A stretch of 64,000 nucleotides of DNA from a bacterium (lineage in GTDB: Bacteria > UBA8248): positions 704,001 to 768,000 of the forward strand of contig OZ241875.1 of assembly GCA_965203325.1 (NCBI GenBank), in the 5' to 3' direction. The stretch's first letter is position 1. Each line of letters starts with the position of its first letter. Positions 1 to 64,000 of the stretch are shown here, in pieces. The translations under genes and the position numbers were made by a program. The notes under the pieces were generated by a model. It was given only the letters and a program-made list of their open reading frames with translations, did no database searches and had not been told where the DNA came from.

Positions 1-669
1 CGGAGCATTGCGCTCTGGCGCGCGCGCCGCGGGATGAGCGCGAGGCGCTTCGGGGTGGGTGCGCTGGGGATTCCCGGCTTCGTGGGCCTGCAGGCCCGGG
101 GGCGGCCCCTGCGGGTCGACACGGCGGACCGGGTGCTCGCGTTCATGGGGTACCCGCCCCTGGGACCGCTCCTGCGGGCCGAGGTCGAGGCGTTTCTCGT
201 GGTGAGCAGGACCAAGGTCTCGATCCTGGGCGAGGAGACCGTGGGGAATCCCTCCTTCGTGGGGAGGCTACGCGGGGGCGTTTCGCCGTATCTCAAGACC
301 TTCGACCGGGTGCGCGCCTGGATGGCGGCCAACGCGACGGGAGAGGAGATCCGCGCCATACGCGAGAGGCTCGCGCACTTGCCCGACCCGTTCGACGGGA
401 CGTGGGACGTCGCCGGGGAACCCGGGGCCGCGGGAGACGTCGATGAACTTGCGGAGGAGAACCACCTGGACACGCGGGAGGCGGCCGCCTGGCTCGGCCT
501 CTCGCCCAAGACGCTCGAGCGCTACCGCGTGAGCGGAGAGGGGCCGGATTTTCTTCGCACCGGATACCGGGTGCGCTACCTGCTCGAAGACCTCGAGAAG
601 TGGGCCTCCGCCCGGAGGTGGACTTCCACGTCCGAGGAGAGATCCGCCCGGAGAAAGAAGAGGCGGTAG
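1..669 (+). CDS. DNA-binding protein with two tandem small HTH-like repeats and a C-terminal excisionase-like (HTH_17/MerR-type) domain; probably 5'-partial
   Basis: C-terminal LDTREAAAWLGLSPKTLERYRVSGEGPDF..RVRY is typical of excisionase-like HTHs. The frame is open from base 1. Confidence 0.7.
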   Translation, partial: RSIALWRARRGMSARRFGVGALGIPGFVGLQARGRPLRVDTADRVLAFMGYPPLGPLLRAEVEAFLVVSRTKVSILGEETVGNPSFVGRLRGGVSPYLKTFDRVRAWMAANATGEEIRAIRERLAHLPDPFDGTWDVAGEPGAAGDVDELAEENHLDTREAAAWLGLSPKTLERYRVSGEGPDFLRTGYRVRYLLEDLEKWASARRWTSTSEERSARRKKRR

Positions 670-698
670 AGAGATATTCGGGATTAGTCGGACGGACT

Positions 699-1571
699 TC
701 ACCGCCCGTAGCGCAGCCTCGCCATCGCGCCCTGTTTCGCGAGTTGTCCCTGCGCGTAGCGCCCCGGCATGACCGGCGACTGCCAGCGCCCGGCAATCTG
801 CATCTCGACCAGCGACGCCCCCGCCGTGGCCAGGCTCTGCGCGCCCCCCACGCGCAGGCTGTGCCCGCTGATGCGCCCCTCCACGCCCGCGGCCTTCCCC
901 CACCGCGCGATGATGCTCCGGATGCTCCTCTCCGTCAGGCGCCCGGGCCGAAGCCGTCCCCCCTTGTACACGCCCCGGAAGAGCGCTCCCTCCTCGAGAC
1001 CCGCGCTCGCCAGCCAGGCCCGGACGCGCGTCACGGTCGGCTCGCCCAGAAACTGCACGACGCCATCGCCCTCCTGGTCCGTCTTCGAGCGGCGGATCAG
1101 CACCGTCTGCTCGTCCAGGTCCACGTCCTCGATGTCGAGCGCCTCGACCTCCGACACCCGGAGCAGGGCGTCGCTCGCCACCGCCACGATCGCCGCGTCG
1201 CGCAGACCGGCCAGGGTCCCCGTCCCCTCGGCCAGCGCCGCCGCCCGGTCCGCCTCCTCCCAGCGCACCCCCACCACCTGGCCCCGGCCCCGCTCTGCGG
1301 CCAGGCGCCTGAAGCCGGCCAGCACCCGCTCCGAGGCCGCCCCCACTGGGGAGGGCCGGCCGTTCAGCTTCGCCCGGAAGCGAAGCGCCGCGACCGCCAT
1401 CGCGGCCACGGCCGCCGAGTGCCCCCCCTCGTAGAGATCCCCCAGGTACGCCGCTATCCCGGCGTCGGTCTCGGGGTTTCCCGAGCGCTCGAACCTCCTG
1501 AGCGCCGTCTCGTACACTCGCCGCGTGTTCTCAGACATCGACGCCTTCGCCAGGTAGGCGGCCGTTTCCAT
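699..1571 (-). CDS. Cre-like tyrosine recombinase
   Basis: SENTRRVY N-terminus, LRDAAIV..LLRVSE (Arg), RRSKTDQ (Lys), GHSLRVGGA (HxxR), GRW..MPGRY (Trp/Tyr as in Cre). The ORF is open to 1736; ATG at 1571 is the likelier start. Confidence 0.9.
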   Translation of the reverse strand: METAAYLAKASMSENTRRVYETALRRFERSGNPETDAGIAAYLGDLYEGGHSAAVAAMAVAALRFRAKLNGRPSPVGAASERVLAGFRRLAAERGRGQVVGVRWEEADRAAALAEGTGTLAGLRDAAIVAVASDALLRVSEVEALDIEDVDLDEQTVLIRRSKTDQEGDGVVQFLGEPTVTRVRAWLASAGLEEGALFRGVYKGGRLRPGRLTERSIRSIIARWGKAAGVEGRISGHSLRVGGAQSLATAGASLVEMQIAGRWQSPVMPGRYAQGQLAKQGAMARLRYGR

Positions 1572-1703
1572 TCCCTGAGGCCGCCCGAGCGCCTCATTAC
1601 GCTCAAGGGCCTCGTCAAATACCAAGTATAGACGACGACGGGGAATTTCCACAAAAAAAGCCGTTTCGCAGGGGAATACCGGCGAAACGGCGGGTTTCTG
1701 GAG

Positions 1704-1725
1704 TCCGATAATTGACGTTATCGGA
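1704..1725. other. lox-like recombination site 1 (TCCGATAA-TTGACG-TTATCGGA)
   Basis: Perfect 8-bp inverted arms around an asymmetric 6-bp spacer, directly upstream of the recombinase gene. Confidence 0.7.
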
Positions 1726-1754
1726 AAGTTAAACACCTCTCACGGCCATGTCAA
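1726..1754 (-). promoter_or_regulatory. Sigma70-type promoter (TTGACA-17 bp-TAACTT) inside the putative invertible segment
   Basis: Perfect -35 (plus-strand tgtcaa 1749-1754), 17-bp spacer, -10 at 1726-1731. Currently points toward the recombinase. Confidence 0.6.
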
Positions 1755-1882
1755 GCGCAATTCCGGGGTCCCCGGAGGGGTTTCGGGCGCCGTTTTGCGC
1801 CTTCTTTCGCTCATCTTTCGCTCATGTGCGGCCCGAATGCCCCCCGAAACGGGTTTTTCGGCGGAAAACGGGGCTTCTGGGG

Positions 1883-1904
1883 GCCAATAACGTCAATTAG
1901 CGGA
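1883..1904. other. lox-like recombination site 2, inverted relative to site 1
   Basis: GCCAATAA-CGTCAA-TTAGCGGA. Its reverse complement matches site 1 at 19/22 positions, with an identical spacer. Confidence 0.65.
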
Positions 1905-2016
1905 CACCAGCCCGGGTTCGAGGCGGCGCATACCGCAGGAATCCGCCTCTCGCGGAAAGACTCACGACCGGCTGCGTCAGCTTGAACCCGAAATCTCGGA
2001 ACAGGGGGCATTCCAA

Positions 2017-5000
2017 ATGAAGAACATTACACGGATCTCGATACTGCCGGCGGCGGCGTTCTGCAGCGCGGCCCGGCGGCGTGAAGTGCGCCCGGCCGGG
2101 GCGCGCACGCCGGCTCCCTCGACATCGGCGGGCTCCAGACGGGCTGACGCCCGCACCGGGCGCGCCCGCGCCCGCCGCCTCTCCCTCCTCCTCCCCGTCC
2201 TCGCGCTGCTGCTCGGCGCGCTCGGCCTGTTCGCCGCCGGGACGGCGGAGGCGGTCCCCGCCCAGCCGCAAGGATTCACGCTCACGCCGGGCAATCAGGT
2301 GCTCATGGCGACGTGGAATGCGGTCACGGATTGGGGCGGACAGAACGCGGACGGTTACAGCCTGCGCTGGAGGGTGAAGGAGCCCGTAGGCAGTTGGTCC
2401 ACCGTTGTCCAGCGCTCCACCTCACAAACTACGTACACGATCACCGGGCTGGTCAACGGCACGGAGTACGAGGTCGAACTCTGGTCGCGCGCCAGCGTTG
2501 GGCAAAACCGGCAGGTGAGCGCGGCCGTGACGGCGACCGGCACGCCCGTGGCGGCGCAGAACAACGCCAACCTGTCCGCCCTGACGGCGGCGACCCACAC
2601 GAGCGCGACGGGCACGTTCACGTCGCTGACGCTCACGCCCTCGACCTTCGCGGCGACCACCACGTCCTACACGGCGTCGGTGTTGAACGCGCGGACGCAC
2701 CTGAAGCTCACCCCGACGGTGGCCGCCACCGGCGCCACGGTGAAGGTGGGCAAGCAGGGGACCACGCTGGCCACGGTCACCAGCGGCTCGGCGAGCGCCG
2801 CCATCGCGCTCTCGGTGGGCGCGAACGCCATCACGGTCGAGGTCACCGCCGCGGACAACACCACGAAGAAGACCTACACCGTGACGGTGACGCGGGCCTC
2901 CTCCTCCGTCTGGTCGGCGACGTTGACGCCGGTGGCAGTCTCAGGGGGAGTCGGCTGCAATAGCGAGACCCTATGCAATACGGCACTGACCGACAACAGC
3001 TTTACGGTCGGCGGCACGAACTACCGTTTTAACACTGTTTTCAACGCCAGTTCGGGTTTGCAAGTAGGCATCACTCCAATTGGAGCAAACGCTGAACTTG
3101 CGGCACTGAAGTTCTGTGTCGGCACAACAGAATATTCGTTTAACCTAGGCGCCACTATTTTACTTTCGAACGACAACCCCGGCTGGACCGCCGGCACCCC
3201 GGTCTCCCTCAGAATCGCCTCGTCCTGCGCGCAGCAGACCACGACGCCGACCCCGACGCAGTCCACCGACGCGACCCTGTCCGGCCTGACGGCGACCCAG
3301 GCCACGAGCGCCTCGGGCCCGTTCTCGGCGCTGAGCATCGGCAACTTCGCCTCGGGCACCACGACCTACGCGGCGTCGGTGGCCAATTCCATAACCCACG
3401 TGAAGCTGACCCCGGCGGTCACCGACTCCGGCGCCACGGTGAAGGTCGGCAAGGGCACGAGCCTGACCACGGTCGCGAGCGGCACGGCGAGCGGCGCTAT
3501 CCCGCTCTCGGTGGGCGCGAACGCCATCACGGTCGAGGTCACCGCCCAGGACGGCACCACGACGCGGACCTACACCGTGACGGTGACGCGCGCGCAGGCG
3601 CAGACGCAGGCCCCCGCCCCCGTCGTCCCGACCGGGCGGGGGGAGACCGTCTGGTCCGCCACCCTGACGGCGCAGAATGTGGTGCCCTCCGTCGTCGTTG
3701 GTTGCACAGGGTCCGGGTCTTCAAGTTGCGCTCTGACGAGCGTGCTCACGGACGACGACTTCGGCCTCTTCGGGAAGACGTTTACGATCACGCAAATTCA
3801 GCAGACGTCTGCGGGGGCCCTCGATATCGGCTTCGACCAGTCAATCTCGACGCAGACGGCGAGGCGCCTGACGCTGCATGTCGGCGACCGCGAGTTTCCG
3901 CTGGCGGAGGCGACTTATTCGTCGGGCAACACTACGGCGACCTGGACCAGCTCCGGCCTGACCTGGTCGGCGAGCCAGCAGGTGCCGCTGCGCCTGACCC
4001 TCGGGCCGCGCTGGAGCGGCGTGGCCTACGAGGGCGGCGGGCTGCTGCCCGGCCCGACCGGGGGCAAGGAGCTGCTGGTCGCCGAGGACGGCTCGGCCAC
4101 CTTCGGGGTCAAGCTGACCCATGCGCCCACGGCGAACGTGACCATCCGGCTGTACAAGTTCGCTCCCGCTGCGATTCACGGGAACGTGAACGCCGTCACC
4201 ATCAGCCCGAAGGAGCTGACCTTCACGCCGGCCAACTACGGCACGGCGCAGACGGTGACCGTCACCGGGGTGCCGGACGGCAACGCCGCCCACGAGCACC
4301 TGTACATCCTGGCCGCGTCGTCGAGCGCGGACGCGAACTACGCGCTTCAGGACGGGCACGAGGCGCTCTTCGTCACCGTGACCGACGGCGCAGGCGCGGT
4401 GAAGGTGGGGCTCTCGCGCGGCGCGGCGCGCGAGTCGGGCGACGGCACGGCCACGAATGCGCCCGTGACGGTGTGGCTCAACCGCGCGTCGACCTCCCAG
4501 GTGCGGGTGACCTACGCGACGGCGCCCGACACCTCCGCGCCGTCGAACAAGCGGGCGACGGCGGGCTCGGACTACACGCACGTCTCCGGCACGCTCGTCT
4601 TCTCGCCGGGCCAGACGCGCAAGACGGTGCAGGTCCGGATCCTCGACGACAGCGTCGAGGATTCGGGGGAGAGCTTCCGCTTCGTGCTGTCGAACGTGCA
4701 GGGGGCGACGCTGGAGCAGGGCTACGGCCGTGCGACTATGGTCATCCTGAACGACGAGGCGCAGATCGACGGGCTGTCGGTCGAGGGCGCGCCGGGCGCG
4801 GGCGGGCCGTGGGCGAAGCTCGACATCGGCACGTTCGCGCCGGAGACGGCGGACTACGCGGTGACGGTGCCGCACGGGACGACGCACGCGCGGGTGACGC
4901 CGGAGACGGCGGACGAGGACCTGCTGCTCTGGGCGGGCAGCGGCACGGGGCTGGCGTCGGTGCGGAGCGGCCAGGCGGGCAGCACGGTGGCGCTCGCGGT

Positions 5001-7485
5001 CGGCGAGAACGTGCTGATGGTGCAGACGCGGGCGGCGACCGGCAAGCGGCAGACCTACCGGGTGACGGTGACGCGGCAGGCGCGCCCCGGGGTCGCGGTG
5101 TCGCTCTCGGCCACGCCGAACCCGGTGGGCGAGGGCTCGCCGGTCACGGTGCGGGCGACGCTGGCGGAGGCGCTGGCGCAGGCGGTGACGATCCCGCTGC
5201 GGACGACGCGGGGCACGTCGGAGGCCGGGGACCACGGGTCTCTCGCGTCGATCGCGATTCCCGCCGGCTTCACGTCGGCCACGGGCACGGTGTCGACGGC
5301 CGAGGACGGCGACGGGGACGACGAGACGTTCACGGTGGCGCTGGGGAGCCTCCCTGCGGGCCTGACCGCGGGCGCCGCGTCCTCGGTGCGGGTGACGATC
5401 ACCGACAACGGGCGGCAGGCGCCGGATCCGCTGACGGCGCGGCTCAGGGGCGCGGTCGCGGAGCATGACGGGGAGACGCCGTTCATGCTGGAGCTGGTGC
5501 TGAGCGAATCGCTCGATTCGGGGAGCCGGTGGCCTTCGGCTGCGTCGTTCGCGGTCAAGGGCGGGAGCGTGGAGAGCGTCCGGCGGTTCCGGCCGTACCG
5601 GTACCAGGTCCACGTCAAGCCGAAGTCGTGGAAGGACGTGACGGTCACGCTGGCGGGCGGGCGCGCCTGTAGCGAAGAGGGCGCGATCTGCACGGCCGAC
5701 GGGAGGTCGGTGTCGAACACGTCGACGATGACCGTGGGCGGCCCGGTGCGGATCCGGATCGCGGGCGCCAGGGCGAAGGAAGGCAAGAACGCATCGCTCG
5801 ACTTCGCGGTGACGCTCAACCGCGCGGCAGGGCATGAGGTCTCGGTGGACTACGCGACCGAGGACGACACGGCGGCGGCGGGGTCGGACTACACGGCCAC
5901 GTCGGGCACATTGACCTTCGCGGCCGGCGAAACGGCGAAGACGGTCTCGGTTCCGGTCCTCGACGACGCTATCGACGAGGGCAAGGAGGTCATGCGGCTG
6001 CTGCTCTCGAACCCGAAGGGGGCGTATCTCAGGAACGTCCACACCCGGGCGCGGGGGGTCATCACGAACGACGACCCGCTGCAAAGGATGTGGCTCGCGC
6101 GCTTCGGGCGCACGGCGGCGGGCCACGTCGCCGAGGCGATTGACGGACGCCTGTCGGGCGGCGCCGCCGCGGGCGTCGTGCTGGGCGGCCACAGCCTCTC
6201 CGGCGGGGCGGAGCGCGAGGCTATCGAGTCGCGCCTCGCCGAGGCCCTGCTTGAGGAGAGGGAGGCCCGGCTCGGGCGCGGCGGGGAGGCGCCGGCATCC
6301 CCGGTGCGCGAGGTCGCGATGTCCGATCTCCTGCTCGCGAGTTCGTTTCACATGGCCTCGTCCGGCGGCGGGGACGCGCCGGGGGGGCTCTGGTCGCTGT
6401 GGGGCCGGGGCGCGCGCTCCTCGTTCGAGGGCGCCGAGGGCGATCTCTCGCTGGAGGGCGACGTGACGACGGCGACCGTGGGCTTCGACTACGAGCGGGC
6501 GCGCTGGCTGGTGGGCGTGGCGCTCTCGCGAAGCGCGGGCGACGGCTCGTACAAGGCGGGCGGCGCGTGCGATACGGGCTGCGCGGGCGAGGTGGAGAGT
6601 ACGCTGACGGGTGTCTACCCCTACGCGCGCTACCGTGTGAGCGGGACGTTCTCGCTCTGGGGCGCTGTGGGCCACGGGCAGGGGGAGATGACGCTCACGC
6701 CCGGGGGGTCGTCCCCGGTGGAGGCCGACGTGGCGATGGGCATGGCGGCGGCGGGGGCGCGCGGGGTCGTTCTGCCCGCGCGCGAGGCGGGCGGGTTCGA
6801 GCTCGCGCTCCGCGCGGACGTCCTGGTGACGAACACGCGCTCGGACGCTGCGGCGGGCCTCGCGGAGACCGAAGCGCAGACGAGCCGCGTGCGCCTCGTG
6901 CTGGAGGGTTCGCGCTCGCTCAGGTTCGGCGAAGGCCTGCTGACGCCCTCGCTGGAGATAGGGTTCCGGAACGATTCGGGCGACGCGGAGACGGGCGGCG
7001 GGGTGGAGGCCGGCGGCTCGGTCCGCTGGGCCTCGGGGGCCCTGACGACGGAGGTGCGCGCGCGCGGCCTGCTCTCCCACGGCGCCGGCGGTTATGAGGA
7101 ATGGGGCGTGAGCGCCTCGGTGGAATATGCTCCGGGCTCCGGGGGACGGGGCCTCACGCTTCGGGCGGGATCCTCGTGGGGCGCCTCCGCCGGCGGTGCG
7201 GAGCGGCTCTGGTCGCAGGCGGCGGGCCTGACGCCTGCCGGTGGGTTCGAGCCGGGCGCCGCTGGCTTCGAGGCCGAGGCGGCCTGGGGCCTGGACGCCC
7301 CCCGGGGGCTGCTGACGCCCTATACGGGCGTGGCGGTCTCGGGGAACGCAGAGACCTGGCGCGCGGGCGCGCGGTGGAAGCCCGGGGCGGCCACGGAGGT
7401 GAGCCTCGAGGCGAGCCTCACCGAACAGGCGGGCGGCGGGAGACCAGAAGGCGGCCTCCTGCTCAGAGGCTCGAAGCGGTGGTAG
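2017..7485 (+). CDS. Large autotransporter-type adhesin (FN3, cadherin-like beta-sandwich repeats, Calx-beta domains, C-terminal beta-barrel)
   Basis: Extended signal peptide ending AEA. FN3 (YTITGLVNGTEYEV); repeated LSVGANAITVEVTA.D.TT..TYTVTVTR; Calx-beta (AGSDYT..SGTL.F..G.T.KTV.V.ILDD). Amphipathic barrel strands ending in W. Confidence 0.88.
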   Translation: MKNITRISILPAAAFCSAARRREVRPAGARTPAPSTSAGSRRADARTGRARARRLSLLLPVLALLLGALGLFAAGTAEAVPAQPQGFTLTPGNQVLMATWNAVTDWGGQNADGYSLRWRVKEPVGSWSTVVQRSTSQTTYTITGLVNGTEYEVELWSRASVGQNRQVSAAVTATGTPVAAQNNANLSALTAATHTSATGTFTSLTLTPSTFAATTTSYTASVLNARTHLKLTPTVAATGATVKVGKQGTTLATVTSGSASAAIALSVGANAITVEVTAADNTTKKTYTVTVTRASSSVWSATLTPVAVSGGVGCNSETLCNTALTDNSFTVGGTNYRFNTVFNASSGLQVGITPIGANAELAALKFCVGTTEYSFNLGATILLSNDNPGWTAGTPVSLRIASSCAQQTTTPTPTQSTDATLSGLTATQATSASGPFSALSIGNFASGTTTYAASVANSITHVKLTPAVTDSGATVKVGKGTSLTTVASGTASGAIPLSVGANAITVEVTAQDGTTTRTYTVTVTRAQAQTQAPAPVVPTGRGETVWSATLTAQNVVPSVVVGCTGSGSSSCALTSVLTDDDFGLFGKTFTITQIQQTSAGALDIGFDQSISTQTARRLTLHVGDREFPLAEATYSSGNTTATWTSSGLTWSASQQVPLRLTLGPRWSGVAYEGGGLLPGPTGGKELLVAEDGSATFGVKLTHAPTANVTIRLYKFAPAAIHGNVNAVTISPKELTFTPANYGTAQTVTVTGVPDGNAAHEHLYILAASSSADANYALQDGHEALFVTVTDGAGAVKVGLSRGAARESGDGTATNAPVTVWLNRASTSQVRVTYATAPDTSAPSNKRATAGSDYTHVSGTLVFSPGQTRKTVQVRILDDSVEDSGESFRFVLSNVQGATLEQGYGRATMVILNDEAQIDGLSVEGAPGAGGPWAKLDIGTFAPETADYAVTVPHGTTHARVTPETADEDLLLWAGSGTGLASVRSGQAGSTVALAVGENVLMVQTRAATGKRQTYRVTVTRQARPGVAVSLSATPNPVGEGSPVTVRATLAEALAQAVTIPLRTTRGTSEAGDHGSLASIAIPAGFTSATGTVSTAEDGDGDDETFTVALGSLPAGLTAGAASSVRVTITDNGRQAPDPLTARLRGAVAEHDGETPFMLELVLSESLDSGSRWPSAASFAVKGGSVESVRRFRPYRYQVHVKPKSWKDVTVTLAGGRACSEEGAICTADGRSVSNTSTMTVGGPVRIRIAGARAKEGKNASLDFAVTLNRAAGHEVSVDYATEDDTAAAGSDYTATSGTLTFAAGETAKTVSVPVLDDAIDEGKEVMRLLLSNPKGAYLRNVHTRARGVITNDDPLQRMWLARFGRTAAGHVAEAIDGRLSGGAAAGVVLGGHSLSGGAEREAIESRLAEALLEEREARLGRGGEAPASPVREVAMSDLLLASSFHMASSGGGDAPGGLWSLWGRGARSSFEGAEGDLSLEGDVTTATVGFDYERARWLVGVALSRSAGDGSYKAGGACDTGCAGEVESTLTGVYPYARYRVSGTFSLWGAVGHGQGEMTLTPGGSSPVEADVAMGMAAAGARGVVLPAREAGGFELALRADVLVTNTRSDAAAGLAETEAQTSRVRLVLEGSRSLRFGEGLLTPSLEIGFRNDSGDAETGGGVEAGGSVRWASGALTTEVRARGLLSHGAGGYEEWGVSASVEYAPGSGGRGLTLRAGSSWGASAGGAERLWSQAAGLTPAGGFEPGAAGFEAEAAWGLDAPRGLLTPYTGVAVSGNAETWRAGARWKPGAATEVSLEASLTEQAGGGRPEGGLLLRGSKRW

Positions 7486-7634
7486 GGGCGGACCGGGGGG
7501 AGCGCAGGCCGTTCCTCCCGGCCCGCTTCGTCGCGATCCCCCTCCCGGCAGGTCGTCTCGCCGGCAGGCGGCGGGAGGGGCGCGCGTCCCGCTCTCCCCG
7601 CGTGTTTTCAGAGGGTGGGGGGTTTCCGTAGGCC

Positions 7635-7994
7635 GTGAAAGCTCAGTATCCTGTTGATATTATTGAGAAAGAATCCTTACTTCCTAGTTCGTTTGGAATC
7701 CATGATCTGCGATATGTAATCAAAGCGGAAGCGGGCGAATTACAACTCTTGGGTATCTCACCGTGCTCGTGTCCGTATGCGTTCAGTGTAAGTGTTCATC
7801 CAAGCCGTGATGGAAGCACCCAAATAGCGGTAGTTCGGTGGCTGTCTGAACGTAGCTGGTCCGGCCTAATTCTTCGGTACCACCCAAGTCCGCAGAATAT
7901 TTGGGCAATTTCGGTTCATGGATGGCATTCCGACATCGACTTTCTTCTCGTAGAGGTCACCGTCAACTCGTCTCTGTTTGGCTCTGAGGCCTAA
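7635..7994 (+). CDS. Hypothetical protein (doubtful)
   Basis: 119-aa ORF at the start of the low-GC segment; no motif. Confidence 0.25.
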   Translation: MKAQYPVDIIEKESLLPSSFGIHDLRYVIKAEAGELQLLGISPCSCPYAFSVSVHPSRDGSTQIAVVRWLSERSWSGLILRYHPSPQNIWAISVHGWHSDIDFLLVEVTVNSSLFGSEA

Positions 7995-8701
7995 TCCGTC
8001 ACGGTTTGGTTGAACGATTACCGTTCAGTCATAGGGTGATATCGTCACTGGTACCGAAGGCAATTATTGGAATAGTGCGGCGTAGTCGGTTTAGACCTCT
8101 ACTTTTCTGAACGCCATCACCCCGTGACTGAACGGTAACTCGTGTCCGATCTTCCTCCAAAATCCAGCCAGGAACAACTTATTATTGCCATTCTCCATCA
8201 CTCTGAAACATCTATCCAAGACCCCCCGGTCCGCGTTCATATTCAGCGGAATTCCTAGTTTAAGGCCTTGACATTTCCGGTATCTTGGCAAGAAGTGCTG
8301 AACCTGCTCGGGGAAAAAGAAATGGGAATTACTCACATGACTTAACAAGCATCGACGCTATTACTTGAATGTGGAAACCATCCCAGATGGGAGGTTATTA
8401 CCATGAATCGAGCAAAACCAGCTAAGGAGTTTTGATTCTGGTTTTATTGCCTAGGTTTTCTAGTCCCCTTGCTCCTCGTTATCATCACTTTTGCCCTCGG
8501 GCACCTTTGGGGTACCCCTTGGGGGAGTTGTGGTCCCGGGATTTGAATCCGGATCATTTATTGGGATGATATCTTTTGCTATTGCTTTCATTGGCATCCT
8601 CTGCCGTCATGTTCCCTACGGCCATTGCCTCAAAAAAATGATGACCGCAATTTAACCTCCCCCAACAAGTAGTAAGACATTAATTCGCATAGATGTTTTT
8701 A

Positions 8702-9583
8702 TCATTTCTTTTCTCCTTCTGTCTCAGTATTTTCAGATGAAGGCGCCCATAATTTCCTGTCCTTGGTGGCTTCATCTAGCCAATCTCGAGCAAGCTCAAG
8801 GTTAGCCAATATCTGTTCTGCTTCTTCTGCGATCTCTTTTATTGAAACGTCCCTGAAGACTCTTAGTTGTATAGGTAGATTTCTTAAATTTTGGTTTTTA
8901 TGCAATTTATTCGTTAATTTCCGTCGAATGCGCTTTTGGACCTCTTCATTGACATTTTGGAAGCTCAGCCACTGCAACAATCCTTTCGAAAAATTTAAGA
9001 TGGTTAGCGCTTTCCTCTCTTCACCTACTGTTTCGATGCGTCCCCTAAATACCTGTTCCCATTCCTCAAAGCATGACACATTGTATTTGGCTAAACTCTT
9101 TTCAGTATGACCAAACTTTTTAGAACATTCCCATAAATGGTAGACCATGTATGGTTCTCCCCATTTCGTTCTATCTTCGTGGTAAAATTCGCTTCTTTCA
9201 TAAAGCATGTGCTTGTCCCAATTTATATAACTACTTTCATTGCTAGGGTCCCTATTTCTGGATGGTTTAACCTTTTCCGAATCTATTAATATTTTTTGTC
9301 CTAATTCAGCAGTTATTTTATATGCGAATAGATTCCTTACTCCGACAAGCCAGAGATCGCGAAGGTGGGCATTTACCACACGGGTAATATGCTCTTCCTG
9401 TTTTTTTTCCAATCGTATTTTCTGCTCCTCGATTTCCTTCTTTTGCTTTCTTGTTTCTAGGAGTTCGCCCTGTAGAAGTTGCATCGCTAAACTGCCCGCG
9501 CCAGAAAAGAAGATCACCCAGACGGAAAGACAAGCAATAGTGAAGGTGGAAATGGTTCCTATCCACATCGCCAATGTTTTCAT
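8702..9583 (-). CDS. Hypothetical membrane-anchored protein with coiled coil
   Basis: 293-aa ORF in AT-rich DNA; N-terminal hydrophobic helix followed by an E/K/Q-rich stretch. Confidence 0.65.
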   Translation of the reverse strand: MKTLAMWIGTISTFTIACLSVWVIFFSGAGSLAMQLLQGELLETRKQKKEIEEQKIRLEKKQEEHITRVVNAHLRDLWLVGVRNLFAYKITAELGQKILIDSEKVKPSRNRDPSNESSYINWDKHMLYERSEFYHEDRTKWGEPYMVYHLWECSKKFGHTEKSLAKYNVSCFEEWEQVFRGRIETVGEERKALTILNFSKGLLQWLSFQNVNEEVQKRIRRKLTNKLHKNQNLRNLPIQLRVFRDVSIKEIAEEAEQILANLELARDWLDEATKDRKLWAPSSENTETEGEKK

Positions 9584-10480
9584 TGATTGCCGTTCACCCT
9601 GATTGGATACAAATTTTCAAGAGCTTTTCCCTTTTATTCAATTTCATAAGTCGATTGTGCTCTGCAATGAGTGAATCGAAGGCTCTGCTCACTATCGCGA
9701 CAATCAACTTCTCTTCCCTGCTCTTGCCGGGAATGTCCGCCAGCACCTACTCGCGCAAATCCATTTTTCGCTCTACTTCAGCAGGCAGATTTTTCTCGCA
9801 GAAAGGGGATTGACAAAGTTTCAGTTGGGATAGTATCACGAGGGTGTCTGATATCCTCAATGATACTAATCCGCTGGGTCTTACTCACTCCCATCCGGGG
9901 GTTTTGTGAGTCCAGTATTCTATTCTGAACCTGATTGATCGAGCAAACAAATTTAACAAATCCGGCCGACCTTCCTATGTTGTAAGAACCCCTTCCATTG
10001 CAGGAGTCAAGGTCAACTGATTTGAAATTTTACAATACCGGCAAAACATTGATTTGGTGAAACAAGGTTTTCAACTTCACAGGGCGCGGCCAAGCCGCTT
10101 ACTGCTAATTCGGTATTTCGGAAGTTGATAAATCCCTCCTCGCTTGGTAGTTATCCACAAAATATAGACAAGATATGTGAATATCTTCATGTATATTGTG
10201 GATGTCTTCATTTTTCATCTTGATGGATGTGGGCATTGTACACTATAATTTAGGCATTGGGGGGTAAGAAACGGCCCATCTGATTTTGTTCGACTGCAGA
10301 TGGCGGTTTTTTGTTTTCGTGACACTAAACGAATTAAAGATTGGATGGTTGTCCTAGACATCTGCCATGTAATGATTAAAGAGCCAAGTACGGTTGCAAG
10401 GAAAACTACAATCGTAAAATTCTTCGCGAACTTAACGATAGAAATTCTGAGACAAACCAACGACAGGAGAAAGCGCGGCC

Positions 10481-11344
10481 ATGACGGATGTAATGAAAAA
10501 TGATCAAGAGCCAGCTACCCAAGCATTGACTCAGGTTGAAGCGAACATATCGGGATCAGCAAGTACTCATAAAGCATGGAATCCTGCTGATTTAGACCAA
10601 CTAATCGCAGAAGCAAAAGCTTTGGCACTTTATGTTGCTCGACATGGTGACAGCCTGTCTGATGGTGACAGCTTGTCTGATAACGATCAAAAGCTCTATG
10701 ACGAGTTGCTCTTGGCTATCGCCAGCATCGAATCGTCCCGTTCGTCAGAACACTGGCGCTCCTTAATGTCGGCTTATGCGAAAATCACGGCCATAACCTA
10801 CCAAAAGCGGGGCGTGAACGGTCGCACCATTTTGGACACTCAGACAAAGCGTGTGTTCTCAATAAGAAACCGACCGACGATAATAGGGGTAGTGCTTTTC
10901 TTCTGCGCGCTGATTCTTGAAAGCCTGATGCGCTGGAGCGGTGGGGTATCGGATGTCAATAAGCTCACTGGTTTCCAAATGCACGTCTATTACCAAATCA
11001 GTTCTCTTTCCTCTCTCTTGGTGCCTGCTTTCTGGGGTGGACTCGGTGGTTGCATCTTCTTGACGAAGCGTATCTCTGACAAGCTGTTCGACATGGCCTA
11101 TGAGGAAGCGCGTATGCGCGGAGACGTCACGCGGATATTCCTCGGCGCCATGCTTGGCGTCGTTATTGTGGTCCTTTTTTTTCCAAATTTCACCGAGCAG
11201 GTCAAGCTCGGGGAAATTACCCTAGCTCCAGCGACAGCGGCTTTTATTGCCGGGCTCGGTGTGAAGCCAGTCTATGCAGCATTTGAGTCCTTGAGCCAAG
11301 AGTTAGCTCGCCGTTTCCAGGGAAGTAGGAGCAATCCAAAGTGA
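10481..11344 (+). CDS. Membrane protein, soluble helical N-terminus plus about 4 TM helices
   Basis: 287-aa ORF with CAGGAG RBS. Hydrophobic segments with Gly motifs (WGGLGGCI, LGAMLGVV, AFIAGLG). Stop overlaps the next start (GTGA). Confidence 0.8.
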   Translation: MTDVMKNDQEPATQALTQVEANISGSASTHKAWNPADLDQLIAEAKALALYVARHGDSLSDGDSLSDNDQKLYDELLLAIASIESSRSSEHWRSLMSAYAKITAITYQKRGVNGRTILDTQTKRVFSIRNRPTIIGVVLFFCALILESLMRWSGGVSDVNKLTGFQMHVYYQISSLSSLLVPAFWGGLGGCIFLTKRISDKLFDMAYEEARMRGDVTRIFLGAMLGVVIVVLFFPNFTEQVKLGEITLAPATAAFIAGLGVKPVYAAFESLSQELARRFQGSRSNPK

Positions 11345-12336
11345 AAGAAACCTGGCTGATCATCAACTTCGCATTTGTATCAATCTTGCTTTTCATAGGT
11401 ACATCGGCCCAAGCAGCAGGTAAGCCGATGCGTCCACCACCCAAAGGCTATGATCACGCGAAGTTCGCTCCGAAAGCGGATATCTACAGAGCATTTCACG
11501 GCTTCACGATCAGTTTCGATTCTAAGGATGACGACGACAGCGAATATGGCCCGGACTTACTCAGAGTTCCTCACTGGGTAAGTCATGAAGTGCGTCGTTG
11601 GGAGCCCTCTGCAGATGACCGGGACAACGACGAGGCTTGGTGCCTCGACACTCTAAAGAGCCGGCCGACTTGGTTTACTGACCCCGACTTACATGCCACT
11701 GGTGTAGCCCCCAAAGACAACAGTTATCGGCACAGTGGTTTCGACCGCGGGCATATGGCAATGAAGCTACTTGTAGAGAGGCTCGACCAAGATGCGGCTT
11801 ATAATACCCACACGCTACTGAACGCGATCCCACAGCGGCCGAAGTTTAACCAGGGTATTTGGCAAAATTTAGAATACCTGACCGGTGCTTGGGCCCAAAA
11901 CTATGGCAAGATATGGGTGATCCAGGGACCAGTGTTCTACAAGGGCAAGATACCGACCTGGATCGGCGATGAGGGCGAGTTCAAGGTCGCGGTACCGGAC
12001 GCCGCCTTCAAAATCGTAATCCGCGAAAAAACCAAAGATGAGATAAGTAAAGGGGCAAATTGGGCTAAAGAAGCTCCCGAAGTCCTAGCTTTCTTATACC
12101 CACAAGTAGGGCCGGGATATTTCGGAAAGAGTGAAGAATATCGACATGAGCGATTCCTGACCACAGTCGATGAGATTGAAGAATTAACTGGTCTTGACTT
12201 CAATTTGTCTAAGAACCGTACCATCGAGAAGAAAGTGGAACGCCGACGTGCCAAGGCACTCTGGGATCCGCCTGTTGTGGATCTAAAGCAGCATCGACTC
12301 TTTCTATCCGGCTGCAGGAAAGGTAGTGGACAGTGA
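11341..12336 (+). CDS. Exported DNA/RNA non-specific endonuclease (NucA/EndoG-like His-Me finger)
   Basis: Signal peptide (..SAQA); GFDRGHMA motif; NAIPQRPKFNQGIWQNLE; IEELTGLDF. Confidence 0.9.
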   Translation: MKETWLIINFAFVSILLFIGTSAQAAGKPMRPPPKGYDHAKFAPKADIYRAFHGFTISFDSKDDDDSEYGPDLLRVPHWVSHEVRRWEPSADDRDNDEAWCLDTLKSRPTWFTDPDLHATGVAPKDNSYRHSGFDRGHMAMKLLVERLDQDAAYNTHTLLNAIPQRPKFNQGIWQNLEYLTGAWAQNYGKIWVIQGPVFYKGKIPTWIGDEGEFKVAVPDAAFKIVIREKTKDEISKGANWAKEAPEVLAFLYPQVGPGYFGKSEEYRHERFLTTVDEIEELTGLDFNLSKNRTIEKKVERRRAKALWDPPVVDLKQHRLFLSGCRKGSGQ

Positions 12337-13019
12337 TTTGATTAGAGTAAAGACGACTCTGACTCATATGGAACACGCGCTACGCGGATTGTAATCAAAC
12401 TGAACGTAGGCAGATTACAACTTCTATACATCTTGGCGAGTCACTGGTGGATCGTTTTCTTGCCCACTTCCAAATTTCTACCCGCCGCAATCTGAATGCA
12501 ATAATGCCTCGCCGCTTCGCAACTCCTCGTCGCGCTGGTCTCAAATAGTCAATAGTTCGTATCGCTACTTCCTTTATTTCGATTTCACTTTATGTGACGG
12601 TATTATCACTTTTCTTGGGATTCCAGAATTTCGAAGGTTGGATTTTACTCGGCATTAATAAGATTTTTTCAATGACTATTGCTGTAGGATTACCATCTGG
12701 AACGCTTGACGAATCCCTCGTAGTTCCTCAAGTCCCAAACTCTTAAGACAGTCCTTTCGATAATTATAGTTGTGTTCCGACAATTGTCACAATGATGTGC
12801 TCAATCATTGCTAACACAACGGAAGGCAGAGACGATCCATCTGCCGATGACAAACCAGGCTAGCTTGCATTCCTCTTAGGTAGGTTCAAGCGCCACTCCC
12901 TCTTCCACTGTGCTGCTCAGTAACCGAACCCAAGGAGGTTCGACTGCTATTCAGAACCAGAGCAAAGCCGAACATATCAACACCGTGGTCCCGACACGTC
13001 GGCACTCAACCCCTCCACA

Positions 13020-14921
13020 CTATCCTAACGTCAACGTTCTATGGTCATTAGTATATGAAGGACCAATTGTATAGCTTTCCAACTCAAGCTCCGGGTTCAT
13101 CATGGAGGTGGTGAATATTACCTGATATGGTGCATGCAATTCAGTTACGCGTTCAACAATTATCCGTTGAAACAAATGACTACGTTCTACTTCCATCCCT
13201 TTATCTTCGACATTATCAATCAATAAAAACCGTGGATGAAAAAATTGCTCATTCTCTCCGGCCGCTAGAAAAAGCCCCAATACCGCAGCATTCTTCAGAA
13301 AGACATTGCTGCTCTCCGCAAAATTAAGCAATCCATCAACAAAAATCGCATCATTCCGAAAGTCAAAGTCCACCCGATTTGCGAGAACAAACTCCCGTTG
13401 CCTTTCCAGATCGGCACGAAGAATTTCAGCGCTAATTTTTGACATCTGAGACAAAGCTATAGAACGTCGCTGCTCCGCCTTCTGCTGTAGAACCGCGCTT
13501 CTCTCAGTTAGCCTATCAATTTCAATTAATAGCGCATCTCTTCTGTTAGCAAGTATTTCGATTTGTTCGGCAATCTCAAGATTACTGATAAGATAACCAA
13601 CTTCAGCATCGATTTGTCCCAACCGTTTCGTCCTAGCGGCAAGAAACTCTTCTCTTGGTCCGTTTCCACCTCCATATCTCAATTCAAAACTCGATAAGTT
13701 TAGCTCATGCTCCCGACGCAATCGTCGCAATTCCTGTCGACTTACGCTGATTTCACTCTCCTTTTGAATTGTGAGTTGCCTTGATTCCCGGGCTTGAATT
13801 TCCAAATCAAGCCGAATCTGGTTGTATCTTCCCTTTTCCCTTTCCATGTCAATGGGTGATTTGCAGACAACGCAATGTTTTTTTGGAACCTCTGAATCAA
13901 GTGCAATTCCGCATGCAGGGCAGTGAGTGAACTCAATAGAACCAATTGCCTTCAACGTTGCTTCTGCAAAGGTTAGTTTTTCCATGCCCTCTTGCAAATA
14001 AACCATATATTCTGATATTTCCCGTAACTCAAACTCCAGATTTACTACTTTTGACTCCAAATTGTGTAATGACGCTCGTTCTTTACTTATAGATGACCAT
14101 GCAACTTTCCGCTCCGACAGATATTCCTTTACCTCACCTAGCTTCACATGTTCATCCACGTTATTAATCTCTTCTTGTAATACCGATGCCTCTTGTTGCA
14201 GCTTTTCTATTGCTTGCTTAATAAGTGCAGGCGTAGCGATTGCTTCGTCATTAAGTAGAACCCTTTGTAAGCCACCGAGTTCAACTTTCACACCATCCAA
14301 CTCTTTACGTCTCTCACGAAGTTGCAAATCAATTTCATAAATTTCATACTCACTGATTCCACATACCAGATCGCCAACCGCTTCTCGGATGCCTTGTGTG
14401 TCGAACGCTTCAAACCGAAAGAGTCGCGTAGCTAGTGTGCGTTGATCCGAGTAACATAAACGGAGTATTTGATGCATAGTGACGTTAGAAGCACCCTCGC
14501 TCTGCGCTTCTGGTATCAAGAGGGAACGAAACATAATTTGGGAGAAGCTTTCTCTTCCCCCGTGGCGACGGATAGGAAACTGCTCCCATCCTTCCATTGA
14601 GCTTTTTGTCGCGATTTCCATTGGGCCAAAGAAAACTAGAATCGGTTCTTGGGCGGTCGTTATGCGACGCAATAAGGTTAACTTCCCCCGTGGCGTCTCT
14701 ACTTCTGCCTGGATTTCGTCGCATTGACCGGCGGCCTCTTTCCAATCGTCGAACTCTCCTCCAAGCGCAAAGAATATAAAATCGGCAATAGTCGACTTAC
14801 CGGAACCGTTCTGCCCACGGATAATGTTAACTCCTTCATGAAACGCTTGGTCGTACGCAATACGTCCTCGACGACTGATGCGCAAGCGATTTAGGCGAAG
14901 AAAGCAGCCATTTCTCTTCAT
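13020..14921 (-). CDS. lmuB: Lamassu/ABC-3C SMC-like ATPase (LmuB)
   Basis: Walker A GQNGSGKST, long coiled coils, central CPACG..CVVC zinc-hook, C-terminal FLLIDNVEDKGM and QVIFTTS. Confidence 0.85.
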   Translation of the reverse strand: MKRNGCFLRLNRLRISRRGRIAYDQAFHEGVNIIRGQNGSGKSTIADFIFFALGGEFDDWKEAAGQCDEIQAEVETPRGKLTLLRRITTAQEPILVFFGPMEIATKSSMEGWEQFPIRRHGGRESFSQIMFRSLLIPEAQSEGASNVTMHQILRLCYSDQRTLATRLFRFEAFDTQGIREAVGDLVCGISEYEIYEIDLQLRERRKELDGVKVELGGLQRVLLNDEAIATPALIKQAIEKLQQEASVLQEEINNVDEHVKLGEVKEYLSERKVAWSSISKERASLHNLESKVVNLEFELREISEYMVYLQEGMEKLTFAEATLKAIGSIEFTHCPACGIALDSEVPKKHCVVCKSPIDMEREKGRYNQIRLDLEIQARESRQLTIQKESEISVSRQELRRLRREHELNLSSFELRYGGGNGPREEFLAARTKRLGQIDAEVGYLISNLEIAEQIEILANRRDALLIEIDRLTERSAVLQQKAEQRRSIALSQMSKISAEILRADLERQREFVLANRVDFDFRNDAIFVDGLLNFAESSNVFLKNAAVLGLFLAAGENEQFFHPRFLLIDNVEDKGMEVERSHLFQRIIVERVTELHAPYQVIFTTSMMNPELELESYTIGPSYTNDHRTLTLG

Positions 14922-15421
14922 CCGAGTCTCCTAATGCCAGCGTTCCTTCTTAGTGCTGGGATTTCATCATCAACGATTGCCGCAAAATCACCGGTAAGGA
15001 ATTGGATGAGAGACACTTCGTGGCCAGTATAATTTCCTATGGCCGCGGACCTGAATATATCAATCCCTGTCTGCGATAATTCCACAAGACCCGTGTGTAG
15101 AGTTTCCACAGAAACGATCCCCTTTCCCGACATCGCGCGCAGGGCTTCCTTTTGAATCGGTTCCATCTTATTAAAAAGCAAGGGAGCGGCAGGATATTGC
15201 AAAAATGATTTCTCCGGCCGTGAAATCATTAACGCGGAAAACGCTTTTCTTGTATCTCTAGACATTGTGCATCTATGAAGAAGGGGTGGATTCGCGAAAA
15301 AGAAATCTGAAATGTACAAGCGTTCGATGCCAGGGGGTGTCTTGAAAGAAAGGAGCAATCCTCCTAGGCGTCGAATGCATGAGAAAACATCCAGCTGGGG
15401 ATACCAAAGCCTAACGTTCAT
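14918..15421 (-). CDS. lmuC: Lamassu/ABC-3C middle component (LmuC)
   Basis: Small ORF (LWYPQLDVFSCIRRL..LYISDFFFANP) coupled by ATGA overlaps to both neighbours. Confidence 0.75.
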   Translation of the reverse strand: MNVRLWYPQLDVFSCIRRLGGLLLSFKTPPGIERLYISDFFFANPPLLHRCTMSRDTRKAFSALMISRPEKSFLQYPAAPLLFNKMEPIQKEALRAMSGKGIVSVETLHTGLVELSQTGIDIFRSAAIGNYTGHEVSLIQFLTGDFAAIVDDEIPALRRNAGIRRLG

Positions 15422-16611
15422 GATGAAGAATCCCATCGTATGTGGCATTGCTCAGTAAGAAAATACAATGCGCTTAAAATCGATTTTGCACTGAAGTTCG
15501 TCCCACCAATTTTCTTTGTCGATAAGGAGTCAATTATCTTCTCTTGTATAGCAGCACGAATTTCATCGTCCGAGGCTGATTTACAGATAAGGGGATGATA
15601 GACATGGGTAACAAATCGCGTTTCGACTTCTGAAAGAAGATTGTCATGGTCCTCCCGCGCTGCGGTGAAAAGACCCGTTTTTGTATATCGTCTAGCAAAA
15701 TGATTCTGAGCATCGTTGGCGTAGTTATATTCGTGCTCCCGTCCCGCTTCAATTAGCTTTGCAAGTAGATCTCGTCGATCTCCAAGGCTCTTTTCGGTGT
15801 AGTCTTCGGATTCTACGATGAATTGTTCCTGCGAAGAGGTAGCCATCTCTGCCGAAATTATAACGTTGCGGATATGTCGTTTGACCCCAAGATATACGAT
15901 ATCCTCCCGGTTTCGTGGTTTACAAATGTTGATATGATCTTTATCGACAGGTACCGGATTTGATTTACTAACACCGGGATCCGCAGCTTCTCGAGAAACA
16001 ACCACTCCCATTTTTTTTGTGAGATGTTTTTCATAATAGACAGCAGTAGAAAGATCTTCGCGACTATTGGCTAGGGTGCGATAGTGTTCATTTAGGTCGT
16101 ATAGAAACCCTGTATCATCCGACAGAAGTTTGATTTGTTTTGACGTGAAGGGAACAACATCAAGAATGTTAGCCATTGCTGGCGCTGTATGTGGTGTAGA
16201 CAAGAAAACGACTAATTTCGTAGCATGATAAATCCTTTTCCAATCTTCATCTTCAGCTTCAAAGGACTTCCGGAGAAGTAATTTTGTAAGAATGCCGCCG
16301 AGACTATGTGTGACGAATACAATAGGGAGACGACCTATCTCATTTCCAGCAAACAGCTCGAGAACGTTCGCGGCGCGCTCGTACATATCCATTTCTTTCT
16401 TTGCCCATTTCTCGAATATGCTCGTTGGATAACCTAGAGTGAAAACAGAAATGCGATTCAAATCGTTTTGGAGCCATTGTGGCCAAAAGTCATCTCCAGA
16501 TTCGTCAGTCCACGTTTCTTTCGCATCTCCCGTTAATCCGTGGACAAAAATTACGTCGATGAGCGGGGAGTCTCCGGAAGCGATACGATGGAATAGAGGT
16601 TCGTCACTCAT
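15418..16611 (-). CDS. lmuA: Lamassu effector (LmuA): alpha/beta hydrolase (lipase-like) fused to ABC-3C C-terminal domain
   Basis: DVIFVHGLTG, nucleophile elbow THSLGG, KDHINICKP. The C-terminal LYFLTEQCHIRW ending is typical of ABC-3C CTDs. Confidence 0.8.
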   Translation of the reverse strand: MSDEPLFHRIASGDSPLIDVIFVHGLTGDAKETWTDESGDDFWPQWLQNDLNRISVFTLGYPTSIFEKWAKKEMDMYERAANVLELFAGNEIGRLPIVFVTHSLGGILTKLLLRKSFEAEDEDWKRIYHATKLVVFLSTPHTAPAMANILDVVPFTSKQIKLLSDDTGFLYDLNEHYRTLANSREDLSTAVYYEKHLTKKMGVVVSREAADPGVSKSNPVPVDKDHINICKPRNREDIVYLGVKRHIRNVIISAEMATSSQEQFIVESEDYTEKSLGDRRDLLAKLIEAGREHEYNYANDAQNHFARRYTKTGLFTAAREDHDNLLSEVETRFVTHVYHPLICKSASDDEIRAAIQEKIIDSLSTKKIGGTNFSAKSILSALYFLTEQCHIRWDSSS

Positions 16612-17265
16612 TAAAAACTCGTTAAAGATGGATTGCGATATCGTTTGCTACAAAAAAAGTGAGAAGACCGATATCTAATAATGTGTGTGTCTGAGAGTCT
16701 ATTGGCAATTGTACGAGTCCATACAGGATAGTTAGAGACAGCTTCAAGTCCATACCGGATTATATTCGGCTTAACTGCTTTGTAGTGTTCCATTTTCCAT
16801 TTCCTCTCGGTCGTTCGCCTCAGCTAGCGATGTTTTCTTCGCCTTCTTGGATTGGCTTGCCCGCCAGTTGTCGCATGTGAGGACACTTTTAGTAAACGTA
16901 TCACTGTTGCAAGGATTCCAGATACAATCATATTGTAGAAGCATTTGTTCGCGATGTTTGTCACGAGAGCTACTCTCCAGCGGGCGACAGCGAGACATTT
17001 TTAGGTAAATTTTGCAGAGATTGATGGGGTGCGGATCTTGGGTTCTCTCGCCAACGCGTCATTACAGTCAACCAAACATTTCTTATAGCTAGGGTAGAGT
17101 CTCCCAGCTAATCCACGCATACGAACGGGTTGAACCAAGGGGCACACAGTTTGACTTCTCCTCAGATGACGAGGGAACGAGGGTCCCCCCAGATAATCAG
17201 TGGCGAAGATATCGGGTGACAGACCCCATCACTTGTACTCTAAGTTGGCCATGTTTGATGTAGAC

Positions 17266-18309
17266 TTAACCTTGACGCTTTTGGGCAGGCCGCTGTCTAC
17301 CGCCATCCTTGGAAAGTGGCACTGCATCATCGTCGTCGCGGCCGTTCCAGAGCAATCCTGGATGCGGAACGCGATAGTATCCATCATCCTTTTTCAGGGT
17401 TCTTGGCCTCCCGGGAACGGCTGTCGCTTCGAACCGTCCTTTCGCTCCTTGAAGATACGCCTCTACGATTTCTGCGCATATCCACTTTCGGCCCAGTCGC
17501 TCGGCTACTTCGCCCGTAACACAACTCCCTCCGAAAGGATCCAGAACCATGTCTCCCGGATCTGTAACCATGCGGATAAAGTACTCGGGTAGTGCGGCGG
17601 GGAAACGAGCGGGGTGCGGTTTGATATCTTTTTCTCTGCAATAGCGCATGTAGCCGCTGTTGCTTTCTGTATTCGGAATCGCGATCAGGTTTGGCGGAAT
17701 CGCCGCGCCATTGTCGATTGTGAATTTCTCGCTGATGTCATGCCCCGACGGCCGCAACTTGGCTTTGTAGCCATTGCTCAGTAGTGCCTTCATGCTATCG
17801 CTATAAGGCTGCAAGACACGGCGATTGCTGGCACGTGGCCAAGGTGTCTTGGACAGCCACCAAACGGTATTGATCCCGTCCTTTACACGTATGCGACGGA
17901 CGTTCACCCATTCGGCCGGCGTAGGCAGCTTTGATGGGTTCCACCAGTAAAACTCCTGGGCGAGATGAAAATCGTATTCCTCGCATAGCATGATCAGCAG
18001 CTTGAAGTGATAAAGGCTCCGTACCGGAAGCCCCGGTTTCCATGCGCCGCCGAGGTCAATGACAAGGCTGCCATCGTCTTTCAGGATGCGGTGAAACTGT
18101 TCTGCGAAATCCCTGAACCATTCAAGATAGGCATCCTCTTGCTCGTTCCCATAATCCTTCTTGCGCGTCAGCGCAAAGGGTGGGCTAGTCATGATTAGAT
18201 CGACTGATGCTTTCTCACGGCATTTCATCATCGCCAGGCTGTCGCCGTGATAGATGCACCCGAGATGAGTCTGATGAAAAACAACCAGAGGCTGCTCAGT
18301 AGTCATCAT
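17266..18309 (-). CDS. Beta-class N4-cytosine DNA methyltransferase (M.PvuII-like)
   Basis: TSPPFALTRKKDYGN catalytic motif precedes HPARFP..VLDPFGGS (motif I); closely resembles M.PvuII as I recall it. Confidence 0.9.
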   Translation of the reverse strand: MMTTEQPLVVFHQTHLGCIYHGDSLAMMKCREKASVDLIMTSPPFALTRKKDYGNEQEDAYLEWFRDFAEQFHRILKDDGSLVIDLGGAWKPGLPVRSLYHFKLLIMLCEEYDFHLAQEFYWWNPSKLPTPAEWVNVRRIRVKDGINTVWWLSKTPWPRASNRRVLQPYSDSMKALLSNGYKAKLRPSGHDISEKFTIDNGAAIPPNLIAIPNTESNSGYMRYCREKDIKPHPARFPAALPEYFIRMVTDPGDMVLDPFGGSCVTGEVAERLGRKWICAEIVEAYLQGAKGRFEATAVPGRPRTLKKDDGYYRVPHPGLLWNGRDDDDAVPLSKDGGRQRPAQKRQG

Positions 18310-18319
18310 TTAGCCTCCC

Positions 18320-19687
18320 TCAGAGTTCCAGCTTTTTCAGGTTCATCGCATGCCGCGCCTCGCGTTCAAAGGCCCGCAGAATCGCGGCGGGACGTTCGCT
18401 GATGGTGCTCAAGTCGCCACCGTCTAGCATGACAATCGCAAGATTCGAGTCGGCCATAATCTTGTTGGCGTAGCGGCGCGCCTCGCTGCCGATGTCCCCT
18501 GTCGTAACGATGACGATCACGTTGCTCTTGAGGAAGTGCGTGAGTCCGACTTCTTTTGCCACATCGTCCAGCGAGACGCGGGCGGTGTTCTTGCACTGCA
18601 CCTGCCACCTGAAATACACGAGGCGAGCGCTTTCGAAGATCAGATCAACCTCCGCACCTCCTGTCTGGTTCGCCCGGAGGCGGGTTGCGACATAGGTCAT
18701 GTCGAGAAGGCGCATGATTTTGAAAGCGAGCGCCTCCAAAGCAAGCCCCGCCCTGTAACGATTCTTGTCATCTATCTCCTTTAGAATGGCGGAGAGCGGC
18801 GTACGCAAGAGTGCTAGAAGCTTCGGATCGGTTTGTCCTTTGAGCTGCTCAAGGAGTGGGTCGACAACATCCGCGATGAGTTTCGGTGTTGGGGCAACTT
18901 GAAAGGGCTTCGCTCCACGCCCCGTGGTCGTTTTCTCGGCGGTGATATAACCAGCTTCCTCCAGATCGTTGAGGACGAGCTTCGGTAAGCTCTTCTCAGG
19001 GAACTTGACACCATAGGTTGCAGCAGCGAGCTTGGCAATCTCATTTGCGCCCTGGGGCTCGCTCGTTCCTGTATTGGCCAGGGCACGCAAGAAAGCGCGT
19101 TGTTCGGGTGTAAGACCAGCCAGAACTTCGAACTCATCGGGATTAAGCCCGAGGATGTCCTCAACTCGATGCGGGTCGATCTGCCAACGACTTCCGACAA
19201 AGACACCGGCCTTGGCAAGCCAGAGGCGCATCATGCTCGGATGTTTCCCACCTGAAGGGTAATGAACGCCACGCGCGGCGAGTCCCTGGCGTAGCGTGGT
19301 GAGATTCACCTGCTCTCCCGCAGCCACCATGTCCTGAATGCAGCGTACGAGCGTCATGCCGTGAAGGTTTAGAAGAATATGTTTTGCGAGGCACTCATAG
19401 AGAGCGGCCTCGTCGTCTATTAAGGTGAGAAGCTGTTGTCCAAAAGGTGTCAGCGACGCTTGGCGGTCAATGATGCCATAGGCGATCATCCCGAGCTTCG
19501 TGTTGTTGGCAAGTTTGCCGCGGTTATATTCACTAGTCTTGTGTCCCTCGAAATAAGCTTCCCGCACTTCATTTTCAAAGGCACGCCAGTCCCCTCCGTG
19601 AATGTCGGCGAACTCCAGCACGACCGGAAGCTCGATCTGCGAGGGAGAGAACTCACTGCCGAAGGGAAGGTCGCTTTTCTTTCTCAC
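18320..19687 (-). CDS. Restriction endonuclease with C-terminal Mrr-like PD-(Q)xK domain
   Basis: GLALE..GAEVDL..WQVQCKN..DDVAKEVG..IVTTG; lies directly upstream of the MTase. Confidence 0.8.
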   Translation of the reverse strand: MRKKSDLPFGSEFSPSQIELPVVLEFADIHGGDWRAFENEVREAYFEGHKTSEYNRGKLANNTKLGMIAYGIIDRQASLTPFGQQLLTLIDDEAALYECLAKHILLNLHGMTLVRCIQDMVAAGEQVNLTTLRQGLAARGVHYPSGGKHPSMMRLWLAKAGVFVGSRWQIDPHRVEDILGLNPDEFEVLAGLTPEQRAFLRALANTGTSEPQGANEIAKLAAATYGVKFPEKSLPKLVLNDLEEAGYITAEKTTTGRGAKPFQVAPTPKLIADVVDPLLEQLKGQTDPKLLALLRTPLSAILKEIDDKNRYRAGLALEALAFKIMRLLDMTYVATRLRANQTGGAEVDLIFESARLVYFRWQVQCKNTARVSLDDVAKEVGLTHFLKSNVIVIVTTGDIGSEARRYANKIMADSNLAIVMLDGGDLSTISERPAAILRAFEREARHAMNLKKLEL

Positions 19688-20419
19688 GGCTTAATCCCTT
19701 CTGTGAGGCAGCTCAATACTCTCTTTCTTTCTTTTGCTTGACTTAGCGTGATCGGGTATGGGGCATGGCTGAGGGGATCCAGATAGTCGCTGACATCTCT
19801 TCGGATGCTGTGGGTGGTAGATACGTCGTGGGCGTTCGCGAACGTGGTCACGCGACTATGGTGTGATTTCCTGAAGCTGGCACCGAGATTTGCGGTCGGC
19901 TTGGCCTCTCGTGGCCGAGGCATGAGTTTCAACTCCCCGTCGGGCGGGACTTGTGTATCCTACATTAAATTGGCGCAGTGTGAAATATCGTCTTCGAGAT
20001 TTGCTGCCATATCCGGTGAAGTTCTTTTCTAAAATAATAGTGGTTAATCCGCAGCAGCTCTTCTTTATTTCGCAGGCGTGCACACTTGCACTCTGGAAGT
20101 GCGAGCACGATGATAACGCCGATTTGCTCCGCTTGGCTCGCAAGTTCCGAACTCTTTACACTGTCCTTCGCGACGGCTATCGCCGCGATTTGGCTCCTGG
20201 CGTTTACCGATTGCCACCGCTGTGAAATGCTTAATCTGCGCAACGCCACGAGTCAGATTAGCACCAAATCAATACAGCCCGACTAGTATCAGGTAACCCG
20301 CCTAGTTTAGACGGTCCCTTGCATGAGAAATCCGGTCATGATACCGGCAACAGAGAAGACGTAGCAATCTCGTAAGTACTGCAGTCAAAACAAACTTTGG
20401 ACGTCAAGGATATACACTC

Positions 20420-21862
20420 ATGAGCGACCAACCTCCTGTCTTTTCCTCTGAAAAACTTATTCAAGATGAGAAAATCACTTTCGTTATAGACACCAATATC
20501 TTAATTGGGTTTGAGCCAATTGCTCAGATCGATTGGCGACTCCTCTGCCCGAATGCAAGATCAATAGGCATAGTAGTGCCGAATACGGTAGTCCGTGAGA
20601 TGGACGGACATAAGAAGAGTAATATTAATCGTAATCGTAAACGCGCCCTTGACTTCAACAAGTTCCTGAAAAAGATCGAAGATGGGAACGGTAAAGATAC
20701 TACATTGCAAAGCAATCACGTCGCTCTGCGCCTAATACTTATGCCGCTCTATGCGCAGAATAATCTCCCTCTAGAAAAGCTTTCGCTTGAAATCGCCGAT
20801 GATATAATCGTCGCTGAGACTCTGAAATTTACTCAGGATCATCCAGATGCCATTTTTCTTGCCGATGATAACAATGCACGCCGAACGGCGCGTGAGATGG
20901 GCATCAAGGTTGCACGTCCAGCAGAAGAGTGGCGGCGCAAAGAGCCAAGAGATTGGCGCGACGCTCGAATTGAGGAGCTGGAACGTCAACTCGGTGCAAT
21001 GCCAGAACTTTCGCTTGAGTTGCCCACGGGAGACGTCAATACGGTCATCTTTGAAATGCTTCACCCCAAAGCAATTCCCGACGCATTTTGCGACCGCGTA
21101 GCTAATTTGATCCTCGAAAGGAACCCGGGCTTTAGCCGGGACGAACTTATGGAGCGCCACAACTTGTCAGTTGTGCAAAAAAAACGCACATTTTCTGTTT
21201 CTGATTTTTTCTCCGTCTCGGTGAACGACATCGACAAATATTGTAACGACTACCAGGAATTCAAAGAACGAGTCATCTCATGGTCGAAACGGCTGCCTGA
21301 GTTACTGAATCAAATCGATTTTGTTGCGCCAATACAACTAGAGATTGCCAACGAAGGTCACGCTTTTGCGGAGCATGTTGAGGTGACCGTTTCAGCTTCT
21401 ACGGGATACCGTTTCATCTCTGATGATTTCGTCCGTTCCTATCTCGAACTCAGGCACAAGCCGCCGGATCCGCCGTCGAGAGTTAGAAGCATTTCACATA
21501 TCCCGAATTTCTTTGAGCAGCAACGGCTTCACCAAAAAGACCCGTCCAGATTTTATTTGCATGATAAACCCGGCAAGAATCGAGTGGTATCTGATATTTC
21601 TTATGAATGCGAGCGCTTTCGGCATGGCGGTGTGGCTGTTCTTTCCAGTGCTTTGCTCCAGGAAAACAATGCGCCGTCAGGTGGATTATTGACTGTTCGG
21701 GCGTCCAGCGCCACTTTAGCCGACCCGGTCGAAGTTAACTGTCCGATAAGAGTAGAACAGGGGCAACGGTCGAAGAACTTCAAAGAATATCTTTGGAGTC
21801 GACTATTTTTCTTTCCTGAAGAGGTACGCGATTCAATTTCGACAGCTCTTGAGGATTTTTGA
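20420..21862 (+). CDS. PIN-domain protein with long unknown C-terminal region
   Basis: FVIDTNILI, VPNTVVREMD, ADDIIV and LADDNN acidic PIN motifs. Confidence 0.85.
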   Translation: MSDQPPVFSSEKLIQDEKITFVIDTNILIGFEPIAQIDWRLLCPNARSIGIVVPNTVVREMDGHKKSNINRNRKRALDFNKFLKKIEDGNGKDTTLQSNHVALRLILMPLYAQNNLPLEKLSLEIADDIIVAETLKFTQDHPDAIFLADDNNARRTAREMGIKVARPAEEWRRKEPRDWRDARIEELERQLGAMPELSLELPTGDVNTVIFEMLHPKAIPDAFCDRVANLILERNPGFSRDELMERHNLSVVQKKRTFSVSDFFSVSVNDIDKYCNDYQEFKERVISWSKRLPELLNQIDFVAPIQLEIANEGHAFAEHVEVTVSASTGYRFISDDFVRSYLELRHKPPDPPSRVRSISHIPNFFEQQRLHQKDPSRFYLHDKPGKNRVVSDISYECERFRHGGVAVLSSALLQENNAPSGGLLTVRASSATLADPVEVNCPIRVEQGQRSKNFKEYLWSRLFFFPEEVRDSISTALEDF

Positions 21863-21961
21863 CGAACGCAGCAAGAGGTCACACCACCTCCAGTGTTTTG
21901 TCACTGACTCACGATCTTTGCCATCATTTCGAATCTTAGAATCTGGCTCAGAGAAGCCGAA

Positions 21962-22303
21962 TTACAAGCTGTCGCTCCCCGAATCCGCCCTCTCTTGTGA
22001 TTCATTTGCCGACTTGCCCGGCAATTCCGGCGCGACTTCGGAGATATTCCTGCTGATTTGTTGGATTTCTTTCTCCCGTCCGGCCTTCTCCATGTCGCGT
22101 ATTATTGCTTGTGCGACGAACATTGCGGATCGTAACAGATGAATTTCCGCCTCCGTACGGGGCCATTCGCGGCGATCCAGGGACTCCATGACGAGCTCGA
22201 CCACCAGTCGGTTAGGCGACATTTCGCGCTTTTCGGCCTCATTTTCAATTCGTTTCCACTGTTCGGGCGTGACCCTGATGTTCTTCTGTATCGTCTGAAC
22301 CAT
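21962..22303 (-). CDS. Ribbon-helix-helix DNA-binding protein, probable relaxosome accessory factor
   Basis: QKNIRVTPEQWKRIENEAEKREMSPNRLV strand-helix-helix pattern; adjacent to the oriT and transcribed away from it. Confidence 0.65.
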   Translation of the reverse strand: MVQTIQKNIRVTPEQWKRIENEAEKREMSPNRLVVELVMESLDRREWPRTEAEIHLLRSAMFVAQAIIRDMEKAGREKEIQQISRNISEVAPELPGKSANESQERADSGSDSL

Positions 22304-22685
22304 CCGTTTCGCCGCTCCTGTCGTGAAGATTTCATCCGTTCCGGTCGCAAAACGACCGCAAAAATTCTCATTTCTTGCACCAAACACACCCACTTCGTGT
22401 CCCCAAATGATATCCGTGACGCCGTTTCACAAACTACCAAAATGGTATCCTTCATAGCGCAGCGCACCCCTGACGCGTATGCTCATAGCATACGCGCAGG
22501 AAATCCCCGTGTTACAACGTATTACCGCCGCATTGCATATGGCATGCGCGATCTTTCAAGTGCCTGGATTTCAACAGGATACGCGGAATACCAAATTGGT
22601 ATCACCTTGCCCAGTGTAAAGGAGGCAGGATTTGGCGTCGTTTGAGCAAGGCGCTGCATGACAGGCGCACGCCTGGTTTGCACCA

Positions 22686-22712
22686 GCAGCACGCTGCGTG
22701 GGGTGTACAACC
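22686..22712 (+). other. oriT / nic site of MOBF (F-plasmid) type; predicted nick 22706/22707
   Basis: GCAGC-AC-GCTGC hairpin running into TGCGTGGGGTGT (22695-22706), identical to the core of the F nic site. A further hairpin lies at 22474-22496. Confidence 0.75.
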
Positions 22713-22987
22713 CGAAGCGCCTAAGGGCGGCTAGCGGCGGATTCCTGGGAACGAACGACAGGGGAATTTTCGCCGGAGAGAATGGCGAGCGGGAGCCGCC
22801 GCGGCGATTGAGCGGACAGAGCGAGTGGCAAGAGGGAGTGAGGGTGTCGGAGCTTGCGCCTGGATTTACAAGCGGCGGACGCACGGGGCGCTGCAACTTG
22901 CGCTTTTCATCACAAGCAGACGAACGACACGGGAAGCAACGGGCCGCGCCGCCGGGCGACGACGACGCGACCCGAGGAGTGTTCGCA

Positions 22988-23947
22988 TCAGGCGGCCACG
23001 CGTTGCACGGTGATGCCGAGCGCTCTGGCCTTGTCGACGAGGTTGTCGGTGATGCCCGAGCCGGGGAACGCGATCACGCCCTTGGGGAGGAGGGAGAGCA
23101 GCTCGTCGTTGCGCCGGAAGGGAGCGGCCCGGCCGTGTGCATCCCAGTCGGGCTTGCAGACGATCTGGTGGACGCCGTTCCGCTCGGCCCAGCCGGCTGC
23201 AATCTTCTCGGCGCCGGGGCCGCCGCCGTGGACGAGGACGACGTCGGCGTACTTGGCCTTGACCTTGTCGAGATGCGCGATGATTTTGCCCGCGTCGTTC
23301 GCCTCCTTGCCTCCCGCGACGGCGACGAGGGTTCCCTGGGGGAGGTGGGCGGTGTTCTCGCGGTCCTTTTTCGCGCGCTGGAAGTCACGCGCCTCGATCA
23401 CCGCCGATGTGAGCTTGCCGGTCTGCGAGACGTGCGATCCTCGCCGGGGCCGCCATACCTCGCCGGTCTCGACGCGGTAGGCCTCTGCGGCCGTGTCGCG
23501 CAGTCCTTCGAACGCGTCGCGGCGGGCGGTGAGATTCTCGGCCCGGTCGGTGGCGAGTTCGAGTTCGCGGGAGCGGATCTCGGAGCCGTCCTGTTCGCGC
23601 TGCAGTTCACGGATGCCGGGGATGAGCTTGTCGGCGGCGCGGTCGAGCCGCTGTGTCTGGGCGTCGAGGGTGTTGACGAAGCCCCACAGGAGACTCGCCC
23701 GCTCGTCGGCCAGTTGCGTGCCGTCGGGCGCGGCCTCGGCGAGCAGGTGGAATGCCTTGAGGACGGCGGCGGTGGACTCCGCTTCGCCCCACACGGGGCG
23801 GTTGTCGAACTCGTCAGGGCCGGGGGTCGCGCCGAAGAGGGCGGCCTGTTCGCAGACCATGGCGGTGAAGGATTCGTTCTGCGCTTCGATGTTGTCAACC
23901 TCGTGCATGATGCTCTCCTTGTGGTCGTGTGTCGCGGTGGCAGTCAT
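22988..23947 (-). CDS. DUF2493 / YspA-like SLOG-domain protein
   Basis: VAVAGG..LVHGGGPGAEKIAAGWA..AAPFRRNDELL..IAFPGSGIT. Confidence 0.85.
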   Translation of the reverse strand: MTATATHDHKESIMHEVDNIEAQNESFTAMVCEQAALFGATPGPDEFDNRPVWGEAESTAAVLKAFHLLAEAAPDGTQLADERASLLWGFVNTLDAQTQRLDRAADKLIPGIRELQREQDGSEIRSRELELATDRAENLTARRDAFEGLRDTAAEAYRVETGEVWRPRRGSHVSQTGKLTSAVIEARDFQRAKKDRENTAHLPQGTLVAVAGGKEANDAGKIIAHLDKVKAKYADVVLVHGGGPGAEKIAAGWAERNGVHQIVCKPDWDAHGRAAPFRRNDELLSLLPKGVIAFPGSGITDNLVDKARALGITVQRVAA

Positions 23948-23977
23948 CGTTCACTCCTTTCAGTGGTTGGGTTGTCC

Positions 23978-24352
23978 TCAAGCGAGGGGATGGTTGAATT
24001 CGGGAAGAGCGTAGCCACGCTCGTTGCGCCCCACTTCTTTCGGCATCTCGTCGAGATACCTGGCGGCCCACTCGGCGGCGCGCGCGAGTACGTCGCCGTG
24101 GCACGGGAGGGGATGGCAGTGGCAGCCGAGCTTGCAGCCTTGCAGGTCGGCGAGTTCGTAGAGGTCCTGCTCTTCGCGCCGGATTCTTTCCCACAGCCAT
24201 CGCCGGTATTTCTCGATGACCTCGCTGCGGGAGCCGTCCTGGCCGATGCGGAAGGGGTTTCCCCACTTGGTCATGCGGTCGATCCTGACCAGCAATCCGC
24301 CGCCGAATTGAGGCGCAACATAGTCGTTCAAGTTCACCACGGTGGTTTCCAT
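23978..24352 (-). CDS. DUF4326 family protein
   Basis: RIDRMTKWGNPF..SRSEVIEKYRRWL..LGCHCHPLPCHGDVL; GGAG RBS. Confidence 0.88.
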   Translation of the reverse strand: METTVVNLNDYVAPQFGGGLLVRIDRMTKWGNPFRIGQDGSRSEVIEKYRRWLWERIRREEQDLYELADLQGCKLGCHCHPLPCHGDVLARAAEWAARYLDEMPKEVGRNERGYALPEFNHPLA

Positions 24353-24388
24353 GCCTTTCTCCTTTCCAGAGAGTTAACGGATTCGCTT

Positions 24389-24577
24389 CTTAGCGCCCCA
24401 TTTTCAGCACGTGGTAGGCGTGGGCGTCAGGGGCGGTTTTCAGTCTTTTTTCACCCGGAGGGCGCGCAGCGGAAAAAATCCACGCTTCACCGATTTTTTC
24501 TGAAAAAAGATGCTTTTGCGTTTTTTGCAAAAGCACCCTTGACCCCGCGCCGTGCGTGCTAAAATGGGAGCGCTAAG
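24389..24577 (+). promoter_or_regulatory. Frpo/ssi-like single-stranded-DNA promoter hairpin
   Basis: Long imperfect inverted repeat (CTTAGCGC..CCATTTT..AGCACG / CGTGCTAAAATGG..GCGCTAAG). The 3' arm carries TTGACC (24539) and TAAAAT (24560). Lies immediately upstream of the DUF4326 gene. Confidence 0.7.
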
Positions 24578-24916
24578 AGAGAGAGGGTAGTACCGCCACC
24601 GGGACACAAGAGCTTTTGGTGTTTCACGATGAAGGCGAAGCTCATCGGGAAACAGTCTCTCATGCTGCGGAAAGGGTCATTTCGGGCCGTTTTTTCCGGC
24701 CCGAAATTCCCGCAGCGGGGGGTGGACTGAGCCACTATCCAGAACATGGAATGAGTGCAGGTGCATGCCGGTTTTCCGGGAACATGGTTCATCGTTCACG
24801 GAACCGGAGGATTTACCGGGTGTTCCCGGTAGACGAGAGAGCAGGCAGGGCGGACTTCCTCTGGATAAGGAGCATAAGAAAAGGGCTGACGCCGAAGCGC
24901 CAGCCCCTTGAAGCGC

Positions 24917-25369
24917 TCAAAATGGAATTTCTTCGCCCACAACGCCGGCGGGCACCGCCACGTCCGCCGTCTCGGGGTGCGCGCCGTTGCCGTTACCGTT
25001 GCCATTGCCGTTCCCGTTCACCTTGTCGAGGAACTGCACGCGCCCGCCCGGCGCGATGAGGATCTCGGTCGAGAACCGGTCCGAGTCTTCCCCGTCCTTC
25101 TTCCAGCGCCTGGTCTGGAGCTTGCCCGCGACGTAGATCAGGCGGCCCTTCTTCGCGTGCTTCTCGAACATATCCACCAGGCCGGGCTGGAAGGTCACGA
25201 CCCGGTGCCACTCGGTCTTGTCCACCCGCTCGCCGCTCTGCTTGTCGACGTAGCCCTCGTCGGTCGCGATCGAGAGGTTCGCCACGCGCCCCCCGCTCGT
25301 GAGGTGGTTGACGGTGACGTCGGCGCCGAGACGCCCGATCAGTTCCGCTCTGTTGAGTCCGAATGCCAT
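24917..25369 (-). CDS. ssb: Single-stranded DNA-binding protein
   Basis: LNRAELIGRLGAD, KTEWHRVV, GKLQTRRW, C-terminal EEIPF; AAGGAG RBS. Confidence 0.95.
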   Translation of the reverse strand: MAFGLNRAELIGRLGADVTVNHLTSGGRVANLSIATDEGYVDKQSGERVDKTEWHRVVTFQPGLVDMFEKHAKKGRLIYVAGKLQTRRWKKDGEDSDRFSTEILIAPGGRVQFLDKVNGNGNGNGNGNGAHPETADVAVPAGVVGEEIPF

Positions 25370-25445
25370 GATGATTCTCCTTCGTGGTGTGGATGATGAA
25401 GTGGAAGGGGCCGGGAAGCCTCTCTCCCCGATCCCCCGATCTGTC

Positions 25446-25577
25446 CTATTCCCTCCTGAACTCCTCCTCGCCCCCCGCCTCGTCGCGAATCTTGCGGATC
25501 GTGTACGCGTCGAGTCCGAGTTCTGCGAGCAGTTCGTCCGTGGTGGGAACATCGACGTCGAAGTCGTTCTCGTACAT
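25446..25577 (-). CDS. Small acidic protein (43 aa), not in the ORF track
   Basis: AGGAGG RBS, then MYENDFDVDVPTTDELLAELGLDAYTIRKIRDEAGGEEEFRRE*; directly upstream of ssb. Confidence 0.6.
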   Translation of the reverse strand: MYENDFDVDVPTTDELLAELGLDAYTIRKIRDEAGGEEEFRRE

Positions 25578-26338
25578 GGCCAAGCCTCCTGTCAGGGTTG
25601 TCGCCGGCGGCGGGAGCGGGAGACCGTCTCCCTCTCCCCTGCCGGGCCTTTGCCCGGCTCCCCGCTTCGCTCCACCTCTCCCCCGCGGAGGTTCAAGTCC
25701 GGTGAGGACCGCCAGCGGACCTTGAGCGGCCTCCGTCCCGACCGGGTAGCTCCGGAGAGAGACGGGAGCGGAAGCCCACCCGGGCCGGCGCGCGGTACGG
25801 GGTTCGGATGAGATGAGGGATGGGCGAACGGAGACGTATCGAGTGGGGTGGGGTTCGGGGCGGCGACGTTCCTGTCACCGCCGGTGAGGTTTATCGTCGG
25901 TGATCTAGTGCCGCAGACCGGGGTGTCGGCGTTGATGCTGCCGGGGCAGGGTTGCCGGGTTAGCTCCGCGCCGCCTGGCGGGTCGGGATTATGCTCGGCG
26001 CCTTCGTCACCGATGGCGGGACTGCTCTGCCGGGTTGCGCCCGCCCCGTGTGGTCGTATCCGGACTCGCGGCCAGACCCCCCGCCCGCCGTCCTGCGCGG
26101 CGCGCCCGGGTCCGGTTGGCGGCACAGCGGGGTGGCCTTCCCCCCGCTTCCGGCGAGGGCGAGAAGGAACCCGGAGGGTTTCGGGACGGCGATACGTATC
26201 CGACGGGCGGCGGCGGCGAGGCTGGGCGGCGACCCCCCGGCGGCAGGCCGGCTGCGCAGCAGGGCGACGCTATTCCTGCGCCGCCCCCCCGCCAGACGTA
26301 TACAGGCCGGCGGCACGTGCAGGCGCGGCCGCCGAGAC

Positions 26339-27148
26339 TCACTCCCAGGCAGCAAGGCTGGACATGATGGGCTCATCCACCACGACCTCGACCTGATCCC
26401 GAGAGAGCTTGGCGAAGGCGAGGCACATGGCGACCTCCTCCCAGGAGTCGAGGGGGCCGTGCTCCTCGCCCGTGGCTAGTTCGACCACGGTGAAGCGCGG
26501 CGGATAGACGGGCATCCCCTTGTGCTCTCCCGATGAGTGATACGATCGGCGCGCGCAGGGAGTACATCTCACCCCTGCGTCCGCATGGGCGCCGCAGTCG
26601 ACGCAAAGCGACCGTGCCCGCCTGTCGCGATAGCGCTTCCTGCTGGCGGTGTTCTTGCGCGGACGGCGCTTTACGTCCCTTGCGGCGCACGAAGCGCACG
26701 TCGAAGCCTCATCGACGACTTCCGCACCACACCGACCGCATCGCCCCCCGGCGCGTCTTTTGGCGTAGAGTTTCCTCTCCGCCGCCCGCCGCGATTCCCG
26801 GCAGGGTTCGCAGACGGCGCCAGCCTCGACGGGCTCGCGTCCGCAGCGCGGGCACAAGCCGGCCTCCACCCGCTCGCGCCTGCGCTTCCTCGCCCTCTCG
26901 CGCGCCATGCGGCGGCGGCTCTCGGGGTCGCGTCCGCCATATGGGGCTCCCCCCGCTCGGGCTTCGGCGTATCGGGCGCGTCGGGTCTCCCGGTCCCTCT
27001 CTCCGCATGGCTCGCACAGACTGCGCCCGGGCGCGGGAGGAATCTTTCCGCACCGGGGACACATGCCCCGCGCGAGGCGGTCGGCGGTGCGTTTGCGGTG
27101 GCGCTCGCGCTCATAAGCGCGTCGTCTTTCCGGGTTCTTGTGAGGCAT
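26339..27148 (-). CDS. Basic protein with four CxxC..CxxC zinc-finger-like repeats
   Basis: GAGGA RBS before MPHKNPERRR; repeats CPRCG..CEPC, CPRCG..CEPC, CGRCG..CASC, CVDCG..CTPC. Confidence 0.75.
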   Translation of the reverse strand: MPHKNPERRRAYERERHRKRTADRLARGMCPRCGKIPPAPGRSLCEPCGERDRETRRARYAEARAGGAPYGGRDPESRRRMARERARKRRRERVEAGLCPRCGREPVEAGAVCEPCRESRRAAERKLYAKRRAGGRCGRCGAEVVDEASTCASCAARDVKRRPRKNTASRKRYRDRRARSLCVDCGAHADAGVRCTPCARRSYHSSGEHKGMPVYPPRFTVVELATGEEHGPLDSWEEVAMCLAFAKLSRDQVEVVVDEPIMSSLAAWE

Positions 27149-27239
27149 GGGATTTTCCTCATGCGTTGGAGAAGTCGTACAGACGGCGCCGGGCCGGCGA
27201 GACGTCTTGCGGGCGGAAGTCCTCCCGGGTGGGACTTCC

Positions 27240-27536
27240 TCACCGGGTGAGCATCCGGGCCCACACGAGGTGCTCGCCCCAGAGCTGCAGCCCGCTGCCG
27301 GGGACCCGGAGCCCCGTGCAGACGATGAGTTCGTCCCGCGCGGGCCGCATCTCGCGTACGGCTTTCCGCGAGGCCGTAGCTCTCTTCGTCTTGCGCCTCC
27401 CGCTCTCCCTGTCGGGCACGGGCCTGATGTCGCCATCGGCGGACTTGTAGCGTTTCACTTCGTAGCGTTCGTCCGCCAGGCCGCGGGTGAAGAGATGGGT
27501 GAGGAAAGTACTCGCTTCGGGTCCGGGTTTTCGCAT
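27240..27536 (-). CDS. Hypothetical protein
   Basis: 98-aa ORF with AAGGAGG RBS, co-oriented with neighbours. Confidence 0.45.
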   Translation of the reverse strand: MRKPGPEASTFLTHLFTRGLADERYEVKRYKSADGDIRPVPDRESGRRKTKRATASRKAVREMRPARDELIVCTGLRVPGSGLQLWGEHLVWARMLTR

Positions 27537-27724
27537 CGCGCGCCTCCTTGGGTGGGTGGATGATGGCGGCGGAGGCGAGCCTCGAACGCGAGAAGACTCC
27601 CTCCCGGCTCCCCTCCGCCGCCCCCTCCCGGTCGGACTCGGCCTCCCGGTGGCGCAGAGCCACCCTCAGCGGGAAAGACGGCGGTCCGTTCGTTCAGGGT
27701 GGTCTTCGTTCGGCCCGGGGGCTT

Positions 27725-28066
27725 CTACGGGAAGGGGATGTCCGGGTCCTGGCCGAACAGCTCCTGCTCCTCCAGCTCGCGGCGCCAGGCGTAGCGTCCC
27801 GTCCGGGCGGACCACTCGAAGTCCTCTTCCTTCCCGTCGGGCAGTTCGTAGCGATGGAAGGCGGACCAGTCCCCGTGGCGGAACCCCCGCCACAGGACGC
27901 AGGAGAGAGCCGTGAGGAGGCACCAGAGAGCCGCACAGGCCCAGACGGCCCACAGGGGGCGGAGGCCGATACCTGCCGCGAGAGACAGGATTGTGGCGAG
28001 GAGTGCCAGAGCGGGTCCCGCGAAGACGAGGGCACGGGTGTATCGGGATGGTTTTCGGTTACTCAT
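27725..28066 (-). CDS. Small membrane protein (2 TM)
   Basis: GGAGG RBS, two hydrophobic segments, acidic tail. Confidence 0.6.
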   Translation of the reverse strand: MSNRKPSRYTRALVFAGPALALLATILSLAAGIGLRPLWAVWACAALWCLLTALSCVLWRGFRHGDWSAFHRYELPDGKEEDFEWSARTGRYAWRRELEEQELFGQDPDIPFP

Positions 28067-28538
28067 GAGTCGCGCCTCCGGGATTGTGAGAAAGGGGATC
28101 GCGGGCGCCGCCCGGCCTCTCCGGCCCCGGCTCCCGCGCCCCCTGACGGCCCGGCTCGGCCTCTTCGAGGCGCGGGGCCTGGGTGAGGCGCGCCGCGGAA
28201 AATTTTTTTGTCATATCCCTGCGCAGCCGGTCGCATGCGTGACCGCGCATGGCGCGCAGGCGTTGGCAATACGCTATCGAAAACTCTTGCAGACGAGTTG
28301 TTTTTGCTTTATTTACGCTCTGCATGCGGGCGATGGACGCCCCCGCCCGCATGACGCCGGAGGATCGATCAGGGCGAAAGGTTCGAACGCGAAGGAGAGA
28401 CGCATATGAACGGGAACGGCGGGAACGATCAGGACGCACGGGAGCGCCGCCGCGTGAGCGGCGAGGCGGGAGAAGGCGTGGAAACAGAAGCGCCCGGACA
28501 CGCGGGTCCGCAAGTCTACCACCTGAGGAGCTGTTGAT

Positions 28539-31376
28539 ATGGTCGCGTCGATCGGAGCCGTAGTCTCCCCCGCGCAGTGCGCGTCCTACTTCGAGCGCGA
28601 CGATTACTACGCGAAGGACGACCCGAACCACCGGTCGGCGAGCGCCTGGCGCGGCAGGGGCGCCGAGGACCTGGGATTATCGGGTCCGGTCGACCCCGAT
28701 ACCCTCCGCGCGGTGCTCGAAGGCCATGTGCCGGACGGTTCGGGTCGCAGGCTCGGGCGCCCGGGCAAGGACGGGTCGTTCCATCACCGCCCGGGACGCG
28801 ACCTCACCCTCTCGGCGCCCAAGTCCGTCTCCCTGCTCGCCTACGTCGGCGGCGATGCGCGCGCGATCTGGGCCCACGAGGTGGCCGTGGCGCGCACCCT
28901 GGCCTGGGTCGAGCGAAACGTCGCCGAGACCAGGATGAGCGACCCTGCGACCGGACAGATAGTCCGTGCGGGGGACCAGAAGAGCGTGGTCGCGACCTTC
29001 CGGCACGACACCTCGCGCAACCTCGACCCCCTGCTCCACACGCACGCCGTGATCGCCAACATGGTGCGTGGCGCGGACAGCAAGTGGCGCACGATGTCCA
29101 ACGAGAAGCTCTATGCGAACAAGATGCTGATCGGCGCCATGTACCGGACCGAACTCGCCCGTGGCCTCGAAGGGTTCGGCTACCGGGTCGAGAAGACCCA
29201 CGCCGACGGGCGCTTCGAGATCGCGGGCGTGCCCAGGGAGGTGATCGAGGCGTTCTCGAGCAGGCGCGCCGAGATCGAGAAGGCGATGGAAGAGCGGGGC
29301 CTTGGCACGACGGCTGAGAACCAGCGCGCGGCCCAGCGGGTCACGCTCATGACGCGGGACCCCAAGCGGGAGGCCGACAAGGGGACCCTCATGGCCGTAT
29401 GGGAGAAGCAGGCCGCTGATCTCGGCTTCGACGCCGCCGGCCTCAAGGACCGGGCGAAGGCGAGGAGCGCCGTATCCCGCGACGCCGGCCGAAGTGCTGC
29501 TGTCGTCGAACCCGCCCCCGAGGCCGTGGAATGGGCCGTGGCGCACCTCGCGGAGCGAGAGGCCGTCTTCGACCGCTCCGCCCTGCTCGCGGGCGCGCTC
29601 GCCTGGCGGCCTGGCGCGGTGTCGATGGCGGGTGCGGAGCGCGAGGTGGCGAGACTCGAAAAAACCGGCGTCCTGCACGCGGCGGATTTGCCGGGAAACA
29701 GGGACATGCTCACGACGGAGAAGGCCGCGGCGGCGGAGCGCGAGACCATCGCCCTGGTGGAGGCAGGACGCGGGCGGGGCGCGCCCGCCATGCGGGGCTG
29801 GATGGTGAGCGCGCACCTGCGCAAGGGACCGCTGACGCATGGCCAAAGGGAGGCGGTCAAGCTGATCCTCTCGGAAAAGGACCGCGTGGTGGGGGTGCAG
29901 GGCTACGCCGGCACCGGCAAGACGAAGATGTTGAAGCGCGCCCGCGCGCTTTTTGAAAAACGCGGCTACGAGGTCCGGGGCCTGGCGCCCTCGGCCTCGG
30001 CCGCGCGGACCCTGGAAGCGGAGGCCGGGATCGAGAGCGAGACGCTCCAGCGCTTCCTCACGCGATACGCGGACGTCGCACAGGGCCGCCTCAAGAGAAG
30101 CGCCCAAAAACACTTGCGCGCGGGCTACGCGAAGACCGCCCTCGTCGTGGACGAGGGTTCCCTGGCTTCCACGCGCGAGATGCGCGAACTGCTCCGCATC
30201 TCGGAGGTCCTGCGCCTGCCGCGGGTCGTTCTCGTGGGCGACGCGAAACAGCTGGACGCCGTCGACGCCGGGAAACCCTTCGCGCAGTTGCAGGCCGCGG
30301 GCATGAAGACGGCCGTGATGGAAGAGATCATGCGCCAGCGCGACCAGGACCTGAAGGCCGCCGTCGAGTCCACGCTCGCGGGCGACGTGAAAAGCGCCTT
30401 CGAGAAGCTGGGCTCGAACGTGGCCGAGGTCAAGCCCGACAACCTCGCGGGCGCCGCCGCCGCGCGCTGGCTGGCGTTATCGCCCGAGGCGCGCGCAAAC
30501 GCCGGGCTCATGGCGCCGAGCCACGCGCTCCGCGAGAAGATCAACGCCATCGTCAGAGAGCGCCTGGTCCGGGAGGGCGTCGTCTGCGGCCCGGCCTTCC
30601 TCACGAATCGCCTCGTCTCGCGCGGCTACACGAACCCCGAGAAATCGCTCGCCGCGAACTATTCACCCGGCGACGTCGTCGCCTTCCACCGCCCCTACAA
30701 GCGCCTCGGCGTCGAGAAGGGGGACGAGCTTCGCGTGACGGGCGTCGACCATGAAGGCCGCGCGGTCATCCTGCAAGGGAAGGACGGAGGGCAAGTCCGC
30801 TGGGAGCCCCGCCGCATCGCGGCGCGAAGCGGCGGCGTCGAGGTCTACAAGGTCGAGCGGATGGAGTTGCGCATCGGCGACAAGGTCCGCTGGACCCGGA
30901 ACGACAAGGACCTCGGTCTCATGAACAGCCAGGCCGCCGAGGTGACGGACGTCAGGGGCGGGCGCGTCACCTTCCGCATCGAGGACGGGCGCGTCCTCGA
31001 CATGACGAGCGCCGATTCCCAGCTTCGCCACGTGGACCGCGCCTGGGCCTCGACCGTCCACGCCTTCCAGGGCCGGACGGTCGACACCGTCATCGCCGCC
31101 ATGGAGGCCAACCACCCCGAGCTCACCAACCAGAAGACACTCTACGTCGAGATCAGCCGCGCCCGGGACCGGGCGGAACTCGTGACCGACGACGCAAGAG
31201 CGCTGCGCGAGCGGCTCGAAGCCGCGACGGGGGAGCGCATCGCGGCGCTCGAGGCGATAGGAGCGGGCAAGGCGGAGAGCATCGGGGCGGAGAGGTCGAA
31301 CGAGGCGACCCAGGCAATGGAGAGGCAGACGCCGGCGATGGAGAAGACACGCTCGGATCGGGGGTTGGAGCTATAG
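28539..31376 (+). CDS. MOBF conjugative relaxase-helicase (TrwC/TraI-like)
   Basis: ASYFERDDYY tyrosines, DLTLSAPKSVS, HDTSRNLDPLLHTHAV (HUH), Walker A GYAGTGKT, VVDEGS, TVHAFQGRT, YVEISRAR. Confidence 0.95.
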   Translation: MVASIGAVVSPAQCASYFERDDYYAKDDPNHRSASAWRGRGAEDLGLSGPVDPDTLRAVLEGHVPDGSGRRLGRPGKDGSFHHRPGRDLTLSAPKSVSLLAYVGGDARAIWAHEVAVARTLAWVERNVAETRMSDPATGQIVRAGDQKSVVATFRHDTSRNLDPLLHTHAVIANMVRGADSKWRTMSNEKLYANKMLIGAMYRTELARGLEGFGYRVEKTHADGRFEIAGVPREVIEAFSSRRAEIEKAMEERGLGTTAENQRAAQRVTLMTRDPKREADKGTLMAVWEKQAADLGFDAAGLKDRAKARSAVSRDAGRSAAVVEPAPEAVEWAVAHLAEREAVFDRSALLAGALAWRPGAVSMAGAEREVARLEKTGVLHAADLPGNRDMLTTEKAAAAERETIALVEAGRGRGAPAMRGWMVSAHLRKGPLTHGQREAVKLILSEKDRVVGVQGYAGTGKTKMLKRARALFEKRGYEVRGLAPSASAARTLEAEAGIESETLQRFLTRYADVAQGRLKRSAQKHLRAGYAKTALVVDEGSLASTREMRELLRISEVLRLPRVVLVGDAKQLDAVDAGKPFAQLQAAGMKTAVMEEIMRQRDQDLKAAVESTLAGDVKSAFEKLGSNVAEVKPDNLAGAAAARWLALSPEARANAGLMAPSHALREKINAIVRERLVREGVVCGPAFLTNRLVSRGYTNPEKSLAANYSPGDVVAFHRPYKRLGVEKGDELRVTGVDHEGRAVILQGKDGGQVRWEPRRIAARSGGVEVYKVERMELRIGDKVRWTRNDKDLGLMNSQAAEVTDVRGGRVTFRIEDGRVLDMTSADSQLRHVDRAWASTVHAFQGRTVDTVIAAMEANHPELTNQKTLYVEISRARDRAELVTDDARALRERLEAATGERIAALEAIGAGKAESIGAERSNEATQAMERQTPAMEKTRSDRGLEL

Positions 31377-31591
31377 GCCGATTCCCCGGGAGTGGCGCCC
31401 GGCGCCCTTCCCGACTGGAAAAGCACCCCCCCCTGAAAACGGGGCCCAAGGGGGGCAACAGCGCCGATGGGGTGCAATTCTTCGTGAAAGCGGAATTTCC
31501 GTGTGATAAGTTTCGACTCGTGGTGATGGTTGGAACCGCCTGACCGCCATGATGAATCCCATGCTTCACCGGGCGGACGAGGAGAGGACCC

Positions 31592-32224
31592 GTGGGGAAA
31601 ATGCCGAAGTACGAGATGGACGAGGTTCTGACGAAAATCATGAGCCAGTTCCGGCGTCACGGCTATTCGGCGACGACGATTCGGGATCTCGAGGAGGCGA
31701 CGGGTCTCTTTCGAGGCAGTTTGTATCACGCGTTCGGCGACAAGCGTGAGATGTTCTTCCGGGCGCTCCGCCATTATGGCCGCATTCATCGCGCGGAGCC
31801 GATCGCGGAACTCGAAAAGGGCGACTCGCCGCGCGGAGCGGTGCTGGCCGTTTTCGGCGCTGCCGCCTCCGCCGCGCCGGGAGGTGGTTCGCGAGAGGGC
31901 TGTCTCGAAGTCAACGCCGCCCTGGAGCTCGGGGCGCACGATGAGGAGGTGGCTTCCCTGGTTGCCGACGCCTTCGCCGGCATGGCGGAGTTCTTTTGCG
32001 CTTCCATCGAGCGGGGCCAGGCTTGCGGGGAGATTTCCCCCGAAGTCGATCCGGAGCAGACGGCGAAGTCTCTGCTCGGTCTGCTTCTCGGCCTCAGGGT
32101 GCTGGCGTGCGTTTCTCCCGATGAGAGCTTTCCGGAATCCGTCGTGGGGCAGGCCGAGGCCCTGTTGCCTTCGCCTGCCCGGGATTCGGAAAAGCGTTCC
32201 TCAACAAACCCGTCAGCGCCGTAA
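31592..32224 (+). CDS. TetR/AcrR family regulator
   Basis: FRRHGYSATTIRDLEEATGLFRGSLYHAFGDK HTH; GCL motif. Confidence 0.92.
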   Translation: MGKMPKYEMDEVLTKIMSQFRRHGYSATTIRDLEEATGLFRGSLYHAFGDKREMFFRALRHYGRIHRAEPIAELEKGDSPRGAVLAVFGAAASAAPGGGSREGCLEVNAALELGAHDEEVASLVADAFAGMAEFFCASIERGQACGEISPEVDPEQTAKSLLGLLLGLRVLACVSPDESFPESVVGQAEALLPSPARDSEKRSSTNPSAP

Positions 32225-32433
32225 CGAAGGATGGGGCCCGGGACAGGCCCCTTCGATACGCGGCTTCGACGCTGCTCGGGCCGAGGCGGAGCGGTCCTCT
32301 CCGGGTTCCGCCCGCGAATCCACCGGTCGTCATGAAGGCCGTGTCCTGGTTTTTCCCGCCGTCTTGCGGCGCGGGGCCTTGCGCCGATGCGGACGTTGCC
32401 GGCCCGGTTCTTCCCGACCCCGGAACCGGCGAA

Positions 32434-32745
32434 TCAATGGAAATTCACCCCGGCCCCGTTCACCGCATCCCTGAAGTTTTGTCCCGCCTTGAACCTCACG
32501 ACCCTGCGGGCGCTGATGGGCGCTTCCAGGCCCGTCTTCGGGTTGCGCCCCATCCGGGCGTTCTTCTCCCTCACACTGAAGGAGCCGAAGCGCCTCAACG
32601 TGACGGACTCGCCCCTCGCGAGGGATTCCCTGACGGCGTCGATGATGGCATCGACGGCTTCTTCGGCCTTGATCTTGCCGAGGCCCGTGTCGCCGGACAC
32701 GAGGCTGATGATGTCGATCTTCCGCAAAGGACTCCTCCCGCGCAC
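32434..32745 (-). CDS. HU/IHF family DNA-bending protein
   Basis: GESVTLRRFGSF..ARMGRNPKTG..ISARRVVRFKAG. Confidence 0.92.
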   Translation of the reverse strand: MRGRSPLRKIDIISLVSGDTGLGKIKAEEAVDAIIDAVRESLARGESVTLRRFGSFSVREKNARMGRNPKTGLEAPISARRVVRFKAGQNFRDAVNGAGVNFH

Positions 32746-32876
32746 CTTCCGGGTGAAAATATGAGATGAACGATTCGGATAATCCGTTGGATGGAATGAA
32801 ATTTATGGGCATTATATACAATAGTGCCGAAACTTTATTTCAAGGTTTTTCTATATAATTAAATCAATCGATTTTA

Positions 32877-33326
32877 CTATGGCAATTCCTTCTCTTCTTC
32901 TTCCTGTTGTTTTTGTTTCTTTGCGGTTTGTTCCGCTTCCACTTTTGCGCGTGAACGTTCTTCTCTAATCGTTTCGGTAAGTTCGTAACACTCTTTCCTG
33001 ATAGCGGTTTTTTCTATTGCTTCAACCTCTCCCCGTAACCTCGCCAATTCCGGAGACCTGTCTGTTCCACTAACAAAGAAAAGCGCCGGCCAAAACAGAA
33101 TCAAGCCGACTGCCATTGCACCAGTACTTTGTTCCGATTCGGCCCTTTGGAATTTTGTTACCTCAATGGCCCTGTAGTTTACTCTTCTATATTCTTCAAG
33201 TAGTTGAGAACATTTCAAGGACCGGTATTGCAAGGGAGATACATAAGCAGCCGAAATACCATCGGGGGAAGGAACACAACCGAATGTCAGGAATGCAGAA
33301 AGGATCAAGCTCATTACTTTTTTCAT
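32877..33326 (-). CDS. Hypothetical lipoprotein
   Basis: MKK-hydrophobic-TFGC lipobox; AAYVSPLQY..C; GLILFWPALFF segment. Confidence 0.75.
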   Translation of the reverse strand: MKKVMSLILSAFLTFGCVPSPDGISAAYVSPLQYRSLKCSQLLEEYRRVNYRAIEVTKFQRAESEQSTGAMAVGLILFWPALFFVSGTDRSPELARLRGEVEAIEKTAIRKECYELTETIREERSRAKVEAEQTAKKQKQQEEEEKELP

Positions 33327-33553
33327 TGCAATTCCTTATTTAAACCCCAAAAAGATTTTTGGACACATAGGCGGTTGTGGCCTGGGTAGTCTGTTGCTTG
33401 ATTTTTTCCAGAAAGGTTTTGCAGGATGAGAATAATATTTATTTTGAAATATTTGTCAAATATTATGGAAACGAAATAGTTTCAGGCACTCCCGAATTTA
33501 TCACCGGCTCCGGGCGCGGGCAAACACCTGGCCGGCGCGCGCCTGCTGTGACC

Positions 33554-34729
33554 CTACAGCATGTCTTCGGCGATGCTCTCGGCGACCCGCTCGGCCGCCT
33601 CCTGCGCCGAGTCGCGCGCGAGGTGCGCGTAGCGCGCCGTCGTCTCCATCTTGCTGTGGCCCAGGAGCTTCCCGATCACGGGCAGCGCCTCGCCGAGCGC
33701 AAGCGCCCGCGAGGCCCAGGAGTGGCGCAGGTCATGGAGGCGCACGCCTTCGAGACCCGCGCGCTCCCTTATCGTTCGCCAGGCCTCGTCGATGTTCCTC
33801 AAGGGCGTCCCGGGCTTCCTGCCCGGTATGACCCAGGGGCCGTCGTGGGCGCCGAGGAGACCCGCGAGGAGCTCGACCGCCTGGGGCGGCAGCGGGACCG
33901 CCCGCGCGCCCGTCTTGGAATCGGGCAGCCTGAGCTCTCCCGCTTCGAGCGCCACGTCCTCCCGGCGCAGCCCGAGCACCTCGCTCCTGCGGCACCCGGT
34001 AAGCGCGAGAAGGCGGATCGCCGCCACAGTGGAAGCGGAGGCGCCGCTCCGGGCCTCCGCCTCATCAAGCGCTTCTCCCAGGCGGGTGAACTCCGAATCC
34101 GTCAGGAACCGCTCGCGCCTGCGCTCGGGGTATTTCACGAGAGCCTTGCAGGGGTTTGATAATCCCTCGGGGACCATTCCCCAGCCCGCGGCCAGGCGGT
34201 ACATCGAGGAGAGGATGCGGAGCGCCGTGTTCGCCACCGCTGGCGTCTCGTAGAGGCTCTCGTGGAACTCCGCCACCTGCGCGCGCGAGAGCGCAGCGAT
34301 CGGCAGCTTGCCCAGGGCGGGCAGGACGTGGCGGTCGATCACCGAGCGATAGAGCGCGGCGGTGCCCGGCTTGCACCGCACCGAGACGTATTCGGAGAGG
34401 TAGCGCGCGCAAAGTTCGGCCACCGTGGGGCCTCCCGCCGGCTTCATCGGTTCGGGCACCGCCTCCTCGCCCGCCTTGACCCTCGCGATGATGTGGGCGG
34501 CGCGCTTTCTGGCCTCATCGGCGTTGATCACCCCGTGGCGGCCCACGGCCACGCGTTTGGGACCCTCGGGCCCCCGCGCCTGGGCGACGTAGACCTTGCT
34601 CCCGGTGGGATAGACCCTCACGCCGAAACCCGTGAGCTCCCCGTCCCAGAAGACGGTGTCCTTCTCGACTGTGAGTTTCCCGACCGCGCGGTTCGACAGC
34701 GTTTTGATTTTGGGCTGCGTCATCTTCAC
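33554..34729 (-). CDS. Tyrosine integrase with N-terminal arm-binding (DUF4102-type) domain
   Basis: WDGELTGFGVRV; TGCRRSE, SKTG, HDLRHSWAS, LLGH..TTARY. Confidence 0.93.
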   Translation of the reverse strand: MKMTQPKIKTLSNRAVGKLTVEKDTVFWDGELTGFGVRVYPTGSKVYVAQARGPEGPKRVAVGRHGVINADEARKRAAHIIARVKAGEEAVPEPMKPAGGPTVAELCARYLSEYVSVRCKPGTAALYRSVIDRHVLPALGKLPIAALSRAQVAEFHESLYETPAVANTALRILSSMYRLAAGWGMVPEGLSNPCKALVKYPERRRERFLTDSEFTRLGEALDEAEARSGASASTVAAIRLLALTGCRRSEVLGLRREDVALEAGELRLPDSKTGARAVPLPPQAVELLAGLLGAHDGPWVIPGRKPGTPLRNIDEAWRTIRERAGLEGVRLHDLRHSWASRALALGEALPVIGKLLGHSKMETTARYAHLARDSAQEAAERVAESIAEDML

Positions 34730-34730
34730 T

Positions 34731-35906
34731 CTACCTCCCTCGGCTCGTGACGTGGGCGCCGATGCTCCCGCCCACCCGCACCGCCGCCTCCCTCTCGGCC
34801 TCGCGCATCAGGTGCGCGTAGCGCGCGCTCGTCGCCACGCTCGTGTGCCCGAGGAGTTTCCCGATCGTGTAGAGGCTCTCGCCCAGCGCCAGCGCCCTCG
34901 ACGCATAGGAATGCCTGAGGTCATGGATGCGGACATCATGAAGCCCCGCCCGCGCCCGGACGGACCGCCAGTAGTATTGCAGGCCCGTGAGGCGCCTCCC
35001 CGGCCTTTGGCCCGCGATCACCCAGGGAACCTCCGGCTGATGGGGAACCCCGTCCAGCACCCTGAGCACGGGCTTCGTCAGGGGCACCATCCGGGGACCC
35101 GCCTTGGCGTCCTGAAGCCTCAAATCCCCCGCCGTGCGGTCCACGTCGTCCCAGCGCAAGTTCAGTATCTCGCCCCTGCGGCATCCGGTAAGTACGAGCA
35201 GCCGGATGGCCGCTATAGCGGGCGGCCATATCCCGCCCTCCGCCTCGGTTTGCCTGAGCGCAAGGCCCAGCCTCCGGTATTCCTCAGGCGTCAGGAACCG
35301 CTCGCGCGCCTGCGTCCTGTAGCGGCGCACGGCGAGGCAGGGGTTCCGCCCGGGCGGTACCAGCTCCCACGCTTCGGCAAGTACGAACATGCGCGAGAGC
35401 AGATGGACCGCCTGGTTCGCCAGGACCGGCGTATCGCGAAGGCCGTGATGGAGCGCCGTGACTTCCGCCCCGCCGATCTCGTCCATGCCCATCCCGCCCA
35501 GGACCGGCAGGATGTGTTTGTCGAGCACGGTGCGGTACGCGGCAATCGTGGCGGGCTTCAGGTGTTTCTCCACGTGGGTGCGCATGAAGCGTTCGGCGAG
35601 TACCGCCACGGTGGTCTCCGCCTCGGGCGCCGCGGCGCTGAAATCCTCGCCGCGCTTGATGCGGTCGATAATGAGGGCGGCCTGTTTCCTGGCCTCATCG
35701 ACGGGCAGCTCCCCGTGACGGCCGAGCGTCACGCGCTTCGGCCCCCAGGGTCCCCGGGACTGCACCACCCAGGTCTTCCTGCCCGTGGCGTGGACGCGCA
35801 CCCCGAAGCCCGCCAGCTCCCGGTCCCAGAAGATCGCGTCCTTCCCGTCGGCCTCGAGCGCGTCGACGGTGCGCTTGGTGAGTTTCAGATCGCTTCGCTT
35901 CGGCAT
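34731..35906 (-). CDS. Tyrosine integrase with N-terminal arm-binding domain (paralogue)
   Basis: WDRELAGFGVRV; TGCRRGE, AKAG, HDLRHSYAS, LLGH..TSARY. Start placed at MPKRSDLK after a GGAGG RBS. Confidence 0.93.
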   Translation of the reverse strand: MPKRSDLKLTKRTVDALEADGKDAIFWDRELAGFGVRVHATGRKTWVVQSRGPWGPKRVTLGRHGELPVDEARKQAALIIDRIKRGEDFSAAAPEAETTVAVLAERFMRTHVEKHLKPATIAAYRTVLDKHILPVLGGMGMDEIGGAEVTALHHGLRDTPVLANQAVHLLSRMFVLAEAWELVPPGRNPCLAVRRYRTQARERFLTPEEYRRLGLALRQTEAEGGIWPPAIAAIRLLVLTGCRRGEILNLRWDDVDRTAGDLRLQDAKAGPRMVPLTKPVLRVLDGVPHQPEVPWVIAGQRPGRRLTGLQYYWRSVRARAGLHDVRIHDLRHSYASRALALGESLYTIGKLLGHTSVATSARYAHLMREAEREAAVRVGGSIGAHVTSRGR

Positions 35907-36099
35907 CCCGCCTCCTGAATCTGTAATCAAATCGCATACGTGCGGCATCAAACTGGGGGGTATTCAAGCATATGTATGACGAAAATGCAAGGGGTAGCTG
36001 GGTACGGAATAACAGAAATATGGTATTATAAACAATCGGTTATCGTAGACATACGTAGTCAATCATACTATCGCGCCGACACCGGGTTCATGACAATGA

Positions 36100-36297
36100 T
36101 TAATCGTATTTTACGGGAAATTGGATTATTTCCATTTCTCCACCTGCTCCCGCGTCCATGAGCGCCGCGGCCCGGGCCGGGTGAAGACCGCGGGGCGACG
36201 CCTCCGCCCTCGCCCGGAACAGGGCCCTGGCGAACGGCATCACGCGGTGAAGAACGCGGACAGACGCCCTTATCCTCTCTCGAATGCCCGGTTCCAT
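36100..36297 (-). pseudogene. Short ORF possibly truncated at the island junction
   Basis: Strong GAGGAGG RBS before MEPGIRER; the GC-rich body switches abruptly to AT-rich DNA about 12 codons before the stop. Confidence 0.3.
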
Positions 36298-36454
36298 GAG
36301 AAAACCTCCTCTCGCCTCCGCCTCGGCCCGCAAGCGGGAGAGCTTTCCCCCGCGCGGCGCGCACGATACACCGCTTCGGGGTTCGGGGGAGGACCGCAAA
36401 TGCGCGCAAATGCGCGAACGCCCGGCCCGCTCGTCCTCCCCCAGCCTTGAAAAC

Positions 36455-36607
36455 CAACCCCCCCCTACCCCCCCTTGTCAGGGGGGCAAGAAAAAGCAAA
36501 ACCCCCTCAACCCTGCGAAGGCGCATCGCCTTTTTATACCCCCCTGACAAGGGGGGGTAGGGGGGGTTGCCTTTATCCCCTGACAAAGAGGACTTTTCAA
36601 CAACCCC
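36455..36607. repeat. Palindromic REP/MITE-like repeat, copy 1
   Basis: CCCCCTACCCCCCCTTGTCAGGGGGG..CCCCCTGACAAGGGGGGGTAGGGGGG, ending CTTTTCAACAACCCC. Confidence 0.85.
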
Positions 36608-36726
36608 TCATCAGGGGCGCTTTCAGCGCTCCCCTGCGGCGGGGGGTTTTTCGTCCGCCTTTTTGCCCTTTCATCCCGGATTCGTTAAGCTGGATGTTCA
36701 CTATCCATCATTGAGGAGAGAATCCG

Positions 36727-38319
36727 ATGGCGCAATTCGACGGAATCGTGATCGGTGCGGGGCATAACGGCCTGGTGTGCGCGGCGTATCTCGCCCGGGC
36801 GGGGCTGAAAGTCGCCGTTCTGGATTGTGAACCCGAAATCGGCGGCGGCTCGAGCACCCAAGAATTCCTGCTGCCCGGCTACCAATCCAACATGCACGCG
36901 AATTTCTTCATCGGTCTGGACGATTTTCCAATCGTCAAGGACCTGGAACTCGACAAACACGGGTTCAAGTGGCTTACGCCCGACGTGCAGCACGCCGCAC
37001 TGTATCGCGACGGCACGGCGGTTCTGCTTCACCGCGACGCTGAGAAAAGCGCGGCGTCCATCTCAAGATTCTCTCAAAAAGACGCGGAATCTTACGTCTA
37101 CCTCCACCGGCGATTCGCCGTGGAACACGCCCCGCTCCTGCGCAGTTTCCTGTTTCACCCACCGCTACCACCGGAGGAAATCGTCTCCCGGATGGACAGC
37201 GATGCGGGACGCGAGATTCTGAGCTTTGCGAAAATGTCGATTTTCGAGGCCATCGAATCGAATTTCGAGCATCCCAAAATGCGGGCCTTGTTCTTCTTGT
37301 TCTCTCACGCCATTACGGTCGAGAACGCGCCGGGCACGGGTATCTTCCTCCCGAGCCTGTTTTCCACCCACACGACGCTCGGCCTCCCGGTGGGGGGCGC
37401 CATCCAACTGCCTCTGGCGCTCGAGCGCATCGTCATCAACAACGGAGGCGTCGTCCTGAGAAACAGCCACGTGCGTGAGGTGATTCGGGAAAACGGTCGC
37501 GCGACGGGCGTGATGCTCGAAGGCGGCGAGAAGATGATGGCGACGCAATTCGTCGCATCGAGCCTCAATGCGCCGGCTTCCATCAAAATGGCGGGAGAGG
37601 ACGCGTTTCCCGATGAGGTCAACGAGAAGGTGCGGAACTGGGACTGGGGTTTCCACTCCCTGAGTACGCTGCATCTCGCACTCGCCGAACCCCCGCGATA
37701 TGCCGCGGAGGATTTCGACCCGGACGTGGGCCAGGCGTACAACATCATCTTCGGCGCCGATTCCGGCGAGGAGATGGCCGAAAACACCGAAGAACGCAGA
37801 AACGGCCTCATCCCGTCGCGCCCGATGGGCAACGGCTCATGCAACAGCCAGCACGACCCCTCCTATGCGCCAGACGACGGCCACGTCGCCTTCTGGTGGC
37901 CCGGCGCGCCCTATGAACTCAAGGACGGCGGCCCCCGGAAGTGGGATGAAGTAAAAGAGGAATACACAGAACGCCTCGTGGACGTGTGGCGGGGCTACGC
38001 TCCGAACCTCACGCCGGACAACGTCCGCGCGGCGAAGCTCTACACCCCGCTCGACGTGGAGCGCGGGAACAAGAACATGATACGCGGCGGCGTGCGCATG
38101 GGGGCGTACATTCCCGAGCAACTGGGGGTCAACAGGCCCCATCCCCTGCTCTCCGGCATGCGGACGCCTCTGGAGGGCTTCTATCTGTGCAGTTCGAGCT
38201 GCCAGGGAGGCGGTCTGAACGGGGCGCCCGGCTATAACGCGGCCGGCGTGATCGCTGAGGATTTGGGCGTCGAGAAATGGTGGGAGCCGCTTCCTGCGCC
38301 CGCGGCGCCCGCCGGCTAA
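36727..38319 (+). CDS. Phytoene desaturase-like FAD-dependent oxidoreductase
   Basis: VIGAGHNGLVCAAYLARAG; RTPLEGFYLC..GGG..GAPGYNAA. Confidence 0.9.
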   Translation: MAQFDGIVIGAGHNGLVCAAYLARAGLKVAVLDCEPEIGGGSSTQEFLLPGYQSNMHANFFIGLDDFPIVKDLELDKHGFKWLTPDVQHAALYRDGTAVLLHRDAEKSAASISRFSQKDAESYVYLHRRFAVEHAPLLRSFLFHPPLPPEEIVSRMDSDAGREILSFAKMSIFEAIESNFEHPKMRALFFLFSHAITVENAPGTGIFLPSLFSTHTTLGLPVGGAIQLPLALERIVINNGGVVLRNSHVREVIRENGRATGVMLEGGEKMMATQFVASSLNAPASIKMAGEDAFPDEVNEKVRNWDWGFHSLSTLHLALAEPPRYAAEDFDPDVGQAYNIIFGADSGEEMAENTEERRNGLIPSRPMGNGSCNSQHDPSYAPDDGHVAFWWPGAPYELKDGGPRKWDEVKEEYTERLVDVWRGYAPNLTPDNVRAAKLYTPLDVERGNKNMIRGGVRMGAYIPEQLGVNRPHPLLSGMRTPLEGFYLCSSSCQGGGLNGAPGYNAAGVIAEDLGVEKWWEPLPAPAAPAG

Positions 38320-38717
38320 GTCTCCGCGCCGGGGATCATCACCACCGCCTCGATTTCCACGATGTCGTCCTGGTTCAGCCTGCTCACCTCCACGATGGTG
38401 CGCGTGGGCAGGTTCGGCCCGAAGTATTCCTCATACAGCCGGTTGATGACCGGGCGGTCGGCATCCATATCCCTCACGTAGACGACGGTGGATAAGAAGG
38501 TGGCGAGCGACCCGCCGCCCGCCTCCGCAATGGCTTTCAGGTTCTCGAAAGTTCTTCTGGCGCGCGCCTCGATGGTTCGCTCGACGAGTTCCCCCGAATC
38601 GGGGTCGATGCCGCGCTGGCCGGCGATGAACAACAGGTTCCCCACGCGGCGCGCCTGGACGAAGGGCCCGGTGGGCGACGGCGCCTGGTCTGTCTGGATG
38701 GTTTGAGGCGACTCCAA
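38316..38717 (-). CDS. RidA/YjgF family protein
   Basis: AP..GPFVQA..LFIAGQ..PTRTIVEV..VEIEAV; TTG start inferred. Confidence 0.9.
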   Translation of the reverse strand: MESPQTIQTDQAPSPTGPFVQARRVGNLLFIAGQRGIDPDSGELVERTIEARARRTFENLKAIAEAGGGSLATFLSTVVYVRDMDADRPVINRLYEEYFGPNLPTRTIVEVSRLNQDDIVEIEAVVMIPGAET

Positions 38718-38785
38718 GGCGTCCCCCCGGTTGGACAGCAGGGAAAAGGCTGCCCGAGCGGATTTCCTGCCGCGCGGCGCCGCTA

Positions 38786-39007
38786 TTATTTCTTGCCTTT
38801 CGGCAACTCCGCCGGAAAAGCGATTTTGAGCCATTGCTGCGTCAGAATGGTCGCGGCGTTCTCGTCTTTTCCGGGAATGAACGCGATGGGTTCCTTGGGC
38901 TGAACGCCCTCCTGATCGAGCATATAGACGTCCACGCCGAACCCGTACAGGTCATGATCGCGGGTTTCGAGGTTGTATTTCACCCCATTGTTCGTCAGTT
39001 GATTCAT
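38786..39007 (-). CDS. Hypothetical protein (73 aa)
   Basis: AAGGA RBS, plausible codon usage. Confidence 0.6.
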   Translation of the reverse strand: MNQLTNNGVKYNLETRDHDLYGFGVDVYMLDQEGVQPKEPIAFIPGKDENAATILTQQWLKIAFPAELPKGKK

Positions 39008-39130
39008 CCGGGATTATCCTTTCAAGCTCACTGGCGAAAACTCGACGATGAAAATTTCAACTCCCGCTATCATAGCCGATGGCTTGAGCCCCCGTAAAGT
39101 TTGGAGGCGGCCTCAAACGCATCTGTTCTC

Positions 39131-39377
39131 GGGGCTGTTGAAAAAGTCCTCCTCCTCAAGGGATAAAGGCAACCCCCTACCCCCCCTTGTCAGGGGGGTA
39201 TAAAAAGGCGATGCGTCCCCGCCGGGCTGAGAAGGTTTTGATTTTTCTTGCCCCCCTGACAAGGGGGGGTAGGGGGGGTTGCTTTTGTAGGGACAGGTCG
39301 CGACCTGTCCCTACGGGTCCTTCTAACCGGTTGGTTCTGTTCGCCAAATCACGGAATCAGGCCTTTTCAACAACCCC
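39131..39377. repeat. REP/MITE-like repeat, copy 2, with terminal IRs and an embedded GTAG palindrome
   Basis: GGGGCTGTTGAAAAAG..CTTTTCAACAACCCC termini; same core palindrome; perfect GTAGGGACAGGTCGCGACCTGTCCCTAC at 39287-39314. Confidence 0.85.
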
Positions 39378-39419
39378 GTTCTTGACCCCATATGGGGCCT
39401 ATGATAAACGCAAAACCCT

Positions 39420-39494
39420 GGGCCGTTAGCTCAGTGGCAGAGCGCTGCCTTCACACGGCAGAAGTCACTGGTTCAAATCCAGTACGGCCCACCA
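39420..39494 (+). tRNA. tRNA-Val(CAC)
   Basis: Acceptor stem GGGCCGT/ACGGCCC, anticodon arm CTGCC-TTCACAC-GGCAG, GGTTCAAATCC T-loop, encoded CCA. Confidence 0.97.
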
Positions 39495-39533
39495 TTTTAA
39501 TTTCGCTCGGCGTTCAACGGAAAACGACGGTTC

Positions 39534-40586
39534 CTAAATCTCGATCCCTTCCAGAAGTTCTGTCATCTGTATCTTTCTTCCCTCTTCCGCCGAGCGGCAC
39601 GAACCCTCGACCTGCGCCAGGGCATGGACGGCCTCCCGTGGACCGGTTTCGGGCGCATCGCCCGTGCGCGCGCAATCGGCGAACTCCTCCACCTCGTCGA
39701 TTATCATGTCCACCATTTCGGGCACGGGCACGTCCGTCCAGCCGGCCTCGCCCGCCTTTTGAATCGCTAATGTCGTCTCATCGTTCGTCCGGTGCGCCAG
39801 GGTGATGTTTTCGCGAATCATCTCGAGAGAGACCACCGCCTGTGTGCCGTGCAGCCTGAGCGTGAACACGCCGGGCGTCACGAAACTCGTCATCAGGGTG
39901 GAGACGGGGCCGCCTTCGTGCTCGGTGATCGTCATCGTCACGTCGTCGATCTCCGCAGGAGTGGCCAGCTTTTTGTGAATTCCCGTCACGCAAACGGGAT
40001 CGCCCAGCAGGTAGTTCAGTGTGTCGCAGTGGTGAATCCCCATCTGCATGAGGGGACCGCCCGGACACTCGTCCCTGAAATAACGCCACCTGTCGGGAGT
40101 GAAAAACTGACCCATGTGATTCGAAAAAACAGCTTCCGCCCAAAGCGGCCTGCCGATGGTGCCGTCTTCTATCAGCGCACGGATTTTCCGGTGCCCCGCC
40201 GCGCGCCGGTAGCAATGCCCCACCGCCAGGGTCTTGCCGGACGCCCGCCAGGCTGCCAGCACTTCGGGCGTTTCGGCCAGGACGTTCGTTATCGGTTTTT
40301 CCACCCAGACGTGCTTGCCCGCCTTGAGCGCGGCGATGATCTGGGCTGCATGCGCCTTGTTCGGCGTGGTGAGGAGAATCCCCTCCACGTCTGGATTCTC
40401 CAGTATCGCCTCATAGCTGGGCGTCGCTTCGCATCCATGCTCCTCAGCGAAAGAGGTGCGCTTTTCTTCGTTGCGCGTGTAGCAGGCGACGAGGTCTATC
40501 TTCTCGCTTCTGCGGAGGGCGTCTCCTATCGGCGTCGCCCACCACCCGAGTCCCACGAGGGCCGCTCTGAAATTTTCCTGTGACAT
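39534..40586 (-). CDS. Gfo/Idh/MocA family oxidoreductase
   Basis: VGLGWW, GKHVWVEKP, GGPLMQMGIHHCD. Confidence 0.92.
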   Translation of the reverse strand: MSQENFRAALVGLGWWATPIGDALRRSEKIDLVACYTRNEEKRTSFAEEHGCEATPSYEAILENPDVEGILLTTPNKAHAAQIIAALKAGKHVWVEKPITNVLAETPEVLAAWRASGKTLAVGHCYRRAAGHRKIRALIEDGTIGRPLWAEAVFSNHMGQFFTPDRWRYFRDECPGGPLMQMGIHHCDTLNYLLGDPVCVTGIHKKLATPAEIDDVTMTITEHEGGPVSTLMTSFVTPGVFTLRLHGTQAVVSLEMIRENITLAHRTNDETTLAIQKAGEAGWTDVPVPEMVDMIIDEVEEFADCARTGDAPETGPREAVHALAQVEGSCRSAEEGRKIQMTELLEGIEI

Positions 40587-40650
40587 ATAAACTCCCCGTT
40601 ATGAAGTATCTGGCTTCTCCGAAATATGGCTCCTTTTAGGATGAGTATCC

Positions 40651-43224
40651 TCACATCAAACTCAACGGGTCTACGTCCACCGCCAGACGAACGGAGGAAA
40701 AAGCCGCTTCTCCGTCAAATTCCGCCCTCAGCGAATTGACCGCCTCGCCCAGGCGCTTCGCCCCTCTGGCCTTCAGGATCATGTGATACCGCCATACGCC
40801 GCGAATCCTCACGAATGGCGCCGGCGCGGGACCCAAGTATTCGACCCCTCCAGGATCGGCGGCGCGCCCGGCGGCGGCAGCGCCATGCCTACGCAAGTAT
40901 GACGCCATCCATTCACCGGCTTTCGCGGCGAGGTGCTTGTTCTTGGACTCGAAACGCAGCCTGGCCAGACGTCGATAGGGCGGGTAACCCAACTGCTCCC
41001 GCGCCAGAGCTTCTCTCTTATAGAAACCGGCGTAATCATGCGTCCGCGCGCACTCAACGGCGAAATGATCCGGCCTGAACGTCTGGATGATGACTTCGCC
41101 GGGCAAATCGGCGCGGCCCGCCCTGCCCGCCACCTGGGTTAATAGCTGAAAAGTGCGTTCGCTCGCCCTGAAATCCGGCAGATGAAGCCCGACATCGGCC
41201 ACCACGACGCCCACGAGCGTCAGATTCGGGAAATCATGGCCTTTCGCCACCATTTGCGTCCCGATGAGGATGTCGATTTCCCCGCTTCGCATGGCGCCGA
41301 ATATGCTCTCGTATGCGCCTGCCCGGCGGGCCGTGTCGCGATCCAGACGCTGGACGCGCGCCTCCGGGAAGCGCGCTTTCACGGCCTGCTCGACGCGCTC
41401 GGTTCCAACGCCGAAGTAACCCACCTGATCACTGCGGCAGGAGGTGCACCTGCTGGGCGGATGCGCGCTGTAATCGCACCAGTGGCACTGCACCCTGCCC
41501 CCGCCTTCACGGTGAAACGTCAGCGGGATGGAGCAGTGAGGACACTCGAGTGCCTCCCCGCAATCGCGGCACAGGATCACCGAAGAGAACCCGCGGCGGT
41601 TCAGGAACAACAGCGTCTGCTCGCCTCGCTCCAGACGCTCGCCGATGGCGGTAGCCAATTCGCGCGTGAGAAGCTCGGGCGTCCTGGGGTCGGAGCCGGC
41701 CTCTTTTCTCAAATCCACCAGGCGCACCTGAGGCAACGTCCCCCCCGTGGGCCGATGCGACAGCGAGCGCAGACGGTAGCGGCCGCTTCTGGCGCTCGTA
41801 TAGCTTTCAATCGACGGCGTCGCCGAACCCAGCACGACGGGAACCCCCAGATTCCTGGCGCGCACGATGCCCGTATCCCGCGCGTTGTAGCGAGGGGATT
41901 CCTCCTGCTTGTAGGAGCCGTCGTGCTCCTCATCCACCGCGATCATCCCGAGTTTCGGAACCGGGGCGAAGACGGCGGACCTCGTGCCCACGACGATGGG
42001 CGCATCCCCGTTCTTGATGCGCCGCCATTCCGACAGGCGCTTTTTCTCCGAATAGGCGCTGTGCAGACAGGCCACCAAACCGTCAAAACGCTCCTGAAAG
42101 CGCCCCAGGAGTTGGGGAGTCAGGCCGATTTCCGGCACCAGAATCAACGCGCCCAATCCGTTTGCGAGGGCTTCTTGCGCAAGCCGGATGTAGACTTCCG
42201 TCTTCCCGCTTCCGGTGACGCCGTGTAGAAGCGTGACCGAAAAATTCTTTTTCTCGATATCCTCCTTCACCAGTTCGAACGATTCTTTCTGCTCATCGGT
42301 AAGGCCCATAGCGGGTGCATCGGCCCTTGGACTCGGCTCGCTCGCATCCTCCGCATCGGGGAGGAGGTCTTCCTCGACTTCGACCCACCCCTTTCTCTCC
42401 AGCGCCGCGCAAGCGGCGCGCGCGCCCTTCGAGAGGATTTCCAGTTCCCCCAGCCGCACCCGTCCATTTTCCGCTTCATTCAAAAGACGCAGGACTTCCG
42501 CCTGCCGCTTCGCGCGTTTTGCCAGAGACTCCAGCTCACTTTCGAGGGGCATCTTGAGAAGGCGCGCGTACTTTGCCATTTTAGGCGAAGAGCCGCCTAC
42601 GGAATCGACGATTTTCTCCACGAAGCCCGCATTGAGAAGACGCATGAGTTCCGGGCGCGTCCCGCGCCCGAACGAGGCCGCAAGAGAACCGATGGTTCTC
42701 GGGCCCTTGCGGAGCGCCACCAGTATGCGCGCCTTGTGACTCCGCTCACCCTCTGAGGGTTTGAGGCCGGGCAAACCAAGGCCGCCTTCTTCGAATGCCG
42801 CCTCCACCCGCCCTGTCTCACTCAGGCGGTAACGCTCTACAGTTTTCTTCTCCCTGTGGGACGGCAACGCGAATTTGAGCGCCTCCCCCCAACCGCAGCA
42901 ATAGTACTCCGCCACCCATCTGGTGAGTTCCAGAAGCTCCGGCGTGAGCAACGGCTCATCGTCAAGAATCTCCAGAACGGACTTTATGGACCCGGGCTCG
43001 AATCCGGGGGGCGGGCTTTCGCCCGGCGGCTGAACGACGTATCCCGTCACCTTCCGCCTGCCCAGCGGCACCAGCACGCGCAGTCCGGGCGTCAATTTCT
43101 CCGCGAACTCATGACCCGCCCGGTAGGTGAGCGGTCCGATCTGGGGGACGCTGAGCGCAACTTCGACATACCGGCTTCCCGGTTCATGCGCTCGCGCGGC
43201 CTCTTTTTTGATGGTGTATTTCAC
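40651..43224 (-). CDS. priA: Primosomal protein N' (replication restart helicase)
   Basis: LHGVTGSGKTEVY, VPEIGLTPQ, DEEHDGSYKQ, four CxxC pairs, GTQMVAKGHDFP, QVAGRAGR, DVDP. Confidence 0.97.
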   Translation of the reverse strand: MKYTIKKEAARAHEPGSRYVEVALSVPQIGPLTYRAGHEFAEKLTPGLRVLVPLGRRKVTGYVVQPPGESPPPGFEPGSIKSVLEILDDEPLLTPELLELTRWVAEYYCCGWGEALKFALPSHREKKTVERYRLSETGRVEAAFEEGGLGLPGLKPSEGERSHKARILVALRKGPRTIGSLAASFGRGTRPELMRLLNAGFVEKIVDSVGGSSPKMAKYARLLKMPLESELESLAKRAKRQAEVLRLLNEAENGRVRLGELEILSKGARAACAALERKGWVEVEEDLLPDAEDASEPSPRADAPAMGLTDEQKESFELVKEDIEKKNFSVTLLHGVTGSGKTEVYIRLAQEALANGLGALILVPEIGLTPQLLGRFQERFDGLVACLHSAYSEKKRLSEWRRIKNGDAPIVVGTRSAVFAPVPKLGMIAVDEEHDGSYKQEESPRYNARDTGIVRARNLGVPVVLGSATPSIESYTSARSGRYRLRSLSHRPTGGTLPQVRLVDLRKEAGSDPRTPELLTRELATAIGERLERGEQTLLFLNRRGFSSVILCRDCGEALECPHCSIPLTFHREGGGRVQCHWCDYSAHPPSRCTSCRSDQVGYFGVGTERVEQAVKARFPEARVQRLDRDTARRAGAYESIFGAMRSGEIDILIGTQMVAKGHDFPNLTLVGVVVADVGLHLPDFRASERTFQLLTQVAGRAGRADLPGEVIIQTFRPDHFAVECARTHDYAGFYKREALAREQLGYPPYRRLARLRFESKNKHLAAKAGEWMASYLRRHGAAAAGRAADPGGVEYLGPAPAPFVRIRGVWRYHMILKARGAKRLGEAVNSLRAEFDGEAAFSSVRLAVDVDPLSLM

Positions 43225-44189
43225 GGAAGAGGCGTCCCGCCGCCGAGGATGATATCGAGATGCTCGCTGGTGAGGTTACGCCCGCTCAGGATTCCGGCGA
43301 CTCGCTTGCCCTTCAGGTCCATCTTCATGGCGGCAGCCGTCGGGGCGGCGCCCGCGCCCTCGGCGATGACGTGCACGTCTGAGGCGAGCAGGCGGATGGC
43401 GTCGCACATCTCCTCCTCACTCACGGTAACGATTTCATCCACGTGTCGCCTGATCATCGAAAACGTCAGTTCGAAAGGTACCCGTGTGGCGAGTCCGTCC
43501 GCGAATGTGTCCGCTGAGGGCTGAGCCAGCATTTTTCCTTCGTAAAAGCTCTTGAAGAACGCCGGAGCGTTTTCCGCCTGGACCCCCACCACGTGGACTT
43601 TGGGATTGACCTGTTTGGCGACGAGGCCTGCCCCGGAAACCCCGCTTCCCCCGCCGAGGGGCACGATGACGACTTCGATATCCGGCTCGGCTTCCATGAT
43701 TTCGAGCGTCTGGGTCGCCACGCCCGCTATCAGATGCGGCTCGTTGGCCGAGTGAACGTAGCGCATGCCGCGCTCTTCGCACTGCTCCTCGCACCACACC
43801 CTGGCGTCGTCGAAATCCTCCCCCGCGAACGCGACTTCCGCCCCCAGCCTCTCGATGGCCGAGATTTTATCCGCGTTCGCCCCGTTCGGGGCCGCGATCA
43901 ACGCATTGACCCCGAAAATCCGCGCGGCGTAGGCGATGGACTGGCCATGGTTGCCGGTCGAGGCCGTGATGAGGCCCGCCTGCTTCTCCTCCGGGCCGAG
44001 CCTGGAGACGAGATTCACGCCGCCGCGCACCTTGAACGCGCCGATGGGCTGCATGGACTCGAATTTCAGGAAATACCGGCACCCGATGCGTTCGGAGAGC
44101 ACGGGAATTTCGTGAAAGGGCGTAGGCTGCAAGTAGGCGGCGACCCGTTTTTGCGCCTCCAGGACATCATCAAACGTGGGCTCGCGCAT
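43221..44189 (-). CDS. PLP-dependent threonine/serine dehydratase family
   Basis: KFESMQPIGAFKVRG, ASTGNHGQ, LGGGSG, LSGRN. Confidence 0.92.
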   Translation of the reverse strand: MREPTFDDVLEAQKRVAAYLQPTPFHEIPVLSERIGCRYFLKFESMQPIGAFKVRGGVNLVSRLGPEEKQAGLITASTGNHGQSIAYAARIFGVNALIAAPNGANADKISAIERLGAEVAFAGEDFDDARVWCEEQCEERGMRYVHSANEPHLIAGVATQTLEIMEAEPDIEVVIVPLGGGSGVSGAGLVAKQVNPKVHVVGVQAENAPAFFKSFYEGKMLAQPSADTFADGLATRVPFELTFSMIRRHVDEIVTVSEEEMCDAIRLLASDVHVIAEGAGAAPTAAAMKMDLKGKRVAGILSGRNLTSEHLDIILGGGTPLP

Positions 44190-44440
44190 GGTTCCTCCAC
44201 AGGTGGGCGTATCAAGACTTCTTATATCAAAATTTCCGTCTCGGAGAGTCCCCGTAAGATAAGCAACCTGTGGTTTTCGCTATCCGCCTGAAAACCTGCG
44301 TATTAGGCCTTTCTTACGCGGCGCGGAAGAATACGGCGCCCGCCTGAATCTCGCTCAAAGAGGCAGAAGTTGACCCTCTTCTTCGCGCAACCTAGAATGC
44401 CCTTCCCATACAAGTCATCACACCGCCGTGGAGGTTGAGC

Positions 44441-44770
44441 ATGAAGAGCGCCCTGGAAATTGCGATGGAGAAAACTTCCGCCATCGGCGAGCAAGCGCGC
44501 CAGGAGCTGGAAAAACTCAGTCCCGAGCAAAGGGACAAGATTGAGGAAATCAAAAAGGTTTACGAGGGAAAAATCGCCGAAAAAGACGTTCTCCATCAAC
44601 AGGAATTGATGAAAATGACGGGCGGCGCTCCCATCGAAGCCGTCGAGGCGCAACTCGAACCCGAAGCCAGAGAAGCATTGGGCGCATTCCGCCAGAAATT
44701 CAGGAGCGAGCGCGAGGCGCTTGAATCGGAACGCGACGAGAAGATAGAAGCCGTCAAGAATGAGGGTTAA
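44441..44770 (+). CDS. Conserved-looking helical hypothetical protein
   Basis: GGAGG RBS; MKSALEIAMEKT start; coiled-coil composition. Confidence 0.75.
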   Translation: MKSALEIAMEKTSAIGEQARQELEKLSPEQRDKIEEIKKVYEGKIAEKDVLHQQELMKMTGGAPIEAVEAQLEPEAREALGAFRQKFRSEREALESERDEKIEAVKNEG

Positions 44771-44776
44771 ACGCAC

Positions 44777-45748
44777 ATGAGCCGCGTTGCGATTGTCCGT
44801 TGCGAAGACTACGACAAAGAGCGCGTGAGCGACGCCGTCGCCGAGGCTCTTGAAGCACTGGGCGGCGCGGCGCAATTCGCCTCTGAAACCGATGAGATAC
44901 TGCTCAAACCCAACATCTTGAAAGGTGCGCCGCCTGAGAGCGCGCTGACGACGCATCCCGAAATACTCCGGGCGGTGGCGGAGCAACTCCAGAATTCGGC
45001 GGCGCCGCCAGAAAAGTTATCCATGGGCGACAGTCCCGCGTGGGGGAGTCTCGCCAGTTGCGCCGAGCAAGCCGGTCTGTCGAAAGTATGCGAGGAACTC
45101 GGGCTCCCCCTCGTCTCCTTCCGGAAAGGGGTGAAGGTTCCCAATCCCGACGGCGTCGTTTATGCGCACCTCACCATGGCGAAAGAGGCCATGGACCCGG
45201 ACGGAATCATCAACCTGCCCAAGCTCAAGACGCATTGCCAGCTTTACATGACGGGCGCGGTCAAGAACCTCTTCGGCTGCGTGGCGGGCAAAAGAAAGGC
45301 GTGGTGGCATTTCAAGGCCGGAACTTTCGAGGATTATTTCCCGCTCATGCTCGTCGAAACGGCGCGGCTGCTCAAGACGAGGCTCTCCGTTCTGGACGCC
45401 GTCTGCGCGATGGAAGGACAGGGGCCCGCACAGGGAACCCCCCGCCGGGTGGGCCTCATCATCGCGAGCGCCGACCCGGTGGCGCTCGACCGCGTCGCCT
45501 GTGAGGTCACGGGACTGGCTCCCGAGAGGTTGAGAACCCTGGAAGCCGCCCGCCTGACGGGCTTCGGCGAGACGGAACTGGACAAGATCGAGGTGGCGGG
45601 ACTATCTCTTCAGGAGGCGAAGCTGTCCAAACCCCTGGTCGAACCGAGGATGATACCGATAGGCTTCAGCATTCCGCGCGTCGTCAAGAGCACGCTGAAG
45701 CAACAGTGGCTCACGCGCGTGCGCGAACCCCTCCGGAAAGTCTCCTGA
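44777..45748 (+). CDS. DUF362 family protein
   Basis: ILLKPN..TTHPE..GDSP..INLPKLKTH..TGAVKNLFG..MEGQGP..DPVALD. Confidence 0.9.
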   Translation: MSRVAIVRCEDYDKERVSDAVAEALEALGGAAQFASETDEILLKPNILKGAPPESALTTHPEILRAVAEQLQNSAAPPEKLSMGDSPAWGSLASCAEQAGLSKVCEELGLPLVSFRKGVKVPNPDGVVYAHLTMAKEAMDPDGIINLPKLKTHCQLYMTGAVKNLFGCVAGKRKAWWHFKAGTFEDYFPLMLVETARLLKTRLSVLDAVCAMEGQGPAQGTPRRVGLIIASADPVALDRVACEVTGLAPERLRTLEAARLTGFGETELDKIEVAGLSLQEAKLSKPLVEPRMIPIGFSIPRVVKSTLKQQWLTRVREPLRKVS

Positions 45749-45761
45749 ATCTCAGCAGGGA

Positions 45762-46535
45762 TTAGATATTCGATCGGCTTTGCGAGCCGTCCACGTTCCA
45801 GCAGGCCCCGTGCACGAGGCTCGCTCTCGGGCTCACCATGAAGACGGCCACGGCTGACAGCTCCTCGGGGCGGCCGAACCGGCCCAGCGGCATTTCCGCG
45901 TCGATGAAACCCTTGAGGCCGTCGGGCGCCTCGTCTATCCGCCGCTCCCACACTCCGCCCGGGAAGAGAATGCTGCCCGGCGCAATCGAGTTCACGCGAA
46001 TGTTGTCTTGCGCCGTCTGCTGGGCGAGTCCCTTGGAGAAGCTGATGAGCGCCGCCTTGGAGGCGTTGTAGGTCATCGCGCCCTTAGATTCGCGCCCGTA
46101 GATGGAGGCGACGTTCAGGATGGAGCCGCCGCCTCTTTTTTTCATCTCAGGGATCACGAGGCGCGAGAGCGTCACCGCGTGATAGAGGTTGAAACCGAAC
46201 CCTTCGCGCCACTCCTCGTCCGTGATGTCGAGAAACACCTTGGGATTGCTGCCGCCCACGTTGTTCACGAGAATGTCGACGCCGCCGAACGCGTCGAGCG
46301 TCTTCTGGAGAAAAGCTTGGGGCACGCCCTCCTGGGTCACGTCGCCCGCCAAACCCGCCGCGCGCCCGCCGCCCAGCGCGTTCAACTCATCGACCGCCTG
46401 GTTCAGGCGCTCCTCGCCCCGCGCGCTGATCGCCACGTGGCAACCCTCTCCCACCAGATCTTTCGCGATGTGGAAGCCGAGCCCCCGGCTGCCGCCCGAG
46501 ATCATCGCCACCTTGTCGGTGAGCATCAAATCCAT
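45762..46535 (-). CDS. Short-chain dehydrogenase/reductase
   Basis: SGGSRGLG, LVNNVG, YNASK, VNSIAPG; true start MDLMLTDK after GGAGG. Confidence 0.92.
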   Translation of the reverse strand: MDLMLTDKVAMISGGSRGLGFHIAKDLVGEGCHVAISARGEERLNQAVDELNALGGGRAAGLAGDVTQEGVPQAFLQKTLDAFGGVDILVNNVGGSNPKVFLDITDEEWREGFGFNLYHAVTLSRLVIPEMKKRGGGSILNVASIYGRESKGAMTYNASKAALISFSKGLAQQTAQDNIRVNSIAPGSILFPGGVWERRIDEAPDGLKGFIDAEMPLGRFGRPEELSAVAVFMVSPRASLVHGACWNVDGSQSRSNI

Positions 46536-46579
46536 CGTTTTCCTCCCAAAACTCGGAGAATGAGGGCCTCGCGACGCCC

Positions 46580-47764
46580 TTACGCAGGCTCGTCCAGCGT
46601 CTGGGCGGCGCGCAGCAGCGTCATCGAGTCCGTCCCGTCGCCGTGCAGGAAGGTGAGGAGGTCGCGCATCATCTTCTCCGTCGGCGTCTCCTTCATGATG
46701 CCGATGCCGCCGAGAATGTCCGTGGCGAAGGCTATCGTCTTGAGCGCCACCTGATCGCTGAACACCTTTCCGTACCGCGTGAAGCGCGTGTTGTAGCTCT
46801 CGTCGTTCTCCACGCCCCAGCAGATGCGCCACATGAACTGCTCGGCCACCTCGATGTTCATCAGCATCTCGGCGAGCATGTGCTGAATCGTCTGGTGCTC
46901 GATGATGGGCTTGCCGCCCTGGATGCGCTCTTTCGCGTGCTGGAGGCAGAAGTCGTAGATGCCGCGCGCGATGCCCGTGTTGCACGCCGGAAGCTCCGCG
47001 CTGCCCCGGAACACCGTGGCGAACGTCTGAAAGCCCTTGTCGACCTCGCCCAGGATGTCGTCCTTGTGGACGCGCACGTTGTCGTAGTAGCTCTCGGCGT
47101 TGGGATACAGCCTGTAGCCGAGCTTGTCGTGCACGTTGCCGTAGGTGACGCCCTCCTGGTCTCCGTGCACGAGAAAGCAGGTGGTTCCCTGATGAAGCGG
47201 AACATCGGGGTCCGTTCTCGCGAAGACCAGCAGAATCTTCGCCCAATTCGTGAGCGACGTGAATCGTTTCGCTCCGTTGAGCACGAAATAATCGCCGTCC
47301 CGGACCGCCGAGGTCTTGAGGCCCAGCGCGGGGTCGCTCTGCCGGTAGATGTTGTCCGAGCCGTAATCCGGCTCGGTTATCACGAACGAGCCGACGCAAT
47401 CGTGGTCTTCCACGAACATCTTGCCCCACTTTTCAAGCACCGCTTCCGAACCGCATTTGAAGATCGCGTTCGACACCTTCCAGCACTGGCTCAGGCACTT
47501 GATGACGCCGATCTCGATTTGCGCGCCCGTCCAGAGGCAAAGGGCCTTGGTCGTCGTGTCGGCCCCGATGCCGCCGTGTTCCTCGGGAACCGCCATGGTC
47601 CGCAGACCGAGATGCGACGCCTTGTTGAGCAGCTCACCCGGATAGCAATCCTTGGGGTCGGGCCGCCTGTCCATCTCCGCAGCGACGGGCGCGACCTCGC
47701 GCTCCATGAAATCCCGGGTCAGGTCGGCCAGCGCCAGTTGTTCATCCGTAAATGGATATTGCAT
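46580..47764 (-). CDS. Acyl-CoA dehydrogenase family protein
   Basis: PEEHGG, TEPDYGSD, LNGAKRF, KLGYR, RIQGGKPIIEHQ, ILGGIG. Confidence 0.92.
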   Translation of the reverse strand: MQYPFTDEQLALADLTRDFMEREVAPVAAEMDRRPDPKDCYPGELLNKASHLGLRTMAVPEEHGGIGADTTTKALCLWTGAQIEIGVIKCLSQCWKVSNAIFKCGSEAVLEKWGKMFVEDHDCVGSFVITEPDYGSDNIYRQSDPALGLKTSAVRDGDYFVLNGAKRFTSLTNWAKILLVFARTDPDVPLHQGTTCFLVHGDQEGVTYGNVHDKLGYRLYPNAESYYDNVRVHKDDILGEVDKGFQTFATVFRGSAELPACNTGIARGIYDFCLQHAKERIQGGKPIIEHQTIQHMLAEMLMNIEVAEQFMWRICWGVENDESYNTRFTRYGKVFSDQVALKTIAFATDILGGIGIMKETPTEKMMRDLLTFLHGDGTDSMTLLRAAQTLDEPA

Positions 47765-47873
47765 GACTCCTCCAGATTCTCGAGAAGAATTCTTGTCAAA
47801 AGTAAGTGTGTATCCCTTGGTTATCCTCTCGCGTCCAAGGTGTCAACTTCAAACCGCAATGGCTCTCACTTCC

Positions 47874-49541
47874 TCAGGTGCTTACATGGTGCGCCGCCGC
47901 CTCATGCAACTCACCGGATATGGGAACTTTATCGTGCGCAGGCGTTCCATCAGCCCCCAGCGACACGTGGATATTCGCCAGCCAGTTCTCATCGTCGCGC
48001 TCGGGGAAATCCGACCTCGTATGCGCCCCCCGGCTTTCGGCGCGCATGAGCATCGCGCCCAGCATCGCCTCCGCCGTCAGGCACATGAGCCTCGCCTGCG
48101 CGTGGCGCGAGACGAGCGAACCTGCGGGCGTCAGCGCTTTTATGCTTTCTCGTTGAGCGGCGATTCTCTCCAGTCCATCCTGCAGCGCCTCCGAAGTCCG
48201 CTCGATGCCGCCCGCGGAGAACATGGCGTCTCGGATATTTTCTTCAATTTCATCGAGTTGATTTTCACTCGTTTGCTCTGCGCCTCGCGCATCCCTTTCA
48301 TTCTTCTCGGGCGGCCCGCCCTCTCCTTCCACATGAGCAGCCGCCCGGCCCGCCCGGTCGCCCATGACGGCGCACACGGTGAGTCCCCCGCTCGCCAGGC
48401 GGTTCGCCCCGTGCAGGCCGCCGCCGTTCTCACCGGCGGCGAAGAGGCCTTCCACGTCCGTCCGCCCGTTCGCGTCGATGATGACGCCGCCCATGCACGA
48501 GTGTGCGGCGGGAGCGATTTCTATCGGTTCTTTTCGCACGTCGAGACCCGCCGCCTCGAAATCATCGAGTATCTCGCCCATCACGTCTCTCAGCCCTTCA
48601 TAGGACACCTTGGTCAAATCGAGATACAGGCCGCCGTTTTCGCCTCCGCGTCCCTCGACGATTTCGCGGTGCATCGCGCGGGAGAGAACGTCGCGCTTGG
48701 CGTGTTCCATGTCATCCGGCGCATAGCGGGTCATGAACCGCTCGTCCAGGCTGTTCCGCAACCGTACTTCAGGGAAGGAAAGCGCCATGCCGCCCGAGTT
48801 CCTGCCCCTGAGCTGCGGCGGATGGGCCATCGCCGTCGGCGTGAACTGCACGAACTCCATGTCCCGCAACCGTGCTCCCGCATCGAGCGCCGCCCCGTAG
48901 CCGACGCCGGCGACGCCCGGCGCGTTCGTGGTGATGGGGTACATCCCCCCCAAACCGCCCATCGCGAGAACCGTGGCGCGAGCGTGCACCCGAAGCAGGC
49001 TTGAGTCCTCCTCACCCTGAAAATCAGCTCCCACGACCCTGCCACTGCCGTCACGCAGCATTCCAATGAAAGAGAGACCCTCCAGGACGCGCGCGCCACT
49101 CTGCGCGAGCCGGGCACCGAGAATCATCATCATCCGGGGGCCGCCGCCCGGCACGCGTGCTCCCCGGGGGTAGGTGTGGCCGGGTAGTTTCGTGGGCGTC
49201 ATCCGGCCGTTTTTCTCCAAAAAGGGAACCACGTAATCACGCAGGCGCTCTATCGCCGCGCCCGACTCGGCTGCGACCGTACGCACCAGCGCGGGGTCGG
49301 ACATGAACCATCCGCTGCGGAAATTATCCGCCACCATGGTTTCCACGGAATCTTCCGGCGGGGAGAAGCCCTCCAATACCGTTGCGAAAACGCCGCCCGC
49401 GCGCGCGGAATTGCCCGTCAGGCCGGCCTCGCCCTTCATGGCGATGCAGACGTCCGCCCCCTCTTCTCGCGCGGCAAGCGCGGCCAGGGTTCCGGCCAGC
49501 CCTCCGCCGACGACCAACACGTCCGTTCGTATCTCTTCCAC
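47874..49541 (-). CDS. FAD-binding protein of the L-aspartate oxidase / SdhA-FrdA flavoprotein family
   Basis: VVGGGLAG, DMEFVQFTPT, HSCMGG, GLFAAGE, LHGANRL, RAESRGAH; GTG start after GGAGGA. Confidence 0.88.
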   Translation of the reverse strand: MEEIRTDVLVVGGGLAGTLAALAAREEGADVCIAMKGEAGLTGNSARAGGVFATVLEGFSPPEDSVETMVADNFRSGWFMSDPALVRTVAAESGAAIERLRDYVVPFLEKNGRMTPTKLPGHTYPRGARVPGGGPRMMMILGARLAQSGARVLEGLSFIGMLRDGSGRVVGADFQGEEDSSLLRVHARATVLAMGGLGGMYPITTNAPGVAGVGYGAALDAGARLRDMEFVQFTPTAMAHPPQLRGRNSGGMALSFPEVRLRNSLDERFMTRYAPDDMEHAKRDVLSRAMHREIVEGRGGENGGLYLDLTKVSYEGLRDVMGEILDDFEAAGLDVRKEPIEIAPAAHSCMGGVIIDANGRTDVEGLFAAGENGGGLHGANRLASGGLTVCAVMGDRAGRAAAHVEGEGGPPEKNERDARGAEQTSENQLDEIEENIRDAMFSAGGIERTSEALQDGLERIAAQRESIKALTPAGSLVSRHAQARLMCLTAEAMLGAMLMRAESRGAHTRSDFPERDDENWLANIHVSLGADGTPAHDKVPISGELHEAAAHHVST

Positions 49542-49555
49542 GATTCCTCCGTACA

Positions 49556-50245
49556 TCAAGCAGCGGGATAAGGGAGCGGGTCGCACTCCCCGATTTCCTC
49601 GAACCCTTTCCGCCTCAGGATGCAGGCGTCGCACAACCCGCAGGGCCGCCCGTCATCCAGTGGATCGTAACAGGTATGGGTGAGAGAAAAATCCACTCCC
49701 AGTTCCAGACCCTTTCGCGCAATGTCGGACTTTCGCATCGCGCTGAGTGGCGTATGGATATCGAGAGGCGCGCCTCCGACACCCGATTTCGTCGCCAGAC
49801 GCGCCATTTGCGCGTAAGCGTTTATGTATTCCGGGCGGCAGTCGGGGTACCCCGAATAGTCGAGCGCGTTCACCCCGATGAAGATATCGCTCGCGCCTTT
49901 CACCTCGGCCAGGGCGAGCGCATAGCTCAGAAAAATCGTGTTCCGCGCGGGTACATACGTTACCGGTATGCCCTCCCCGATATCATCACGCTCCTTGGGC
50001 ACTTCGATGTCGTCCGTGAGCGCGCTTCCGCCGATGGGACGCATGTCGATGGACAAGACGGTGTGGCCGGACGCGCCGATTTGCTTCGCCACTTTTCGGG
50101 CGGCGTCCAGTTCGCAGCGGTGCCTCTGCCCATAGTCGAAACTGAGCGCCTCACAGGCGAATCCCTTTCCCTTCGCGATGGCCAGTACGACGGCGGAATC
50201 CATGCCGCCGCTCAAAAGGACGACCGCCACACTTTTCCCGTCCAT
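49556..50245 (-). CDS. queC: 7-cyano-7-deazaguanine synthase
   Basis: [39 protein letters not shown]. Confidence 0.96.
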
Positions 50246-50365
50246 GCGCGAATTCCCGTCAATGAGCCGAGCGGATGAGCCGTTCTGCGAAAAACCGCAT
50301 AATAGGGTATTCTAGCGGTTCGGCAAAGGCGAAAGGCGTATTTCCCACAGCAGGAGGAGCGGACA

Positions 50366-51166
50366 ATGCCGGTGGCGACGGTGAACGGCGTAAACCTCAC
50401 ATACATCATGAAAGGGAGCGGCGCCCCCCTGGTCGCGATGCACGGATTCGTCAATTCCATATACACCTGGGAGCCGGTGATGGATGCGCTTTCTGCGCGC
50501 TTTCAGGCCTTTGCATACGACCACCGGGGCCACGGGGGGTCGAGCAAGCGCCTGGGCCCATTTGGTATCGAAACCCTGGCCGAGGACCTGCTCGCGCTCT
50601 TGAACTTCTGGGGACTCGACAGGGTCCACCTCATGGGGCACAGCATGGGCGGGCGGACCGCCCTGTTATTCGCTCTCGAACACCCCGAGAGGGTCGACAG
50701 CCTGATGCTCGTCGCCTCATCCGCCGCTGCGCCGGCAGGGGAAATGAAGCAGCGATTCGAGTCTTTGCGAAAGCTGGCGCTCGATGAGGGAATCGAGGCG
50801 GCCCTGGCAAGCGAGGGGATGCGGGCGACGCTGCCCCGGGACTACATCGACGGAGCGAGCGCGGATGAATTCAAGAAGCGCTTTCTCAAGAACACCCCTG
50901 AGGATTACGCCGCGGCGGTGGACGCCATCCTCAATACGCCCGATATGAGGGATCGCCTGGGAGAAATCCACGTCCCCACCTGGGTCTGCGTGGGCGAGGG
51001 AGACGCCGGGGCGATGGCGTATGGGGAGATGTTCGAAGAGCGAATCCCGGATTGCGTGAAAACGATTATCCCCGCCTGCGGGCATTTCCCGATGCAGGAT
51101 GCGCCCGGGGCCTTTTGCGCCGCGTTCGATGACTTCGTCGAGGCGGCGGTTGATTCGGACTCATAA
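50366..51166 (+). CDS. Alpha/beta fold hydrolase
   Basis: HGF, DHRGHGGS, GHSMGG, CGHF. Confidence 0.92.
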   Translation: MPVATVNGVNLTYIMKGSGAPLVAMHGFVNSIYTWEPVMDALSARFQAFAYDHRGHGGSSKRLGPFGIETLAEDLLALLNFWGLDRVHLMGHSMGGRTALLFALEHPERVDSLMLVASSAAAPAGEMKQRFESLRKLALDEGIEAALASEGMRATLPRDYIDGASADEFKKRFLKNTPEDYAAAVDAILNTPDMRDRLGEIHVPTWVCVGEGDAGAMAYGEMFEERIPDCVKTIIPACGHFPMQDAPGAFCAAFDDFVEAAVDSDS

Positions 51167-51177
51167 GGAGAACCTCC

Positions 51178-51579
51178 ATGACGCATGACGAGGCGCTGGC
51201 CTTCCTGAGCGAACAGCACTACGGCGTCCTGAGCACCCTGCTCCAAGACGGCAGATCGCACCCCACGCCCATCGTTTTCGATTACGCAGACGGCGTCGCC
51301 GAGATTTCCATGACGTGGAACCGCGTGAAGGCCAGGAATCTCAAGCGCGATCCGAGGGCGACGCTTTGCGTGATGCCGCAGGAGAGCTTCTATCCCTATC
51401 TCTGCGCGGAGGGCGAGGCCGAACTCGTCGAAGACCCCGACGGCACGAAAAACCTGGACCTCTACCGCCGCATCACCGGAAAGGACCCCGACGACCTCGA
51501 CGAATACCTGCAAGCGATGAAGAACGAGAAGCGCCTCGTGGCGAGGCTGCGCGTCACGCGGATGTATCCGCTTGGGTGA
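51178..51579 (+). CDS. PPOX-class (putatively F420-dependent) oxidoreductase
   Basis: GVLSTL..DGRSH..KARNLKRDPRATL. Confidence 0.85.
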   Translation: MTHDEALAFLSEQHYGVLSTLLQDGRSHPTPIVFDYADGVAEISMTWNRVKARNLKRDPRATLCVMPQESFYPYLCAEGEAELVEDPDGTKNLDLYRRITGKDPDDLDEYLQAMKNEKRLVARLRVTRMYPLG

Positions 51580-51602
51580 GTGAAGCAAACGGAGAGAAGT
51601 GG

Positions 51603-52565
51603 ATGAGACACTCGCGACCAAACACACAGGCTTCATTCCGTGTTATGGCGCGCTCAGCGATGGTTCTCGTTGTTTTATCCACGCTCGCGTTGTCAGGTTG
51701 TCAAGTCCGTGAGGCTCCGAAAAAACTTCGCGTCGAGCAAAATTTCGTACTCAAGAAAGCACCAAGCAAGACGATCCCCACCATCCTCCCTGAAGATCTT
51801 AAGCTGACCAGAAGAAAATTAGTTGTTTCGATCGATGGTGAGAGGCACGAACTCGAAGCTTTAATCTTCACACCTCCCGGTCCAGGGCCGTTTCCGCTCG
51901 CGGTTATCTCACACGGGAACTCGCGCAACCAGAGGCGAGTCAAACTCACCAGGTACTTGGGAATCGCGGAGGATTTTGCGGAGCGTGGCTACAAGGCGGT
52001 CGTCTTTGCGCGACGTGGCGCCGCATCCTCCACGGGCGGCTATGTGGACAACATGTGGGGCTGTCAGCACCTAACAGCCGGGCGAACCTCGGCGGAGGAC
52101 TACACCGCCGTTATCAAGGCGCTCACAAATCGGCCGGATATCGATGGCTCCATCGTGGTCGCCGCCGGACAATCAGGAGGAGGGTTTGCGGTACTGGCGC
52201 TCGCTTCGCGGCCACCCCCCGGACTCGTCGGAGTCGTCAATTTCGCGGGCGGACGCGGTGGGAACCGCTATGACAATTTCTACAATTGCAATGAGTTCGG
52301 CCTCATCGATGCTTTTGCCGAGTTCGGCAGGACGGCCCGTATTCCGGCGCTTTGGCTCTATTCCACGACCGACCATTTCTTCTGGCCCGAGCTGGTCAAG
52401 CAGGGTTTTGACGCCTATGCCGGAGGCGGAGCGCCGGTGCGCCTGGAATGGTTCGGGCCGCTCTTGTACGCAGAGGACGGGCACAGGCTATACAGAGGTG
52501 ACGGGCAATATCTGTGGGGTCCACGCATTGGCGCTTTCCTGAAAGACATTGGCGCGCCGAACTAG
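51603..52565 (+). CDS. Lipoprotein alpha/beta hydrolase (dienelactone hydrolase-like)
   Basis: LSGC lipobox, GPFPLAVISHG, GQSGGG, NFAGGRG, DGH; start approximate. Confidence 0.8.
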   Translation: MRHSRPNTQASFRVMARSAMVLVVLSTLALSGCQVREAPKKLRVEQNFVLKKAPSKTIPTILPEDLKLTRRKLVVSIDGERHELEALIFTPPGPGPFPLAVISHGNSRNQRRVKLTRYLGIAEDFAERGYKAVVFARRGAASSTGGYVDNMWGCQHLTAGRTSAEDYTAVIKALTNRPDIDGSIVVAAGQSGGGFAVLALASRPPPGLVGVVNFAGGRGGNRYDNFYNCNEFGLIDAFAEFGRTARIPALWLYSTTDHFFWPELVKQGFDAYAGGGAPVRLEWFGPLLYAEDGHRLYRGDGQYLWGPRIGAFLKDIGAPN

Positions 52566-52672
52566 AAGTCCGGTACTGGAGGTTAAACGTCACGCGGATT
52601 TATCCGGTTGGATGAGATGAACCTTGCTCGTGCTATAATTCGGCTCGAACCCATCACACAAGGAGAACTTTC

Positions 52673-52987
52673 ATGGCCGTTACCGCAGTTGTCCGCTTCC
52701 CGTTTCCCGAAGTTAAAACCGAGGAGGAGTTGATCGCGTCTTTCGAGAGTTCCTCGGCTCTCTACCGCGACGTGCCCGGCCTCTTGCGCAAATACTATCT
52801 GATGTCCGAAGACCGGAGGTCCGGGGGCGGGGTCTATATCTTCGAATCCCGCGCCGACGCCGAGCGGGTCCACGACGAGGTGTGGCGCGCCAGGCTGCGC
52901 GAGCGCATGGGGGTCGAGCCCGACGTCCAATACTTCGACTCGCCCGTCATCGTCGACAACGAAGCCAGGGCCGCTTCCACGGCATAA
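52673..52987 (+). CDS. YdhR-like putative monooxygenase
   Basis: YRDVPGLLRKYY..GGVYIFESR. Confidence 0.8.
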   Translation: MAVTAVVRFPFPEVKTEEELIASFESSSALYRDVPGLLRKYYLMSEDRRSGGGVYIFESRADAERVHDEVWRARLRERMGVEPDVQYFDSPVIVDNEARAASTA

Positions 52988-52998
52988 GGAGATTGTAC

Positions 52999-53316
52999 AT
53001 GGCCGTCACCGCAATCGTTCGCTTCACGCTTCCCGAGGGAAAGACCCACGAGGATATGGCCGCGGCCTTCGAGCACTCGGCCCCTCTCTACCGCGACGTG
53101 CCGGGTCTGGTGCGCAAATACTATCTGGTGTCGGACGACGTGCGCACCGGAGGCGGGGTCTATCTGTTCGAGTCGCGCGAAGACGCCGAGCGGCTCTATG
53201 ACGACGCCTGGCGCGCCGGTATTCGCGAGCGCCTCGGCGTAGAGCCTGAGATCGAATACTTCACCTCGCCCGTCATTGTCGATAACGAAGCAGGGGCCAT
53301 CTCCACGGCGTCCTGA
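52999..53316 (+). CDS. YdhR-like putative monooxygenase (tandem paralogue)
   Basis: AAGGAG RBS; YRDVPGLVRKYY..GGVYLFESR; same length class as the upstream gene. Confidence 0.8.
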   Translation: MAVTAIVRFTLPEGKTHEDMAAAFEHSAPLYRDVPGLVRKYYLVSDDVRTGGGVYLFESREDAERLYDDAWRAGIRERLGVEPEIEYFTSPVIVDNEAGAISTAS

Positions 53317-53423
53317 CCGCCCGGCGATTCGCGCTCCCCTTCGAAGGCGTCAGCCAAGCGAGTGGGAGCATCCGTCCTTCGCGTTCCGCCTGACGGAATG
53401 ACCGTACAAAGCCGGGAGGCTGT

Positions 53424-54050
53424 ATGCTCGGGGCCAATGCGCTGACCCTCTTCCTCGTCTTCCTGGTGTTCGCCGTGGGCGGGAGAATCGCGCTTCACTA
53501 CCTGGCCACCGGAGATCTCGGCATCCGCACGGTGAAGCGAACCGCTCCGAGAATCGCCACCTACACGAGCATCCTTATGCTCGCGTCATTCGCAGCTACG
53601 TTCCTTCTCTCCTTGCTCGACGCCACCGGGGAGATTCATCCGCAAATCGATCCCGGCGAGGCGGGGAGATCACTCGGCGCGGCCACCTCGCTTGCCGGAA
53701 TCACGATCATGGTCATTGCGCAATACCAGATGGGAACCGCGTGGAGGTTCGGTGTCGACCAGGCCGAGAAAACCGATTTGGTGACGGGTGGCCTCTACGC
53801 CCTCGTCAGGAACCCGATCTACAGCGGCGTGTTCCTGTTCTGCATCGGCATGCTGGTGTTGTTCCCGCACATATACATGCTGATTTACCTCGCCACGGCC
53901 TGGATGGGCATCGAGTTGCAGGTGCGTCACGTCGAGGAGCCGCATCTTCGGAACCTGCACGGCGCAGTTTATCAGGAATACGTCAACCAGACCGGCCGAT
54001 ATCTCCCGAGTCTCACTCACAAATCCGGGCGATCGGGGCCTGTTGAATAA
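53424..54050 (+). CDS. Isoprenylcysteine carboxyl methyltransferase-family membrane protein
   Basis: LVTGGLYALVRNPIYSG..EEPHL..Y.EY..TGRYLP. Confidence 0.88.
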   Translation: MLGANALTLFLVFLVFAVGGRIALHYLATGDLGIRTVKRTAPRIATYTSILMLASFAATFLLSLLDATGEIHPQIDPGEAGRSLGAATSLAGITIMVIAQYQMGTAWRFGVDQAEKTDLVTGGLYALVRNPIYSGVFLFCIGMLVLFPHIYMLIYLATAWMGIELQVRHVEEPHLRNLHGAVYQEYVNQTGRYLPSLTHKSGRSGPVE

Positions 54051-54146
54051 CCCGAAATCCGGCCCTTGGGGAGGGTGTGGTTTTGTTCGCCATTCCGGCG
54101 GTGGTCTCCCTCAAGCAAGCGGAGAGGAAAATCCCTCCCCTCTTGA

Positions 54147-54496
54147 GGGGCTGTTGAAAAAGCCTGAGAGAGGAAATTTGTTTGTGTGTAGGGGTCGCAT
54201 ACATGCGACCCTGATTTTTCGCCGCCCTGCGACGGGCCGCATGTATGCGGCCCCCACAAAACCATGATTCCCTCCGCCCCCCCTCCTCAAAGGGGTTTTT
54301 CAATAGGCCCTTGTCGGAGGGGGGTATAAAAAGGCGATACGCCCCCGCCGGGTTGAGGGACTTTGCTTTTTCTTGCCCCCCTGACAAGGGGGGGGTAGGG
54401 GGGGGTTGCTTTCAAAGAGGGAGGTCGGGGGTTCGCGCGAAATCGGCCTTCCCTCTAAAGGCAATGTCCCCCGACGGGGACTTTTTCAACAGCCTC
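54147..54496. repeat. REP/MITE-like repeat, copy 3 (composite)
   Basis: GGGGCTGTTGAAAAAG..CTTTTTCAACAGCCTC termini; GTAG-type hairpin pair at 54188-54257; shares the TATAAAAAGGCGAT..CCCCTGACAAGGGGGGGTAG core. Confidence 0.85.
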
Positions 54497-54509
54497 GATA
54501 AATACCGAT

Positions 54510-55325
54510 TCAGCCTACGAGCGCCTCCAAGCGCGCGCAGATTTCGGGGGAAAGCGCGCCGCCGCCAGAGGCCGCCGCGTTCTCGCTCATGCGGCCCGCC
54601 CTGCCGGTGGCGGGAATGACGCTGGAGACCCTCTCGTCGGCGAGAAGGTATTTCAGGAGCGCCTGCCCCGGCGTCCCGTCATGATGCGCTTTCAGTTCCG
54701 ACATCCGGGCGATGGAGCCTTCCGGCCCGAGCAGACCGCTCTTCAAGTGACTGAAAGGCCGCATGACGATTACGCCCAGGGCCATCTCCTGCGCCAGGGG
54801 CAGAACCTCCTCCCGGCACTGCACCTCGCCCAGATAATAGGGAATCTGGATCGCGTCGTACGCGCCCGTCCTCATGGCTTCGATGAGTTCGGGAAAATTC
54901 TCCGGCCGCCTGTCCGTGATTCCCAGATGGCGGATTCTGCCCTCTTTCTGAAACGCCTGAATCACGGGCGTCACTTCGCGCCAGCCCGCCATGTTGTGAA
55001 TCTGCAGGAGGTCTATCACGTCCGTACGCAGCCGTCTGAAGGAGCGTTCGATGCTAGCTCGCGCGGCGGAAGCGCTCGACTCCCACACCTTGGTCGCCAG
55101 GACGATCTTCTCCCGGCTCCCGGCCAGCGCCTCTCCCAGCACCCGCTCGGATTCCCCGTAAATAGGCGCGGTATCGAAGAAATTGATCCCGCAATCCAGG
55201 CATTCCCGGACGATCTCGGCGCACCGGGCGGGTTCGCTGCTCGCCATGTGCATGAAATTATGCGAAGTGCCGAGGCCGATCTCGCTTACTTCAAGCCCCG
55301 TCCTGCCCAGAATACGGTAGTTCAT
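54510..55325 (-). CDS. Aldo/keto reductase
   Basis: LGRTGLEVSEIGLG, FDTAPIYG, ATK, LRTDVIDLLQIH. Confidence 0.92.
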   Translation of the reverse strand: MNYRILGRTGLEVSEIGLGTSHNFMHMASSEPARCAEIVRECLDCGINFFDTAPIYGESERVLGEALAGSREKIVLATKVWESSASAARASIERSFRRLRTDVIDLLQIHNMAGWREVTPVIQAFQKEGRIRHLGITDRRPENFPELIEAMRTGAYDAIQIPYYLGEVQCREEVLPLAQEMALGVIVMRPFSHLKSGLLGPEGSIARMSELKAHHDGTPGQALLKYLLADERVSSVIPATGRAGRMSENAAASGGGALSPEICARLEALVG

Positions 55326-55400
55326 GTCTCTCCTCATCGATGTATTTTCAAGCCATCTACCTATGGCAACGCATACGACAGATGCCTCGAAACGAATGTT

Positions 55401-56687
55401 TCATTTCCGCGTTGCTCCCCACAAGCAACTCACCGGCAATGCATATCGACGTTCGCCGAAACCCAGCTTCTCTTCACCGAAATAGAAAACGATCGAGGTC
55501 ACTTTCCGGGTCTTTCCCGGACCTTCGCTGGCAAACCATTCCAAATGCCTGAAATCTTGACGGCTCACCGAGGAGGACGCTTTTACCTCAATGGCCGCCA
55601 CATCGTTTGCGCTCTCCGCAAGAATATCGATCTCCCGCCCCCGTTGGTCGCGCCAGTGATAGAAACGAAAACCGTTATTCTGGTAAGGCGCGGAACGCAA
55701 GAGTTCAGAAACAACAAAGCTCTCGAGCAATCCACCAAGTGCCTTGGGGTCGGCATCGGGATCGAATGATCGCGGCGTCAAGTTTCGTAGCGCCGCTGCT
55801 ATCCCTGTATCGGCGAAATGATGCTTTGCGTTCTTAATCTCGCGGCGGGCTTCTCCAGATGTCCAAGCACCCAGTTTGATGACCAGCGAAAGCCGTATCA
55901 GCACGTCAAGGTACTGTTCGATGGTATTCCGTTGCACACCGATAAGTTTGCAAAGCAACGAGATGTTGAGTTCGGAACCTGTACGAATGGCCAATTGATC
56001 AAGCAAACGCCGCAGGGCGTCACTTTTTCGGATACGGACGATATCGGAAACATCGCGATCCACCACCGTATCAACGTAATCGCGATAGACCTTCTGCCGC
56101 CTCCTGTTATCGAGATCCCGGATCCCGGGAAACCCTCCTCTCAGGGCGAGATCGATATAGTCCGCCCTCGCTGCAGTTTCCGGCGCCGGCAGATCGTTCA
56201 AGTTCGGCGATTTGGAGATCGCCCAATCAAGTATCTTCGACGGGCCACGCGACATCGTTTCGGCCACGGTCATCGGCCACAACTTCAGCGTCAACATGCG
56301 GCCGGCAAGCGAGTCGGCCACATGCAGCGTTGTGAAAATGTTAGAGGAGCCCGTGAGAACAAACTGCCCCTTTTGATTCCCGAGATCGACAATCCTCTTG
56401 ATCGCCAGCGACAGCTTCCCGGAGCGTTGAGCTTCGTCGATTACCAGCGGCCCATCTTTCAGTTCACCGACGAGCCGCTGCAACTGCCCCCATGGGTCGT
56501 CTTCGATTGCTTCCAACAACGCATCATCGTCGAGCGTGATGAATCTTCCATTCTGGAGAATGTCCCGAACGAACGTCGTTTTGCCCACCTGACGAGCCCC
56601 CACGATGTTGATCACACGTGAATAGCTCAGCGCGTCCAGCAATTCGGCGCTCAGGTGGCGTGGCAGGATCATTCTGTCCTCATTCAT
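55401..56687 (-). CDS. AAA+ ATPase with DUF4143 / PD-(D/E)xK C-terminus
   Basis: GARQVGKTT, IDEAQ, LTGSS, DSLAGR, GGFP, DTG, EIDI..AIEVK. Confidence 0.9.
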   Translation of the reverse strand: MNEDRMILPRHLSAELLDALSYSRVINIVGARQVGKTTFVRDILQNGRFITLDDDALLEAIEDDPWGQLQRLVGELKDGPLVIDEAQRSGKLSLAIKRIVDLGNQKGQFVLTGSSNIFTTLHVADSLAGRMLTLKLWPMTVAETMSRGPSKILDWAISKSPNLNDLPAPETAARADYIDLALRGGFPGIRDLDNRRRQKVYRDYVDTVVDRDVSDIVRIRKSDALRRLLDQLAIRTGSELNISLLCKLIGVQRNTIEQYLDVLIRLSLVIKLGAWTSGEARREIKNAKHHFADTGIAAALRNLTPRSFDPDADPKALGGLLESFVVSELLRSAPYQNNGFRFYHWRDQRGREIDILAESANDVAAIEVKASSSVSRQDFRHLEWFASEGPGKTRKVTSIVFYFGEEKLGFGERRYALPVSCLWGATRK

Positions 56688-56706
56688 TTAACGCATCTAC
56701 GAAACT

Positions 56707-56821
56707 GGTGAAATTGTCAATACAAATATGGTGAAATTTATATTACACATATGGTGAGATTGTCAATATAAATGTGGTGAAAGTGATATTATAAACACGG
56801 TGAAAGTGTTAATAGACTGCC
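56707..56821. repeat. Five degenerate 23-bp tandem repeats
   Basis: GGTGA(A/G)A units start at 56707, 56730, 56753, 56776 and 56799; AT-rich; just upstream of the AAA gene. Confidence 0.85.
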
Positions 56822-56948
56822 GGTCAATTTAGCAATTCGGCACACCGTCATGGATGTGCCGCGCCTATTCCCTATTCATCCGAGTGGACCAACCCTCTTG
56901 GGATAGCGCTAGAACTTACTTCGGACGAGGATTCAGGCGAGCTCCCCC

Positions 56949-57632
56949 TCACCCCGCCGCTCTCGATAAAATCTCGCGGTAACCCGCGTAGACCGCCTCC
57001 CCGTAGGCGGGCGGGGCGTGCACTTCGGTGAGCTTGCCGTCCTCAATCGTCTTATCCGAAGCGTAGGGATTGAATACGGCCTCCCCGCTCGGGAAGATGA
57101 GGGTGGGGCTCGTCATCGGCATGCTCTCTTCGTCCCTCAGGCGCATGGCCTCTCTGTAGTCGTCCATCACGCCCGCTTCGTATGCGCCCGCCTCCAGGTC
57201 CGCGCCCACTTTCGAGGCGTCGAGACCCGTTTCTTCCGCCATCTCGCACAAAACCGCGTCCTCATCCACGCGGCGTCCATCATAGAAAAAGCCGCGCCTG
57301 ATCCTGAGGTCGTAGACGCGCGCTTTTTCCGGGTCCTGCGCGTATGCGCTCGCGTAGGCCTGATAGGCGCGCAGCGTGGTTCTCAGGTATTCCTCGTGCG
57401 GCCAGCTTCTGCACGGCGAGAGCGGCTCCTGAACGGCGATGAGGGGCCATTCCTGGTCCACGATGTGGCGCGGCGCAGGGCGGTCGTTGATGATTTCCAG
57501 CGGGAACGCGCGCCACTTGAGATGCAGCCTGCCTTCGAACTCGGACATCACCTTGTCCAGCCGCGCCGCGGCCATATACGCCCAGGGTCAGTGGTATTCG
57601 TGAAAAATCTCGACAACCGCCGCATCCGCCAT
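56949..57632 (-). CDS. DsbA/FrnE-like thioredoxin-fold selenoprotein (Sec at codon 15)
   Basis: MADAAVVEIFHEYH-TGA-PWAY; the in-frame TGA (57588-57590) sits at the first Cys position of the CPWC motif. GC-rich hairpin downstream; cis-Pro TSPT. Confidence 0.8.
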
Positions 57633-57814
57633 CTCATACCCTCACAGATAAGAGAAAATATCTCAAGATGAAATCAGGGAGAGGCGCGTCCTCTCCCCTC
57701 CCCGATGATTTACACCCTCGTCTTCATAAAGGGCAAGCCGCTGTTTCCCCGCGAGCGCTTCATGCGCTCGATAAAAGCTGTGGTATCATGCCGAAAATCA
57801 AGGAGCCGCACGGA

Positions 57815-58231
57815 ATGAACCCTGAGGATCAGACAATTGCTTCATTGCTCGCCGAAGCCGAGACTATCGCCGTGGTCGGCCTCTCGGAGGATCCCTCGCG
57901 CACGAGCCACCGGATCGCCACGTATATGCAGGAGGCGGGTTACCGGGTCATTCCGATAAACCCCAGAATCGAATCCGCCCTCGGGGAGAAGGCATATTCA
58001 AGCCTGAATGAAGTCATCGAGCGCGTCGACATCGTAAACGTCTTCCGGCGTTCTGAGGAGATACCCGCCCTGGTGGATGAGGCGATAGAGAAGCGTCCGC
58101 GCGCGTTCTGGATGCAAAAAGGCATCTCGAATCCGGCCTCTGCGCGCCGCCTGGAGGCTGCGGGCATCACGGCGATCCAGGACCTCTGCATCAAGACCGC
58201 CCACCGGGAACTCGCCCAAACCCCTCGATGA
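57815..58231 (+). CDS. CoA-binding protein (YccU-like)
   Basis: IAVVGLS..RVIPINP..VDIVNVFR..WMQKG..DLCI. Confidence 0.9.
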   Translation: MNPEDQTIASLLAEAETIAVVGLSEDPSRTSHRIATYMQEAGYRVIPINPRIESALGEKAYSSLNEVIERVDIVNVFRRSEEIPALVDEAIEKRPRAFWMQKGISNPASARRLEAAGITAIQDLCIKTAHRELAQTPR

Positions 58232-58292
58232 GAATGGTACGCTGCGAATCTCGCAAAAAGTTCATCGCTATCTGCTCCTCGGCGCAGGCGCT

Positions 58293-59075
58293 TTGTTGGT
58301 CGTGGGAATGTTCGGGCTTTTAGAGAATTTCCTGCTCTATCATCCCTACCGGGAAATCGAGGTGACGCCCGGAAACTACGGCGTCGTTTACGAGAACGTC
58401 TCCTTCAGCGCAGAGGACGACGTGCGCCTGCACGGCTGGTACGTCGCGCCGAAAGACCCGGGCGGCCCGGTCCTCCTGTGGGCGCACGGCAACGCGGGCA
58501 ACCTCTCCCACCGCGCGGAGAACATCGCGCTCATCCAAAAAGAACTCGGTGCCGGCGTCTTCATCTTCGACTACCGGGGTTACGGGAAAAGCGAGGGCAA
58601 ACCGGGCGAGGAGGGCCTCTACGCCGACGGCAGGGCCGCGTACGCCTGGCTCGCCGAGCGCGTGCCGCCCGAGCGCATCTTCCTGTTCGGGCGCTCCCTG
58701 GGCGGGGCCGTGGTGGTGAAGCTCGCCGTGGAAGGAAAGAAAGCGCGCGGCCTGATTCTGGAGAGCCCCTTCGAGAACACCCTCGCCATGGGAAAGAAGA
58801 TGTTCCCCTTCCTGCCGGTGGGCTGGATCATCTCCTCCAAATTCGACAGCGCGGCCATGATCCCCGAAGTGAAGACCCCCCTGTTCGTCCTGCACGGGGA
58901 TAAGGACGGAATCGTCCCCTTCGCGCAGGGGAGGCGGCTCTACGAGGCGGCGGGTTCGCCGCACAAGCGGTTTTTCACCATCAAGGGAGCGGGCCACAAC
59001 GACACGTATTACACGGGGGGTGCGCCCTACTGGGCGGCGTGGCGGGATTTTCTAACCAACCCCGAGTCAAGGTGA
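58293..59075 (+). CDS. Alpha/beta hydrolase (YfhR/ABHD-like); start may lie slightly upstream
   Basis: HGNAGN, DYRGYGKS, GRSLGG, HGDKD, GHND. Confidence 0.9.
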   Translation: MLVVGMFGLLENFLLYHPYREIEVTPGNYGVVYENVSFSAEDDVRLHGWYVAPKDPGGPVLLWAHGNAGNLSHRAENIALIQKELGAGVFIFDYRGYGKSEGKPGEEGLYADGRAAYAWLAERVPPERIFLFGRSLGGAVVVKLAVEGKKARGLILESPFENTLAMGKKMFPFLPVGWIISSKFDSAAMIPEVKTPLFVLHGDKDGIVPFAQGRRLYEAAGSPHKRFFTIKGAGHNDTYYTGGAPYWAAWRDFLTNPESR

Positions 59076-59873
59076 ATCGGGGGTCGGGTTCGTCTTCCTG
59101 GCTTTGCGCCTCGCCCGGAACTCCTGCAGCAGCCTTTCATGGTGCACGCTCGTGAAGAAACTCTCGACGAACGAATCCACCGGATGGTTGATGAGGTTCT
59201 CCGGCGTGTCGACCTGGACGATTACGCCGTCGCGCATCACGGCGATCCTGTCGGCGATCTGAAACGCATCCGTTAAATCGTGCGTCACGAGCAGGCTGAT
59301 CGCCCCGATCTCGTCGTGCACTCTTCTCAGTTCTTTTCGGACCTCGAGCCTCGCGACCGGATCGATGTTCGCCAGGGGCTCATCGAGAAGAAAAACCTGC
59401 GGGGGGATGGCGATGGCGCGGCCGATGGCGACTTTTTGCTGCTGGCCCGCACTCAGGCTGTCCGGGCGGCGGCGGGACCACTTTTTGCTGATCCCCAGAC
59501 GCCGCATCACGTCCTGGGCGCGCTCGTTCAGGATGCCCGGCAGCCAGCGGCGGATTTTGAGCGCGAAACCCAGGTTCGAGTATTTCTTCTCGTCGAAAAC
59601 CCTCATGTGCGGCCAGAGGGCGTAGCTCTGGAAAACGAGCTGCACCCCGCGCCTTCCGGGCGGAATGCCGTTCAGCCGCACGCCGTCCAAATAAATGTGG
59701 CCGCCGTCCTCATCCTCCACGCCGGCGATGATGCGCAAAAGCGTCGATTTGCCGCAGCCCGTAGGACCGACGAGCACCATGAACTCCCGGTCTTCGAGCG
59801 CCAGGGAGAGATTGTCGATCGCGCAAACGTCGTCGAAATCTTTCTTGAGTCCCGTAATCGTCAGACGGCTCAT
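59067..59873 (-). CDS. ABC transporter ATP-binding protein (MalK-like)
   Basis: GPTGCGKST, FQSYALWPHM, LSAGQQQK, LLDEP, VTHD. Confidence 0.9.
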   Translation of the reverse strand: MSRLTITGLKKDFDDVCAIDNLSLALEDREFMVLVGPTGCGKSTLLRIIAGVEDEDGGHIYLDGVRLNGIPPGRRGVQLVFQSYALWPHMRVFDEKKYSNLGFALKIRRWLPGILNERAQDVMRRLGISKKWSRRRPDSLSAGQQQKVAIGRAIAIPPQVFLLDEPLANIDPVARLEVRKELRRVHDEIGAISLLVTHDLTDAFQIADRIAVMRDGVIVQVDTPENLINHPVDSFVESFFTSVHHERLLQEFRARRKARKTNPTPDSP

Positions 59874-59890
59874 CGTTCTCTCCGGCTCAT

Positions 59891-60235
59891 TCAGCCCTCA
59901 GGCGCCAGCTCGTTCAGCTTCTCGACGCCCGGCGTGAAGATCTCCTCGAGAACGAGCGGCCCATCGCCCGCGTTGCGCGTGGAGTGCTCCTGGTTCGGCG
60001 GAAAAACCACGACGCCGCCCGGCCCGAGGACCACTTCCTTCCCGCCGCACGCGAACTTCGCCGTGCCTTCGAGCACGATCGTCATCTGCTCGTTGGGGTG
60101 TGAATGGGGGTTGTACATGTCCACGCCGGCGCGAATCGTCTGGCGAAGCACGGTCAGGCGCTCGCCCGCCACCACGCGCTGAATCCTCTCCCCGGTGTCG
60201 TGCGCTTCCATTTCCTCGAAATTGTAATATTTCAC
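59891..60235 (-). CDS. Cupin domain protein
   Basis: PHSHPNEQ..VLEG..PPNQEHS; GTG start after GGAG. Confidence 0.85.
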   Translation of the reverse strand: MKYYNFEEMEAHDTGERIQRVVAGERLTVLRQTIRAGVDMYNPHSHPNEQMTIVLEGTAKFACGGKEVVLGPGGVVVFPPNQEHSTRNAGDGPLVLEEIFTPGVEKLNELAPEG

Positions 60236-60382
60236 GTTCTTCTCCACCTGGAATGGATAAACTGTATGGAAACTTGGACTGCAGGGCAGCATCAGCAGCC
60301 GATTCATCGTATAGAAGTATTTGCATCCGCTCAAACCTTCTCCTAAAGTGTTCACAAGCCGTCTTATTCCTAGGAGACCACC

Positions 60383-60907
60383 ATGAAGCGAACCCTCATC
60401 TGCATCATCGCCATCGCCGTTCTCGCCGTGTTCTGGACGTTCTACCAGGCAGGCGCATCTGGACTCGGACCCGGCGCGCAAGCACCCGAACTCAAGGGCG
60501 GGCCCTGGATTGGCGGCGAGCCCGTAAAGCTCGCCGATCTGCGCGGCAAGGTCGTTCTCCTCGACATGTGGACGTTCGCCTGAATCAATTGCGTGCGGGA
60601 GATCCCCACGCTGCGCTCGTGGCACGAGCGCTATGAAGACAAGGGGCTGGTCGTCATCGGAAACCATGCGCCCGAATTCAATTTTGACCGGAAAAAAGAA
60701 AACATCGAAGAGGCCATGGCCAAGCTCGGCATCAAATACCGCGTCGTGATGGATAACGACTTCACCAACTGGGACGCCTTTCAGAATCGCTTCTGGCCGA
60801 CGAAATACCTGATCGACAAGAAGGGCGTCGTGCGCTTCAAGACGATCGGCGAGGGCAATCACGAGCGCACCGAAGCGATGATCATGAAGCTGCTCGCCGA
60901 AAAATGA
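60383..60907 (+). CDS. Exported redoxin (DipZ/TlpA-like) selenoprotein, UxxC
   Basis: LRGKVVLLDMWTFA-TGA-INCVRE..HAPEF..WPTKYLID. In-frame TGA at 60581-60583 joins two ORF-track fragments; SECIS-like hairpin GCGTG-C-GGG-AGAT-CCC-CACGC follows. Confidence 0.9.
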
Positions 60908-61893
60908 TGGAAACGGAAGAAACGTCGCAACCGGAGAACGCGCCCGCCTATCCCTACTCGTCTCTCTTAAGGCTCACCCACTGGCTGAACGTGCCGCTCC
61001 TGCTCCTGATGATGGCGAGCGGGTTTCAGATATGGTGGGCGTACCCCGCTTTCGGCCCGGACAGGCCCAACCCCGAAGCGATCTACGAGGCGCTGCGGGG
61101 CACGGAAACCCGGGCCGACCCGCGCGCCATCAACCTGGGCGCCGACTACAGGGTTTTCGTCCAGGGCCTCACGAAAACCTTCGGCATCGGCGAGTGGCTC
61201 GCGGGCGCGCTGCGCTGGCACTTCGCCCTCATGTGGCCCTACACCATCAACGGGCTGATCTTCCTGCTCCTGCTCCTCCTGACGGAAGAAGGGAGGCACT
61301 ACCGCATCACGCGGGCGGATTTCTCCGGCGCAAAAGAAATGCTGCTTCATCCCATCAGAACCTTTCACCATCCCCCCGGCGAGGGGAAATTCAATCCGAT
61401 TCAAAAAATCACATACAACGTCGTCATACTGGCCGGTGTGCTCTCCGTCCTGACGGGCCTCGCCATCCTGAAACCCGTACAACTCGGTTGGCTCACCTGG
61501 CTTTTCGGGGGTTATCAGCCGAGCCGGTTCCTGCATTTTCTGGTGATGCTGTTTCTGGTCGTCTTCATGATCGGCCATTTCCTGATGGTGATATCCCACG
61601 GATGGCGGCGCGGACTCGCGCCCATGATCGTCGGGATCAAGGCGGAGCGAGACGCCTTTCGGGCCAGGCAAAGGCAATTCGCCAGAAATCTCGGGCGCGT
61701 CGCCGAGGAGGCGGCGATCCTGGTGCTCGTCTTCTGGCTCGGGAGCCTCGTTGCGGATATGATGAACGCTGTTTTGGGCGGTGAGGCCTCAGGCGTGTGG
61801 TTCGGCGCGCCGGGGTATCTCCTTATCCGCTTGGGTCTCATGCGCGGACGGCGCATTGGAGATTTTTGGCGCAAGGCGAGAGCGGGAAGCTGA
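60904..61893 (+). CDS. Cytochrome b/b6-domain membrane protein (Ni-hydrogenase cyt b / YdhU-like)
   Basis: RLTHWLN, RWHF, FNPIQKITY, RFLHF..GHF heme-ligand His pattern. Confidence 0.85.
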   Translation: MMETEETSQPENAPAYPYSSLLRLTHWLNVPLLLLMMASGFQIWWAYPAFGPDRPNPEAIYEALRGTETRADPRAINLGADYRVFVQGLTKTFGIGEWLAGALRWHFALMWPYTINGLIFLLLLLLTEEGRHYRITRADFSGAKEMLLHPIRTFHHPPGEGKFNPIQKITYNVVILAGVLSVLTGLAILKPVQLGWLTWLFGGYQPSRFLHFLVMLFLVVFMIGHFLMVISHGWRRGLAPMIVGIKAERDAFRARQRQFARNLGRVAEEAAILVLVFWLGSLVADMMNAVLGGEASGVWFGAPGYLLIRLGLMRGRRIGDFWRKARAGS

Positions 61894-61896
61894 GAG

Positions 61897-62181
61897 ATGA
61901 GCACGGAAGAACAAACCGAATTCGTTCTGCCGACCCAACTGGCAAGGCGCAGACTATTCGCCGGCAAGCTGGTATTGGGCGTCGTCTGCATCAACGCCGC
62001 GCTGGCTTTGGTCGCCGCATTTCTCCTGAGCGGGCCGGTGGCCTGGATAACGCGATTTGAGTTCGGGTTTCTGACGTGGGCCTGCATTTTGTATCCCACC
62101 TCCCTCGTCCTGGCCGTCCCCATCATCGCGCCCGTCGTCATCAAGGTGTTGAAGCCGCCGCCCGAGTCCTCCGGAGAGTGA
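61897..62181 (+). CDS. Small membrane protein (2 TM)
   Basis: Two hydrophobic helices; tightly packed in the operon. Confidence 0.65.
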   Translation: MSTEEQTEFVLPTQLARRRLFAGKLVLGVVCINAALALVAAFLLSGPVAWITRFEFGFLTWACILYPTSLVLAVPIIAPVVIKVLKPPPESSGE

Positions 62182-62183
62182 AG

Positions 62184-62993
62184 ATGAAAAGAGGCGAAAA
62201 GCGAAACGTCTCCGGCGGAGATAGACTGGGGGCGTCGCGGCGCGGATTCATGAAGATGCTCGTAGCCTGCGCCTCCGCCTTCATGGCCGGGTGCTCGCGC
62301 CTGAACGAAGAACCCGGCGTGCAGGCCGTGCTGAGCTGGTTCGATCGGCTGAACCACAAGGTGGGCCTCATTACGGACAGCAACCACCGCCTCGCGCGCA
62401 CCTACCCCCGAAGCGCCGTCCAGCCCGATCAGATGCGGCCCAACGGCTCGGTGGTCACGCCGAACTCCCGGATCATCAAGACCCCTCCCGAGGAGTGGCG
62501 GCTCGTCGTGGGCGAAGCCCATCTCAGAAACGGGCAGATGATGAAGCGGCACTGGGTGCAAGAATACACGCTCGCGCAGCTTCGCGAGATGCCGGTACTG
62601 GAGCAGACGGTGGAGCACATCTGCGTCGAGGGCTGGAGCGCGATATGCCACTGGCGGGGGGTGCATCTCGCTCGCTTCATCGAAATGCACAAGCTCAGGC
62701 CCGAGAGCCGCTACGTGTTCTTCCTGTGCGACGACATGCTCGCCACCGCGAACGGGCACGAGCGCTACAGCGTGACGTTCGATCTCAAGCAGGCGATGCA
62801 CCCGCAGAACGTCCTCGCGTATGAGTACAACGGCGAGACGCTGCCCCTGGAGCACGGCGCACCGCTGCGTCTCGCCTCACCCACGAACGTGGGCTGGAAG
62901 AGCGCGAAATTCCTGCGCTACGTCTTTTTCACGAACGAGGACCTGGGCGGGTTCTGGGAGAAGCAGGGCTACCCGCGCTATTACGGCTTCTGA
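62184..62993 (+). CDS. Tat-exported molybdopterin oxidoreductase, sulfite-oxidase/MsrP family
   Basis: SRRGFMK Tat motif and AGC lipobox; HICVEGWS, LPLEHGAPLRL, GWKSAKF, GGFWEKQGY. Confidence 0.9.
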   Translation: MKRGEKRNVSGGDRLGASRRGFMKMLVACASAFMAGCSRLNEEPGVQAVLSWFDRLNHKVGLITDSNHRLARTYPRSAVQPDQMRPNGSVVTPNSRIIKTPPEEWRLVVGEAHLRNGQMMKRHWVQEYTLAQLREMPVLEQTVEHICVEGWSAICHWRGVHLARFIEMHKLRPESRYVFFLCDDMLATANGHERYSVTFDLKQAMHPQNVLAYEYNGETLPLEHGAPLRLASPTNVGWKSAKFLRYVFFTNEDLGGFWEKQGYPRYYGF

Positions 62994-63283
62994 CCGCTCA
63001 GGCAGCCTCGACAAGCTGCGCCCCCATCAATCCAACTAGGTATTCAATGTAAAACCATGCCTTGCCCGGAAGACAGGCATTCTGCAGAAACTTCGAAAAC
63101 CAGCTTGCCCCCGATTTTAACCCCTTGACACCGGTCTAACGTTAGATAGAATGAATCAGGAAAATTAGAATCAATCTTATCCAGAGAAATCATGACGCAG
63201 GAGGTTATGGGGGCTCCTTATCAACGAGGGAGATGGATGCCCCTGATTTGAGATTCGTCCAACTCGAAAGGAGGGAACTGCTG

Positions 63284-64000
63284 ATGACGATCAGGAAACT
63301 TACGACGATCGGGTTTATGATCTGTGCGCTGAGCTTCACGATGGTGGCGTCGGGAGTCGGTGAAGCGGACGCCGCAAAGCGCATACGCTGGAAAATGGCG
63401 AGTTGGTTCCCGAGCAAATTGACCCAGCTCGGCTCGATGGGCAAAGAAATGGTCGACCGTCTGGAGCGGGTTTCGGGCGGCAACATCAAAATCAGGTTCT
63501 TCGAGCCCAACGCGCTGATCCCGGCCAAGGAGTGCTTCGACGCCGTTGCGAAGGGCTCGGTGGATGCGTGCTGGTCGACGCCCGGCTACTGGTACGGCAA
63601 GGAGCCGGCGCTCGCCATGTTCGCCGCCGTTCCCTTCGGCCCCCGAGCAGGCGAATATATGGGCTGGATTTTCTACGGCGGCGGCATAGAGCTCTGGGAT
63701 GCGATCTACAAGAAGCATGGCCTGAAATCGCTACCCTGCGGCGTGATCGCGCCCGAAGCGTCGGGCTGGTTCCGCAAGGAGATCAAGGGCATCGACGACC
63801 TGAAGGGTTTGAAGATGCGCTTCTTCGGGCTGGGCGCCAAAGTGATGGAGAAGGTGGGCGTATCGACCCAGCTTATTGCGGGCGGCGACATCTTCCCGGC
63901 GCTCGAGCGCGGCTCGATCGACGCGACGGAATACTCTATGCCGGCGATCGACTTGAACCTCGGCTTCTACCAGGTAGCGAAGCACTACTACTTCCCCGGC
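63284..64000 (+). CDS. TRAP transporter substrate-binding protein (DctP/TakP-like), 3'-partial
   Basis: Signal peptide, RWKMASWFP, AVPFG, GWFRKEI..DLKGLKMR, ALERGSIDATE; runs off the window. Confidence 0.92.
   Translation, partial: MTIRKLTTIGFMICALSFTMVASGVGEADAAKRIRWKMASWFPSKLTQLGSMGKEMVDRLERVSGGNIKIRFFEPNALIPAKECFDAVAKGSVDACWSTPGYWYGKEPALAMFAAVPFGPRAGEYMGWIFYGGGIELWDAIYKKHGLKSLPCGVIAPEASGWFRKEIKGIDDLKGLKMRFFGLGAKVMEKVGVSTQLIAGGDIFPALERGSIDATEYSMPAIDLNLGFYQVAKHYYFPG

Follow-up and report, generated by a model that had tools for sequence, protein, structure and literature searches.

A putative promoter inversion switch of Cre-like tyrosine recombinases before a giant surface protein gene in a sponge-associated bacterium

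The locus and its question

Between a tyrosine recombinase gene and a divergent gene for a giant surface protein in an uncultured sponge-associated bacterium lie two short inverted sites and a predicted promoter, which raises the question of which gene this promoter serves and whether it can be turned around. The answer favoured here, and a likely one judging from sequence, is a promoter inversion switch (inverton) that would be run by Cre-like tyrosine recombinases and would be one of 16 paralogous switches in the genome. The reading as an invertible switch is strongly supported by the comparison of copies rather than by reads. The window, meaning the whole 64-kb stretch of DNA that was analysed, contains the following features of the switch and its neighbours.

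1-669 (+): 3' part of an HTH_17 gene, 239 aa, starting 50 nt before the window; excisionase-type HTH_17, E 1e-7
699-1571 (-): tyrosine recombinase, Cre-like, 290 aa, a real ORF; PF00589, E 5e-19
1625-1652 (-): candidate recombinase promoter; GTGGAA 1652-1647, 16 nt, TATACT 1630-1625
1653-1691 (-): intrinsic-terminator-like element facing the invertible promoter; stem 1691-1679 / 1672-1660, then T7 at 1659-1653
1698-1725: site 1; core TCCGATAA-TTGACG-TTATCGGA at 1704-1725, outer half-site extending to CTGGAG 1698-1703
1726-1882: interior of the invertible segment, 157 bp; 16 genome copies at 91-100% identity
1727-1754 (-): predicted invertible promoter; -35 TTGACA 1754-1749, -10 TTAACT 1732-1727 with TGT before it
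1786-1810 (+): small hairpin GGCGC-CGTTTT-GCGCC followed by a T-rich tract, behind the promoter and in the opposite direction
1839-1884: hairpin-forming block adjoining site 2 (inverted repeat I5), conserved in 59 copies
1877-1910: site 2; core GCCAATAA-CGTCAA-TTAGCGGA at 1883-1904, both half-sites with a CTGG extension (1877-1880, and 1907-1910 on the opposite strand)
1905-2016 (+): leader of the giant gene, 112 nt; AGGGGG 8 nt before the ATG
2017-7485 (+): giant surface protein, 1822 aa; Pfam fn3, three Cadherin-like and two Calx-beta domains
within 2017-7485 (+): C-terminus of the giant protein, predicted outer-membrane barrel of autotransporter type, about 400 aa

The sites and the promoter between them

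The sequence-only reading had described two inverted 22-bp sites with the same spacer, and direct reading of the letters agrees: site 1 and the reverse complement of site 2 agree at 19 of 22 positions, with three differences in the arms and identical spacers. In a repeat search the inverted repeat reaches 27 nt at 89% (1698-1724 / 1884-1910), and the likeness of the left flanks that had also been noticed returns as a direct similarity of 32 nt at 72% (1680-1711 / 1859-1890). By the consensus of 59 copies, the 6-bp crossover spacer is flanked by half-sites of about 14 bp (CTGGnnTCCGATAA). When TCCGATAA-N6-TTATCGGA is allowed up to three mismatches, the 64-kb window holds three matches, namely both sites and a three-mismatch match at 57952; shuffling predicts 0.11 matches, and none of 100 shuffles reached three. 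Genome-wide, site-type motifs comprise only the 16 pairs and 10 chance-like matches. Rfam returned no match on 1500-2200 at E up to 1, and a plasmid collection none to positions 1-8000 of the window.

The promoter motif is present as it had been proposed, TTGACA-17-TAACTT on the minus strand (1754-1749, 17 nt, 1731-1726). The -10 of this copy matches at 3/6, and a strict promoter and terminator scan called no site of either kind in 1400-2300; on both counts this copy may be a weak switch. Each of the 59 inner segments has a single TTGACA, and no other part of the segment is as conserved as the block around this box. The family consensus is of sigma-70 type (TTGACA, 16 nt, TGn-TATATT), and in paralogue c11 the promoter scan found TTGACA-16-TATATT with TG at 11/12. 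These motifs suggest that the segment carries a promoter, for which activity and direction of control are predicted. In the window it probably points leftward, away from the giant gene, which would leave that gene OFF. Inversion would aim it at the giant gene, as had been suggested earlier, and this arrangement is seen in the naturally flipped paralogue c09, where the promoter leads on to the site, the leader and then the giant gene's ATG. The hairpin at 1786-1810 may be a read-through block, and its equivalent in c11 scored terminator-like. The fold of the leader has no T run and a z of -1.98.

Orientation and spacers among paralogues and relatives

Of the 16 switch copies in the genome, 13 are orientated as in the window and three (c09, c12 and c15) have the segment inverted relative to both flanks. 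Relatives contribute another 43 copies, four of them flipped (L055, L067, L093 and L095), which brings the set to 59. In the flipped copies the inner arms are exchanged, as a crossover within the spacer predicts: the last letters of site 1 are ...GGC, which is the inner arm of site 2 in reverse complement, and site 2 opens with TCCGATAA or TCTGATAA, likewise the inner arm of site 1 in reverse complement. The 13 unflipped copies all read ...GA at that arm position. The flank-orientation marker ATACCG worked for 32 of the 59 copies and the other 27 states come from the strands of BLAST pieces, with the orientation of L094 judged from arm identity alone. The relatives' set leaves out a 72-nt contig end (G010:C151), a left flank only (G008:C28) and weak 32-nt matches in G015 and G030.

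There are 23 different spacers among the 59 copies, eight of them in this genome. In 58 of the 59 the two spacers of a pair are exact reverse complements of each other, whereas 10,000 shuffles of partners gave 3.4 matched pairs on average and never more than 11. The one exception is c14 (TTGCCA vs TTGCCG). Within this genome spacer diversity is 0.254 compared with 0.082 for the segment interior. Spacers thus vary between loci and are matched within a locus, which is what strand exchange by tyrosine recombinases demands. The sequence-only reading had taken the sites for a recombination pair whose intervening segment inverts, and had proposed to look for paired sites and both orientations at homologous loci; the pair is found in 59/59 copies and both orientations occur among paralogues and relatives, with breakpoints in the spacer and covarying spacers across copies.

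Latescibacterota relatives carry the same site type upstream of a SusC-like TonB-dependent receptor. Around the recombinase homologues of Poribacteria (42-46% identity, six loci) no paired sites were found in the 2.5-kb flanks on either side. The Binatia homologue L025 has a different 20-nt inverted repeat.

Evidence from reads and assemblies at this locus

Mapping of reads to both orientations had also been proposed. A search of sequencing runs listed 20 that contain the sequence, from seven studies (sponge and marine metagenomes) and none of them RNA, and region 1000-3200 was followed in runs X1, X3, X4 and X8 through Logan contigs, which are unitigs of about 100 nt. No contig bridged the unique flank into the switch, and this check yielded a single, ambiguous result: one contig in one of the four runs (X1) contains an opposite-strand joint of 1722 to 1885, which fits paralogues c09 and c15 equally well, as they share the spacer, and is not assignable to a locus. 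A metagenome contig collection contained neither the flipped nor the present form, the locus itself being absent from it. The switch at G017:C1:730392 was considered as an orthologue and rejected, as only cassette parts align; the true orthologous site in G017 holds a different cassette. The orientation differences lie between paralogues and species, and could in principle be old fixed inversions. Misjoins at repeats are conceivable, the 16 near-identical cassettes having been assembled from a metagenome.

The recombinase and its separation from the invertible promoter

The recombinase passes the family threshold of PF00589 (69.2 bits against a cut-off of 27.1). Its motifs LLRVSE, RSKTD, GHSLRVG, GRW and GRY align with the Cre stretches that hold R, K, H-x-x-R, H/W and Y, the catalytic residues being assigned by the residue numbering of Cre. 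The earlier label "Cre-like" holds, as the best solved relatives are Cre (E 5e-13 over residues 60-286 in a PDB sequence search): Cre or Tre take the first 17 places among the PDB sequences (E 5e-13 to 9e-11), followed by a XerC-like protein (1e-8). As the best Cre match scores low (52 bits), the term describes the protein by sequence and does not make it a Cre orthologue or a proven member of the Cre family in the narrow sense. All matches to NCBIfam models lie far under their cut-offs, for example XerA at 67 against 220. Among the 16 loci the recombinase is intact at six, with the catalytic motifs kept in all six, has the same internal deletion at seven and is missing at three (c06, c12 and c13).

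Between site 1 and the start of the recombinase gene lies the terminator-like stem, inverted repeat I20 (13 nt at 92%). On the minus strand the 83-nt fold of 1640-1722 has an energy of -31.8 kcal/mol (z -5.4), which 0 of 200 shuffles equalled. In 11 of the 16 genome copies T7-8 is directly preceded by a hairpin of -16.6 to -21.8 kcal/mol, which varies in sequence; other copies have different hairpins ahead of a T run. Among more distant relatives the hairpin ahead of the T run is weak or missing: of all 59 copies only 19 reach -16 kcal/mol, and 16 lack a T5 run. The hairpin and T7 of the window were missed by the strict terminator scan, and would by their structure act as a terminator. Behind them, TATACT/TATATT and TTGGAA/GTGGAA are conserved in left flanks of the recombinase type, although the strict promoter scan did not report GTGGAA-16-TATACT.

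Because of the hairpin with T7, the separate promoter motif and the flipped state of c12 and c15, which are without an intact recombinase, the recombinases probably act in trans and are probably insulated from the invertible promoter. Trans action and, for this locus, ongoing switching are inferences. The HTH_17 gene stands tail to tail with the recombinase gene and is conserved in most cassettes (the 239-aa ORF lies beside c01, c03, c07, c08, c09, c11, c14, c15 and c16) while being absent from the Latescibacterota loci; its product may be an accessory factor or regulator.

The giant surface protein and the mobile cassette

The N-terminus of the giant protein reads as a long signal-like hydrophobic stretch ending in AEA. 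The earlier assignment as an autotransporter is plausible from several sides, although the protein itself has no Pfam autotransporter domain: PF03797 gave no match even at E up to 10. The group II paralogue c02 does match PF03797 (E 6e-13), as do five of 22 C-terminal homologues, and 29 of 30 matches in the ESM atlas are autotransporter beta-domain clusters (score 0.96). An AF2 model of the C-terminal barrel (pLDDT 70.7) matches the barrels of BrkA and EspP with a TM of 0.60-0.66 on target. About 19-20 strands are modelled, whereas the barrel of a type Va autotransporter has 12. Weak PDB sequence matches of the C-terminal 423 aa to F-actin-capping protein (E 0.005) are probably spurious, and this relationship was rejected.

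The suggestion that the switch sits on a mobile island is supported by a strain-specific insertion of about 37 kb, at the end of which the cassette lies and which is missing from five relatives. Cassettes are multi-copy and apparently mobile, and the left junction of the cassette lies elsewhere than the sites, in a different repeated element.

Proposed mechanism and alternatives

In the proposed mechanism, two inverted lox-like sites would bracket the 157-bp segment with its strong sigma-70-type promoter. In the state of the window this promoter would fire leftward through site 1 and be stopped at the hairpin and T7, with the giant gene OFF, while the recombinase gene would be transcribed from its own promoter behind the hairpin. 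After inversion the promoter would read through site 2 and the 112-nt leader, turning the giant gene ON, and the recombinases of the six intact copies would serve all loci in trans.

The sequence-only reading had instead proposed a self-limiting, either-or layout in which the promoter now drives the recombinase, thereby feeding back on its own enzyme, and a flip shifts expression to the adhesin. This would fit the 13 of 16 copies whose promoter faces the recombinase gene, and intrinsic terminators leak, so that some read-through is possible. This part of the earlier reading is nevertheless unlikely, as a strong hairpin of 13 pairs with T7 intervenes and the recombinase has a promoter-like motif of its own behind it (GTGGAA-16-TATACT). 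Moreover, the anatomy of the switch is unchanged at the ten of 16 loci with a dead recombinase (seven) or none (three), two of the ten are flipped, and c06, c12 and c13 keep the promoter without any recombinase gene. It is also rather improbable that the inversions are old and fixed among paralogues and that the copy in the window has ceased to switch. The two orientations are found in different paralogues and species and not within a single locus, and the spacer mismatch of c14 and the three arm differences of this copy would suit such a reading; on the other hand, it takes continuing selection or repeated exchange to keep spacers exactly matched in 58 of 59 copies across 23 variants, the catalytic motifs survive in the six intact recombinases, and the spacers of the window match perfectly.

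Inversion could also make or break a terminator in the leader of a promoter lying outside the segment, cwpV of C. difficile being an example of a switch by terminator or leader structure. The two hairpin blocks of the segment (1786-1810 and 1839-1884) would lend themselves to this, but no right-facing promoter-like motif is found left of site 1 and none in the leader, and the best-conserved block is the TTGACA box with its spacer up to the -10, which makes such a switch very improbable. Least credible of all are sites for the integration, excision or dimer resolution of a cassette: multi-copy, apparently mobile cassettes would fit such a role, yet the sites always form an inverted pair 168-180 bp apart (59/59), never a single site, and the left junction of the cassette is in another element. 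The promoter inversion switch remains the preferred explanation.

Possible meaning of sixteen switches

A tentative interpretation, somewhat less likely than not, is that the 16 switches form a natural heterospecific set of lox-like sites on a mobile cassette, with a shared pool of recombinases, private matched 6-bp spacers and a combinatorial repertoire of adhesins directed towards the sponge host. The same arms would be recognised everywhere by shared Cre-like recombinases, and each locus or small group would flip alone, with no recombination between loci that scrambles the chromosome. The symbiont would gain a phase-variable repertoire of giant eukaryote-like adhesins. The cassette would insert at a fixed point of an intergenic element of about 60 copies, and would occur in at least two phyla of sponge-associated bacteria.

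Promoter inversion is a familiar route to phase variation in gut bacteria and pathogens; a literature search at the level of listings found no report of it in sponge symbionts. To our knowledge, fn3, cadherin and related eukaryote-like surface proteins are much discussed in sponge symbiosis with their role untested. Sixteen recombinase-linked switches before such proteins suggest surface variation as in Bacteroides. The covarying spacers illustrate cleanly, in a natural system, that tyrosine recombinases need identical crossover regions, and could supply ready-made, mutually orthogonal recombination sites for use with one enzyme.

Comparison with known systems

The fimS switch of E. coli type 1 fimbriae depends on FimB and FimE (about 200 aa), 9-bp repeats and host factors. 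In both systems tyrosine recombinase genes adjoin a short invertible promoter segment of a surface-structure gene, giving ON/OFF phase variation. Here, by contrast, the enzyme is Cre-like and of 290 aa, the sites are lox-like with palindromic arms and a 6-bp spacer, there are 16 loci per genome, and the recombinase is predicted to be transcribed away from the switch and shielded by a terminator.

The invertible promoters of Bacteroides fragilis are reportedly served by locally encoded tyrosine recombinases (Tsr), and the species also has the global invertase Mpi. The likeness lies in the many invertons per genome that control outer surface proteins and in recombinases beside the switch, the difference in phylum and recombinase clade. 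PMC11602134 cites Weinacht et al. 2004 on the Tsr recombinases of B. fragilis. Compared with Bacteroides by general layout only, the crossover spacers here differ between loci and covary within a locus.

Cre/loxP of phage P1 has sites of 13 + 8 + 13 bp, of which the heterospecific lox511 and lox2272 were engineered, and recombination between sites whose spacers differ is expected not to occur. Cre is the nearest solved relative of the present enzyme, and both systems have palindromic arms and an asymmetric spacer whose orientation decides on inversion; the sites here are of about 14 + 6 + 14 bp, chromosomal, multi-copy and predicted to serve gene control.

RecV of Clostridioides difficile is a single enzyme whose switches differ in sequence and mechanism. 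It resembles the present case in that a tyrosine recombinase acts in trans, as would be so here, on several switches of surface proteins, whereas here several near-identical enzymes are found together with near-identical switches.

Probable recombination sites and orientation of the switch

The switch at the window locus is located between a recombinase gene on its left and a giant gene on its right, and consists of two sites that enclose an interior of 157 bp with a predicted promoter.

1571 to 699, minus strand (most likely extent): recombinase gene, 290 aa, PF00589 (E 5e-19)
1704-1725: site 1, TCCGATAA-TTGACG-TTATCGGA, read from sequence
1726-1882: interior
1883-1904: site 2, GCCAATAA-CGTCAA-TTAGCGGA, read from sequence

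The sequence-only reading had described the sites as an inverted pair, and this is confirmed: they agree at 19 of 22 positions with an identical spacer, and in a repeat search the similarity reaches 27 nt at 89% (1698-1724 and 1884-1910, inverted). The likeness of their left flanks is also recovered, as a direct repeat of 32 nt at 72%. With up to three mismatches allowed, the site pattern has three matches in the window, where 0.11 would be expected over these 64 kb; one of them (57952, three mismatches) lies outside the pair and lacks the TTA core.

The genome G000, to which the window belongs (G000:C1:704001-768000), is a single contig of 4.39 Mb with 60.4% G+C and contains the interior in 16 copies (c01-c16, with c01 the window copy) at 91-100% identity. 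In 13 of these, including c01, interior and flanks share one strand, while in c09, c12 and c15 the interior is on the opposite strand. In the three flipped copies, each site carries the inner arm of its partner in reverse complement: the end of site 1 reads TTATCGGC or TTATTGGC, matching site 2, and the start of site 2 reads TCCGATAA or TCTGATAA, matching site 1; TTATC(G/A)GA is present at the same place in all 13 unflipped copies. This exchange of inner arms is exactly what a crossover between the arms predicts. Including relatives, the gene-facing state is seen in 7 of 59 copies, 3 of 16 in G000 and 4 of 43 elsewhere (L055, L067, L093, L095), with the orientation of 27 diverged copies taken from BLAST strands and that of L094 from its arms alone; G000 was assembled from a metagenome and contains many cassettes that are nearly identical, and its assembled orientation is that of the majority or of a chosen path. 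The comparison of homologous loci supports site-specific inversion at these sites, in that the pair is conserved and both orientations occur among paralogues and relatives. By analogy with the other copies, the window locus may flip as well.

The consensus of the 59 copies is GGGTTTCTGGAG-TCCGATAA for the left outer half-site, GGTGTTATATTT-TCTGATAA for the left inner, GGGCTTCTGGGG-TCCGATAA for the right inner and CCCGGCCTGGCC-GCCGCTAA for the right outer. CTGG recurs in three of these half-sites, 11-14 nt away from the spacer, and the fourth overlaps the -10 element of the promoter. The sites would accordingly measure about 14 + 6 + 14 bp, a layout which, together with the CTGG extension, accounts for much of the flank likeness. 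A degenerate half is present in one site of the pair, whichever the state.

Covariation of the spacers

The 6-bp spacer has eight variants in G000. In 15 of the 16 copies, one spacer of the pair is the exact reverse complement of the other, and the pair in c14 has one mismatch.

Spacers of the 16 switch copies in G000
TTGACG: 4
TTGCCG: 3
TTGATG: 2
TTGCTG: 2
TTGCCA: 2 (the second being site 1 of the mismatched pair c14)
TTACTG: 1
TTGTCG: 1
TTGCTA: 1

A search of 42 genomes of the family found the switch in 14, counting G000, and in 12 of 22 within the genus. The relatives' places fetched number 45, after exclusion of four rows (one contig end of 72 nt, one match to a flank alone and two weak matches of 32 nt). 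Of the 45, 43 contain two TAA-N6-TTA motifs at a distance of 168-180 bp whose spacers are exactly complementary, and the remaining two are contig ends that break inside the switch. Altogether, the 59 copies carry 23 spacers in 58 exact pairs, compared with a mean of 3.4 and a maximum of 11 exact pairs in 10,000 shuffles of partners; the copies are related, so they do not represent 59 independent events. Within G000, the diversity of the spacer is 0.254 versus 0.082 for the interior. Tyrosine recombinases require identical crossover regions in both partners, a rule that predicts the matched spacer pattern for working sites. Inherited chance cannot explain 23 matched spacer variants.

The sole switch among the 59 with unlike paired spacers is c14 (G000:C1:3371526-3371726; TTGCCA versus TTGCCG), which may be locked, or in transition from one spacer type to another. 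The 1.59-Mb contig G017:C1 of a relative begins and ends inside a switch (L063, L068); a circular record may by chance have been opened there, or the assembly may have broken at a variable site.

The recombinase and its relatives

Among proteins of solved structure, Cre and Tre come closest to the recombinase (E 5e-13 to 9e-11 over residues 60-286) and outrank a XerC-like protein (1e-8) and XerA. The NCBIfam models for XerA, XerC, XerD, XerS, FimB/E-type invertase and integron integrase all score far under their cut-offs. The earlier term "Cre-like" is fair as a description; membership of a named family is not supported by the NCBIfam scores.

Relatives at 79-96% identity are found in MAGs, one of them labelled Nitrospinota, and more distant ones in a Binatia MAG (73%), Latescibacterota (47-55%) and Poribacteria (42-46%). 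Four Latescibacterota loci (L022, L023, L024, L036) contain TTTCCGATAA-N6-TTATCGGAAA in pairs 279-285 bp apart, with complementary, covarying spacers (ATCCAC/GTGGAT and others) and one degenerate arm in the distal site. In L022-L024, some 200 bp separate the site from the recombinase homologue that follows it, and in L036 the pair is about 1.4 kb away from the recombinase. In L023, the sole Latescibacterota locus whose neighbour gene was scanned, the switch faces a gene for a SusC-like TonB-dependent receptor. No such site pair was found within 2.5 kb on either side of the recombinase gene at six Poribacteria loci.

Predicted promoter, its apparent insulation and the either-or model

TTGACA occurs exactly once per interior in all 59 copies, and the best-conserved part of the segment is the block CCATGTCAAGCGC together with the stretch up to the -10 element. 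The family consensus is TTGACA, 16 nt and TATATT, with TG ahead of the -10, and the paralogue c11 scores 11/12 in a promoter scan. The window copy may have a weaker promoter, its -10 (TTAACT or TAACTT) matching the consensus at three of six positions; a strict scan of 1400-2300 reported no promoter and no terminator. In the window state, the promoter points leftward. In the flipped c09, the site, a leader and the giant gene's ATG come after it, and this leader has no T run and a fold z of -1.98.

According to the sequence-only reading, inversion would toggle one promoter between the recombinase and the adhesin gene. What lies between promoter and recombinase argues against this. On the minus strand, 12 nt past site 1, GCCGTTTCGCCGG-TATTCC-CCTGCGAAACGGC is followed by TTTTTTT, and the 83-nt fold of this region reaches -31.8 kcal/mol (z -5.4), with none of 200 shuffles as good. 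This hairpin, at -16.6 to -21.8 kcal/mol, precedes T7-8 in 11 of the 16 G000 copies; c04, c05, c12 and c13 have other, weaker hairpins ahead of the T run, and in c06 the flank next to the switch is different. Among the 59 copies, a run of at least five T is present in 43 and a hairpin of at least -16 kcal/mol strength in 19. Behind the hairpin, 47 nt ahead of the recombinase ATG, lies GTGGAA-16-TATACT. Inside the segment, another small hairpin (1786-1810) ends in a T-rich tail and faces the opposite way, so that, judging by these motifs, the promoter looks shielded in either direction. With the switch in its OFF state, the promoter would yield just a transcript of about 70 nt.

The recombinase gene itself is intact, with its motifs kept, in only 6 of 16 loci (c01, c04, c05, c07, c09, c11); it carries one common internal deletion in seven and is absent in three. 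Two of the flipped copies, c12 and c15, are among the ten loci without an intact gene, which speaks for recombinases that would act in trans. Given the hairpin and T7, the separate recombinase promoter motif and these ten loci, motifs and comparison do not support the either-or toggle.

The deletion, in which nt 1-34 are joined to 697-873 of the gene at 699-1571, is the same in c02, c03, c08, c10, c14, c15 and c16, suggesting that a dead version of the recombinase has been copied around the genome. A relic of the recombinase C-terminus is found in most cassettes. In the window it lies at -356 to -162 (L096:3644-3838, plus strand), upstream of an HTH gene, reads MQLAGRRQS... (cf. EMQIAGRWQS) and is repeated, inverted over 127 nt, at the intact gene's 3' end (72% in the window cassette and as much as 82% elsewhere).

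Proteins under probable control of the switch

The giant protein at the window locus (1822 aa) contains fn3, three Cadherin-like and two Calx-beta domains by Pfam. Its last 423 residues have 7473 relatives, always C-terminal in large proteins, and match autotransporter barrel clusters in 29 of 30 ESM atlas matches (score 0.96). PF03797 was not found in the giant protein itself and is passed by 5 of 22 homologues of its C-terminus. The C-terminal model is a barrel (pLDDT 70.7) of about 19-20 strands after a helix, which matches the barrels of BrkA, EspP, Hbp, NalP and AIDA-I (TM on target 0.45-0.66) and also, poorly, larger barrels. Three kinds of gene follow the 16 switches.

Genes downstream of the G000 switches
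Group I (like the window gene): c01, c03, c08, c09, c10, c15, c16
Group II: c02, c14; five fn3, He_PIG, PF03797 barrel
Group III: c04-c07, c11-c13; 620-1070 aa, no Pfam match

For group III (L102:615-2903 and others), the ESM atlas gives weak leads (0.88), with clusters partly bearing TbpB_B_D. In c03, c08 and c16 (L098, L103, L111), one and the same frame change splits the group I gene into two ORFs of about 1000 and 807 aa; the gene could be dead, wrongly sequenced or subject to programmed frameshifting. The flipped loci c09, c12 and c15 each have one long ORF. The tRNA-Ala(cgc) that ARAGORN calls inside the giant ORF (6499-6570) is probably spurious, the coding sequence there being rich in G+C.

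Apparent mobility of island and cassette

The repeated unit spans roughly -1000 to +8000 of the window numbering, with 70% G+C versus 60% for the genome. Its left neighbours, hydrolase/NIL and DsbA, are present in 23 of 23 genus genomes, and in five relatives they directly adjoin the homologue of the window from about 36,100 onward, which makes -880 to about 36,100 an insertion. The mobile-island context proposed earlier is supported by this insertion of about 37 kb (G000:C1:703120-740100) absent from the orthologous site of these five relatives. It comprises the switch cassette, a defence-like block of low G+C, a relaxase and two integrases.

11341-12336: Endonuclease_NS, low-G+C block
15418-16611: ABC-3C CTD9, low-G+C block
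17266-18309: methylase, low-G+C block
18320-19687: Mrr, low-G+C block
20420-21862: PIN, low-G+C block
28539-31376: TrwC relaxase
33554-34729 and 34731-35951: two Arm-DNA-bind integrases

The relative G017 has another switch cassette at the orthologous insertion place. The junction lies inside an intergenic element of about 60 copies, and c01, c02, c03 and c15 have an identical left junction within it, as if cassettes inserted at a fixed point of this element. The element, seen at window -960 to -875 and at some 60 further positions in G000, consists of repeated AATTTATCG and TTTTCAGGAAT units, and the 19-mer AAACCCCGTGAATTTATCG has 61 matches in G000 with at most three mismatches. A short ATCGTATT-like core is common to both ends of the insertion.

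Comparison with known systems

An inverton survey covers 62,291 genomes and marine MAGs (PMC11602134). For sponge symbionts, a literature search at the level of listings found no report of such switches. Invertible promoters under the control of tyrosine recombinases are already known from fim, from Tsr of Bacteroides and from RecV of C. difficile.
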